Assembly (NCBI GenBank): GCA_963716135.1
Contig: OY970289.1
Coordinates: 3,256,274 to 3,320,273, forward strand
DNA length: 64,000 nucleotides
Source of the DNA: Pirellulales bacterium
GTDB lineage: Bacteria > Planctomycetota > Planctomycetia > Pirellulales > JADZDJ01
Reading direction: 5' to 3'
The notes beneath the pieces were generated by a model that saw only the letters and a program-made list of their open reading frames with translations, did not search any database and was not told where the DNA came from. Below, in pieces: positions 1 through 64,000 of the stretch. The first letter of the stretch is position 1. Each line of letters opens with the position of its first letter. Both the position numbers and the translations under genes were made by a program.

Positions 1-2366
1 CTCGCAGCCGCGAAGTCTCCCTTAGCGGCTAAGGCCATCGTTAAGACCGTGACGAGTTCAGCATTTTGAAAACCATCGACTTCGCAAGCGAGCGTCGCCA
101 AATCGACTGCCCGATCGTAGTTGCGGAGTTGTGGATGCTGGGCTGCGACATAACTATCGACTAATTGGCGCAGTCGAAATCGATCGATTTTTTTCGCTCC
201 GTCGGTTTTCATCGCATGAACGAATATTTGATAGACAACTTCGCGGACGTCGGCGGCTTTGTCGTAGCTCTTCATCAGGATGTACTCGTTGAAGATGTTC
301 TGCAGCGGGTAGGCGCGTCGAATGGAGGTGGTATCAATGGCCTTCAGATTGGCATGCATGGGCTCCAGAGCCGCCAGCGCCCCTTCCGTATCGCCGGCTG
401 CCTGTAAGCTGTCCGCCAACCGCCAGACCGCGTACAAGCTGTCCACGTGTGTCGGTCCCAGAATTCGATTGCGCGCTTTGACGAGCTGCCGGAATACCTC
501 TGCCGCTTCCTGGAACCGTTTACTGTCATACAGGCACGATGCGTAGTTGTATGCCGCGAACATGGCGCGGGGGTCGTCCTCCCCCTTGACCTCGCGCAAT
601 CCTTTGGCGGCCGGCTCGGCAAACTGCAGGGCCTTTTCTTCTTGTCCCCGCCAGCGCAGCACCCAGGAATAGGTCACTTCGGTATTCAGCGTCAAAGGAT
701 GCCGTGGTCCCAAGGCGGCGAGCGCGGTTTGACACGCTTTTTCAGCGAATGCGATATCGTCCGGATCGTGCAGCTCCATCAGCACCAGGCCCAGATGAAT
801 TGAAGTATCGATTGCATCGGGATCTCCCGCGCCAAATATCTTGATTTGGTCGGAATACGCTGCCTTTAGCTCGTCCCTGGCTTTGGGATATTGATTGGTC
901 AAGTAGAGCGCGTGGCCCAAGTGGGAGCGGCACTTGAGCGTTGCGCGATCCAACGGCCCGTTTTGCTCGAGGTGGATAGCGTAGGCTTTTTCAAGCTGCT
1001 CGAGAGCTTGTTGCGGTTGATCGATCGTGCTGTACACCTCGCCGAAACGATCGCGAATGATGGCGCGTTGCTGGGGATCGTCGGGAAAGCGTTCGTCGAT
1101 TTTGCCACTCGATTTATCGAGCGCTTCCACCAGGCCAATTCCCGCGCGCCCGCCGCGATTGGGGTCGGCCTGGCCGAACACCGTATCGATGAAAAACGAG
1201 TTCACCCCTTCCGCGCGTTTTTGCTGCAATTCGGCCTTGGCCAGCGAGGTTTTGGCCGCCGCGGCTTCGCGCGAAGCAGAGGCGGCGAAGTACGACGACG
1301 TAACGACGCCCACCGTCAGGATTGCAAACACAGCTGTCGCCAGGCTTGCTATCACCGGGTTGCGCCGGCACCAACGCCAGGCCCGCTGAACGCGACCAAT
1401 CGGCCGCGCCTGAATCGGTTCTTTCCTTAGAAAGCGATTCAGATCATCGGCCAGGTCCTGCGCGGTTTGGTACCGCTTCGCCGGATCCTTCTGCAGACAT
1501 TTGAGCGTGATGGTTTCCAAATCGCGCGAAACAGTGGCTTTTAATTTCCGTGGGCTAGGCGGCTCTTCATTGAGAATCTGCACGATCAGCATCCGCGCAT
1601 CGCCCCGGAACGGAAGTTCCCCTGTAAGCAATTCGAACAAGATGACTCCCAGCGAATAAACATCGCTGCGTCGGTCGGCTCTGTACCCTTCTCCACGCGC
1701 CTGCTCCGGCGACATATAAGCCGGTGTCCCTAGTACCTGCCCTTCCACCGTCATGGCAATCTCGCCAGTTTCACGCCGGGCCAGCCCGAAATCGATCACA
1801 TGCGGCTCGCCCTCCCGGTCCAGCATGATGTTGCTCGGCTTCAAATCGCGGTGCACAACGCCCGCTTCATGCGCGTGGTGGAGCGCCTCGGCGATTTTTA
1901 CCACCAGTTCCGCGGATTCACGGGAAGTTAATTGCTGGCCGGTGAGCCATTCGCTGAGGTTAGCCCCATCGATGAAGTCGGTGACGATGAAGACGGTGTT
2001 ATCTTCACGCCCCACTTCATGCACGCCAGCAATCCGCGGATGATTCAATTGTGCCGCCGCCCGAGCGTCGCGCAGAAACACGTCCGTTTCTTTTGGATCG
2101 AGATCCCGCTGCCGCGGAATCTTAATGGCCACGATGCGCTGCAATTGCGTATCGCGGGCCTTCCACACGCTGCCGAAGCGGCCTGCTCCCACCTCTTGCA
2201 ACAGTTCGAAGTGCCCCAGCACTTGCACTCCAGGGCGGTATGCGCATGTGGCATCCACGCCAGTCAAGCTGAAGCTACTGCCGCACGCCGGACAGAGCAT
2301 ATCGGCCCAAGAGGCTTGCTCGACCGAATCGAACGGCACGTGGCAATGCGGACAGCGGATTTGCAT
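1..2366 (-). CDS. Ser/Thr protein kinase with N-terminal zinc-ribbon, one TM helix and C-terminal TPR-like helical repeats; 3' end runs off the left edge of the window
   Basis: The frame is open from base 1 to the ATG at 2366 and is not in the ORF track because there is no stop in the window. My translation gives MQIRCPHCHVPF..CPACG, GAGRFGSVWKA, VAIK, HRDLKPSNIML, DFGLA and GTPAYMSPEQ. These are followed by the TM segment VIASLATAVFAILTVGVVTS and helical repeats. Confidence 0.85.
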   Translation of the reverse strand, partial: MQIRCPHCHVPFDSVEQASWADMLCPACGSSFSLTGVDATCAYRPGVQVLGHFELLQEVGAGRFGSVWKARDTQLQRIVAIKIPRQRDLDPKETDVFLRDARAAAQLNHPRIAGVHEVGREDNTVFIVTDFIDGANLSEWLTGQQLTSRESAELVVKIAEALHHAHEAGVVHRDLKPSNIMLDREGEPHVIDFGLARRETGEIAMTVEGQVLGTPAYMSPEQARGEGYRADRRSDVYSLGVILFELLTGELPFRGDARMLIVQILNEEPPSPRKLKATVSRDLETITLKCLQKDPAKRYQTAQDLADDLNRFLRKEPIQARPIGRVQRAWRWCRRNPVIASLATAVFAILTVGVVTSSYFAASASREAAAAKTSLAKAELQQKRAEGVNSFFIDTVFGQADPNRGGRAGIGLVEALDKSSGKIDERFPDDPQQRAIIRDRFGEVYSTIDQPQQALEQLEKAYAIHLEQNGPLDRATLKCRSHLGHALYLTNQYPKARDELKAAYSDQIKIFGAGDPDAIDTSIHLGLVLMELHDPDDIAFAEKACQTALAALGPRHPLTLNTEVTYSWVLRWRGQEEKALQFAEPAAKGLREVKGEDDPRAMFAAYNYASCLYDSKRFQEAAEVFRQLVKARNRILGPTHVDSLYAVWRLADSLQAAGDTEGALAALEPMHANLKAIDTTSIRRAYPLQNIFNEYILMKSYDKAADVREVVYQIFVHAMKTDGAKKIDRFRLRQLVDSYVAAQHPQLRNYDRAVDLATLACEVDGFQNAELVTVLTMALAAKGDFAAA

Positions 2367-2505
2367 ATGCCACTCTCATAGGACGTCGATACCGGGTGAA
2401 CATAACCTCAGTGATTATCCGCTCTGCTCCAGGCATTGTAAATCTTTGGCATGCGGCGAAACGCTCAACCTGGACAATCATTTGGGCCGGAAAAGGCAGT
2501 CCCGG

Positions 2506-2650
2506 GTCTCATCAACCCAACCGTTTCTCGATTGTCCAAACAAACGACCGGATTTCTGAGACTGAAATCGCGTCTCGGGAACTCAGCCGTTTGATGACAC
2601 AGGCAGCTTAGTCGGACTGAGCCCCGAATTCGTTTCCGCGGGGCGCAGCA
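2506..2650 (-). repeat. Rep-A mosaic intergenic repeat, near full-length copy, inverted relative to the other copies
   Basis: The reverse complement reads ..gaattcggggctcag..ctgcctgtgtcatcaaacggctgagttcccgaga..ggtcgtttgtttggacaatcgagaaacggttgggttgatgagac. This aligns by eye with 41711-41890 and 63320-63445. Confidence 0.75.
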
Positions 2651-2835
2651 TCAAACCAATCTATTCGAGACTCAACGCGGCCGATTCAGCAAGTGATATA
2701 ATTACGACTGGTTGGCTTGCCGCACGACACAAATCTGCGATGGGCGTTACGCACGGTATTGATCGGCGACCGGCCGGGGCAGGCGGACTCCGCCATGATG
2801 GGTTCGACGTTCAACACAAAATGAGGTGACTTCCC

Positions 2836-4257
2836 ATGTTACTTAAATACTTCTACGACAAGTCGCTCGCCCACGCTTCCTACCTCGTCGGTTGCCAGAA
2901 GAGCGGCGAGGCGATTGTCGTTGATCCAGCCCGCGCCGTCGACCAGTATCTCGACGCGGCCAAGGCCGAGGGCCTGCGAATTGTCGGTTCAGCCGAAACG
3001 CACATTCACGCCGACTTTGTGTCAGGATCGCGCGAGTTGGCCGAACGCGTGGAATCCAAGCTCTATCTTTCCGACGAGGGTCCAAGCGACTGGAAGTATC
3101 TGTATGCCGGCCGCTATGAGTCGGCTCTCCTCAAGGATGGCGACAAGTTCTTTATCGGCAAGGTGAAATTCGAAGTCCTCCACACGCCAGGTCACACCCC
3201 GGAGAGCATTTCGTTCGTACTGACTGACGTTGGCGGCGGAGCCAATCTTCCGATGGGCATTTTCACCGGCGACTTCGTCTTCGTTGGCTCGGTCGGCAGG
3301 CCCGACCTGCTCGAAACCGCGGCAGGCGTCGTCGGGAGCGCCGAAGTCGGCGCGCGACAGCTCTACCACTCGACGCTCCGCTTTCGCGAATTGCCGGATC
3401 ACCTGCAGGTGTGGCCGGCGCACGGTGCGGGCAGCGCCTGTGGCAAGGGCCTGGGTGCCATCCCGTCGAGCACCGTGGGTTATGAGAAGCTCTTCAATCC
3501 GGCCCTGCAGTTCGACGAAGAACAGGAGTTCGTGGACTACATCCTGACCGATCAACCCGAAACGCCCTACTACTTCGCGGTGATGAAACGCGTCAACAAA
3601 ATGGGGCCGGAGCTGACGACAGACTTGTCGCCTGTCCTGGTAATCAGCCCGAGTGAACTGGGGGATACAGCAACCAAGAGCCTTGTCATCGACACCAGTG
3701 CCGCAGGTGAGTTTGCCAAATCGCATGTGCCAGGGACGATCAACGTGCCCGCGTCCAATCTCGTCCAGTGGGCCGGGTTCTTCGTGGATTACAACAAGTC
3801 GGCCTTGCTGATCGCCGACGAGGGATCGCTACCCGACCAACTGCGCAGCCTGCGGTCAATTGGAATCGACAATGTGGGAGGTTTCTTCGACGCGGGTGCC
3901 GTCAAGACGGCCGGCTTGAGGACGGAATCGTACCGATCCGCAACTCCGAGCGAGCTTCGCCCCAGCATCGACGACGGAGAGATGACGCTGGTCGACGTGC
4001 GCGCGGCGACGGAATATCAGGCGGGGCACATCGCCGGTTCTGAGCACCGATTCCTCGGCACACTATTGCGGAACATCGAAAGTCTGCGCAGCGACAAGCC
4101 AGTGGTGGCTCAATGCTTGGGGGGAGGTCGTTCTGCGATCGCAGCCAGCATCCTGCAGCGAGCCGGGTTCGACGTCGTCAACATGCAGGGCGGATACCAA
4201 GCCTGGGTCGAAGCCGGTTTGCCGGTCGTCCGAGAAGCGGCTACGGCTGTCGCCTGA
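2836..4257 (+). CDS. MBL-fold persulfide dioxygenase-like protein fused to two rhodanese domains
   Basis: 473 aa ORF with metal motif AETHIHADFVSG and LHTPGHTPES. The C-terminal rhodanese has the active-site loop CLGGGRS. A purine-rich stretch (aaaatgaggtga) lies upstream of the ATG. Confidence 0.85.
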   Translation: MLLKYFYDKSLAHASYLVGCQKSGEAIVVDPARAVDQYLDAAKAEGLRIVGSAETHIHADFVSGSRELAERVESKLYLSDEGPSDWKYLYAGRYESALLKDGDKFFIGKVKFEVLHTPGHTPESISFVLTDVGGGANLPMGIFTGDFVFVGSVGRPDLLETAAGVVGSAEVGARQLYHSTLRFRELPDHLQVWPAHGAGSACGKGLGAIPSSTVGYEKLFNPALQFDEEQEFVDYILTDQPETPYYFAVMKRVNKMGPELTTDLSPVLVISPSELGDTATKSLVIDTSAAGEFAKSHVPGTINVPASNLVQWAGFFVDYNKSALLIADEGSLPDQLRSLRSIGIDNVGGFFDAGAVKTAGLRTESYRSATPSELRPSIDDGEMTLVDVRAATEYQAGHIAGSEHRFLGTLLRNIESLRSDKPVVAQCLGGGRSAIAASILQRAGFDVVNMQGGYQAWVEAGLPVVREAATAVA

Positions 4258-4312
4258 ATCGCAGCCGAGTACAATCGCCTTAACGACCGTTCGACCGCAG
4301 GGAAGCCCTACG

Positions 4313-5134
4313 ATGCCATTTCTATCGCTGACTTTCGGTGCGGTGGTTGGCCTCTCGCTGGGTTTGACCGGAGGGGGCGGGGCAATTTTCGCGGTACCGC
4401 TGCTTGTCTACGGGCTGTCGATCGAGCCGCGGCAGGCGGTGGGAATCTCGCTCGCCGCCGTCGGGATGACTTCCGCGGTCGGATTCCTGCGACGCTGGAA
4501 AGCTGGTGAAGTGGAAGTCGCGACGGGATTGATGTTTGCCATGGCCGGAATGATCGGAGCACCGATCGGCTCCTGGGGGTCTGCTAGGATCCCCGAGTCC
4601 CTGCTGCTGACCTTGTTTGCGCTCTTAATGCTTGTGGTGGCAGTGCGCATGTGGCGCAAGGCGGGCTCGGCAAGCGATCCGCCAATTGGTGCGGCTGAGG
4701 ATGTCGCCGGGCCGACTTGCCGTCGAGACGCGGCAGGAAACCTCCATCTAACTTCTCCCTGCGCCGTGCTCCTAGCAAGTGTCGGCGTGCTGACTGGCGT
4801 CTTGGCGGGTTTGTTTGGCGTCGGTGGCGGATTCGTAATTGTACCGGCTCTGGTTCTATTTACCGGCATGGCGATTCACCGAGCCGTCGGCACATCGCTC
4901 TTGGTCATCACGCTGATCAGTGCTTCGGGAGTCGCGTCGCATCTTTGGGCAAGGCGCGAAATTCCTCTCGCCACAACCTTGTTCTTCGTAGCCGGCGGCG
5001 TCCTGGGGATGTTCGCCGGGATCTGGGCCAGTCGCTACCTGTCCGGGCCAGCGCTTCAGAAAGTCTTCGCGGTGGTGATCGTCGCCGTGGCGATTTTCGT
5101 AATCCTCCACACTACTCTCTACTTCAAATCGTGA
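4313..5134 (+). CDS. TauE/SafE (DUF81) family sulfite/anion exporter
   Basis: 273 aa polytopic protein. It has the duplicated Gly-rich motifs GLTGGGGAIFAVPLLVY and GLFGVGGGFVIVPALV. Confidence 0.85.
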   Translation: MPFLSLTFGAVVGLSLGLTGGGGAIFAVPLLVYGLSIEPRQAVGISLAAVGMTSAVGFLRRWKAGEVEVATGLMFAMAGMIGAPIGSWGSARIPESLLLTLFALLMLVVAVRMWRKAGSASDPPIGAAEDVAGPTCRRDAAGNLHLTSPCAVLLASVGVLTGVLAGLFGVGGGFVIVPALVLFTGMAIHRAVGTSLLVITLISASGVASHLWARREIPLATTLFFVAGGVLGMFAGIWASRYLSGPALQKVFAVVIVAVAIFVILHTTLYFKS

Positions 5135-5145
5135 GAAATACTGAA

Positions 5146-5628
5146 ATGGAATGGATCATGCAACCCTGGCCTTGGTGGATCTCGGGAGTCCTGATTGGAT
5201 TGACGGTGCCGCTACTTTATATCCTGGCCGGTAAAGCGTTCGGCATCTCAACGAGCCTGCAGCAAGTCGGAGCAATGTGCGCTCCCAACAGCCGGTTCGA
5301 GTATCTGTGTAAACACGATCGCCAAAGCCACCTGTGGACGCTGGTCTTCGCCATCGGCATTTTGATTGGTGGATTCGTCGCCAATCGTTTTCTAAGTGCG
5401 GAACCGGTTCAATTGCTCCCCGCATCGTTTTCGAGCACCTCGGGCGCAATCAAACTGCTGGTCGGCGGTTTCCTGATCGGCTTCGGTACGCGTTACGCGG
5501 GAGGTTGTACGTCGGGGCATTCCATCACGGGAATCGCCAACCTCAACTGGCCCAGTTTGTTAGCCACGATTTGCTTCTTCGCGGGCGGCTTGGCCGTGAC
5601 GTGGGGGCTCGGAAGTTTACTGTTCTAA
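5146..5628 (+). CDS. YeeE/YedE family sulfur-compound transporter component
   Basis: In-frame ATG at 5146 (MEWIMQPWPWW..). The longer track ORF 4717-5628 overlaps tauE out of frame. GTRYAGGCTSGH is the motif typical of YeeE/YedE. Confidence 0.8.
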   Translation: MEWIMQPWPWWISGVLIGLTVPLLYILAGKAFGISTSLQQVGAMCAPNSRFEYLCKHDRQSHLWTLVFAIGILIGGFVANRFLSAEPVQLLPASFSSTSGAIKLLVGGFLIGFGTRYAGGCTSGHSITGIANLNWPSLLATICFFAGGLAVTWGLGSLLF

Positions 5629-5644
5629 ATCTGCGGAGGCAGCC

Positions 5645-6109
5645 ATGGTTGAAAAGACACAGACAACTGCGAACGATAGACAATCACGCATGTCACCGTT
5701 CGTTTGTGCAAGCGTTCTGTTAGTCGGAGTCTATCTGGGCATTCTCTTTGTAAAATCAGAGGTCGCCGTGTGGAAACGCATCCACAACATGTTCTTGTTC
5801 AAAGAAGCGTACATGTACCTGATTATCAGCCTGGCCATCGCTGTGGCGATGCTTTCGATGTTTCTCATTAAGCGACTGGAGATCAAGTCGATGGATGGCA
5901 AGCCGATCAAGTACGAGCCCAAGCCTTACCACACCGGTGTCATCGTGGGCGGCATGCTGTTCGGCGCCGGCTGGGCGATCGCTGGTGCCTGCCCCGGACC
6001 AATCTACGCACAGATTGGTGCCGGCGCATGGATGGCTCTGTTCACGTTCGCCGGTGCGCTGCTCGGGATGTTTGCCTACGCCGCACTCAAGCCCAAGCTG
6101 CCTCACTGA
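5645..6109 (+). CDS. YeeE/YedE-like membrane protein (second half-transporter)
   Basis: 154 aa with 4 hydrophobic segments and the motif GAGWAIAGACPGP. It is adjacent to and co-oriented with 5146-5628. Confidence 0.8.
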   Translation: MVEKTQTTANDRQSRMSPFVCASVLLVGVYLGILFVKSEVAVWKRIHNMFLFKEAYMYLIISLAIAVAMLSMFLIKRLEIKSMDGKPIKYEPKPYHTGVIVGGMLFGAGWAIAGACPGPIYAQIGAGAWMALFTFAGALLGMFAYAALKPKLPH

Positions 6110-6374
6110 ATAGCGACTTGAACCCTGCACAACGATGCGGATGTCTTCGTTCGCTTCTCTGTAGTTTGTGACGCCGCCTGCATTTCTGAAGAATCCCGAC
6201 AAACCGGCACGCCGTGAAAGTCAGCGATCTCCCGTGGGTGCGAATCCCGGCCGGCCCATCGGGCACCGGAAGCAACCAGGGCGACATAAGGATCAAGCAG
6301 CCTGTGTCAGCAAGTCGTCAACGCGGTGAAACTCTCAACAACCGACCCGTTTACGAGAGCAGGGTTGATCCGTC

Positions 6375-6641
6375 TTAATGACTCCTTCTGAAAATGGCGT
6401 CCTCGAGCTCTTCGACTACTTCTTTTTGACCGGCTTCTTCAGCGCGCTGTATTGCGGTTTTTCCTCGACTGTCGCGCAAATAAATGTTTGCGCCATGGCT
6501 TAGTAAGAGTGCAACAATTGATATGACCCACACGGACCGTCCAAGTTCGTTTGGTGGATTCAAAATGGCTGGCATTACGACGTTGGCTTCTGGAAGGATT
6601 TCCAGTACGTTGATTGGGATCACAAAGCCGATGGGGCACAA
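6375..6641 (-). pseudogene. possible ankyrin-repeat remnant
   Basis: Only the C-terminal ~45 aa (ALLLSHGANIYLRDSRGKTAIQRAEEAGQKEVVEEL) looks like a single ANK repeat. The N-terminal half has no such pattern. Confidence 0.25.
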
Positions 6642-6716
6642 TTAATACGCCAACGGCATCGCTACAATCGCCTCGCCGACTGCAAAAATGCGTAAATTGA
6701 ATCTGGAGAATCTGCC

Positions 6717-7112
6717 ATGGCTGCCATTGAAACTGCCAAGGATTACCACACGGTCACACCGTATTTGATTGTGGAAAACGTGGCGCGGCTGATTGAGTTT
6801 TTGAGGGAGGCATTTGGCGGGACTGAGCGGATTCGCGTGCCAAGGGCCGATGGTTCGGTGATGCACGCCGAAGTGCAGATCGGCGATTCGATCGTTGCGA
6901 TGGGGGAGCCGACCGGCACCGTGAAAGCCATGCCGGCCTCGATATTTCTGCGGGTGCAGGATGCCGATGCGGCGTATCTCAAGGCACTTCAGGCCGGGGG
7001 CACTTCGGTGAGCGAGCCAAAGGATCAGCCGCATGCCGGCGAACGGTATGGGGGGGTGAAAGACCCGTGCGGCAATCTTTGGTGGCCGGCGGCAGCCATC
7101 GACGGGCACTAA
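6717..7112 (+). CDS. VOC (glyoxalase/bleomycin-resistance, PhnB-like) family protein
   Basis: 131 aa with TPYLIVENV..FLREAFG, HAEVQIGDSIVAM and GERYGGVKDPCGNLWW. Confidence 0.8.
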   Translation: MAAIETAKDYHTVTPYLIVENVARLIEFLREAFGGTERIRVPRADGSVMHAEVQIGDSIVAMGEPTGTVKAMPASIFLRVQDADAAYLKALQAGGTSVSEPKDQPHAGERYGGVKDPCGNLWWPAAAIDGH

Positions 7113-7196
7113 GCGCTGACACTCCCAATGCTGCCGGGTCGCAGGGTTTTGATTGTCTGAATGCCCGAAATCGTCTCAGCAACTCGTGAATGGCGG

Positions 7197-7345
7197 GACG
7201 TCCAATTAAACGACGGGATAATGAGACGACGTCACACGCTGCGGTGTGACCTGCTCAGTGTGCCGCGAACGGACGACCTGTCCATTTTCGAGCAGCGGTC
7301 GCTGACCCCGAAGGGATCAGCGGTCCCAGAAAGTCGTGGTTTTGC
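7197..7345 (-). repeat. Rep-B repeat, copy 1 (inverted relative to copies 2 and 3)
   Basis: The reverse complement aligns by eye with 8515-8690 and 14650-14800 (..ggtcagcgaccgctgctcgaaaatggacaggtcgtcc..caccgcagcgtgtgac..ctcattatcccgtcgttt). It contains the perfect hairpin gtcacac-gctgcg-gtgtgac. Confidence 0.8.
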
Positions 7346-7592
7346 GGGACTCCGAGAAAATGCCTAAGTTTGCGGGATTCAGCCAGGAAACCGCGACGAA
7401 GCTGGATGAGTGTGCTAATACTCGAGATGACTCGCACTCAAGTCACCATTCGAAAGCGGATCGATAAAATGATCAAATCTTTATTTGGCGAATCATGTTG
7501 GTGTTGATGCATCTATGCCCGATGGCTAGCATTTGCCGCGCGTTTCTTCCAACATCGTTTGCCTCGGACGATGCGGCTGGCTTGGTGTCAAG

Positions 7593-8546
7593 ATGATCAA
7601 ACTGGGCTTTGTGATTCTGTCGCATCGCTGTCCGGAGCAAACGCGGCGATTGATCGATCGACTGGTGACAATGTTCGATGGTCCGCCCATCGCTTGTCAC
7701 CACGATTTCAGCCAATCCCGCCTCGACGTTTGCGACCTTCCTGACACATTTCGCCTGGTGCAACCGCACCGGAAAACGGGATGGGCGGAATTTTCGATTG
7801 TTGAGGCCACTCTACTCGCTTTGCGTCTGCTGTATCAAACCGACCAGCCTCCGGATTGGTTTGCGGTGCTTAGTGGCGCCGATTATCCGATCAAACCCGC
7901 CGAGAAAATCCTGCAAGATTTGCAGGCGACGTCCGCTGATGCCCTAATGCGCTACCGATTGATCGACGGCAGCGCCCCGAGACCTACTTGGCAGCGGCAA
8001 CGCCTTCGCCGTTATCACCGCTGGGGTTGGCGGCTGCAGTTAGGCAAACCACCGCTGGGCTTTGAGAAAACATTCCGCCTGCCGTGGTACTTGTCAGGCC
8101 CGTTGCTGCCGTTTTCCAGAAAGTTTCGCTGCTTTGCCGGCTCGCATTTTTTCACGGCCAATGCCCGCTGCGCTGAACATTTGCTAGCAGCAACTCCGCA
8201 GCAGCGTCGGCTGGCGCGGCATTACGCCACGGTCTTTTGTCCGGAGGAATCGTTTTTTCAATGCCTGTTGTGCAATGCCCCGCAATTACGTGTTGTCAAC
8301 ACTTACTATCGGCATATCGATTGGAGCAATGGCGGTCCCCATCCCAAAACGTTGACATGCGACGATTTGCCGGAACTGACGGCTTCGCAGGCCCACTTCG
8401 CCAGAAAATTCGACATCCAACAAGATGCCGCGGTGCTGGACCGCCTGGACGAATTGATATTGCGCCCAGGCATTGCGATCGACGCCGGTGGTCTAGCAAA
8501 CTCTGGAGTCCGAAGGGTTCCTCAAACGGGACGGTATCATGAATGA
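7593..8546 (+). CDS. glycosyltransferase, core-2/I-branching (GT14)-like
   Basis: Start moved to MIKLGFVILSH, in frame with track ORF 7533-8546. The family call is from memory of the GT14 N-terminal pattern and LSGADYP, and has not been checked by search. Confidence 0.65.
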   Translation: MIKLGFVILSHRCPEQTRRLIDRLVTMFDGPPIACHHDFSQSRLDVCDLPDTFRLVQPHRKTGWAEFSIVEATLLALRLLYQTDQPPDWFAVLSGADYPIKPAEKILQDLQATSADALMRYRLIDGSAPRPTWQRQRLRRYHRWGWRLQLGKPPLGFEKTFRLPWYLSGPLLPFSRKFRCFAGSHFFTANARCAEHLLAATPQQRRLARHYATVFCPEESFFQCLLCNAPQLRVVNTYYRHIDWSNGGPHPKTLTCDDLPELTASQAHFARKFDIQQDAAVLDRLDELILRPGIAIDAGGLANSGVRRVPQTGRYHE

Positions 8547-8690
8547 TGACTTTCCGGTACCGCTGACGTCTCCCGGGTTAGCGACCGCTGCTCGAAAATG
8601 GACAGATCGTCCATTTGCGGCACACCGAGCGAGTCGCACCGCAGCGTGTCACCTCGTCTCATTATCCTGTCGTTTGTCGGAAATGTTAAG
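8515..8690 (+). repeat. Rep-B repeat, copy 2
   Basis: It overlaps the last codons of the GT14 gene. Roughly nine in ten positions match 14650-14820 by eye. Nested inverted repeats: gcgaccgctgctcg..tggac-agatc-gtcca..cgagcgagtcgc. Confidence 0.8.
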
Positions 8691-8702
8691 AAACCAACGA
8701 GT

Positions 8703-18893: not shown

Positions 18894-18928
18894 GATCGCG
18901 CCGGATCTATCTACTAGAGGAGAATAAT

Positions 18929-21354
18929 ATGTCAATCGACTTAATGGATCGCGACCACCAAACTCGCGGCGACGCTCTGGAATCGCTCAACGCGAACGGC
19001 CCACTCCCAGCCGATCTGCTTCGAAAAATTAACGCCTATTGGCGTGCCGCCAACTATGTTTCGGTCGGGCAGATTTATCTCTACGACAATCCACTGCTGA
19101 AGGAACCGCTGAAGCTGTCGCACGTGAAGCCGCTGGTGGTTGGCCACTGGGGCACGACGCCCGGGCAGAACTTCATCTACGTGCATTTGAATCGGGTCAT
19201 CAAGAAGTATGACCTGGACATGTTCTACATTGCAGGTCCTGGTCACGGCGGCCCGGCAATTGTGGGCAATGTTTACCTCGAAGGCACCTGGAGTGAAGTT
19301 TATCCGAACGTCACCCAGGACGAAGCGGGGATGAAGAAGCTGTTCAAGCAATTCTCCTTTCCCGGCGGGATTTCCAGCCATGTTGCGCCGACGACTCCCG
19401 GGTCGATTCATGAAGGTGGCGAGCTGGGGTATTCGCTCAGCCATGCCTTTGGGGCCGCGTTCGACAATCCCGATCTGATCGTCGCCTGCGTCGTCGGCGA
19501 CGGTGAAGCGGAAACAGGCCCCTTGGCGACCGCCTGGCAATCCAACAAACTTCTCGACCCCATTACTGATGGAGCCGTGCTGCCGATCCTGCACCTCAAT
19601 GGCTACAAGATCAGCAACCCAACCGTCCTGGCCCGCATCGAGCATGAGGAATTGGACCAATTTCTACGAGGCTGCGGCTGGACGCCCCTCTTTGTGGAAG
19701 GTGATGAGCCGGAAAAGATGCATCAACTGATGGCGGCCACGTTGGAAACCGCCATCGAGGACATCCGGCGAATTCAAAAGAATGCACGAAACAAGAACGA
19801 TACCACTCGGCCGCGCTGGCCAATGATCGTTCTCAAATCGCCCAAGGGCTGGACGGGACCAAAAGTCGTCGATGGTCTGCAAATCGAGGGCACCTTCCGT
19901 GCGCACCAAGTGCCGCTCTTGGTGGATCCCGAGCATCCCGATCATGTCAAGCTGCTTGAAAGCTGGATGAAAAGCTATAAGGCGGAAGAACTGTTCGATG
20001 CAAATGGACGTCTCATCTCGGAATTAGCCGAGCTGGCGCCGAAGGGCGACCGGCGTATGGGCGCGAATCCCCACGCCAACGGCGGCATTCTGCTACGCGA
20101 CCTGCGCATGCCAGACTTCCACATCCACGCGGTGAATGTGCCTTCGCCCGGCGCTGTTAAGGGCCAGGATACGCTGGTGCTGGGTCAGTTCCTGCGTGAC
20201 GTGGCCAAGCTGAATCAGGATCAGCGTAATTTCCGCGTCTTCGGTCCCGATGAGACACTTTCGAATCTCCTGGGCGCAGTGTTTGAAACAACCAATCGTC
20301 AGTGGGACGCGCAGCAAACAGAGCAACGACGAGTTCCTCGCGCCTGCCGGACGCGTGCTGGATTCGATGCTCAGCGAGCACCAGTGCGAGGGTTGGTTGG
20401 AAGGATATTTGCTGACCGGGCGGCACGGATTGTTCAACAGCTATGAGGCTTTCATTCGCATAGTCGACTCGATGTTCAGCCAGCATGCTAAATGGCTGAA
20501 GGTGTGTTTGGAATTGCCCTGGCGCCGGGAGATATCGTCGCTGAACTATCTGCTGGCCTCTCACGTTTGGCAGCAGGATCACAACGGCTTCACGCACCAG
20601 GATCCCGGCTTCCTTGACCACGTGATCAACAAGAAGGCCGACATCGTGCGCGTGTACCTTCCGCCCGATGCCAATTGCCTGCTGTCGGTTTTTGATCACT
20701 GCTTGCGCAGCCGAAACTACGTCAACGTGGTGGTGGCCGGCAAACACGCCCTGCCGCAATGGCTGACTATGGATGCGGCGGTGGTGCACTGCACGGAAGG
20801 CATTGGCATTTGGCAATGGGCTAGCAACGATCAGAACTCCGAGCCGGACGTGGTAATGGCCTGCTGCGGAGATACGCCCACGCTGGAGATTCTGGCCGCC
20901 GTTTCCATTCTGCGCGCAGCAGCTGCCCGATCTGAAAATTCGGGTGGTCAACGTCGTCGATCTGATGAAGCTGCAATCGGCCAGCGAGCACCCGCACGGA
21001 CTGAGCGAAGCGGATTACGACTCGCTCTTCACCAGAGACAAACACATTATTTTCGGCTTTCATGGCTACCCGTGGCTGGTCCACCGACTGACCTACCGCC
21101 GGACCAACCGTAACCTCCACGTTCGGGGCTACAAGGAAGAGGGCACCATTACAACCGCCTTCGACATGCGAGTTCAGAATGACCTGGACCGATTCCACTT
21201 GGTGCAAGACGTCGTAGATCGCCTGCCGAATCTGGGCGCGAAGGGCGCCTACCTGAAGCAGATGGTGCAGGACAAGCTGATTGAGCACAAGCACTACATC
21301 GACGAGCACGGCCAAGATTTGCCCGAGATCCGCAACTGGAAATGGAAAGGATGA
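18929..21354 (+). CDS. xfp: phosphoketolase (xylulose-5-P/fructose-6-P), reading frame interrupted twice as given
   Basis: The ATG at 18929 follows agaggag. Motifs are [16 protein letters not shown] and GDGEAETG. The protein continues in ORF 20250-21113 ([18 protein letters not shown]) and ORF 20944-21354 ([18 protein letters not shown]). The shifts are near 20300-20325 and 20908-20925. Confidence 0.9.
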
Positions 21355-21361
21355 CGCCTCG

Positions 21362-22366
21362 ATGGCGCTGCGATTGATTGAGATGGTGTTGCGGGAGAAC
21401 GACGGGAAGGAAATCCGCGCGCTTCTCAAGGACAAAAAGGTGCTCGACCTCCGGCAGCTCGGATTACCGGACGGGGAAGTGCTGGTGCGGATTCTGTTGG
21501 ACGCGGAACAGTGCGAGGCGGTGCTGGATTTGTTGGAGACGCAGTACGCCGGTGGGGAGGGCAACCGGGTGGTGATTCTGCCTGTCGAGGCAACTTTGCC
21601 TCGCGCGGAGCCAGAGCCGGCCGCCGCGCCCGCAGAAACCCAGCCGGAGGAAAAACCGCCGGAGCGGATCGGCCGAGAGGAGTTGTACGAGGACATCAAA
21701 GATGCCGCGCGGTGTTCCTGGGTCTATCTGGCAATGGCCGTGTTGTCCACCGTCGTGGCGGCCATCGGTCTGCAGCAAAACAGCGTGGCCATCATCATCG
21801 GGGCGATGGTGATTGCGCCGTTGCTTGGACCGAACGTGGCGTTGGCGCTCGGCACGACGTTGGGCGACCTGTCATTGTTGCGGCGCGCGCTTCTGACGAA
21901 CCTGGCCGCGATTGCGACAGCGATGGCATTGTCAGTTGTTATCGGCGCGCTGGTGCACGTGGACCCAGCATTGCCTGAAGTGGCATCGCGCACACGGGCG
22001 GGGCTGGGCGATGGCGTGCTGGCATTGGCGTCGGGCTGCGCGGGCGCACTGGCGTTCACAACGGGCGTGTCGGCGACATTGATCGGGGTAATGGTGGCGG
22101 TAGCTTTGTTACCGCCGCTGGTGACGTTTGGGCTGCTGCTGGGCGGCGGGCAGCCGGCGTTGGCCATGGGCGCATTGTCGTTGTTTCTGATGAACCTGAT
22201 TTGCGTAAACCTTGCCGGCGTGACAACGTTTCTGGTGCAGGGCATTCACCCGGCGACCTGGTGGGAGAAAGATCGAGCCAAAAAAGCCACGCGCATCGCC
22301 ATCGGGCTGTGGGTGGCATTGTTGGCGGCATTGGTTGGCCTGATCGTGCTGTTACGAAATGGCTGA
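21362..22366 (+). CDS. DUF389/TIGR00341 family membrane protein
   Basis: Start at MALRLIEMVLREND. A soluble N-terminal domain is followed by Gly/Ala-rich TM segments (IIIGAMVIAPLLGP, LIGVMVAVALLPPL). Confidence 0.75.
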   Translation: MALRLIEMVLRENDGKEIRALLKDKKVLDLRQLGLPDGEVLVRILLDAEQCEAVLDLLETQYAGGEGNRVVILPVEATLPRAEPEPAAAPAETQPEEKPPERIGREELYEDIKDAARCSWVYLAMAVLSTVVAAIGLQQNSVAIIIGAMVIAPLLGPNVALALGTTLGDLSLLRRALLTNLAAIATAMALSVVIGALVHVDPALPEVASRTRAGLGDGVLALASGCAGALAFTTGVSATLIGVMVAVALLPPLVTFGLLLGGGQPALAMGALSLFLMNLICVNLAGVTTFLVQGIHPATWWEKDRAKKATRIAIGLWVALLAALVGLIVLLRNG

Positions 22367-22368
22367 AT

Positions 22369-23397
22369 ATGAATGCGAAAAAGCTAATCGATACCGCGAA
22401 GGCATTGGTCGCCGACGACAAGGGTTTGCTGGCGATGGATGAAAGCAATCCAACCTGCAACAAACGATTTTCTAGGTTGGGAATTCCCCAGACCGAGGAA
22501 GCCCGCCGCGCCTATCGTGAAATGATTGTGACCACGCCAGATCTCGGTGACTGCATCAGTGGTGTAATCCTCTACGACGAGACGATCCGCCAACAGAAAG
22601 CCGATGGCACCCCGTTTGTCAAAGTAATTATCGAGGCGGGAATCATTCCCGGCATCAAAGTCGACACCGGTGCTAAGGACATGGCCGGTCATCCCAAAGA
22701 GAGAATAACGGAAGGTCTGGACGGTTTGCGCGGCCGTCTGGCTAAATACTTTCAAATGGGCGCCCGGTTTGCCAAGTGGCGCGCGGTGATCGCAGTGGGC
22801 GAGAGCATTCCCAGTTGGGGTTGCATCGAGGCCAACGCGCAGGCATTGGCACGCTATGCCGCGTTGTGTCAGGAGGCTGGACTGGTACCCGTCGTCGAGC
22901 CGGAAGTGCTTATGGCCGGCGAGCATACCTTGGAGCGATGCAGCAAGGTGACGGAGGACGTTCTGCGACTGGTTTTTAACCAACTTTACACACAACGGGT
23001 GACGTTGGAGGGCATGATCCTGAAGCCCAACATGGTGCTTCCGGGATTGACCTGTCCCAAACAGGAAACGGTCGACGAGGTGGCCGACGCCACGGCGAGG
23101 TGTCTCTTAAGGGCCGTCCCCGCTGCCGTTCCAGGGATTGCATTCTTATCCGGCGGCCAATCCGGCGAACTGGCCTCGGCCCGTTTGAATGCAATGAATT
23201 TTCGATTCGAGTCGCGACTGCCCTGGGCGTTGGCGTTTTCGTTTGCGCGCGCCATCCAGCAACCGGCATTGAAAATATGGTCGGGCCGGGACGTTAACGT
23301 GAAGGCGGCTCAACAGGCGTTGCTTCATCGAGCCAGGTGCAATCGAGCGGCGCGCCGCGGCACCTACGACGCCACTATGGAAAGGACATGCGCGTGA
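22369..23397 (+). CDS. class I fructose-bisphosphate aldolase
   Basis: LLAMDESNPTCNKRF, ILKPNMV (Schiff-base Lys region) and FLSGGQS. Confidence 0.85.
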   Translation: MNAKKLIDTAKALVADDKGLLAMDESNPTCNKRFSRLGIPQTEEARRAYREMIVTTPDLGDCISGVILYDETIRQQKADGTPFVKVIIEAGIIPGIKVDTGAKDMAGHPKERITEGLDGLRGRLAKYFQMGARFAKWRAVIAVGESIPSWGCIEANAQALARYAALCQEAGLVPVVEPEVLMAGEHTLERCSKVTEDVLRLVFNQLYTQRVTLEGMILKPNMVLPGLTCPKQETVDEVADATARCLLRAVPAAVPGIAFLSGGQSGELASARLNAMNFRFESRLPWALAFSFARAIQQPALKIWSGRDVNVKAAQQALLHRARCNRAARRGTYDATMERTCA

Positions 23398-24404
23398 TAA
23401 CAAAGACACATACTCCGAGTCAAACACGTTTGTATCCTCTGCGATTCGAACCGATCTACCAGTATCGGCTCTGGGGTGGCCGGCGTTTGGCAGATCTGCT
23501 TACGGCGCCGCTGCCCGGCGATGGCCCCATCGGCGAAGCTTGGCTACTGAGCGACCGCGACGACCATCCCAGCAAGGTCGCCGCCGGGCCGCTCAAAGGA
23601 TCGACCATCCGGCAATTGCTGGAGAAGTCGCCGCAGCAGTTGCTAGGAAAACTGGCGGGCCGTTTCCAACGATTCCCTGTGCTGCTCAAGTTCCTCGACG
23701 CACACGAGAAGCTATCGGTCCAAGTGCATCCGAAGGATGGGCAGAGGGACTATATCCCAGCGGGCGAGAGCGGAAAAACCGAAGCATGGGTCGTGCTGGA
23801 GGCGGGGCCCGCCAGCCGTATCTACGCGGGACTGAAGCCACGCACCACGCAAGACGACCTGAAGCGCGCGCTCGCGAGTCGGGCAGTAGCAAACCTTCTG
23901 GCAAGCTTCACGCCGAGGGTCGGCGACGCCGTCTTCCTCAAAGCAGGGACCGTTCACTCCCTCAGCGGACTGGTGGTGTTTGAAGTGCAGGAAAACAGCG
24001 ACGTCACGTTTCGTCTGTACGACTGGGATCGCGTCGACCCTAAGACAGACAAGCCGCGGCCTCTGCAAGTCGAACAGGCGCTTGCCTGTATTGATTTCGA
24101 GCAAGTCGCGATCGGTCCAGTGACGCCGGTGATAGAGGAGGAGGCGCCGGTGAAGTGTGAGAGACTGTTTCATTGCGAACATTTCTCGGTGTGGCGGCAC
24201 GAGGGACAATCGCCGTTCACAGTCGGCGCGGCGGGCGTGCCGCGCCTGCTGGTTTGCATCGACGGCGAGGGAGAATTGGAGCACAGCGGCGCAGATTATC
24301 CCGTGGGCCGCGGCGACGTCGTACTTTTACCGGCGGAGGTTGGCGCGTGTACGTACCGTCCGCGCAATGCGGTCAATTTATTGGAAGTCGCGTTGCCGGA
24401 ATAG
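23388..24404 (+). CDS. manA: type I phosphomannose isomerase (cupin)
   Basis: LYPLRFEPIYQYRLWGG, LSVQVHP and GKTEAWVVLEA. It overlaps the aldolase stop by 10 nt. Confidence 0.8.
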   Translation: MRVITKTHTPSQTRLYPLRFEPIYQYRLWGGRRLADLLTAPLPGDGPIGEAWLLSDRDDHPSKVAAGPLKGSTIRQLLEKSPQQLLGKLAGRFQRFPVLLKFLDAHEKLSVQVHPKDGQRDYIPAGESGKTEAWVVLEAGPASRIYAGLKPRTTQDDLKRALASRAVANLLASFTPRVGDAVFLKAGTVHSLSGLVVFEVQENSDVTFRLYDWDRVDPKTDKPRPLQVEQALACIDFEQVAIGPVTPVIEEEAPVKCERLFHCEHFSVWRHEGQSPFTVGAAGVPRLLVCIDGEGELEHSGADYPVGRGDVVLLPAEVGACTYRPRNAVNLLEVALPE

Positions 24405-24461
24405 TTTCAGCCGCTCAGGATCAGGATAGTAAGCAACGCCAACAACACGGAAACAGTAAGC

Positions 24462-25205
24462 ATGAAAAAACTCGTTGTTTTCGACTTGGATGGAACACTT
24501 GCCGAGAGCAAGTCCACGCTGGATGCCGAGATGGCGGCGCTCATGAATAAACTGCTTAGTTTTATTAAGGTTGCTGTGATCTCGGGCGGCAATTGGCCGC
24601 AATTTCAAAAGCAAGTGCTCGCTCACCTGACCAGTGACGAACGGTTGAAAAATCTTTCGCTCCTGCCCACGTGTGGAACACAGTTTTACAAATACGAAAC
24701 AGGTTGGGATCGGATTTACGCCGAGGATTTTACCCCTGAACAGAAACAGAAGATTATCAGTTCACTGAAGAAGGCGATCGAGCAATCGGGTCTGAAAGCG
24801 GAAAAGACCTGGGGAGATGTGATTGAAGATCGGGGAAGTCAGATCACATTTTCCGCGCTCGGTCAGCAGGCCCCCTTAGAAGAAAAAAAGAAATGGGATC
24901 CTGATTTCACCAAGCGGAAGAAGATGAAAGCCATCCTTGACCCGTTGATTCCGGAGTTTTCTGTCCGAATGGGTGGTGCGACATCCATTGATGTCACGAA
25001 CCACGGAATCGACAAAGCCTATGGGATCAGAAAGCTACGAGACATCCTCGGGATTTCCATTGAAGAGATGATCTTTATCGGGGATGCCTTGTTCCCAGGC
25101 GGTAACGACTATCCGGCCGAGAAAGCGGGCGTCGTTTCAATTCGAGTCAAAGATCCCAATTACACCAAACTGGTTATCGAAACGATCATTGCTTGTTTGG
25201 CTTGA
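24462..25205 (+). CDS. HAD-IIB family hydrolase (sugar-phosphate phosphatase/mutase-like)
   Basis: VVFDLDGTL catalytic motif, a cap region, and a late IGDALFPGGNDYP motif. Confidence 0.75.
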   Translation: MKKLVVFDLDGTLAESKSTLDAEMAALMNKLLSFIKVAVISGGNWPQFQKQVLAHLTSDERLKNLSLLPTCGTQFYKYETGWDRIYAEDFTPEQKQKIISSLKKAIEQSGLKAEKTWGDVIEDRGSQITFSALGQQAPLEEKKKWDPDFTKRKKMKAILDPLIPEFSVRMGGATSIDVTNHGIDKAYGIRKLRDILGISIEEMIFIGDALFPGGNDYPAEKAGVVSIRVKDPNYTKLVIETIIACLA

Positions 25206-25237
25206 GTCTGACGAGAATGACCTTGCGAGGAAAACCG

Positions 25238-26392
25238 ATGGCTGGATTTCAGTTAAAGCGGCTGGGGTTGATGATGGAGCCGGAGCCGGGCAATCCGCTG
25301 GAGGTCGAAGGCGTCCTGAATCCGGCTGCCGTTCGTGGCCCGGAGGGAAAGCTCTATCTTTTCCCGCGTCTAGTCGCGCGGGGAAATTATTCGCGCATCG
25401 GCATTGCACGAGTGAAGTTCAATGAGGCCGGCGACCCGGTGGGCGTTGAACGGCTCGGCATCGCACTAGAGCCCGAAGCGGATTACGAACTGCGGCCCGA
25501 TGGTGGCGGAGGTTGCGAGGATCCGCGTATCACGTTCGTGGAACCGCTCCAGCGCTACATGATGACCTATACGGCGCTCTCGCCTGTCGGTCCACGGATC
25601 GCCCTGGCCGAATCGGAGGATTTGTTTCACTGGAAGCGATTGGGGCTCGCGACCTTTGAACCGTATCACGGCATCGATTTCGTCAACGTGGACAACAAGG
25701 ATGCCAGCCTCTTTCCCGTCGCCGTTCCCAATCATGCCGGGAAAATGCAAATGGCGATGCTCCATCGACCGCTTTTTTCTGGCACTCGTCCCGAGGAAAC
25801 CGTCTGCCAGGGCGCGTCGCGGGTGGTGGATCTTGATCATGAAAGCATCTGGATATCTTATTGTCCGATGGCCTTGGAGGGCCGCCACGACCAGCAGCAC
25901 CTCGGCCTGTTCAATTCGCATCACCGGCTCGCGACTCCGGTGTCGCCCTGGGAGATGCTCAAAATCGGCTGCGGAACCCCGCCCGTCCTGACCCGGCACG
26001 GCTGGCTGATCATCTACCACGGCGTCAGTAAGATGTCGGAGGCGAGCAACGATCGACGTGCACTGCGCTATTCGGCCGGCGTGATGGTACTCTCGAAAGA
26101 GCATCCACGCGAAATTCTCTATCGCTCGCCGGAACCGGTGCTGACGCCAGAGCTGCCAGAGGAATGTCACGGCACCATCGCCAACGTTGTGTTCCCCACC
26201 GGCATCGACCGGCGCGATGATCTCGGCTTGCCGCACCGCTTCGACGTTTATTACGGGATGGCCGACAACCGCATTGGCGTGGCACGCCTCGACAATCCGG
26301 AACGACTACCTCCGGGTGGAGTCGCCGACCTGCCGGAAGCGAAGGCGGGCGTATTCGCCCGACAACCAAAAATTGAAACCGTGCGAGGATAA
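25238..26392 (+). CDS. glycoside hydrolase family 130 (mannoside phosphorylase/DUF377-like)
   Basis: Start at MAGFQLKRLG. VLNPAAV..LFPR, CEDPRITF, DNKDASLFP and a five-bladed pattern. The family call is from memory. Confidence 0.75.
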   Translation: MAGFQLKRLGLMMEPEPGNPLEVEGVLNPAAVRGPEGKLYLFPRLVARGNYSRIGIARVKFNEAGDPVGVERLGIALEPEADYELRPDGGGGCEDPRITFVEPLQRYMMTYTALSPVGPRIALAESEDLFHWKRLGLATFEPYHGIDFVNVDNKDASLFPVAVPNHAGKMQMAMLHRPLFSGTRPEETVCQGASRVVDLDHESIWISYCPMALEGRHDQQHLGLFNSHHRLATPVSPWEMLKIGCGTPPVLTRHGWLIIYHGVSKMSEASNDRRALRYSAGVMVLSKEHPREILYRSPEPVLTPELPEECHGTIANVVFPTGIDRRDDLGLPHRFDVYYGMADNRIGVARLDNPERLPPGGVADLPEAKAGVFARQPKIETVRG

Positions 26393-26397
26393 ATGTC

Positions 26398-29091
26398 ATG
26401 AAACCAATTGCCGTCCAACCCAAAGCTCCCGAATCGAAGCCGGATGCCAAACCGGGATCAAAACCGGACGCGAAAGACGATCTCAAAACCCTCCCTATAT
26501 CGGAGGTGGAGGAAAAATTGAATTCGTCGCCGGACGGACTCCGTCAAGCCGAGGCGCAGAAACGGCTGACCCAATATGGGCCCAACGAGATTAAAGAGGA
26601 GAAGACCAATCCGCTCCTGAAATTCCTTACGTATTTTTGGGGCCCCATCCCGTGGATGATCGAAGTGGCGGTGATTCTGTCGGCCGTAGTCGGCCACTGG
26701 GAGGATTTTGGCATCATCCTCTTTTTGCTGCTTTGCAACGCCGTGGTCGGATTTTGGGAAGAACACCAGGCGGGCAACGCCATCGACGCCCTGAAGGCCA
26801 GGCTGGCGATCAAGGCCCGAGTGAAACGGGACGGCAAGTGGATCAATCCCCCGGCGCGTGAGTTGGTACCGGGCGACGTCATCCGCCTGCGCCTGGGCGA
26901 CATTGTGCCGGCGGATGCGCGCTTGCTGGACGGCGACGAGGTCTCGGTGGACCAGTCCGCGCTGACCGGCGAGTCGCTACCTGCCACGCGCAAACCCGGC
27001 GAGGCGGTGTTTTCGGGCTCGATTATCAAGCGGGGTGAAATCGACGCATTGGTCTATGCCACAGGCGCCAACACTTACTTCGGCGAAACGGCCAAACTGG
27101 TACAGGAGGCGCACACCGTCAGCCATTTTCAACAAGCCGTGCTGAAGATCGGCAAGTACCTGATTGTCCTCGCGCTGGCTCTGGTGGCGGTGATTATTGC
27201 GGTAGGTATCTACCGCGGTGAACCGATGCTGTATGCGAAACCCCCCACGGACCCGGTCCTTTTATTCGCCCTCATCCTCACCGTCGCGGCCATTCCCGTG
27301 GCGATGCCTACGGTGCTGTCGGTGACGATGGCCGTTGGTGCTCGCCTGCTCGCCAAGAAGCAAGCGATTGTAAGCAAGTTGGTGGCGATCGAGGAATTGG
27401 CGGGCGTGGATGTGCTGTGCGCGGACAAGACCGGCACCCTGACGCAGAACAAGCTGACGCTGGGCGATCCTTTCAGCGTCCACGACGTTCCGGCCGATCG
27501 ACTCATCCTCGATGGAGCGCTGGCGTCGCGTTCGGACAATGACGACACGATTGATCTAGCGGTGCTGGCCGGGCTGAAGGATAAGAATGCGTTGAAGGAC
27601 TATGACGTGCTTCATTTCCAGCCGTTCGATCCGGTGCATAAACGCACCGAGGCCAAGGTCAAAACCAAAGACGGAAAGACGTTCAAGGTGACGAAGGGCG
27701 CGCCGCAGGTGATCTTGAAGATGTCGGCGGATGCCGCGCAGGTGAAGCCCGCCGTTGACAAGGCGGTCGATGACTTCGCGGCGCGCGGCTTTCGTTCGCT
27801 GGGCGTGGCGCGTGCGGACGGGGACGGCCCGTGGCAGTTCCTCGGCGTGTTGCCGCTGTTCGATCCGCCCAGGGACGACGCCAAGGCGACCGTCGCCACC
27901 GCGGAAAAGATGGGCGTGAAGATCAAAATGGTGACAGGCGATGCACTGGCCATCGCCAAGGAGACCGCCAAAAAGCTCGACATGGGCACTAATATCCTTG
28001 ATGCTGCCAGTTTGGGTGACTCGAAAAAACAAGAGAGCGCCGAGGTGGCCGATTCCATCGAAAAGGCCGATGGTTTCGCCCAGGTGTTCCCCGAGCACAA
28101 GTATCACATTATTGATGTCCTGCAAAAACGTGGCCACATCGTTGGCATGACGGGAGACGGCGTGAATGATGCCCCCGCGCTGAAGAAGGCCGACTGCGGC
28201 ATCGCTGTTTCCGGCGCGACCGACGCGGCCCGCGCGGCGGCTTCCATCGTGCTGGTGGCGCCCGGCCTGGCGGTGATCATCGACGCGATCAAGGAGAGCC
28301 GGAAAATCTTCCAGCGGATGAATAGCTATGCGATCTACCGCATCGCCGAAACGCTGCGCGTGCTGTTGTTAATGACGCTGTCGATCCTGATCTTCAAGTT
28401 TTATCCGGTGACCGCGGTAATGATCGTGATGATCGCATTGCTCAACGACGGAGCAATCCTATCCATTGCCTACGATAATGTTCGTTACCGAAACCAACCC
28501 GAAGCGTGGAACATGCGCATGGTGTTGGGCATTTCCACCGTGCTGGGAGCCATCGGGGTCGTATCCGCGTTTGGCCTGTTCTATCTTGGCGAAGTGGTAT
28601 TTGGTCTCGACCGCGCGGTCATCCAGACACTGATCTACCTGAAACTGTCCGTCGCCGGACACCTGACGATCTTCCTGACGCGCACGCGCGGCCCATTTTG
28701 GTCCATTCGCCCCGCGCACATTTTGTGGGGCGCCGTGCTTGGCACGCAAATCGTGGCGACCATGATCGCAGTTTTTGGGGTTCTCATGGAGCCACTCCCC
28801 TGGAAATGGGCACTATTCGTGTGGGCCTATGCTCTGGCTTGGTTCCTTGTGAATGATCGCGTGAAACTGCTCGCCTATTGGGTTTTGGATCACACCAAAG
28901 CTGGGGCCACGCCGGAAGCCAGAGCCCAGAACAAGCCCGCAGCCAAAGTGTCGACGCCGTCCGATATGACGCCGCAGATCGCCGCCCGAGCCTATGAGCT
29001 CTACCAGCAGCGAGTCCACGGCGAAAGCCAAGCAGATCAAGACTGGCAAAAGGCGGAGCGGGAGATTCAGAAAGCTAAACCCCACAAATAA
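26398..29091 (+). CDS. P-type ATPase, plasma-membrane H+-ATPase (P3A)-like, with DUF2934-like C-terminal tail
   Basis: TGES, CADKTGTLT, MVTGD and GDGVNDAPALKKA. The tail is AYELYQQRVHGESQADQDWQKAEREIQKA. Confidence 0.9.
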   Translation: MKPIAVQPKAPESKPDAKPGSKPDAKDDLKTLPISEVEEKLNSSPDGLRQAEAQKRLTQYGPNEIKEEKTNPLLKFLTYFWGPIPWMIEVAVILSAVVGHWEDFGIILFLLLCNAVVGFWEEHQAGNAIDALKARLAIKARVKRDGKWINPPARELVPGDVIRLRLGDIVPADARLLDGDEVSVDQSALTGESLPATRKPGEAVFSGSIIKRGEIDALVYATGANTYFGETAKLVQEAHTVSHFQQAVLKIGKYLIVLALALVAVIIAVGIYRGEPMLYAKPPTDPVLLFALILTVAAIPVAMPTVLSVTMAVGARLLAKKQAIVSKLVAIEELAGVDVLCADKTGTLTQNKLTLGDPFSVHDVPADRLILDGALASRSDNDDTIDLAVLAGLKDKNALKDYDVLHFQPFDPVHKRTEAKVKTKDGKTFKVTKGAPQVILKMSADAAQVKPAVDKAVDDFAARGFRSLGVARADGDGPWQFLGVLPLFDPPRDDAKATVATAEKMGVKIKMVTGDALAIAKETAKKLDMGTNILDAASLGDSKKQESAEVADSIEKADGFAQVFPEHKYHIIDVLQKRGHIVGMTGDGVNDAPALKKADCGIAVSGATDAARAAASIVLVAPGLAVIIDAIKESRKIFQRMNSYAIYRIAETLRVLLLMTLSILIFKFYPVTAVMIVMIALLNDGAILSIAYDNVRYRNQPEAWNMRMVLGISTVLGAIGVVSAFGLFYLGEVVFGLDRAVIQTLIYLKLSVAGHLTIFLTRTRGPFWSIRPAHILWGAVLGTQIVATMIAVFGVLMEPLPWKWALFVWAYALAWFLVNDRVKLLAYWVLDHTKAGATPEARAQNKPAAKVSTPSDMTPQIAARAYELYQQRVHGESQADQDWQKAEREIQKAKPHK

Positions 29092-29305
29092 ACAGACACA
29101 AAGCGCGGCGGGCCGTGATTGCGATCGGCGCTGGAATCCCTCGCAGAGTCGCATCGATGCCAACTCACATGCATTGACTTGCTATGCCGCGGTATGCCAG
29201 GAGGGGGGGCCAGTTGACTCTCACCTTCCGAACGATTGCATCTTTGATGACTTGGTCTTCTGGCATCGGCCAACTGGCACATAGTCCGCGCAAGTGCCAA
29301 ATCTT

Positions 29306-29475
29306 CCAAAAATCTTCGTTTCCTGAGGCTCGCAGCAGGGCCAGATCTGCGGTAAGTCACCGCCGCGCATCATTCCGAGAATACGGATGGGTTTCCAGGG
29401 CGCTAAGACCGTCCCGTCAAACCAATGAGTTTCTGACGCAGGCAGCGTGAAGCGCCGTCTGTCGGTCGATTCTCC
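29306..29475 (+). repeat. Rep-C repeat, copy 1
   Basis: ..ggctcgcagcagggccagatc..aagtcaccgccgcgcatcattccgagaatacggatgggtttccagg..caaaccaatgagtttctgacgcaggcagcg.. matches 50171-50335 at roughly nine in ten positions by eye. Confidence 0.8.
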
Positions 29476-29665
29476 CATCCACAAATTCATTGCACCGCCT
29501 CCAGGGACTGGTATACTGACTGATGTTCGCCGCTGGACTTGCTTCTTGGCGACGAACGTAAGCCCCACGCTGCGGAAGTCTCCAAGCGAAATTATCTGCG
29601 GCGCGGGGCTTCTCTATGCGCTGCTAAAATCACCCTGCCGCCGCGTGGGGAGCGATTTTCATATC

Positions 29666-29757
29666 ATTGAGTTCCCGACGCGCAGCCTCGGTCTCATAAA
29701 CACGGTGGTTTAACAAAGCGTCCCGCAATTGACGAGTTGCTGAGACGAATTCGGCGG
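29666..29757 (+). repeat. Rep-A-related modules
   Basis: gagttcccgacgcgcagcctcggtctcataaacacgg matches 41770-41800. gtttaacaaagcgtcccgcaattgacgagttgctgagacgaattcggcgg matches 61795-61845. Confidence 0.7.
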
Positions 29758-29995
29758 CGTAGCTGCCAAACTATGACTTGGGAGTCGCAATAGTCGCGCC
29801 CAGTTCGCGCAAGAACGTTGCCATGTCGTGGTAGTCTGTGACTTTTTTGATATTCTGCCCCGCCGAAATAAGAGAATTGACGCGCCGCGCAGCCGGAAGG
29901 TCCGTCTTGTGGCTGGGAGTTTGCAGGACGGGCCTGCCCGGACTGGACCGGTCTGGTCACCGATTGGCTTAAGAATGACAGCGCACCCGCAATCC

Positions 29996-31048
29996 TTAAC
30001 AAATTCTCGGCAATGGAGCGCCTAATGGCTCATCCAGCGGCTGGAAACGGCCCAGGCTGCGTTGCACGAGAACTGGGGAGCCACTCTTTTCCTGAACATG
30101 TCCGATAACGGCGGCATGAGCCGAAACCGGTACGCCGCGCAGTGCTTTGATCGCCACATCTCCGTGGCCGGCGGCAACGGCAACGACCATCGTCCCCTCG
30201 TTAGCGACATGCAATGGGTCCAAGCCCAATAGTTCGCAAACGCCGCGCACCTCAGGCGTGATTGGCAGCCGTCGTTCCTCCACTGCCATTGCACATCCGC
30301 TCGTAATGGCCCATTCATGCAATACGGCCGCGACTCCCCCGCGTGTGGCATCGCGCAGCGCTTTCACGGCAACTCCATGCAGGCGAAGCGCGTCGACCGC
30401 AACTGTCAATGGAGCGCAGTCGCTACTCGGCGTCGGCTGGAAATCCAACTGCTCCCGGGCCGCCATGACTGCCACACCGTGTCGGCCGATGGGGCCGCTC
30501 ACGATCAATTCATCTCCCGGCTCGAGCGATTTAGGACCACTCATTGCAGGTGATATAAGTTCCCCAATACCAGCCGTGTTAATAAATAATTGATCGACTG
30601 CTCCACGCGGCACGACTTTGGTGTCGCCAGTCACAATGGCCACGTGAGCCTGACGTGCGGCCTCAGCGACGCTTTTCAGGATGTGGTCCAATTTCTCTTG
30701 GGGGAAACCTTCCTCCAGGATCAACGCCAGGCTGATCCACAACGGTCGCGCTCCCGACACCGCCAAATCGTTGATCGTTCCAAATACTGCCAAAGTGCCG
30801 ATGTCGCCGCCGGGGAAGAACAACGGCGATACGACAAAGCTATCGGTGGTAAATGCCAGATCGCCCTGGCAGCGAGGCAGCATCGCGGCATCCTCGTAGC
30901 CGATCGATTGGCTGCCCACAAGGGGAAGAATCCGCTCCCGCAGCAACCGACGCAACGACCGACCTCCTTCGCCATGCGCAAGCGTGATTGCTTCGCCGAT
31001 TGCGGCGGTAGAGCTTGGACACTGCAAACCCACGATTTCCTCAGTCAT
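29996..31048 (-). CDS. hypE: hydrogenase maturation protein HypE
   Basis: 350 aa with an AIR-synthase-like fold pattern and the C-terminal PRIC. Confidence 0.9.
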   Translation of the reverse strand: MTEEIVGLQCPSSTAAIGEAITLAHGEGGRSLRRLLRERILPLVGSQSIGYEDAAMLPRCQGDLAFTTDSFVVSPLFFPGGDIGTLAVFGTINDLAVSGARPLWISLALILEEGFPQEKLDHILKSVAEAARQAHVAIVTGDTKVVPRGAVDQLFINTAGIGELISPAMSGPKSLEPGDELIVSGPIGRHGVAVMAAREQLDFQPTPSSDCAPLTVAVDALRLHGVAVKALRDATRGGVAAVLHEWAITSGCAMAVEERRLPITPEVRGVCELLGLDPLHVANEGTMVVAVAAGHGDVAIKALRGVPVSAHAAVIGHVQEKSGSPVLVQRSLGRFQPLDEPLGAPLPRIC

Positions 31049-32160
31049 GCGCGGACCTCAGTTGGGCTGGATTTGGTGCGTCCACCGTAGCGGTAGTACG
31101 CGGCACAGGCCCCTTCGGACGAGACCATCGGCGCACCCAGCGGATGGTCCGGCGTGCAATTGACGCCAAAGCTGGAACACTCCGTCGGCTTTATCCGGCC
31201 GGCCAAGACGTCGCCGCTACGACACTCAGTTACGTCAAGCACCGGCAAACGAAGGCCGCCGAAACGCTGTTCGGCGTCAAAATGCCTCCATTGCGGACGA
31301 AGTCGCAGGCCGCCACGAGGTATGACGCCAAAGCCGCGCCACGGACGATCGCAGGCTTCGTAAACCTCCGCGACCAATTCCTGAGCCGTCGGATTGCCTT
31401 CCCGTCGTGCAATTCGGGCATAGGAATTGGCCACTTGCGGCGCCGCTGATTCAAGTTGTCGAACAGACTCCAAAATTCCCTGCAGCAGATCAACCGGTTC
31501 GAAACCGGTGACAACGACAGGCATTCGATACCGCTCCACAAACGGCATGTATTCCTCACAACCGGTGATTGTGCAAACGTGCCCGGCGGCCAGAAATCCT
31601 TGCACCCGGCAGTCCGGTGACGCCGCGATTGCCTCCATGGCAGGTAGCACCCGGACATGGGCCACCAGCAGGCTGAAATTGTCCAATCCTATCGCGTCGG
31701 CCTGCCGCAGGGCCAGCGCCGTGGCGGGCGCCGTGGTTTCAAATCCCACAGCAAAAAACACAACCTGCTGTTGCGGATGGCGGCGTGCCCGTTCGACGGC
31801 ATCCAGCGGCGAGTAGACTGCTTGCACGTTGCCGCCCGCGGCACGAGCATCCAGCAAACTACGGCGACTGCCGGGCACGCGGAGCATGTCGCCGAAACTG
31901 GCCAGCACCACCCCTTGCTTCAAGCTCAACTCTTGGGCGAAGTCGATTGCCTCCAAGGGTGTTACACACACCGGGCAGCCGGGGCCATGGATCAATTCCA
32001 CAACTCCCCCCAGTTCCGCATCAATGCCGTGACGCAAGAGGGAATGGGTTTGGCCGCCGCAGACCTCCATCAACGTCCAGCAGCGTGTTGCTTGCCGGCG
32101 GATTTCGCCGAGCAGCCGCCGGGCCGCAGCCACATCACGATATTCGTCGAGGAATTTCAT
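31045..32160 (-). CDS. hypD: hydrogenase maturation protein HypD
   Basis: Start at MKFLDEYRD. GPGCPVCVTP motif. There is a 4-nt overlap with hypE. Confidence 0.9.
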   Translation of the reverse strand: MKFLDEYRDVAAARRLLGEIRRQATRCWTLMEVCGGQTHSLLRHGIDAELGGVVELIHGPGCPVCVTPLEAIDFAQELSLKQGVVLASFGDMLRVPGSRRSLLDARAAGGNVQAVYSPLDAVERARRHPQQQVVFFAVGFETTAPATALALRQADAIGLDNFSLLVAHVRVLPAMEAIAASPDCRVQGFLAAGHVCTITGCEEYMPFVERYRMPVVVTGFEPVDLLQGILESVRQLESAAPQVANSYARIARREGNPTAQELVAEVYEACDRPWRGFGVIPRGGLRLRPQWRHFDAEQRFGGLRLPVLDVTECRSGDVLAGRIKPTECSSFGVNCTPDHPLGAPMVSSEGACAAYYRYGGRTKSSPTEVRA

Positions 32161-32162
32161 GG

Positions 32163-32429
32163 TTAGAACGGTTCCGCTGACTCCGACGCCGGCCAATCAT
32201 CGACCTCGGGCAGGCTGGCCAACTCGGCCAGCACTCGCTGGGCTTCTGCCGCATCGACTTGGGAAATGGCCACACCGGCATGAACGATCACGTACTCGTC
32301 AATTTTTGCGTCTGGCACGCAAGCCATGTGGCAGCGACGGGTAACCCCCGCAAATTCCACTTCCGCTAGCGCGCAAATCGGATCATGGTCGAGCCAACGG
32401 ACAACTTTTCCTGGCACCGCTAGGCACAT
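32163..32429 (-). CDS. hypC: hydrogenase assembly chaperone HypC/HupF
   Basis: MCLAVPGKVV N-terminus, 88 aa. Confidence 0.9.
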   Translation of the reverse strand: MCLAVPGKVVRWLDHDPICALAEVEFAGVTRRCHMACVPDAKIDEYVIVHAGVAISQVDAAEAQRVLAELASLPEVDDWPASESAEPF

Positions 32430-34777
32430 GGCTGCGTTCCCAATCTCGTGTGAACTTTCTGCTTCGTTCGAGCCGCGGCAACTGCCAATTGTCCCGCTGC
32501 CAAACCGCCGTCGTTTACAGGAATCACGCCTGGCAATCCATGCCGCTCGGTGCGTCCGCCCATTCTTTCGGCAACAAGTTCCACCAGCAGCCGATTGTTA
32601 AAGCATCCCCCCGAACAAACCACCGGCAGGTTTGAAAACCGCGCACAAATGGTGACGATGGCGTTAGCCAATGCTCGGTGAAACTTCGTGGCGATCGTTC
32701 TCGTCGAAAGTCCAGTTTTCAAGTCGGTCAAGATCTCGCCCATCATCGGTCGCCAATCGAACTGCATCGGCTCACGGTCGCTCAACGGCACATTGTAACT
32801 GTCTGCGCAGGACAAATCGCAAGCCGCTTCCAACAACATTGCCGCTTGCGCCTCAAACTGAATGTGCCCTGTGCCCAACGCCAGGGCCGCTACGCCGTCG
32901 AACAAACGACCGGCGCTACTCGTTTGGTGACACAAACGAGGATGCCTTAACAGGTGCACCAGTCGTTCAATTTGGTGTGATCCCACATCGGAAAAACGCA
33001 ATTGGGCCGCCGCTTCACTCCCCAGCGATTGATACACCAGTGACACAGCTACCCGCCACGGCTCCCGCACGGCAGCATCGCCGCCCGGCAACAGAAAGGG
33101 TAACAGCGAGCCAACCCGAGAAAAGTCTGTCGCTGTCGTCAGTAAGAATTCGCCGCCCCAGATTGTGCCATCGCCGCCATAACCGGTCCCGTCCCAAGCG
33201 ACGCCGAGCACCTGCCTATCAAGCCAACCATGTTCTAGCATGCCCGCGACAATGTGGGCATGATGATGCTGCACAGCCATCGTCGCAGTTGGTTGCTCCG
33301 CAGCCCAGCGGCTCGTGAAATAATCGGGGTGCAGATCGTGCACCAGTAAAGTCGGCTTGGCGCCATAGAGTTTGCACATGGCGTCGACGTGCTCGAGGTA
33401 TCGGCCACGTGTCCCTTCATTCTCCAGGTCGCCGACATGCGGCCCCAGCACCGCCTGGGCGCCGTTGGTCAGGGCGATCGCTGTCTTCTGATGTCCACCC
33501 AATGCCAGAATTGCGCGGTCGGATTCTAACTGCAGCGGCAACGGCGCCAGTCCGCGCCCCAGACGAATTGCTGCCTGTCGATTGGCAACGATTTGGACCA
33601 CACTATCGTCAATCGCGCGCAGGATGGGGCGATCGTGGTGCAGCCACAATTCGGCCACCTGCGACAGTTCGTGCGCCGACACCGCATCGAAGGCTAACGG
33701 TTCCCCTTCCAAGTTCCCGCTGGTGACGATCAATGGTCCGGACACGCGGCGTATCAGAAACTCGTGCAGCGGCGTCGTGGGCAACATCAGTCCAACCGTT
33801 GGCAGGCCTCCCGTAACTTCACTTGCCAGCCGGGAGGGCATTCGTAATGCCGTCACCACAATGGGGTTGGTCGGATCGGTGAGCGATTTCCGCTCGGCGT
33901 CGTTGAAAATGGCCAATTGCTCGGCCGCTGCAAGATTCGCCGCCATCACTGCCAAAGGTTTTCCGAAGCGCTGTTTCCGTCGCCGCAACTCTTCCACGGC
34001 GGCCGACGAAGTCGCATCGACGGCTAACTGGTACCCGCCGATGCCCTTGATGGCAACAATCTTCCCTTCCCGTAGTGCCGCTGCCGTGCGGTCCAACGCA
34101 GCTTCGTGTCGTGCCATCGTCTGGCCGCAACGATCTGCCAACCAGACCTGCGGCCCGCACTCCGGGCAGCTATTGGTTTGCGAATGGAATCGCCGATCAT
34201 TCAACCGGATGTATTCGTCACGACAGTGGCGACAAGGTGTAAACTGCACCATGCCCGTCGCCTCCCGATCATACGGCATTGCCTGAATCAACGAGTACCG
34301 GGGCCCGCAGCGGGTGCAGGTTGTGAACACGTATCCAAACCGCCGATTACCAACCGCAGACACGTCGGCTAGGCACTCTGAGCAAACCATCACGTCCGGT
34401 GGCACGAAGGCACTTAATGAACCCTGCTTATGGCTGGACTTGATGTCGAAACGGGAGTGTTGGGCCGGTGTCGCGCCAAATGCCTCGACACGACTCACCA
34501 CTGCCTCCTGCGGCAGACTAGATTGCAAGCGGCATTGGAATGCCTGCAACAACTTTTCGTCGCCCTCGATGTGGATGACGACTCCTTCCTGACAATTGCC
34601 GACGTATCCGGTCAGTTGAAGTTCCTGAGCTAACCGAGCGATGGCCGGCCGCACGCCGAAGCCTTGCACCCTGCCGCGCAGATTGATTTGGACAGCCTGC
34701 AACTTTGGGGCTGCAGCATCAACGGCTGGCGGGCCATCGTGGATCGGGCGATTGTTAGGCGCGAGCAACTTCAACAT
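32420..34777 (-). CDS. hypF: carbamoyltransferase HypF
   Basis: Start at MLKLLAPNN. There is an acylphosphatase-like N-terminus (RGRVQGFGVRP) and four CxxC pairs (CSECLADV, CTRCGPRY, CRHCRDEY, CPECGPQ), followed by YrdC-like and Kae1-like regions. Confidence 0.9.
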   Translation of the reverse strand: MLKLLAPNNRPIHDGPPAVDAAAPKLQAVQINLRGRVQGFGVRPAIARLAQELQLTGYVGNCQEGVVIHIEGDEKLLQAFQCRLQSSLPQEAVVSRVEAFGATPAQHSRFDIKSSHKQGSLSAFVPPDVMVCSECLADVSAVGNRRFGYVFTTCTRCGPRYSLIQAMPYDREATGMVQFTPCRHCRDEYIRLNDRRFHSQTNSCPECGPQVWLADRCGQTMARHEAALDRTAAALREGKIVAIKGIGGYQLAVDATSSAAVEELRRRKQRFGKPLAVMAANLAAAEQLAIFNDAERKSLTDPTNPIVVTALRMPSRLASEVTGGLPTVGLMLPTTPLHEFLIRRVSGPLIVTSGNLEGEPLAFDAVSAHELSQVAELWLHHDRPILRAIDDSVVQIVANRQAAIRLGRGLAPLPLQLESDRAILALGGHQKTAIALTNGAQAVLGPHVGDLENEGTRGRYLEHVDAMCKLYGAKPTLLVHDLHPDYFTSRWAAEQPTATMAVQHHHAHIVAGMLEHGWLDRQVLGVAWDGTGYGGDGTIWGGEFLLTTATDFSRVGSLLPFLLPGGDAAVREPWRVAVSLVYQSLGSEAAAQLRFSDVGSHQIERLVHLLRHPRLCHQTSSAGRLFDGVAALALGTGHIQFEAQAAMLLEAACDLSCADSYNVPLSDREPMQFDWRPMMGEILTDLKTGLSTRTIATKFHRALANAIVTICARFSNLPVVCSGGCFNNRLLVELVAERMGGRTERHGLPGVIPVNDGGLAAGQLAVAAARTKQKVHTRLGTQPCA

Positions 34778-35444
34778 CCATCTCCAGCAGCTTTTGCCAC
34801 TGCTGCTCCAGATATTTGCACCAGGCGGCAACGCCGTTCCCGTGCAGGGCGGAGATCGGCCACACGGCCAGCCGCGGCTGGATGTTTTTAGCATCCGCCG
34901 CCGCGGCTTCCATCGAAAATGGCACGTACGGCAGCAGATCGATCTTGCTGATCACTAAGGCTTGACTGGTGCGGAACGCCTTGGGATATTTGCCGGGCTT
35001 ATCATCCCCTTCGGTCGTGCTGAGCACGACAATCCGCAAGTGTTCTCCCAGATCGTGCGACGCTGGGCAGACGAGGTTGCCCACATTCTCGATAAACAGA
35101 TAATCGAGTTCGTGAGTCGGGAGCGACTCCCAGCCGCGCTGTACCAGCGAAAGCTCCAAGTGGCAGGCCCCACCGGTGGTAAGTTGCATGGTGGGAGCTA
35201 TCGGAGCCAGGCGCTGAGCGTCTCGATCGGTGGCGATGTCGCCCACCAAAATGCCAATGCGATGAAGCGATGCCCAGTGTGCTGCCGTGGCGGCCAACAA
35301 ACTTGTCTTGCCTGCGCCAGGCGAGGACATCAGATTCACGACCAGCGTGCGCCGCTGCGTCATTTCCCGACGAAAGTCATCGGCCCGTAATCGCGCATCA
35401 CTCGAGAGGTCACGCTGCACGGAGATGATTCGAGTCATACACAT
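34755..35444 (-). CDS. hypB: hydrogenase nickel-incorporation GTPase HypB
   Basis: SSPGAGKTSLL P-loop and ENVGNLVCP motif. Confidence 0.9.
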   Translation of the reverse strand: MCMTRIISVQRDLSSDARLRADDFRREMTQRRTLVVNLMSSPGAGKTSLLAATAAHWASLHRIGILVGDIATDRDAQRLAPIAPTMQLTTGGACHLELSLVQRGWESLPTHELDYLFIENVGNLVCPASHDLGEHLRIVVLSTTEGDDKPGKYPKAFRTSQALVISKIDLLPYVPFSMEAAAADAKNIQPRLAVWPISALHGNGVAAWCKYLEQQWQKLLEMDVEVARA

Positions 35445-35800
35445 TCTCCTGCCGATAACGGCTCCAATTCGATGCTTTCCAGTATTACTGCGTCACCTGC
35501 GATCACTTCGACATCGACGCAACCGCATCGAGGGCAAACAAAACGGAACCTTTCCGGTCGAAATTCGATTTGACACTCCCGGCAAACCGCCTTCAACGGC
35601 GTCTGCTCGATCAGCAAGCTGGCATCGCTCAGAGCACTCTCTTGGCGCAGTAGTTCGAAAGCTGACTTCATCAATGTCGGCTCGACTCCCGACAGCGGAC
35701 CGCACTGCAAATGAATGGTTCGGACAGCACCGCTTCCCTCCCGGGCGACGAGTTGTTCCACCTGGGCGATCAACGAACGAACTAATGAGATCTCATGCAT
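35435..35800 (-). CDS. hypA: hydrogenase nickel-insertion protein HypA
   Basis: MHEISL N-terminus and CRECQ..CPRCG zinc site. Confidence 0.9.
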   Translation of the reverse strand: MHEISLVRSLIAQVEQLVAREGSGAVRTIHLQCGPLSGVEPTLMKSAFELLRQESALSDASLLIEQTPLKAVCRECQIEFRPERFRFVCPRCGCVDVEVIAGDAVILESIELEPLSAGECV

Positions 35801-36242
35801 GGTCGATGGCTTGAAGAATTTGTTCTACCACACTCGGCACGGCGGCCGCCGCTTCCGCGGAAACTGGCCCAGTTGGCTGGGCGGCGCTGATAGAGATTCC
35901 CCACACGCTGACTCGCGGCGGCAATCGTCCCAACTGTTCAGCAAGTGTTAGCACAGCCGGCAATGACAAGTCGTGGCTGCCTGAGAATCGTGTATTTTCG
36001 ATTTCCGCCGCTGGCCAAGTCCAACGAAACACGCTGCCGACGGGGGCGGGGATGCGGCAGGCATCGCAAACCACTAATTGGTCGGCGCCCTCCAGCCAGT
36101 CGAGCAATTCGCTGGGAGACGCGGCCAATCGCACCTCGACAGTGGGTCCGCTGCAGCGGGCTAATCGTTCCGCCACCCGCAGGCCGACTTGATCGTCGCC
36201 ATGCTGACTGCCCACGCCGACCAATATCGTTCGTCCAGCCAT
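35793..36242 (-). CDS. hydrogenase maturation endopeptidase
   Basis: Start at MAGRTILVGVGSQHGDDQVG. The start overlaps the large-subunit stop (TGATG). Confidence 0.8.
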   Translation of the reverse strand: MAGRTILVGVGSQHGDDQVGLRVAERLARCSGPTVEVRLAASPSELLDWLEGADQLVVCDACRIPAPVGSVFRWTWPAAEIENTRFSGSHDLSLPAVLTLAEQLGRLPPRVSVWGISISAAQPTGPVSAEAAAAVPSVVEQILQAIDHA

Positions 36243-37538
36243 CAGCGCCGCTCCAAGGTGACTTTGAGAAAATGTGTTGAACAACTGATGCACGGATCGT
36301 AGCTGCGGACCAATCGCTCGCAGGCGAGCGCCACCTGTGTGTCCGTCTGCGCGAGAACTCGCGGCACGTAACTGCGCAAGTCGTCCTCGATTCGGCTTTG
36401 GTTTTGCGAGGTGGGCGGAACGATGTTCGCCTTCGTGACTAGCCCCTGAGCATCAATGCAATAGCTATGATACAGCAGTCCCCGGGCGCTTTCAGTGGCT
36501 GCGCTGCCCACTCCGGAACGGTATTCGTAAGGGGTGTGCGCACGGGCCCGACGGACGATAATTCTCCATGATCGATAGCGCTTCTTCATAGGCGTGCACG
36601 ATTTCCAAGCATCGCGCTAGGATGCTTTTGAATGGGTTGTGACAGAGTTGCTCCAAGCCGATTTCGTCGGCCAACTGTCGTGCGATGGGAAAAAGTCGCT
36701 CCCGGTTAAGATTGAGCCTGGCCAATGGCCCGACGAAGTAGGTGCGGCCGGTATCGGCGCGGACCGAATGCAGTGCCGTCGAGTGCGGGACTTGTTTTTC
36801 CTCAAAGAATTGCTCGAACTGCGATTGCTCGATCGATAATCCATCGGTGCTCGTTATTTTACCTTCGCACATGGGATACTCGTCGGGTTGCACCAGCGCC
36901 ACGAAATCGTAGGGTTGCTGGAAATCAGGAAAATCGAAGCCGGCAATCCAACGCGTGGCGTCGGCGGCGGCTTCTAATCCCCATTGAAAATCGGCCACGA
37001 GCGCAGCAATTTTCTCACGGCGCGGCAATCGATAAAAGCCGCCAACGGCCGTATTGATGGGGTGCACCGCGCGGCCCCCCAATATTTCGAGCAATTGGTT
37101 GCCATGCTTCTTTAGCCGCAGGCCACGCTTGAATTCGTCGGGATAATCTTTGGCCATTTCCAACGCGCTGGGATAGCCAAGAAAATCTGGCACATGGAGC
37201 ACGTGCACGTGCAACACATGGCTTTCGATCCATTCACCGCAATAAAGCAAGCGCCGTAGCCGACGAATTTCCGGAGGAATTACGATTCCCAACGCGGCCT
37301 CCAACGCACGCACCGAACTCATTTGGTACGCGACTGGGCAAATACCACAGATGCGGGCCGTGATGTCGGGCACTTCCTCGAGCGCCCGGCCACGCAGAAA
37401 TGCCTCGAAGAAGCGGGGCGGCTCGAATATTTTCAACTGCACGTCCTGAAGCTGGCCGTCGCGCACGCGCACGAGCAAACCCCCTTCGCCTTCCACGCGC
37501 GTCATCACGTCGACACGAATCGTCCGCGGTTGGGTCAT
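36242..37538 (-). CDS. [NiFe] hydrogenase large (alpha) subunit, group 3b-like; frame interrupted once as given
   Basis: The N-terminal part (MTQPRTIRV..RICGICPVAY) is in ORF 36492-37841. The C-terminal part (..SYDPCISCSTH) is in ORF 36242-36589. The shift is near 36515-36550. Confidence 0.85.
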
Positions 37539-37546
37539 TGCCGAGC

Positions 37547-38335
37547 CTAGGGTTCGACGGTCGGAGATATTCGATTGCTCTCGGTGCGAAAGTCGGGAGC
37601 ATAGCCGTTGAAGGAATCTCGCAAACTGCGCACCACCGCATCCGTCGTAGCACCGTCGGCGAGGAATTGATTCGCAAGGCTTACCAGATTTAGCTGCTCC
37701 GCGGGGCCATAACAGCCGTAGCAGCCGCGATCGAACGACGGGCAAATGGCGCCGCAGCCGGTATGCGTGACAGGTCCCAAACACGGCACTCCTTTGGCGA
37801 CCATGATGCACACCGTGCCGCGGCGCTTGCAATCGAGACACACGCTGTGCTGCGGCAGTCGCGGACGCCGATCCGCCAATAGCGACGTCAACACCTCGAG
37901 TAGTTGATGTTTATTGATCGGACAGCCGCGCAGCTCGAAATCCACCGGCACATGATCGGAGATGGCTGTGGAGGTCGACAGGGTCTGAATGTACTCGGGC
38001 TTGGCATAAACGGCGCGGAGGAATTCGGCCGAATCGGCCCAGTTGCGCAGCGCTTGAATGCCGCCGGCGGTGGCGCAGGCTCCAATCGTGACGAGATATT
38101 TCGAATTGCGCCGAACTGTTTGAATCCGCTGCAAATGCTCAGGGGTCGAGATCGAGCCTTCCACCAGCGCGATGTCATACGGCCCGTCGTCAGTCCGGCT
38201 GGTTGCTTCAAGGAAGTAGGCGATCTCGAGCCTGCTAGCCACGGCGAGTAGCTCGTCTTCCAAAGAGAGAAACGACAACTGGCAGCCATCGCAGGAAGCG
38301 AACTTGAATACGGCGAGTTTTGGCGTGGTGGGCAC
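37547..38335 (-). CDS. [NiFe] hydrogenase small (delta) subunit
   Basis: GTG start overlapping the gamma stop (TAGTG). FASCDGCQLS and further Cys clusters typical of the 20-kDa NuoB-like subunit. Confidence 0.85.
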   Translation of the reverse strand: MPTTPKLAVFKFASCDGCQLSFLSLEDELLAVASRLEIAYFLEATSRTDDGPYDIALVEGSISTPEHLQRIQTVRRNSKYLVTIGACATAGGIQALRNWADSAEFLRAVYAKPEYIQTLSTSTAISDHVPVDFELRGCPINKHQLLEVLTSLLADRRPRLPQHSVCLDCKRRGTVCIMVAKGVPCLGPVTHTGCGAICPSFDRGCYGCYGPAEQLNLVSLANQFLADGATTDAVVRSLRDSFNGYAPDFRTESNRISPTVEP

Positions 38336-39193
38336 TATAAACCTTGGACATCCAAATAAGGCGCAATCCGATCGTATTGGAAGACTGGCCCGTCCTTACA
38401 AACGAAGGCCGGCCCGAGCTGACAATGGCCGCAGAATCCTACGGCACATTGCATGTTGCGTTCCAGTGAAACCCACATCCGATCGCTGTGAATTCCACGC
38501 GCCGCTGCGCTGCGCAATGTAATGCAGCATGATTTCGGGGCCACAAGCAAACACCACCGTGTTGCCCGGCGAAAGCGGTTGCAGTCGATCCAAAAGCAGC
38601 GGCACCACGCCGACGTTGCCAAGCCAATGAACGGGCGCACGATCGACGGTCGTTTGCACGTCTAAACCCGCGTTCGACCAACTCTGATACTCGCCGGCAT
38701 ACAGCAAGGTATCCGGCGTGCGTGCGCCGTACAGCAGGTCGAGATGACCAAATCGCTTGCGCGACGACAATAACTGTTGAATCACCGGACGCAAAGGGGG
38801 CAGACCGATTCCGCCGGCGATCAAAATGAAATCGGCGCCGTCGCAATCGTCCACAGGCCACCAGGAACCATAAGGGCCTCTTAAGCCCAAGGAGCCGCCG
38901 ACTGCCATACGAGCGATGCTCCGCGTTACATTTCCGGCAACGCGAATGGTGTGATCCCAACTGCCCGCGACTCTCGATCCGCCGCTCAGGCTCACGGCAA
39001 TTTCTCCCGCGCCCGGCACGTAGAGCATGTTGAATTGACCGGGCCGAAATTCGTATTCGGCGTGCTGATCGGGATCTTCGAAGCGAAGGTGATACGTGGC
39101 GACGTTAGGAACTTCGGCCGTGATGTTGTCGATCCGCACGCTTTGCACAAGCCACGGGTTTTCAGCGATTGCGCACGACGGCCCTGGTTTCAT
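38335..39193 (-). CDS. hydrogenase gamma subunit (FAD/NAD(P)-binding, 2Fe-2S); frame interrupted once as given
   Basis: [14 protein letters not shown].., RPGQFNML and [10 protein letters not shown] are in ORF 38396-39508. The C-terminal [12 protein letters not shown] is in ORF 38335-38640. The shift is near 38495-38515. Confidence 0.8.
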
Positions 39194-40323
39194 TTTTTCT
39201 CTCCGCGAATCGCGGTGACTTCCTCGGTGAGATCGATTTCCACGGGACACCAGGTGATGCAGCGCCCGCATCCGACGCAGCCGGAGACGCCGAATTGATC
39301 GATCCACGAAGCCAGTTTGTGCGTGAGCCACTGGCGGTAACGCGACCGAATGTTGTTGCGGACAATCGCGCCGTTCATATAACTGAAATCGACATTGAAG
39401 CAGGAATCCCATTGTCGAACTCGCTCGGCATGATCGCCCGACAGATCGCTGACTTCGTTGACCGAACTGCAAAAGCACGTGGGGCATACCATCGTGCAAT
39501 TCGTGCATGAGAGGCAGCGATTGGCCACTTCCGTCCAGCGCGGGTGCTCCAGGTTGCCTAACAGCAGGTCGCGAATATTTGTCGTATCGAGGTGTTTGGT
39601 GATTTGCTCGACGGCTTGCTGGCGTGCCGCCGCCGCGCTGAAAAGCTCCGCGTCCGTCGCCGGCCGAGTTGGCAATTGGGAAAGAATGTTCTCGCCTTTG
39701 TCACTTCCCGATTCAATCGTAAAAGCATCGATTAATTCCGTTAGCGCCAGATCGTAGCCTTTCGTGCATTCCGGCCCTGTGTGCATCGAGGTGCAAAAGC
39801 AGGTGCTGGCGGCCTGCGTGCAATTGACGGCGATAAAGAACGCTTTCTCACGGCGGTTGCGGTAGATGGGATCGACATACTGATCGTGTATGAACGTGCG
39901 ATCTTGCACTGCAATGGCGGCCAACTCACACGCGCGAACGCCGAGGAACGCGAATGCCGTGTCGTCGTGAATCGCATTTTGAAACTTCCATGCGCCTTGC
40001 TCACGATCCGCGGTTGCAACCGTGACGGTGGGCGGAAACAAAAACTGCTTCCACGAATGTGGGCCGACGTTGTAACCAAACCAGGCGTCGTCGTCGCGGC
40101 GCTTCACCCGATACTTTCCAGCGGATTGCTCGTCGGTCCAACCGCGCGGCAGATCTTCGACGCGGCGCACTTGTTCGTACACAATAGCGCCTTGGGACAC
40201 TGTCGGGCCGATGATTCGATAACCCTGGGCCGAGAGAAAATCCAACAGCAACTGAAAATCTGCCTTCGACAGCAACCGTGGGTGTCTCAAGGATGAGCGG
40301 GTTTTTTCGGAGGACGAAGGCAT
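39190..40323 (-). CDS. hydrogenase beta subunit (4Fe-4S, AsrA-like)
   Basis: ATG at 40323 with GGAG upstream; the track ORF starts at the GTG at 40335. CLSCTNCTMVCPTCFC and CVGCGRCITWCP clusters. ATGA overlap with the gamma gene. Confidence 0.8.
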   Translation of the reverse strand: MPSSSEKTRSSLRHPRLLSKADFQLLLDFLSAQGYRIIGPTVSQGAIVYEQVRRVEDLPRGWTDEQSAGKYRVKRRDDDAWFGYNVGPHSWKQFLFPPTVTVATADREQGAWKFQNAIHDDTAFAFLGVRACELAAIAVQDRTFIHDQYVDPIYRNRREKAFFIAVNCTQAASTCFCTSMHTGPECTKGYDLALTELIDAFTIESGSDKGENILSQLPTRPATDAELFSAAAARQQAVEQITKHLDTTNIRDLLLGNLEHPRWTEVANRCLSCTNCTMVCPTCFCSSVNEVSDLSGDHAERVRQWDSCFNVDFSYMNGAIVRNNIRSRYRQWLTHKLASWIDQFGVSGCVGCGRCITWCPVEIDLTEEVTAIRGEKK

Positions 40324-40336
40324 GACTAGCTCCACG

Positions 40337-40864
40337 TTATCCGCCGCGCAATGCGCCGAACGCGGCTTGACGATCCGGTGGCTCCGGCGGGATATACGGC
40401 GGCGATTCCGCGAACAAATCGAGCAATTGTAAGCGGGTCGCTGACAGCCGTTCCCCCAAGGTCATGGCAACTTGGCGCATCAACTGGTAGCCGAACGCAT
40501 AGTTGCCTTCACACGCTTGTATCACGTCGGTCGCGGAAACCACAATCACTTCAGTATCTTCCAGCGCTGTGGCGGTAGCCGTCATGCGACCGCCCCCCAA
40601 CAGCGCCGACCAGGCGATGAGATCTCCGGGGCCCAGCGATAGAATTCGGGAACTGCCCCTGCCCGGCACGTGCATATCTAAGGCGACGCGACCGACGGCA
40701 ATGACCATCAGGTCATCGTTCCGGCCCCCTTCGGAAAAGAGTCGGCTGGCGGCGGGGAAGTTGCGAAATTGCGCGGCGGCAGCCAATCCTGCCAGTGTAT
40801 TGTCCGGCAGCGATGCAGCAAATCTCAGTTTGCCAAGCGATTGGACAAGTAGCTGCATATCCAT
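40337..40864 (-). CDS. stand-alone cyclic-nucleotide-binding domain protein (no HTH)
   Basis: 175 aa with the cNMP-binding beta-barrel pattern (LFSEGG..DDLMVIAVGRV, LGPGDLIAWSALL). It is the first gene of the hydrogenase operon. Confidence 0.8.
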   Translation of the reverse strand: MDMQLLVQSLGKLRFAASLPDNTLAGLAAAAQFRNFPAASRLFSEGGRNDDLMVIAVGRVALDMHVPGRGSSRILSLGPGDLIAWSALLGGGRMTATATALEDTEVIVVSATDVIQACEGNYAFGYQLMRQVAMTLGERLSATRLQLLDLFAESPPYIPPEPPDRQAAFGALRGG

Positions 40865-40952
40865 GTGATTAGAATGACCGACGGAAAACTGTTATGGTTG
40901 TCGGTACTGCAAGTTGTTGTCGGTGCTGCGAGTTGTTATTGTCGCCTTTCAA
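40865..40952 (-). promoter_or_regulatory. hydrogenase-operon upstream region: -10-like TCTAATCAC next to the start codon plus three tandem ~17-21-nt direct repeats
   Basis: Plus strand: gttgtcggtactgcaa / gttgttgtcggtgctgcga / gttgttattgtcgcctttcaa (40897-40952). Sense strand next to the ATG: CCGTCGGTCATTCTAATCACATGGATATG. Confidence 0.45.
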
Positions 40953-41072
40953 GCGGATTTAGCAAGTGTCGTCAGACGCACGGACGAATTGGGATTCCAC
41001 CGCACCCTAAACCGCAGTGCGAAAGAAGGCGTAACAAAGTTCCATTGGAAATCGCCTAACGAGATTAAGAAC

Positions 41073-41363
41073 GTGTCGCAAGAAATCCATTCTGTCGAAT
41101 CAGCCCACGATTTGTTGCGAGTTCGTCGCGGACCGCTGGAAGTATTTGTACGTCCGCGCAGCATAGCAATTATCGGCGCTACAGAGAAAATCGGCGGCGT
41201 CGGGCACTCGCTAGCGACAAATCTTCTCGACGGTCCGTTCGGCGAACGTGTCTGGCTGATCAATCCGAAGCACAAGACGTTGTTGAATCGAACGTGCTAT
41301 TCGTCAGTCGCTGAACTTCCGACGCCTGCCGACTTGGCAATTATTGCCGTGCCGGCAGGTGTC
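41073..41363 (+). pseudogene. N-terminal fragment of an ADP-forming acetyl-CoA synthetase / CoA-binding protein
   Basis: RSIAIIGATEKIGGVGH..VWLINPKH..ELPTPADLAIIAVPA is the CoA-binding Rossmann N-terminus. The rest of track ORF 40914-41681 has no such similarity and looks non-coding. Confidence 0.5.
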
Positions 41364-41710
41364 AAGATGAGAAAGCACACGTTCAAGAGGTGCAAGAGTG
41401 ATTCGTCGCGTATGTTTAACGCTATTTATGCCCGGATCCATCTCGGCTGTGGGCCGCAAGCAGAGCATTCCGCCAACGGACCTGAGGACCGGCAGCGACA
41501 TGTTGCCCTGAAACCGATTGGCAGCGCACCCGAGGCCGAAGGCAAAGCCACTAAGGTTGAACCGCAGAAGGTCATGCTCCGATTGCCCAAATACAGGCGG
41601 GCACTCCGGGCGAAAGTCCAGTTACCGTCGCGAACACGGCGATTGTCTCGAGGAACATGCGCGAGACTGGCAGGAATCTGAAAAACATTCGTTTTTCGAC
41701 GCGACCACAG

Positions 41711-41890
41711 GAGCGAATTCTGCGGCTCAGCCGAACTAATCGGCCAGTGTCATCAAACGGTTGAGTATCCGGGGCGCGATCTCTGTCTCATAAACACGGC
41801 TTCATAGTCGCATGACTTCCCGGGCGCGAAATCCGTCCCGAAAACTCGGTCGTTTTTTTGGACAATTGAGAAACGGGTAGGTTGTTGAGA
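41711..41890 (+). repeat. Rep-A repeat, full copy with internally duplicated middle module
   Basis: gagcgaattctgcggctcagcc..cagtgtcatcaaacggttgagtatccggggcgcgatctctgtctcataaacacgg..gacttcccgggcgcgaaatccgtcccgaaaactcggtcgtttttttggacaattgagaaacgggtaggttgttgagac. Confidence 0.8.
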
Positions 41891-41926
41891 CAAAGGTTCC
41901 GAGATAAGCATTTAAACAGCCGTTTA

Positions 41927-44805
41927 CTATTGCTCGGGAATCGGAAACCAGCATCCCTTTCCCCAGGCCACATATCGAGGCAGTTCTTCCGAGCTACCCA
42001 ACATCGCGTAGTAGTAAATTGTGCTGTCGTTAGCATCTTGAGGATGTAGATTTTCCCAATGTCGCACCCATAGATTTCGTCCAGTGCACCAGATGCAAGG
42101 CATTCCCGGCGTCAGCGGCGCGGCGTTTTCGCTGGAACTATCCTTGGCCGCGGCTTCGAGTTGTTTGGCCTCCAATGCAGTCTCCGGTTTGGGTAATCCG
42201 TCGCGGAAATAAACAAAAGGCAGCGCCGCATAGGGGTCGAGCGGCACTTTGTCGAAGTATGTGCCTTTCAACTCTGCTAGCGTTTGCGGCAATGTGCCGT
42301 GCTCCAGTCGATACGCCTCGAGCGCCAAAATGATCATGGTGGCCCGGCGAGCCGTTTCAAACTTGGCAAGCACTCGCGGCGCTTCATTGCAGAAGTACGA
42401 AAACTGCGCCGCCCATGTCGCGGTGATCGGCATCCGATACCAATAGAACAGATCGCCGTGATAAAATCCGGCGATTGCCGTGCCGCTATCTAACATTAGC
42501 TGGATCTGCAACAGTTTGGATAGTCCGTCCTGGGAGAGGCGATTGAGCTCGCGCAACCTGCGATATTTCTCCCAAGGCATGAGTGTGCGCAGTAGGGAGT
42601 CCTGGAACACCAGTGCATTGCCTACATTGCCGCTGAAAAAGGCTTGCAGCAGCGATTCATCGTGGGAGATTCCACGATCTTCAACGATGTATTCGCGCTT
42701 CAGGCCGTCGGCGAGGTGTAAGATGCCCCCGCCGACTGCTTTCAGCTTTTCAATCGCAGTGCGGATTTGCGCGGGCGTCTGGCCTTTCTGCGCCGCCCAA
42801 GTGGGAAGTTCGTCAAGGATGTCGTCGGCCTGCTTAACACAGATTACTGTTAGCCACGCGGACGAAAACTGCGAGAATTGCGAAACCATTCGCAGCGCAG
42901 CAATGTAATGTTCCAGCGCCTCAGCGAATTTTCCCTGGGACGTCAGCGTTTGCCCGCTGCGAAACAACAGCCGGATCAAATCTATCGGCAACTCAGATCC
43001 GTTGTACAATGCGCCTGCTTCGTTGAATGCGCAGGACTCGCGCCGGCTAACGGCCAGCAATTTTGGGATTAATTCGGCATTTACTTCCACCCATTGTTGG
43101 TGCCAGGCGGCGTATCTGCGGCTCGATTCCGCCGCCGATTCCGGTTGGGCGTCTGTTATCTCTCCCGATTGCCCACTCGTTGAATCAACTAGGGGCCGCG
43201 GAACGTCTTTGATTTGTGCAGCGAGCTGCCGATAAAGCAAGGCGGTTTCTCTGGCTTCGGGCGTAATGCCCGACAGGTACTCGGCCGGATTAAAGCCCGG
43301 CGAGACCAATGGAACCGAATAAACGCGAACCAGGGGCACAGCAATCAAGAGAGCTGTTGCCGGAACAAGGACGGCTGCGGCAGCTTTGAAGCGAGCGCGC
43401 CAAGTCGTGTTTTCGCGGATCCAATCCGGCGCCCGCAACCAGGTGGCGCACAATAGCACCAGCGGAATCGGCGCGACGGACCAGGTCCAAGAAATATGCA
43501 GAAGAGTCATCAAACTGGCCCAGCTGCAAAGCACAGCGGCCAGCAATACGCCGGTGAACCCCGCCAACAGGCCGCTACGGAGGAACATCGAGGTCCATTG
43601 TCCGGCAGCATAGGCAAGCCCGATGCTGGTGAAAATGAGCAGTGCCGTGTTCAGTAGCTCCAGCCGCGAGCGGTCGTCGAGCCCATGAAGTCTTGGAAGT
43701 GCGAACTTGGAATAACCCATCGACCAGATGAACCCGATCAGGGTCGACACCAGCAGCGCGAATAGCCACGGAATCTGACGCGATATCCATACCAGTCGCG
43801 GCGGCACGTTGTGTTCGACAAAAAAACGGAAGCGATGCCCTTCTTGATCCGCCCGAAATACAAACGCACCCATCAGTACTGCCAGCACGGGTGTGAGAAG
43901 AATTCCCACTGACTCCGGGATGCCGATCACGGCAGCGATCGACAACGAGGTCAGCAGAATCATCAGCCTGCCGGATTGCCGCAAGTGCTGCCAAGTGAGA
44001 TGGGCTAGCATCGTCGGTCGTTCCGGCGTCGCAAGAGCAACATGGACGTGCGCGATGTCGCTTGGCGATGAAGCAGTCGGCGGCGCGGCAGCAATGGCGC
44101 TGACTTGGCCTGTTGCGCGCTTTTGGCGATGCCTGCCGTGCAACCAGTTCAGACCGAGATAGACATCGATTGCTCCCACAATCAAGGCGACCAGCACGCG
44201 CAAGGGAACAGCTCGGGCGTAGGCAGCCAGTTCAAATCCAAAATGTCGCTGGCCGTGACTCGCCAGCAGGTGCGTGATTGTCGAACCGATCGTTACGGCC
44301 AAACAGATCGAGAGCAGCGGCCGCGCGGTGATAAGTGAGAACAGCGTTCCCCAGACAATCGCTTCCAGCGCCGCAATGAGCCACAATCCCAGCATGTTCC
44401 TTAGCAGTTCACTCTGGGCGTCTGGAAACATCCGATCGAGCGCTGGCGTTGCATGTCCAGTAATCCACATCGCCGCCAGCCAGAGCACCAAATACATCGC
44501 CACGCTCGCCAACACGGTCAGCAGCAGCTTGCTAATGAATAGTTGCTGCGAGCTGATCGGGATTGCTCGCAAACATTCGAAAGTGCCGTCCTCCTTTTCA
44601 ATCGCAAAGGCAGTTCCCGCGCAGCCCAAGGCAAATAGCGCGGCGCCAGCAGTGCAAGGTGAAATTGGGGCACGGCATCCTGCACATGGATGGTGACGGC
44701 CGTAAGCCATTGAATGAAGATCACCAATACCACCAGGCACAGCCAGAACAGCCGGATGGCGCGGTATTCCTTCCACATTAGTCGCACGTAGGGCGCAAAG
44801 TTCAT
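41927..44805 (-). CDS. ABC-2-type permease fused to further TM segments and a large C-terminal soluble domain; frame interrupted once as given
   Basis: The start MNFAPYVRLMWKEYRAIRLFW (ORF 44518-44805, ATGA overlap with the ATPase gene) continues into ORF 41927-44776 at ..ALFALGCAGTAFAIEKEDGTFECL. The shift is near 44640-44660. There are at least 12 hydrophobic segments. Confidence 0.7.
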
Positions 44806-45734
44806 GAAACAGGCACCTCGGCGGCTGCGGCGGGCGCGCTGTCGAGCGGCTCGGCCGATTTCAAATACGCCACGAAGATTTCTTCGAGACTGGGCGTGCG
44901 AATGCGCAATTCTTCCACGCCGGCTTGCGTGCGAAGCGCTTCCAAATTACTTTCACTCATCCCGCGCACCAACACCTGCCACTGTTTTTGAAAGCGCCGC
45001 TGCCCCAATACCGCTCCGTTGATTGGCGGAGTCGGTCCTGTGCCGTTTGTCAGCGTGAGACTCAGTTCGCGGATCTGATCTTTCAAATCTTCCAGGCGAT
45101 CGACCAACAGCAAATTGCCGGCGCGGATGATGGCAATTATGTCGGCCACCCGTTCCACTTCGCCGATCTGATGGCTGGAAAGCAGCACGGTTCGGCCGGC
45201 GGCGGCGATATCGACCATGCCTTCCAAAAACTCGCGGCGCACAAGCGTATCCAAGCCGGAAGTCGGTTCGTCGAGCACCAGCACTTCCGGTTCATGTGCC
45301 AAGGCCAGCGACAGCGACACTTTTGCCCTCATCCCTTTGGACAAGCTCTTGATTTTGCGCTTCAACGGTAATTGATAACCGGTGACCAGCTTCAGATATC
45401 GTTCAAAAAAGCCACTGCCGTAAAATCCGGCGGTGAACCAGCCGATTTCGCTGACCGTCATCCATTCGTAAAGCGTGGGGCGCTCGGAAACATAGCCGAC
45501 GCGGCTGCGCACGGCCTGCCCTTGGCGGCGGCTGTCGAGGCCCAGGACAGTTGCGTGTCCTTCGTCCGCATCAGTCAGGCCCAACAAGATGCGAATGGCG
45601 GTCGTCTTGCCAGCGCCGTTTTCGCCAAGCAAGGCGCACACTACGCCAGGCGGCACGTCCAACGACACGTTGTCGAGTGCCACTTTGGCGCCGTAGCGCT
45701 TGGAAACCTTCTGCAGTCGGATAACAGGTTCCAT
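44802..45734 (-). CDS. ABC transporter ATP-binding protein
   Basis: Walker A GENGAGKTT, signature LSKGMRAKV, Walker B VLVLDEPTSGLD. Confidence 0.9.
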   Translation of the reverse strand: MEPVIRLQKVSKRYGAKVALDNVSLDVPPGVVCALLGENGAGKTTAIRILLGLTDADEGHATVLGLDSRRQGQAVRSRVGYVSERPTLYEWMTVSEIGWFTAGFYGSGFFERYLKLVTGYQLPLKRKIKSLSKGMRAKVSLSLALAHEPEVLVLDEPTSGLDTLVRREFLEGMVDIAAAGRTVLLSSHQIGEVERVADIIAIIRAGNLLLVDRLEDLKDQIRELSLTLTNGTGPTPPINGAVLGQRRFQKQWQVLVRGMSESNLEALRTQAGVEELRIRTPSLEEIFVAYLKSAEPLDSAPAAAAEVPVS

Positions 45735-45736
45735 AA

Positions 45737-46126
45737 TTAATTGCCTTCTTTTTCGATAGTTCGCAATTCTCTTTGCACAAGCTCGCGTAGCCCTTGGACG
45801 TCCAATCGGCTTTGTTTGGCTTCGGTAAGCACCTGCCGCAGCCGGGCGCGGATCAGTTTCAGTCGTTCACTGCGGCACCGCTCAGCCGCCCCGGTGGCGA
45901 CCTCTAGTCCGGTGCCCCGGACAGGCTGGAGCACCGCATCGGCTTGCAGTTGGCGATAGGCTCTGGCAATGGTGTTGGGATTGATCGCCAGTTCCCGTGC
46001 CAGTTCGCGGACTGATGGGATAAGCTCGCCGGACTTTAGAAGGCCGCCGGCGACGGCAAACTTGATTTGCCGCACGATCTGATCGTACATCGCCAAGCCG
46101 TTGTGCGGATCGATCTGAAAGAACAT
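45737..46126 (-). CDS. GntR-family transcriptional regulator, short YtrA-like type
   Basis: 129 aa with wHTH SVRELARELAINPNTIARAYRQL and a short helical C-terminus. Confidence 0.9.
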   Translation of the reverse strand: MFFQIDPHNGLAMYDQIVRQIKFAVAGGLLKSGELIPSVRELARELAINPNTIARAYRQLQADAVLQPVRGTGLEVATGAAERCRSERLKLIRARLRQVLTEAKQSRLDVQGLRELVQRELRTIEKEGN

Positions 46127-46141
46127 GGCCGGCTTCCCTGT

Positions 46142-46181
46142 GTACTACCGTGATAGTACAGAGTCTCTGTACGCCCGTCAA
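46142..46181 (-). promoter_or_regulatory. sigma70-like promoter with two overlapping palindromic operators upstream of the GntR gene
   Basis: Sense strand: TTGACG-17nt-TACTAT. Palindromes GTACAGAG-A-CTCTGTAC and GTACTA-TCACGG-TAGTAC overlap the spacer and the -10. Confidence 0.6.
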
Positions 46182-46227
46182 GCAAATGGTTTAAAAAAAC
46201 CGCAAGCCGAGGAGGCAGTATGCCATG

Positions 46228-46347
46228 CTGCTCAGCCGGGACCAACTTGCCAGTGTTATCAAACACTTACGTTCCCGGCGCGCGACCTCTGTCCCAAATA
46301 AGGGGTCGTTTGACGGGTCAATCGAGAAACGGTCGAGTTGATGCGAC
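46228..46347 (+). repeat. Rep-A repeat, 3' two-thirds
   Basis: gctcagccgggaccaacttgccagtgttatcaaacacttacgttcccggcgcgcgacctctgtcccaaataaggggtcgtttgacgggtcaatcgagaaacggtcgagttgatgcgac. Confidence 0.75.
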
Positions 46348-46387
46348 AGCGGTTTGGCGGTGGGCGTGTGGTGCGGGAATTAGCGGC

Positions 46388-46645
46388 CTATGAGGAAAAT
46401 TTCTGGCGGCCTTTGATTCTTGCGCGAACGCGGCGGACTCGGAGAATTCGCCGGACCGAACCGTAAGCGCCTAGGACGACACAGGCGGTACCGATGACAA
46501 AGTAGCCATACTTCGCAACCATGGGGTTTCCTTGGATTCCAAAACGCCTTCCCCAGTGGATATTGGGTACGAAGAAAGGCAAAAGCATCATCCCGAGCGA
46601 GAGCAGGAAGAACACGTAAATGAACGGGATTGGCCGCAGGCGCAT
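46388..46645 (-). CDS. array gene 1: small 2-TM protein with Arg-rich tail
   Basis: MRLRPIPFIYVFFLLSLGMMLLPFF..YFVIGTACVVLGAYG..RRILRVRRVRARIKGRQ. The start was moved to the ATG that follows the junction element. Confidence 0.5.
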   Translation of the reverse strand: MRLRPIPFIYVFFLLSLGMMLLPFFVPNIHWGRRFGIQGNPMVAKYGYFVIGTACVVLGAYGSVRRILRVRRVRARIKGRQKFSS

Positions 46646-46680
46646 GATGTAGCCGCTGGGCACGGATTCTAATCGCCGGT
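46646..46680 (-). promoter_or_regulatory. junction element (JE), short variant
   Basis: Sense: GATTAGAATCCGTGCCCAGCGGCTACATCATG. Confidence 0.5.
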
Positions 46681-46707
46681 AGTAGGTCAGTCTAATTCCG
46701 AGAATTT

Positions 46708-46980
46708 TTAGTGGTGATGCTCAGACCACCAAGCTGCGATACCGAGCAGCGCCAGCGTTCCGACGAATATGGCACAATGGATGAAACATAACTTCCGCTC
46801 TCGAAGGCCTTTCTCAGTGAGGTCATCTGGGCGAAATAAATACGTCATCGGATTTTCTCTGTCGCCGGGCCAATAGGGTAATCCTGGTTTTCTGTTCGCC
46901 ACCGCACGGCTGGCGTAGGATACTGCTTGTAGCGAGCTGAGAAAAAACATAACAAAAAGTATTGCGTCAATCTTCGGCAT
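46708..46980 (-). CDS. array gene 2: small 2-TM protein
   Basis: MPKIDAILFVMFFLSSLQAV..CFIHCAIFVGTLALLGIAAWW. ATG at 46980, after the JE. Confidence 0.5.
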   Translation of the reverse strand: MPKIDAILFVMFFLSSLQAVSYASRAVANRKPGLPYWPGDRENPMTYLFRPDDLTEKGLRERKLCFIHCAIFVGTLALLGIAAWWSEHHH

Positions 46981-47033
46981 CGGATTGCCCGCATTGTACG
47001 TGATGGGCGAGGGAAGTTGAGCGGGCTGCCGGA
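46981..47033 (-). promoter_or_regulatory. junction element (JE), short variant
   Basis: Sense, from the upstream stop: TAATCCGGCAGCCCGCTCAACTTCCCTCGCCCATCACGTACAATGCGGGCAATCCGATG. Confidence 0.55.
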
Positions 47034-47222
47034 TTAGAGAAAGCCACGAACCACCACGCCACAAAACATTGTCAACATGCCACCGCCGAGCAAATACAGA
47101 CTTGGCAGGCGGCTCAGTTCGGTGTTCGGCGGCCAGTCCATGCGACCGAAAAATACGATTGCCGCATAGGCGCTAACTAGCATTCCTAGGACCATTACGG
47201 CAGTTGCCAATTTCTTCGACAT
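47034..47222 (-). CDS. array gene 3: 62-aa 2-TM protein
   Basis: MSKKLATAVMVLGMLVSAYAAIVFF..LYLLGGGMLTMFCGVVVRGFL. ATG at 47222 after GGGGGAGAAATGAA. Confidence 0.5.
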   Translation of the reverse strand: MSKKLATAVMVLGMLVSAYAAIVFFGRMDWPPNTELSRLPSLYLLGGGMLTMFCGVVVRGFL

Positions 47223-47327
47223 TTCATTTCTCCCCCACGCGGCGGCAGGGTAATTGCAGCCGATTGCTAGTCGGCCTATTCGAGGGTCGTGGTGCATTAT
47301 CTGTGGGGAAGTTGAGCAAGCCGGTTT
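47223..47327 (-). promoter_or_regulatory. junction element (JE), long variant with a ~45-nt insertion
   Basis: Sense: GCTCAACTTCCCC..GCCGACTAGCAATCGGCTGCAATTACCCTGCCGCCGCGTGGGGGAGAAATGAAATG. Confidence 0.6.
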
Positions 47328-47714
47328 TCACCCAAGCGGCGGCTTCGGGCGGAACAGACGAAATAAGAGCCATGTAAAAAGAATGGACACGAGTAATTGC
47401 AACACACCCCACAGCGCCTGATTCTGCTCGGTCTGGTTTGCTGAGCTAATCGCCGCGTTGACACCGGCAAACAGCATCACCAACAGAAAACCGCTCGCGC
47501 CCGCCCGCATCATCCACGATGCCTGAGCTTTATACGAAGAGCAATAGTGAACGGCCACGCCCGCAGTAAGCAAGCACCATGCAGCAAAGCCGCTGAGGAC
47601 CGTTAAAAGATTTATGACCGCTTTCGGAGTCGAAGTATCCACTTGACTTGTCAAATGGATCTGACAACCAGATATGGTCCCAATGAGGACGGCAATGGCG
47701 ATGCTTTTTCTCAT
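47328..47714 (-). CDS. array gene 4: lipoprotein-signal membrane protein
   Basis: MRKSIAIAVLIGTISGC lipobox, then three hydrophobic segments. Confidence 0.55.
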   Translation of the reverse strand: MRKSIAIAVLIGTISGCQIHLTSQVDTSTPKAVINLLTVLSGFAAWCLLTAGVAVHYCSSYKAQASWMMRAGASGFLLVMLFAGVNAAISSANQTEQNQALWGVLQLLVSILFTWLLFRLFRPKPPLG

Positions 47715-47794
47715 GGCTCTCCCCACGCGGCCATCTCCGCATTATAGCCGACGGGCACGGGGGATGAGGCGGGGCGGTGGGTAGTATCGCTGCG
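47715..47794 (-). promoter_or_regulatory. junction element (JE)
   Basis: Sense: CTCATCCCCCGTGCCCGTCGGCTATAATGCGGAGATGGCCGCGTGGGGAGAGCCATG. Confidence 0.6.
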
Positions 47795-47953
47795 TTAAGG
47801 CGACCGACCACGTTCGATGATCGCGTTGGCGATGATGCCACCGGCGATAAGGACAGACCCCGAAATGCCCAGCGACCAGTAGGGATTGAATGGATTCGCC
47901 AGAAAGCAAATCAGACCCACCACAATCGATACGTTCGCAAAAACTTTCGTCAT
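47795..47953 (-). CDS. array gene 5: 52-aa 2-TM protein (below the ORF-track size cut-off)
   Basis: My translation gives MTKVFANVSIVVGLICFLANPFNPYWSLGISGSVLIAGGIIANAIIERGRSP*. It sits exactly between two JE copies. Confidence 0.45.
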   Translation of the reverse strand: MTKVFANVSIVVGLICFLANPFNPYWSLGISGSVLIAGGIIANAIIERGRSP

Positions 47954-48043
47954 GGCTCCGAACTCCTGAATGTGCCACGCGGCGGCAGGGTGTGATTGTA
48001 GCCGATGGGCGGCATATGCCTTATCAGTGCCGTTGCTGCCCCG
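47954..48043 (-). promoter_or_regulatory. junction element (JE), long variant
   Basis: Sense: GCCGCCCATCGGCTACAATCACACCCTGCCGCCGCGTGGCACATTCAGGAGTTCGGAGCCATG. Confidence 0.6.
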
Positions 48044-48244
48044 TTATTGTCGGCGCTGCCAGCGGGCCAAAGCAATTAAGCCGCCAATCACCGAAAAATA
48101 AAGGGCAGCAATCACTGCGTTGAATAGGTGTACTGAAACGTCCGGCAACTCGTTGTAAATGAGGGACATTATTAGACCGACGCAGGCCCCAATTGAGGCC
48201 GCACAGAGAACAATCCATCCGGCGAATTTTGGTTTGCTATTCAT
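48044..48244 (-). CDS. array gene 6: 66-aa 2-TM protein
   Basis: MNSKPKFAGWIVLCAASIGACVGLIMSLIY..LFNAVIAALYFSVIGGLIALARWQRRQ. Confidence 0.5.
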   Translation of the reverse strand: MNSKPKFAGWIVLCAASIGACVGLIMSLIYNELPDVSVHLFNAVIAALYFSVIGGLIALARWQRRQ

Positions 48245-48314
48245 TACACCGTCCCCCACGCGGCGGCAGCGTGATTATAGCGGACGGCGAAAGGCACGAG
48301 AGTTGAGCGGTCGG
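48245..48314 (-). promoter_or_regulatory. junction element (JE), long variant, fills the whole intergenic gap
   Basis: Sense, from the upstream stop: TGACCGACCGCTCAACTCTCGTGCCTTTCGCCGTCCGCTATAATCACGCTGCCGCCGCGTGGGGGACGGTGTAATG. Confidence 0.65.
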
Positions 48315-48602
48315 TCATTGCTTTAAGCCATGCCGCTTTGCCCATTCCTCATTCCAGCCGTAAATCTTTACGTGAGAAACTTCGTGCACTTCGTATGGCT
48401 GATCCTTGAGCTTAGATTCGGTAAGTTCATTACGTCCTGCGGTCGGTGAAAACAAGTGTATATGCGGGCAGTCGTTTTTGAGTAGCTGGTCACGGAGCAC
48501 GTTGAGTTCGCTCAACAGTAGCTCTACGCCCGCAAGGTCGGCGTGGACGGATACCATTGAGCCCGTCTCGTCCGTAACAAAGCTAAGTAAGTGATTGGCC
48601 AT
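48315..48602 (-). CDS. array gene 7: 95-aa soluble protein, possibly immunity-protein-like
   Basis: MANHLLSFVTDETGSMVSVHADLAGVELLLSELNVLRDQLLKNDCPHIHLFSPTAGRNELTES.. has no TM segment. The HIHL..G..EL pattern reminds me of a polymorphic-toxin immunity family, from memory and unverified. Confidence 0.5.
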   Translation of the reverse strand: MANHLLSFVTDETGSMVSVHADLAGVELLLSELNVLRDQLLKNDCPHIHLFSPTAGRNELTESKLKDQPYEVHEVSHVKIYGWNEEWAKRHGLKQ

Positions 48603-48650
48603 TGTTTCCTCCCCACGCGGCGGCAGGGTGATTGTAGCTGGGGGGCGATT
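48603..48650 (-). promoter_or_regulatory. junction element (JE), long variant
   Basis: Sense: CCCCCCAGCTACAATCACCCTGCCGCCGCGTGGGGAGGAAACAATG. Confidence 0.65.
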
Positions 48651-48811
48651 TCGCTGCCATTTTCTATTATGGCCCGCGCTCCTGGCAAAGCGGCTGATCC
48701 GTTATCGGAAGTGATTCTTCCATTCAATCTCAGAGTCTGGATCGACCTTATCGGGCGGACCACCAGACACTAGATAACGCAACGAGTCTGCTGATCTGAT
48801 TCCAATGCCCG

Positions 48812-49183
48812 TCAGGCGATTTTTGTGGAAGAGTAGAACCAAAAACCAGTTCGTTGCACCAAATTCGTACGGGTTTGGATGATAGATACGGCGTTGTCTT
48901 CATCTAAATTGTATTCAATCCGCGTCAAAGGCGAGCCGCTACATAGAGCATCGATCTTACTAGCACACTCTAAGTAATTCATCCCAAGGCCAACTTCTCT
49001 GGATGCAATCAATAGTTCAGTTCGGTGAGCGAGTTGGCTCGCAAGTCGGCGCGTTTGTAAGTAGAGAAAAGCTGTGATGCAAAACCAAAATAACAGGCCA
49101 GCATATAGAAGAAGTTTGCCTCGAGAGGTCACGATGCGTCTTAGCGGTGTATGCGTCAGTTTTCTATACCCGCTGATTCTCAT
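48812..49183 (-). CDS. array gene 8: N-terminally anchored hypothetical protein
   Basis: 123 aa with TM segment LLLYAGLLFWFCITAFLYL followed by a soluble domain. Confidence 0.45.
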   Translation of the reverse strand: MRISGYRKLTHTPLRRIVTSRGKLLLYAGLLFWFCITAFLYLQTRRLASQLAHRTELLIASREVGLGMNYLECASKIDALCSGSPLTRIEYNLDEDNAVSIIQTRTNLVQRTGFWFYSSTKIA

Positions 49184-49289
49184 GCATCACCAGCGCCCGC
49201 AGGTAATTAGGGGCTTTGCCCGGCACATCTCATTTGCCCGACAATTTTTGCGGCTGCCCGGAATAATCAACGGGCTCAGTTGAGCGAGT
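49184..49289 (-). promoter_or_regulatory. junction element (JE), degenerate
   Basis: Sense: TAGACTCGCTCAACTGAGCCC...CCTAATTACCTGCGGGCGCTGGTGATGCATG. It keeps the GCTCAACT box and a weak AATTACCTGCGG core. Confidence 0.35.
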
Positions 49290-49631
49290 CTAATCGGAAG
49301 GTTTTTCAGAGACACTCGCGTTTATGCGTTCCAGGTACCACATGCCGTGCCAATCGAACGTTGGTAGCTTCTGAATGACGAGTGGTGATAAACCAGCCGC
49401 CTCAACCTCTTCCCATTGGGGCAATGTAAGGCCATCTGTCGCGTATTTGAATGGATCAATGTCTCCATCGACAAGCTTGTAATCTAAAGGCAACGGAACC
49501 GGCTGAGTTACTGTGCAGCCCCAGCAAAATCCCGCGATTCTCCCGGAGGGCAAGCACTTCACTAAGGCGATTTCCACGCCACATCCAATAGGGCACTTGG
49601 CGTCGATGATGCAGACTTGTTGCGAGTCCAT
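49290..49631 (-). CDS. array gene 9: 113-aa Cys-rich soluble protein
   Basis: MDSQQVCIIDAKCPIGCGVEIALVKCLPSGRIAGFCWGC.. ATG at 49631, directly after the JE. Confidence 0.45.
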   Translation of the reverse strand: MDSQQVCIIDAKCPIGCGVEIALVKCLPSGRIAGFCWGCTVTQPVPLPLDYKLVDGDIDPFKYATDGLTLPQWEEVEAAGLSPLVIQKLPTFDWHGMWYLERINASVSEKPSD

Positions 49632-49675
49632 CACCGCATTGTAGCCGATGGGCACGGGAGTTGAGCGGGCTGCTC
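49632..49675 (-). promoter_or_regulatory. junction element (JE), short variant, fills the whole 44-nt gap
   Basis: Sense: TGAGAGCAGCCCGCTCAACTCCCGTGCCCATCGGCTACAATGCGGTGATG. Confidence 0.65.
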
Positions 49676-50059
49676 TCAAGTGTCCAGATGCCACGTATGA
49701 TCTTTGCTTTCATAGAACAGCGTGAATGCGTCTTTGCCGTAATCGCCGATTTGGAGCTCGAACGAGATTCCACTATTTCTAAGGATGTTGTATCTCCATC
49801 CTCCATACAGGGCCTTTGGAAGAACGATGTTGGCGTCTGACAGATTGTCCGGATAAGCGCCGTTCTTTACTTTGTAGGACTCGATTTGAGCAACAATCTT
49901 ATCCCCTTCGGATCGAAGCTGGCTCAGAACGACATCGCTGGGACGGTCAGGGAAAGCGTCCAAGATGGGAGCCACGTACATCTTCCATCCAAGTATCAGC
50001 ACCGCTACCAGCGCCACTGCGCTTCCCAGTATGACGATATTGCGGCGAGTACGTGGCAT
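49676..50059 (-). CDS. array gene 10: N-terminally anchored hypothetical protein
   Basis: MPRTRRNIVILGSAVALVAVLILGW.. then a soluble domain. The upstream 57 codons of track ORF 49676-50230 lie in the JE and Rep-C and are not coding. Confidence 0.5.
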   Translation of the reverse strand: MPRTRRNIVILGSAVALVAVLILGWKMYVAPILDAFPDRPSDVVLSQLRSEGDKIVAQIESYKVKNGAYPDNLSDANIVLPKALYGGWRYNILRNSGISFELQIGDYGKDAFTLFYESKDHTWHLDT

Positions 50060-50140
50060 GCTGCTTTGAATGTATCGTTTCCTCCCCATGCGACGGCAGG
50101 GTAATTCTAGCCGACGGACAGCGGCACGAGAAATTAGAGG
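50060..50140 (-). promoter_or_regulatory. junction element (JE), long variant
   Basis: Sense: CTAATTTCTCGTGCCGCTGTCCGTCGGCTAGAATTACCCTGCCGTCGCATGGGGAGGAAACGATACATTCAAAGCAGCATG. Confidence 0.6.
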
Positions 50141-50170
50141 CTTCCGGCGCGCATACAGCGTCCCAAAAAC

Positions 50171-50362
50171 CTTCCTTTTCTGCGGCTCGCAACAGGGCCA
50201 GATCGGCAGCAAGTCACCGCCGCGCATCATTCCGAGAATACGGATGGGTTTCCAGGACGCTAAGACTGTCCCATCAAACCAATGAGTTTCTGACGCAGGC
50301 AGCGAGAAGCGTCATCTATCGGTCGTTTATTTGGACAGTCGAAAACGGATCGAGTTGATGCG
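50171..50362 (+). repeat. Rep-C repeat copy 2, followed by the Rep-A tail module
   Basis: Matches 29306-29475. It ends with cggtcgtttatttggacagtcgaaaacggatcgagttgatgcgac, as at 46300-46347. Confidence 0.8.
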
Positions 50363-50385
50363 ACCGCGGCACGCGCTACGCCGCC

Positions 50386-50590
50386 TGTGCGGCGACGAGT
50401 GCCGAAAAAGGAACCGTTTCTAAATTGTCCATCGGACGGTAAATTAAACGGCTCGGGGCTCCCTCCTCAATCCGCCGGCCCAAGCCATCGTAGGCGTAGG
50501 TGATTTCACTGGTGGCGCCATCTTTTTGCTCCACCAGCCGGTTCCACGACTTGTGTCAGCTCATTCTGGGCATCATAGCTGCGCAACCCC
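50386..50590 (-). pseudogene. RHS/YD-repeat protein remnant
   Basis: My translation gives RSYDAQNELTQVVEPAGGAK, then a shift in an A5 run, then DGATSEITYAYDGLGRRIEEG... These are YD-repeat signatures without the rest of an rhs gene. Confidence 0.55.
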
Positions 50591-50597
50591 GGCGATT

Positions 50598-51020
50598 TTA
50601 GTGATTATCTAGCCGCTCGCATGCTTGCCTATCTGGCTGTGGAATGCTTGCAAGCGACGGAAATTTTTGCACCTCGCCCGATGTGATTTTTAGTACGACA
50701 TATGTCCCATCACTTGTAACAAAGTAGGCGTTGCCGTCACCTTTTCTCCAGTTCACTACTCGATCCGCGATAGTTTGTTGTTTTTGAAGGTCAAAAAGCA
50801 GAAGTTCAGAGGATAGCGGATCGGTATCGAATCGCCAAGATTTCAGCACTTGAAAACGCCCATCGCCAAAATAGTCTCGTGTATCTTTACCGATTCCGTG
50901 TCGTAGTTTCTCGTTGCAGCCCAACATCGCGAGCAACGTGATGCCCAAAATGCTGTGTGCAAATTCCTTGTGCAACGTGAACCTGAACACTCTCAGCAAC
51001 TCCTGTCCGGCCCAAGCCAT
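50598..51020 (-). CDS. array gene 11: putative lipoprotein
   Basis: MAWAGQELLRVFRFTLHKEFAHSILGITLLAMLGCNEK... Its first codons overlap a second YD-repeat scrap read in another frame, so the start is uncertain. Confidence 0.4.
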   Translation of the reverse strand: MAWAGQELLRVFRFTLHKEFAHSILGITLLAMLGCNEKLRHGIGKDTRDYFGDGRFQVLKSWRFDTDPLSSELLLFDLQKQQTIADRVVNWRKGDGNAYFVTSDGTYVVLKITSGEVQKFPSLASIPQPDRQACERLDNH

Positions 51021-51065
51021 CGTAGGCGTAGGCGACTTCACTGCACTGCTTGACCAAAGCGTCGT

Positions 51066-51398
51066 TCAGGACATTTCTCGTAATAAGTACAGATAGTTCA
51101 TCACAGTGATTATCAGTTCAGCACTGACTGCCATAGTAACAACAAGAGATCGAAACGTGCTCTTTTCCGGAAAAAGCTTTGGCCATCCATTCCGCCAAAC
51201 GTCCAAGATGAATCCCAAAGTAGCTCCGAGTACGGCGAAATGAACAATATTCAACACATGCCGGCAGGATTCGGCGAAACGATTGCGCGCCTCAATATCT
51301 ACCGTGGGAATCGAATACCCGATTACGATACCGAGTATTAGCCCGAAGAAAACGATGCCGCGTCCATATTGCATAAATTCTTGCTCGTTGCTGGCCAT
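51066..51398 (-). CDS. array gene 12: 110-aa 3-TM protein
   Basis: GIVFFGLILGIVIGY, IVHFAVLGATLGFIL and LVVTMAVSAELIITV. Confidence 0.5.
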   Translation of the reverse strand: MASNEQEFMQYGRGIVFFGLILGIVIGYSIPTVDIEARNRFAESCRHVLNIVHFAVLGATLGFILDVWRNGWPKLFPEKSTFRSLVVTMAVSAELIITVMNYLYLLREMS

Positions 51399-51426
51399 CT
51401 CACATCTGAACCATCACTAATAGTTT

Positions 51427-52029
51427 TTATTCCTTCATTTCTGGGTCGGGCAACTGCTGGTTTGGCGATTTTTTCTCAAACTCTGATTGTCGAATGACTA
51501 TTGCTTCTGGATAAGTCCTTTTTAGCTCAGCGATTGCCGCCTCCGACTCTGTGTCGTCTAGCACGAACAAATCGTATTCCACATCTCCCAGCCAACGGCG
51601 AAACAACGGTATCTTACCTCGGTTCATGTTACCTGCGCTCACAAACACCGAGTGATATGAATGCCATGTTCGTTCGCGACTGTTTACAATTTGAAATTGT
51701 TGCGCACCAAATAATGCTCCTGCAGCCAGTATGGCGATTATCAACAACAGAGACAATTTACGATAACGTGCGATTGTCGTAGTCAGATCGCCCGATAACC
51801 GGCGGATACCTTTAAAGGCTGATCGCCTTATCATCCATGCGAAAACAACAAACAGTCCCAAAGCCCCCCCAAGCACTGCGCCCATGCTAAGGCCGTTGCT
51901 AATTGCGGGCGCACGAAAAAATGGGCCTAGAATCAATGCCCCAAGAGCAGCCCCAACCATCGCAGCGATGAGTACTGGCAAAACAGTTGGATATTTCGTG
52001 GCAACCGATGAGTCTGGATTTTGAACCAT
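51427..52029 (-). CDS. array gene 13: 200-aa membrane protein with C-terminal soluble domain
   Basis: Three or four Gly/Ala-rich TM segments, then ..VEYDLFVLDDTESEAAIAELKRTYPEAIVIR. Confidence 0.5.
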   Translation of the reverse strand: MVQNPDSSVATKYPTVLPVLIAAMVGAALGALILGPFFRAPAISNGLSMGAVLGGALGLFVVFAWMIRRSAFKGIRRLSGDLTTTIARYRKLSLLLIIAILAAGALFGAQQFQIVNSRERTWHSYHSVFVSAGNMNRGKIPLFRRWLGDVEYDLFVLDDTESEAAIAELKRTYPEAIVIRQSEFEKKSPNQQLPDPEMKE

Positions 52030-52040
52030 TTAGAACACGA

Positions 52041-52424
52041 TTATTTATCCCAGACGACAACTGTATTGTGTGTAGAAAACCATTCTAACAAGTTGCTGTT
52101 CATCCTAGGTCCTAGACGCGTTGGATCTAGGTTCCTCAGTGCGGTTTTTCCCAAGTCTTGCGGCAGTCGAACGTATTTCTGCCAAAAGGGCTGTCCAAAG
52201 AAAGAACGCTCAATCGTCTGGACGTTACTTCCATCGCACGTGAGGGTGCCCTCGGTCAACAGTTCCCGCTCCGAATCGTCTTTTAGTGCGTAGATCGCGT
52301 AGTCGAGCGAGTCTTCCCTCGCCGAATTCGCACAGCCGATCTGGGCGAGCAAAAGAACAACTAACGTGGGTAGGACTCGCGGGTACACAATTTGCCAAAA
52401 TGATCGAGTCAACAATTGAGCCAT
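52041..52424 (-). CDS. array gene 14: lipoprotein
   Basis: MAQLLTRSFWQIVYPRVLPTLVVLLLAQIGCANS lipobox. Only 11 nt separate it from gene 13. Confidence 0.5.
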   Translation of the reverse strand: MAQLLTRSFWQIVYPRVLPTLVVLLLAQIGCANSAREDSLDYAIYALKDDSERELLTEGTLTCDGSNVQTIERSFFGQPFWQKYVRLPQDLGKTALRNLDPTRLGPRMNSNLLEWFSTHNTVVVWDK

Positions 52425-52503
52425 CAGTTGCAGACACAAGTTCGAAGTGATTGTAGCGGGTTGATCAAGCTACAGCGAAGCACGCTGCGGGCGGGGCAGT
52501 GGG
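52425..52503 (-). promoter_or_regulatory. -10 core of the junction element upstream of genes 14-11
   Basis: Sense: TTGATCAACCCGCTACAATCACTTCGAACTTGTGTCTGCAACTGATG. It shares GCTACAATCAC with the JE copies but not the flanks. Confidence 0.4.
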
Positions 52504-53418
52504 TCAGTTTTCCAATTTGAAATGTCGCCGAAGTTCGGATGAATAAACCGTGCCGACTTCAGGTTTGTTGAATTCGAGCCAGTCAGAAAAACGCGTTGCA
52601 CCATTCGGTGCTTGATCGGAAGTCAACAGGCCATCCATAAGACCTTGGAGTTCATCGCGAGTCAAAATTACATCGCCGAGGGCCAGCCCGATGAGTCGGC
52701 CCATGGCGATGCCGACGGCCGGTGGCATTCGCATAAGTTTTGCCTTGGGTTTAATCTTGGAGGCAATGAACTGGACGAACTCCTGAAAGGTAAACACTTC
52801 CGGACCAATGGCGTCGAGAATAGTTGATTCCTCATCCTGAGCGCGCGCCACCGCTAGGGCTGCTACATCCTCCACAAACACGGGCTGCACCCGGTACTTG
52901 CCGGATCCAAAAATCGGAAAAAATGGGAACTTGCGAATTAGCCAGGCGATATTGTTCACCAAGATATCTTCTTTGCCGAAGACCAGCGTGGGTCGAACGA
53001 TGCTGTACGGCACGCCCGAGTTGACCAGAGCGTCTTCCTGAAGTCCCTTTCCCGCATAGTAGGGCAGGCGCGACTGTGGAGAAGCGTGCGTCACACTGAT
53101 ATGGACGATTTTCCGGATCCCGGCGTTCTTGGCGCAGTCGAACAGCGTGGCGGTATTGTTGACGGCTTGACGAAAAGTAGCCCCACCATATTCGAAGCGA
53201 ATCCAATAGGTGTTGTACAGCGTCGAAGCGCCGCGCAGATTGGCCGTCAATTCATCCGGCCTGTCGAAGTTGTAGGGAAACGCTTTTACGGCATTTCCAA
53301 AGGGATTGGGTTTGTTGGGATGGGTGGTGATCGTCGTCACCTGCTCTTCCTGCTGGAGCAGGCAACGGGCGATGTACTTCCCGATATAGCCGAATGCCCC
53401 TGTAACAACACTTGCCAT
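52504..53418 (-). CDS. NAD(P)-binding NmrA/NDUFA9-like atypical SDR
   Basis: VVTGAFGYIGKYIA Rossmann motif, 304 aa. Confidence 0.8.
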   Translation of the reverse strand: MASVVTGAFGYIGKYIARCLLQQEEQVTTITTHPNKPNPFGNAVKAFPYNFDRPDELTANLRGASTLYNTYWIRFEYGGATFRQAVNNTATLFDCAKNAGIRKIVHISVTHASPQSRLPYYAGKGLQEDALVNSGVPYSIVRPTLVFGKEDILVNNIAWLIRKFPFFPIFGSGKYRVQPVFVEDVAALAVARAQDEESTILDAIGPEVFTFQEFVQFIASKIKPKAKLMRMPPAVGIAMGRLIGLALGDVILTRDELQGLMDGLLTSDQAPNGATRFSDWLEFNKPEVGTVYSSELRRHFKLEN

Positions 53419-53424
53419 ATCAGC

Positions 53425-53512
53425 ATTAGACGATTGAGTTCCCGGCGCGCGAAGTCTGTCTCAAAAACCGGGTCCTTTTGTGGGACAACCGAGAATCGGC
53501 TGAGTTTCTAGA
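53425..53512 (+). repeat. Rep-A repeat, 3' half
   Basis: gattgagttcccggcgcgcgaagtctgtctcaaaaaccgggtccttttgtgggacaaccgagaatcggctgagtttctag. Confidence 0.7.
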
Positions 53513-53536
53513 ACGATAAGTGGGCGCGACACGGCC

Positions 53537-54184
53537 TCAGATCGCTCGTGCTGGCGCAGGAAACATGAGCTGTCGCGTCCAATGTTCCTCTCCTATGATC
53601 GACAACCCTATGCCTTTCCTTTTGTACTCCACCGCCTTTTGTATTTTGCGCCCGAACGATGTATGGATCCAGTCCCGACTTCCAAGGTTTCCAATTACTA
53701 ACGCATTCGTACGTTGGGTGATATTGCCTTCGCACATTCCGCCGCGCTGGCAAACAGCTTGCTCACATCGGGGTCGCGTGCCGAATAAGAACCGGCCAGT
53801 GAACACAAACACTTGCGACTGGAAACTCAGAACAGGTGGTGGGTCATCTAACGGTAATCGCGTCGATGCATTGCCATCTTCGATGAATGACCGTTCCCCA
53901 GTGACTTCCTCTAGGAGGCACAGAAGATCGTTTCGCTCCTCGTCCGTCACCATGCCGTCCTCGAAGATGCCAAATAACCGATTAGCCAACACATCCCCAG
54001 GCCACATTTGATTGGCTTCCGGATTCGCCGCAATCCAGTTGTTCAGCATGATTGTTTCTTCGATTGATACCGTTCCATCGGCAATGATTCCTTTCACCAA
54101 GCCGAGCATTTCATGAATAGTCCGATCGGCCCGACGTGCAGCGTTCCATCGCTCATCCAACGGCTGGTTGTGTTGATCGAGCAC
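53537..54184 (-). CDS. BRCT-domain protein with helical (TerB-like?) N-terminal domain
   Basis: The C-terminus VFVFTGRFLFGTRPRCEQAV..ALVIGNLGSRDW..GRKIQKAVEYKRKG..IIGEEHW is a BRCT pattern. GTG start. The N-terminal assignment is from memory. Confidence 0.6.
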   Translation of the reverse strand: MLDQHNQPLDERWNAARRADRTIHEMLGLVKGIIADGTVSIEETIMLNNWIAANPEANQMWPGDVLANRLFGIFEDGMVTDEERNDLLCLLEEVTGERSFIEDGNASTRLPLDDPPPVLSFQSQVFVFTGRFLFGTRPRCEQAVCQRGGMCEGNITQRTNALVIGNLGSRDWIHTSFGRKIQKAVEYKRKGIGLSIIGEEHWTRQLMFPAPARAI

Positions 54185-54275
54185 GACCGTATCCTTAAGA
54201 AGCTAAGTGCGCCGCCCCTAATTTAACTGACGACTACTGGCGCGTCTATTCACTCATGATCTGATAACGCCGGGC

Positions 54276-54351
54276 CGGTGTCGTCTAACGCTTGGGTTCC
54301 CGGTACGCAACCGCCGTCTCAGAAACCGGGTGGTTTGTTGGGATAGTTACG
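54276..54351 (+). repeat. Rep-A repeat, degenerate 3' half
   Basis: gtcgtctaacgcttgggttcccggtacgcaaccgccgtctcagaaaccgggtggtttgttgggatagttacgg. Confidence 0.5.
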
Positions 54352-56614
54352 GTAGTGGCTCCCACGGGCGAGCAGAGAAATCCCACAGCAGCACCGCACC
54401 CGGCCCGCTGGTAGCCAGTGTTTTACCGTCGGGGCTGAAGGCAAGGGAGGCAATGTAGCACTGCGGCGCGACAAGTTTTTCCTGGGTTTTGCCGGTTGCG
54501 ATGTCGATGATTTGAATCGCAGGTTGGGGCAATTTTTTCCACTGGGTCTCATCGTCTAAGGTGAGATTCTGAGGGACATCGTTGATGGCCGCCGCGATCC
54601 ATTTGCCGCTGGGGTGAAATGCGACGTCGGCGATGATTTTGTTCTCGCCGAAATCGATCCGCCGCACCGCCTTCTGCGGCACATCAATGAAACTCAGCCT
54701 GCGCGTCTTGGGCTTTGGAATTTTGTTCGACAGCCACCAGCGTCCGGCTGTCGAGAGCCCATTTCATCGGATAGTAGCCGAGGTTTTCGCCGACCGCCCC
54801 GGTGCTGAATAGTTCGCTTCCTGTGGCAGCATCGTAAAACTTGATCGAGGTGGCGCCGTGCTGCCAATCGCCTTTGTGGGGATATACTTCAATACGCGCG
54901 GCCAGCACTTTAGCGTCGGGCGAGAATTGGCAGGGCCAAACCGTAGCTGGACCGGGGGGCAGATCTATGACGATGGGGTTGGCTAAGTCAGGGAGGTCGA
55001 GAATCTTCAGACCGACGTCGCCTGAGGCGTCGGCTGCGGAGAGATTGATCGCCAGCCGCTTATTATCTGGGGAAAACGCGACCAGGCCGTTGGAGGTTTC
55101 GACCACGTCGCGGTGGCCGCCGGTGGCCGTGTTCCACAAACTGGCGGTGCGGTGGTATTGATTGTTTTCGTAGTCGCCGGGCAGGCCGTCGCTGGAGAGC
55201 AAGTATTGGCCGTCGGGTGAGAGATCGATGGCAAGGATTTGCGCGGCGGCGAGTGCTTGAAGCTGTTGAGTAATTTGCCGGTTTCGAGATCGAACACTCG
55301 CACACTGTCGTCGAACGACAATCGCTGCAACAGCTTGCCCTCGACTTCGATTTTTTCATTTTTTCGATTTTTATATCGAGTGGGGGCGTAGATCAGCTTC
55401 CAATCGGGCGAAACGACGAAGTAGTGATAGGAGGACCGATAGCCTGTGCCGGTTTCCAGGGTCAGCAGCCGTTTGGCTGTTTCGGAGTCCCAAATATTAA
55501 CGGTGCCGCCGGGATAATCGCCGGCGATGACGCGCTTACCGTCGGAGGAGAATTGGACTTCGACGATGGTCGCCGCTGTGTTTTCGGCGGTGTGCGGCAG
55601 GGCTTGCTTCAGCCGGGGGGAAACGGCCTGCAATTGTACTGTGGTGGAAGCAGAGGCGGCTTGAATGGGAATGTCGTATTTGGTGGGCGCTACAGTGACG
55701 CCGGGCCAGTTGGTAAGCAATAGTTCGACGTGTGCCGTGCCGAGGCCGATGTCGGAGGGAATATCAAGGTTGCCGTAGAGATTATTGCCGCAGCAGCGCT
55801 TGGTGAGGGCGTACGATTTTTGGGTCGCAGGCTGGCCTTCGGCGGCAGGCGGGAAGGAAACGGTTAGCGTGGGGTGCGCATCGGCTGGGATAAGGCCTTG
55901 GTATTGGACAAATGCGGTGGTACCTGCGCCCAGGCCTGGCGTACCCACCGAGAGATATGGCCTGACGGTGGCGCCTGCGTGCCAATTCGATGGAGGATTG
56001 TAAAAGACGATGTGCCAAGGGCCGCCGAAGTGCACGATGGGAGCGGAATTGGGATCGTGGCCGAATTGCAGCAGTCCTTGATCGTCGTGCCAACCACTGT
56101 CTTCAACGACGCGGCCTTCGACTCCGCCGCCATGGAAGTCGGGCATTTCCAAATCGATTTGCACTGTGCCGCCGCGCCAGGTGGGGTGCTCGGTCAAATA
56201 CTTTTTGAGGCGTGGATCCTCGTCTTTTAGATAGTCGAGATTGAAGCGGTAGAGCCGGAGATCTTTGTGCGTTAGCGGGCCGTCAGGAATGTCGCCGGCT
56301 TTGAATAAGAACACGCCATCTTTGGGGTCGCCATAATCGGGCGTGGCGGCGATGCGATTGTCGGGTTCGGTGAGATCGCCGTTGCCGTTGCGGTCGACGT
56401 AGAGGGTGTTGCCATCTTGAACGAGCCAGACTTTTTTGTGGGCGTCGAGGCCGAAGACGAGGAGGCAGTATTCAGGATGGTCGGATTGAAGGGCGGGGAG
56501 TTTTGGCGGAGTGCGGTCGATCTTCGAAAGATCGAACGTGGCCGGTTCGGCGGCGAAAATCGGGCTGGCAAGGCCCAGCAGCATTCCCAATAGGGCGACC
56601 CAAGCGTGTCGCAT
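54347..56614 (-). CDS. secreted beta-propeller (WD40/TolB-like) protein; frame interrupted twice as given
   Basis: Signal peptide MRHAWVALLGMLLGLASPIFA. The propeller repeats (FSSDGKRV, VSPDWKLI, LSPDGQYL, FSPDNKRL, FSPDAKVL, FHPSGKWI, FSPDGKTL) run through ORFs 55007-56614, 54684-55202 and 54347-54682. The shifts are at the plus-strand TTT at 55239-55241 and the AAA at 54690-54692. Confidence 0.7.
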
Positions 56615-56995
56615 GATCCAGCCCTTCGCGGAAAATGTCCGTGATGGACCTTATTGTATCGTGTATCTGCCCGCCGGTACATCAAACGGCATTCTGGACA
56701 AACGCGGCACGCCAGATGCGAACGTTTTCATCATTTTGAAGGGGACTCTTCTTTGTCCCCCTTAAGCGTAATAGTTCCATCCTCACCTATAACGCAAAAA
56801 CAATCTGCGATACGCCAAGATATTTCATCGTGACAAAGAACACTTCGCGCGTGGTCATAAAATCCCCTTCTGGTCGCAATTGACAGGTGTGATATAGCCG
56901 AGGGCGAAACGACGGGATTTGCACTCATTCCTAGAAACGTTCGTTCGATAAAGGATCCTGGGGAATAAATTCTGCAACGCAGCCGTTTTACCGGA

Positions 56996-64000: not shown

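What the first reader, a model, noticed from the sequence alone, without database searches (positions are those of the whole stretch)
46646..50140. Conserved junction element immediately upstream of ten consecutive array genes, and of one gene 12 kb away
Read on the gene strand, the gaps share the following layout:
- A GCTCAACTyyC box right after the previous stop codon.
- CGTGCC, then 3-8 nt, then CGGCTAyAAT.
- After that, one of two endings. The long variant is CAC-CCTGCCGCCGCGTGGGGAGG plus 4-25 nt to the ATG (genes 3, 5, 6, 7, 10, and partly gene 4). The short variant is GCGG plus 1-11 nt to the ATG (genes 2 and 9, and partly gene 1).

In two cases the element is the entire intergenic region, 44 nt and 70 nt. 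TAyAAT looks like a -10 box. The same TACAATCA motif occurs upstream of the ECF sigma gene, but I find no consistent -35 in the JE copies. In contrast, the GntR and BlaI promoters in this window have canonical TTGAC-17-TAnnAT. So the flanks are conserved well beyond what a promoter needs. The element also carries the Shine-Dalgarno sequence. It could be a shared activator-dependent or alternative-sigma promoter plus leader. It could equally be the scar of a recombination mechanism that assembles cassettes.
Basis: seen in the sequence. Interest (0 to 1): 0.72.

Follow-up and report, generated by a model that had tools for sequence, protein, structure and literature searches.

The report
Repeated promoter module before island genes
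A 45-75-base sequence repeated in front of almost every gene of a ten-gene island in a planctomycete genome is most likely a copied promoter-plus-translation-start module, so each small unrelated gene would be its own transcription unit; the same module heads small genes in related soil bacteria.

Summary
Ten co-oriented small genes (window 50059-46388, minus strand) are mutually unrelated, yet eight or nine are preceded by one element. Its layout is GCTCAACT-yCCGTGCC-(3-10 nt)-CGGC-TAYAAT, followed by one of two endings. The short ending is GCGGnG-ATG. The long ending is yACCCTGCCGCCGCGTGGGGAGG plus 5-25 nt to the ATG.

No copy shows a hairpin, covariation or an Rfam match. No recombinase lies in the 64 kb, so an attC-like site or a structured RNA is not supported.

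Three features fit a -10-only promoter fused to either a leaderless start or a short Shine-Dalgarno leader. The element always points at the downstream start codon. The hexamer is its most conserved part. In the short form the ATG lies exactly 6 nt after the hexamer, and this holds in many independent metagenome copies.

The family recurs in other islands of related soil planctomycetes with different gene sets. Two near-identical assemblies of this array keep the same gene order. Their break points lie in a different dispersed repeat, not in the element.

This is a new variant of 'propagated promoter' families. How the copies spread is unknown.

The parts
50081..50140 (-). Junction element before gene A, long form: CCTCTAATTTCTCGTGCC...CGGC-TAGAAT-TACCCTGCCGTCGCATGGGGAGG. 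The hexamer is at 50109-50104.
   Evidence: (nhmmer E = 4.5e-12)
49632..49675 (-). Junction element before gene B, short form. It is the entire 44-nt intergenic region. TACAAT lies at 49643-49638, then GCGGTG, then the ATG at 49631 (leaderless geometry).
   Evidence: (E = 3.4e-12)
49184..49289 (-). Junction before gene C. It has the GCTCAACT box (49285-49278), a GGGCA triple-repeat module, and only a degraded core (CTAATTACCTGCGGGCGCTGG).
   Evidence: similarity to L010 9282-9337
48603..48650 (-). Junction element before gene D, long form: TACAAT 48636-48631, then CACCCTGCCGCCGCGTGGGGAGGAAACA, then the ATG. It has no GCTCAACT box.
   Evidence: E = 7.5e-12
48245..48314 (-). Junction element before gene E, long form. 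It is the entire 70-nt intergenic region. TATAAT lies at 48279-48274.
47954..48020 (-). Junction element before gene F, long form with a 2-nt insertion and a diverged end. TACAAT lies at 48000-47995.
   Evidence: E = 4e-8
47715..47775 (-). Junction element before gene G, a chimaera. It has a short-form start (TATAAT 47746-47741, then GCGGAG-ATG) joined to a long-form end (GCCGCGTGGGGAGAGCC, then the ATG).
47223..47327 (-). Junction before gene H. The GCTCAACTTCC box lies at 47317-47307, followed by a 48-nt insert and then the long-form core with TGCAAT at 47258-47253.
46981..47033 (-). Junction element before gene I, short form. It is the entire 53-nt intergenic region. TACAAT lies at 46998-46993, and the ATG follows 12 nt later.
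   Evidence: (E = 5.8e-8)
46646..46680 (-). Degenerate copy before gene J: CCGTGCCCAGCGGC-TACATC, abutting the ATG.
   Evidence: E = 0.21
62536..62590 (-). Diverged copy 12 kb away, about 50 nt upstream of a 202-aa gene (62484-61876) that precedes BlaI/BlaR1 genes: GCTCAACTCGC...CGGC-TATAGT-CACTCTGTCGCCGC.
   Evidence: E = 0.003; 49 nt, 84% to E. It is absent upstream of the 89%-identical homologue in L001.
29619..29653 (+). Orphan long-form copy on the opposite strand with no gene downstream. It sits between two other dispersed repeats.
   Evidence: E = 4.6e-11
46388..50059 (-). The ten co-oriented small genes A-J (52-128 aa). They are mutually unrelated, and most are predicted membrane or secreted proteins with no family assignment.
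50163..50364 (.). Copy of an unrelated dispersed repeat at the upstream end of the array unit. Other assemblies break here: L009 starts at 50172, and L002 homology ends at 50182.
46226..46347 (.). Copy of the same unrelated dispersed repeat family at the downstream end of the array unit. L009 ends at 46334.

Best explanation
The junction element is a propagated promoter plus translation-start module. Each copy supplies a sigma-70-type -10 hexamer (TAYAAT) preceded by a conserved block of about 35 nt (GCTCAACTyCCGTGCC...CCCATCGGC) and lacks a canonical -35.

In the short form the start codon lies 6 nt after the hexamer. Transcription would then begin at the A of the ATG and give a leaderless mRNA.

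In the long form, transcription would begin about 7 nt into CACCCTGCC. The resulting 20-40-nt leader carries the Shine-Dalgarno GGGGAGG.

Each small gene of the island would thus be an autonomous transcription unit. All of them could be co-regulated through the shared flanks, for example through the near-palindrome GCCCATCGGC next to the hexamer.

Shown: the anatomy, the orientation, the spacing regularity, the absence of hairpins, and the recurrence of the element in other genomes. Inferred: that RNA polymerase starts there, which sigma factor or regulator acts, and that copies spread by recombination or gene conversion between copies.
For: (1) Orientation and position. All 11 gene-linked copies point at and end at a start codon. 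Three junctions (44, 53 and 70 nt) consist of nothing else.

(2) The hexamer is the best-conserved block when the copies are lined up on it; a free MAFFT alignment is noisier, with 32% mean column identity. The genome also uses TTGACG-17-TACTAT at the GntR gene (sequence).

(3) Leaderless geometry. TAnAAT-N6-7-ATG occurs only twice in the 64 kb, both times in the array. L010 has TACAAT/TATAAT-GCGGGG-ATG at five or more sites. Among metagenome copies selected only on CCCNTCGGCTAYAATGCGG, 13 of 39 have an ATG 5-7 nt after the hexamer against about 1.8 expected, p = 1.4e-8. Ten of the 13 open ORFs of 69 codons or more (one of them, L049, runs off its contig without a stop codon), one opens a 34-codon ORF, and two open ORFs of only 5-7 codons. 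A Pirellulales genome bin (L016) has tandem small membrane-protein genes with CTACAAT 6-7 nt before the ATG.

(4) The long form ends in GGGGAGG 5-9 nt before the ATG in D, E, G and H.

(5) The element belongs to the island, not to the gene. Homologues of D elsewhere lack it, and so does the 89%-identical homologue of the far gene.

(6) The same family heads other small genes in related contigs L010, L044, L068 and L079.

(7) An unrelated planctomycete island (L004/L005) has its own repeated junction sharing only TGGTACAATGCGG, that is the -10 plus discriminator.

(8) Repeat-embedded promoters ending in ...CTACAAT are documented in type II-C CRISPR repeats (PMC5965381).
Against: - No transcription start has been mapped.
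- There is no consistent -35. The GCTCAAC box sits 16-17 nt from the hexamer in B, G and I, but 22-23 nt away in A, E and the far copy, and about 60 nt away in H. It therefore cannot play one fixed promoter role.
- H has TGCAAT, which loses the critical A at -11. J has TACATC touching the ATG. Some copies are therefore probably dead or read through from upstream.
- The 22-nt block CCCTGCCGCCGCGTGGGGAGG is conserved far beyond what a Shine-Dalgarno needs and remains unexplained.
- Pairwise similarity narrowly misses the published threshold for propagated promoters.
- In L010 several conserved ATGs are out of frame with the called genes. That contig comes from an error-prone long-read assembly, so this is inconclusive.
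Confidence: 0.6

Rival explanations
1. The element is a recombination site. It would mark the boundaries of mobile gene cassettes, like an integron attC or another site-specific recombinase target, and the array would be built by cassette capture.
For: - The locus is an array of small co-oriented unrelated ORFs with lower GC (0.51-0.55 against 0.58-0.60) and a repeat at every junction.
- GCTCAAC fits the attC R'' consensus RYYYAAC (sequence).
- Element-plus-gene units occur in different combinations in different genomes. Homologues of G have different neighbours in the window, L010 and L044.
- G's element is a chimaera of the short and long forms.
- The contig of L002 ends inside element E.
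Against: - There is no inverted-repeat partner (GTTRRRY) and no hairpin. ssDNA and RNA folds on both strands have z-scores between -1.3 and +1.4.
- A 44-nt junction is too short for an attC.
- The element faces the downstream gene and includes its ribosome site or ATG.
- No tyrosine or serine recombinase lies in the 64 kb or consistently in the other loci.
- Two other assemblies keep the identical gene order at 98.6-99.3% identity, and their break points lie in a different repeat family.
Confidence: 0.1
2. The element is a regulon signature. It would be the cognate promoter of an alternative (ECF-type) sigma factor, or the operator of a dedicated regulator, and its flanks would be conserved because a specific protein reads them.
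For: - Conservation extends from about -50 to +25 around the presumed start, roughly the footprint of RNA polymerase.
- The near-palindrome GCCCATCGGC abuts the hexamer, and it is the perfect palindrome GCCGATCGGC in one L044 copy.
- A diverged copy lies about 190 nt upstream of an ECF sigma gene inside the L010 island. A Sigma70_r2 gene lies near the L004 island.
- A GGGCA triple-repeat module lies upstream of several copies.
Against: - The motif does not resemble known ECF promoters (AAC at -35, CGT at -10 with a 16-17 nt spacer).
- The hexamer is a textbook housekeeping -10.
- The spacing of the upstream box varies by half a helical turn.
- No sigma-factor or regulator gene adjoins the array in the window. 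The nearest ECF gene is 32 kb away and its upstream region shares only TACAATCA.
Confidence: 0.2
3. The element is a structured RNA leader, such as a thermosensor, riboswitch or sRNA target. It would control translation of each gene within a polycistronic transcript.
For: - A small hairpin can be drawn in the long form, either CCCUGC/GUGGGG or CACnC/GnGUG.
- E (CACGC...GCGTG) and L044 (CACCC...GGGTG) each repair the C-C mismatch on a different side.
- C-rich stretches upstream can pair with the GGGGAGG.
Against: - Fold energies do not differ from shuffled sequence.
- The consensus fold is -1.1 kcal/mol, with 3 pairs and no compensatory change.
- Rfam gives nothing even at E <= 1.
- The short form has no room for any structure.
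Confidence: 0.05
4. The element is a selfish or neutral dispersed repeat (REP- or MITE-like) that happens to sit between genes and has no role in expression.
For: - The genome is rich in other dispersed intergenic repeats.
- One orphan copy has no gene behind it.
- The far copy is missing from a close relative.
Against: - There are no terminal inverted repeats or palindromes.
- Orientation and distance relative to start codons are strict in the window and in independent metagenome copies.
- The Shine-Dalgarno or the ATG is part of the repeat.
- The leader stays conserved with homologues of G at 67% protein identity.
Confidence: 0.05

Closest known systems
Putative mobile promoters ('promoter propagation in prokaryotes', Matus-Garcia et al. 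2012, PMC3488235)
   Same: Near-identical upstream sequences sit in front of non-homologous genes within one genome, with non-homologous genes upstream as well. Families are specific to a species or lineage and differ between close relatives.
   Different: - The published families are scattered, whereas here the copies stand at consecutive junctions of one array.
- The best pairwise alignments (32-49 nt, 79-88%) fall just under the published cut-off of 50 nt at 80%.
- The module here includes the translation start (a leaderless ATG or a Shine-Dalgarno).
Integron gene-cassette arrays with attC sites
   Same: Both are arrays of small, co-oriented, unrelated, mostly uncharacterised ORFs with a lineage-specific repeat at each junction and a lower GC content.
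   Different: - There is no integrase.
- There is no attC hairpin.
- The repeat belongs to the 5' end of the next gene and carries promoter and ribosome-site features, whereas integron cassettes are mostly promoterless.
- No cassette-level variation was seen between the three near-identical assemblies.
Recombinase-associated acquired interbacterial defence clusters (rAID-1) of Bacteroidales (bioRxiv 10.1101/471110)
   Same: Both are co-oriented arrays of small genes with skewed GC and repetitive intergenic sequences. Fragments of an Rhs/YD toxin gene lie next to the array (window 50376-51057).
   Different: - There is no XerD-like recombinase at the head of the array.
- No array protein matches an immunity family.
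- The phylum is different.
Repeat-embedded promoters of type II-C CRISPR arrays (N. meningitidis; reviewed in PMC5965381)
   Same: A repeat ending in ...CTACAAT acts as a -10 promoter, so every unit of the array is transcribed on its own. Two metagenome CRISPR arrays found in passing even share the 15-mer CCCATCGGCTAYAAT at the repeat end.
   Different: - Those arrays have 36-nt repeats with 30-nt spacers that make guide RNAs. Here the units are protein genes of 160-390 nt.
- The 15-mer identity was forced by my search pattern and is not evidence of common descent.
Leaderless-mRNA promoters of Actinobacteria and Deinococcus (for example PMC4007540, PMC4633059)
   Same: A -10 TAnnnT lies about 6-7 nt before the start codon, there is no Shine-Dalgarno, and the genes are often small.
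   Different: Those promoters share only the hexamer. Here about 35 nt upstream and the GCGGGG discriminator are conserved between unrelated genes and between genomes.

Membership tests
Integron / attC cassette array | An IntI-type tyrosine recombinase gene adjacent to the array | tested here: not met
   Pfam scans of all large ORFs in the 64 kb found no integrase or recombinase. A cluster of attC sites without an integrase would still need attC sites.
Integron / attC cassette array | A junction repeat that is an imperfect inverted repeat (R''-L''...L'-R') folding into a hairpin as single-stranded DNA | tested here: not met
   DNA folds of four junctions on both strands gave z-scores from -0.9 to +1.4. 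GCTCAAC fits RYYYAAC but no GTTRRRY partner exists. One junction is only 44 nt long.
Integron / attC cassette array | Small co-oriented unrelated ORFs, one per repeat | tested here: met
rAID-1 (Bacteroidales) | A XerD-like recombinase at the 5' end of the cluster | tested here: not met
   Upstream of gene A lie a dispersed repeat, Rhs fragments, small ORFs and an epimerase, and no recombinase.
rAID-1 (Bacteroidales) | Two or more co-oriented genes with skewed (lower) GC and repetitive intergenic sequences | tested here: met
   GC is 0.51-0.55 in 46-50 kb against 0.58-0.60 elsewhere. Repeats.
rAID-1 (Bacteroidales) | Genes homologous to toxin-immunity genes | tested here: inconclusive
   There are no Pfam, NCBIfam, PADLOC or PHROG assignments. 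A confident model of D (pLDDT 92) has no PDB neighbour. Absence of hits does not exclude immunity functions.
Putative mobile promoters (PMC3488235) | Upstream regions aligning over at least 50 nt at 80% identity or more | tested here: not met
   The best pair in the window is E against the far copy, 49 nt at 83.7%. The other pairs are 32-48 nt at 79-88%. This is a narrow miss of an operational threshold.
Putative mobile promoters (PMC3488235) | Downstream and upstream coding sequences not homologous | tested here: met
   All-against-all blastp and blastn found nothing below E = 0.03.
Sigma-70-type promoter | A -10 hexamer TAnnnT | tested here: met
   This holds in 9 of 11 gene-linked copies. 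The exceptions are H (TGCAAT) and J (TACATC).
Sigma-70-type promoter | A -35 hexamer like TTGACA, 16-18 nt upstream | tested here: not met
   The consensus scan finds it only for D (ATGGCA-18-TACAAT). The anchored alignment shows no common -35.
Sigma-70-type promoter | Primary transcript 5' ends about 7 nt downstream of the hexamer | not testable with these tools
   No transcriptome data are available.
Leaderless-mRNA promoter | A start codon 5-7 nt downstream of the -10 hexamer, opening a real ORF | tested here: met
   - Gene B (113 codons), with a 7-codon mini-ORF at G.
- 13 of 39 independent metagenome copies, p = 1.4e-8.
- L016 and L079.
- This applies to the short form only.
REP / MITE-type repeat | A palindromic body or terminal inverted repeats | tested here: not met
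   No inverted repeats lie within or around the copies.
Known structured RNA (Rfam) | A match to a curated covariance model, or covariation supporting a fold | tested here: not met
   Rfam gave 0 hits at gathering score and at E <= 1. The consensus fold showed no covariation.

The most novel reading that the evidence does not exclude
The unit 'element plus ORF' is a genuine mobile cassette. Soil Pirellulales-like planctomycetes would then possess a promoter-carrying gene-capture system. It would be functionally analogous to integrons or rAID clusters but would use a different junction and an unidentified recombination route, either homologous exchange between elements or an unknown recombinase. 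The islands would be banks of small membrane or immunity-type proteins, each expressed on its own.
Probability: 0.15. Interest if true: 0.8.

Novelty: new variant of a known kind. Interest (0 to 1): 0.5.

Why it matters
If each junction is a working promoter, the island is a string of independently transcribed small genes of unknown function that share one control sequence. Promoters and leaderless translation are almost uncharacterised in planctomycetes, so this would be a compact handle on them.

The family also gives a sequence tag for finding such small-gene islands in metagenomes. The same tag links islands with different gene contents. That makes it directly testable how new small genes acquire expression signals, and whether these arrays are assembled cassette by cassette.

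Tried and rejected
- Source genome not retrievable. Two look-ups of exact window proteins failed. The long-form pattern AATYACNCTGCCGCCGCGTGGGG found nothing in the genome or the metagenome collection.
- RNA structure rejected. Ten single folds had z-scores between -1.3 and +0.8, and the consensus fold was negligible.
- attC-like ssDNA hairpin rejected.
- Rfam gave nothing, and the window has no tRNA genes.
- Gene function is unknown. Pfam, NCBIfam, PHROGs and PADLOC on all ten proteins gave nothing usable. A structure model of D (pLDDT 92.2) has no PDB neighbour at E < 3.
- The idea that the element belongs to gene D or to the far gene is rejected. Their homologues elsewhere lack it.
- The genome-collection scan with GGCTAYAATGCGGGGATG gave 28 single hits spread over many phyla, mostly chance. 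Only the Pirellulales bin L016 was informative.
- I considered the GCTCAAC box as a -35. This is rejected as a general role because its spacing falls into two or three classes.
- I considered a link to the neighbouring dispersed repeats. They share only short motifs with the element and form a separate family.
- A literature search found no description of such arrays in planctomycetes.

Full report
**What is there**

The region 46388-50059 holds ten co-oriented genes on the minus strand, A to J, of 52-128 codons. None has a Pfam, NCBIfam, PHROG or PADLOC assignment. Several are small proteins with hydrophobic stretches. All-against-all blastp and blastn find no similarity among them. GC is 0.51-0.55 here against 0.58-0.60 in most of the window.

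The surrounding genes point to a planctomycete. They include a PF07638 ECF sigma factor, BlaI/BlaR1 and serine/threonine kinases. Homologues of window genes sit next to PSCyt/PSD1/DUF1501 genes.

Anchoring the junctions on the TAYAAT hexamer gives a continuous element: (GGCAGCCC)GCTCAACT-yCCGTGCC-(3-10 nt)-(CAT)CGGC-TAYAAT, followed by one of two endings.

- The short ending is GCGGnG-ATG (B, the first half of G, and I with 12 nt).
- The long ending is yACCCTGCCGCCGCGTGGGGAGG followed by 5-25 nt to the ATG (A, D, E, F, H, and the second half of G).

Motif counts are far above chance:

- All four exact GCTCAACTYYC matches are in the array.
- CGTGCC-N3-10-CGGCTANAAT gives 3 matches against 0.00 expected.
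- The 19-mer of the long ending gives 5 matches against 0.06 expected.

Profile HMMs built from the copies find nothing else in the 64 kb, with two exceptions. One is the weak copy at 62536-62590. It has no gene behind it.

Junctions B (44 nt), I (53 nt) and E (70 nt) consist of the element alone. C and J are degraded. Pairwise similarity of the upstream regions is 32-49 nt at 79-88%.

**What it is not**

- It is not a structured RNA. Single-sequence RNA folds are no more stable than shuffles, with z-scores from -1.3 to +0.8. The consensus fold is -1.1 kcal/mol with three pairs and no compensatory change. Rfam finds nothing at gathering score or at E <= 1.
- It is not an attC-like site. Folding whole junctions as DNA on both strands gives z-scores near 0, and no inverted repeats surround the copies. 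GCTCAAC fits the attC R'' consensus, but there is no R' partner.
- No integrase, recombinase or transposase adjoins the array. The only transposase trace in the window is an IS110 fragment at about 15.9-16.4 kb.

**Evidence from other sequences**

The source genome could not be fetched, but relatives could.

1. *The element is not tied to particular genes.* The 202-aa gene behind the far copy has an 89%-identical homologue on contig L001. Its upstream region is unrelated and lacks the element. Homologues of D are widespread singletons without it.
2. *The array is stable in near-identical genomes.* One ENA metagenome assembly (ERZ25039533) holds two near-identical copies of the array.
   - L009 is a 3.8-kb contig equal to window 50172-46334 at 98.6% identity, with the same ten genes in the same order.
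   - L002 carries A-D at 99.3% identity but has a wholly different upstream flank. It matches the window only up to 50182.
   - Both ends of this unit fall inside copies of a different, modular dispersed repeat family (50163-50364 and 46226-46347).
   - At this scale the variable unit is therefore the whole array, and the break points are not in the junction element.
3. *The element occurs in a second island.* Contig L010 from the same metagenome carries a 67%-identical homologue of G. It is related to the source, sharing the dispersed repeats and a 91%-identical IS110 fragment. It has four long-form and at least five short-form copies before other small genes.
4. *The family is widespread in other environmental metagenomes.* A scan of JGI metagenomes with CCCNTCGGCTAYAATGCGG returned 42 loci.
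   - About a dozen copies carry the extended consensus CCG-CCCATCGGCTACAAT-GCGGG(G)(N)-ATG.
   - Several contigs hold two to five copies in tandem arrays of small genes: L044, L068, L069, L064 and L079.
   - L044 includes the CCCGCTCAACT box and another homologue of G with different neighbours.
5. *A different island uses a different repeat.* A GC-richer planctomycete-like contig (L004/L005) has an island of a dozen small genes with its own repeated junction. It shares with ours only (TGG)TACAATGCGG, the -10 plus discriminator.

**How it most likely works**

The element always faces the next gene and ends at its start codon. Its best-conserved block is a textbook -10 hexamer. The organism demonstrably uses such hexamers: TTGACG-17-TACTAT lies before the GntR gene at 46127-46180 (sequence).

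In the short form the ATG follows the hexamer by exactly 6 nt, which places the A of the ATG at the canonical +1. In the window this arrangement occurs only at B and G. Among the metagenome copies, which were selected without reference to an ATG, 13 of 39 distinct non-CRISPR copies have an ATG 5-7 nt after the hexamer. About 1.8 would be expected (binomial p = 1.4e-8). Ten of the 13 open ORFs of 69 codons or more (one of them, on contig L049, runs off the contig end without a stop codon), one opens a 34-codon ORF, and two open ORFs of only 5-7 codons. A Pirellulales bin shows the same arrangement at two consecutive junctions.

In the long form the conserved block ends in GGGGAGG at Shine-Dalgarno distance from the ATG. 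I therefore read the element as a promoter fused either to a leaderless start or to a short leader. Each gene would then be its own transcription unit.

Several points count against this reading or remain open:

- No 5' ends have been mapped.
- There is no common -35.
- The GCTCAAC box stands at two or three different distances from the hexamer.
- H (TGCAAT) and J (TACATC-ATG) look defective.
- The 22-nt long-form block is conserved beyond any known need.

The near-palindrome GCCCATCGGC next to the hexamer could be an operator. A diverged copy before an ECF sigma gene in L010 could point to an alternative sigma factor. Neither was testable here.

**How the copies spread**

The genes are unrelated while the elements are 80-90% identical. 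The leader stays with homologues of G at 67% protein identity. G's element in the window is a chimaera of the short and long forms. Islands in different genomes combine different genes behind the same element.

This fits 'promoter propagation' (PMC3488235), with exchange between copies. Element-plus-gene could be a heritable module. No mechanism is shown.

**Comparison with known systems**

- *Putative mobile promoters* are the closest concept. The array narrowly fails their operational threshold and differs in being arrayed.
- *Integron cassettes and rAID-1 clusters* (bioRxiv 10.1101/471110) share the architecture of small co-oriented low-GC genes with junction repeats. The defining recombinase and, for integrons, the attC hairpin were tested and are absent.
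- *Type II-C CRISPR repeats* embed a -10 promoter ending in CTACAAT in every repeat (PMC5965381). That is a functional analogy only.

**Verdict**

The feature is real. It is most likely a propagated promoter and translation-start module of small-gene islands in soil planctomycetes. The recombination-scar reading is not supported. It is a new variant of a known kind and of moderate interest.

Noticed in passing
window 2506-2641, 7165-7342, 8509-8694, 14642-14844, 15881-15920, 29306-29471, 29666-29754, 41682-41891, 46226-46347, 50163-50364, 53407-53514, 54265-54344, 61794-61840, 62611-62682, 63289-63439: A modular dispersed intergenic repeat family of 40-210 nt, with motifs GTCyCAnAAAnnnGGTCGTTT and TTGAGTTCCCGGCGCGCG. 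It is unrelated to the junction element, has no Rfam match, and is also present in the related contigs L001 and L010. Copies flank the array and coincide with the break points seen in other assemblies.
   Followed up: partly
L002 534-3782 (ENA ERZ25039533 contig_46205): Thirty tRNA genes packed in one 3.3-kb array on one strand, 4.6 kb from a near-identical copy of genes A-D. The window itself has no tRNA gene.
   Followed up: no
window 50376-50534 and 50887-51057 (minus strand): Fragments of an Rhs/YD-repeat gene (YAYDGLGR), including a 37-nt stretch duplicated at 95% identity. They lie just upstream of the array and are followed by further small ORFs (50598-52439) that lack the element. This may be a decayed polymorphic-toxin locus.
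   Followed up: no
window 49200-49270; L010 2463-2510, 3483-3527, 9283-9340, 10410-10465, 11537-11581, 14037-14085; L044 700-880: A second junction module made of three spaced GGGCA(A/G) boxes (TTCGGGCAGnC...TTTCCGGGCAAA...TTGCCGGGCAAAGCC). It sits directly upstream of some element cores, and in L044 it occurs as an inverted pair. It looks like an array of protein-binding sites.
   Followed up: no
L072 4474-6688 and L052 4029-6300 (JGI metagenome contigs); also L059: CRISPR arrays with 36-nt repeats and a 66-nt period, 32-34 units long. The repeats are GTTGCGGCTGGACCCCAGTTTCCCATCGGCTACAAT and ...GTTTCCCCATCGGCTATAAT. They end in the same 15-mer as the junction-element core and resemble type II-C repeats with embedded promoters. 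The 15-mer match was forced by the search pattern.
   Followed up: partly
L010 6585-6650: A diverged copy of the junction element (GCTCAACGTCCCGTGCC...TATAAC...TACCCTGTGGGCCGCCTGGGG) lies about 190 nt upstream of an ECF-type sigma factor gene inside the L010 island.
   Followed up: no
L004 8350-10460 and L005 180-10920: Another planctomycete-like island of a dozen or more small genes has its own two-part repeated junction: GGCTTCCGGGCGTTTTGAAGTGGAAGGGGCAGGGG and CTTGCCGGGTGGTACAATGCGGCGAGTGGCCGGGC. It is flanked by transposase, primase and excisionase-type genes. Two identical homologues of D lie 11 kb apart in inverted orientation.
   Followed up: partly
window 18716-21113 and 15881-17281: The phosphoketolase gene is split into two overlapping ORFs, from a frameshift or an assembly error. 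The acetate kinase ORF is fused at its N-terminus to an IS110-type transposase fragment that is 91% identical to one in L010.
   Followed up: no
window 47734-47711; L010 2566-2586: A mini-ORF of 6-7 codons starts at the leaderless-type ATG, and its TGA overlaps the real start codon (ATGA). This is seen before G in the window and before one L010 gene. It may be chance.
   Followed up: no
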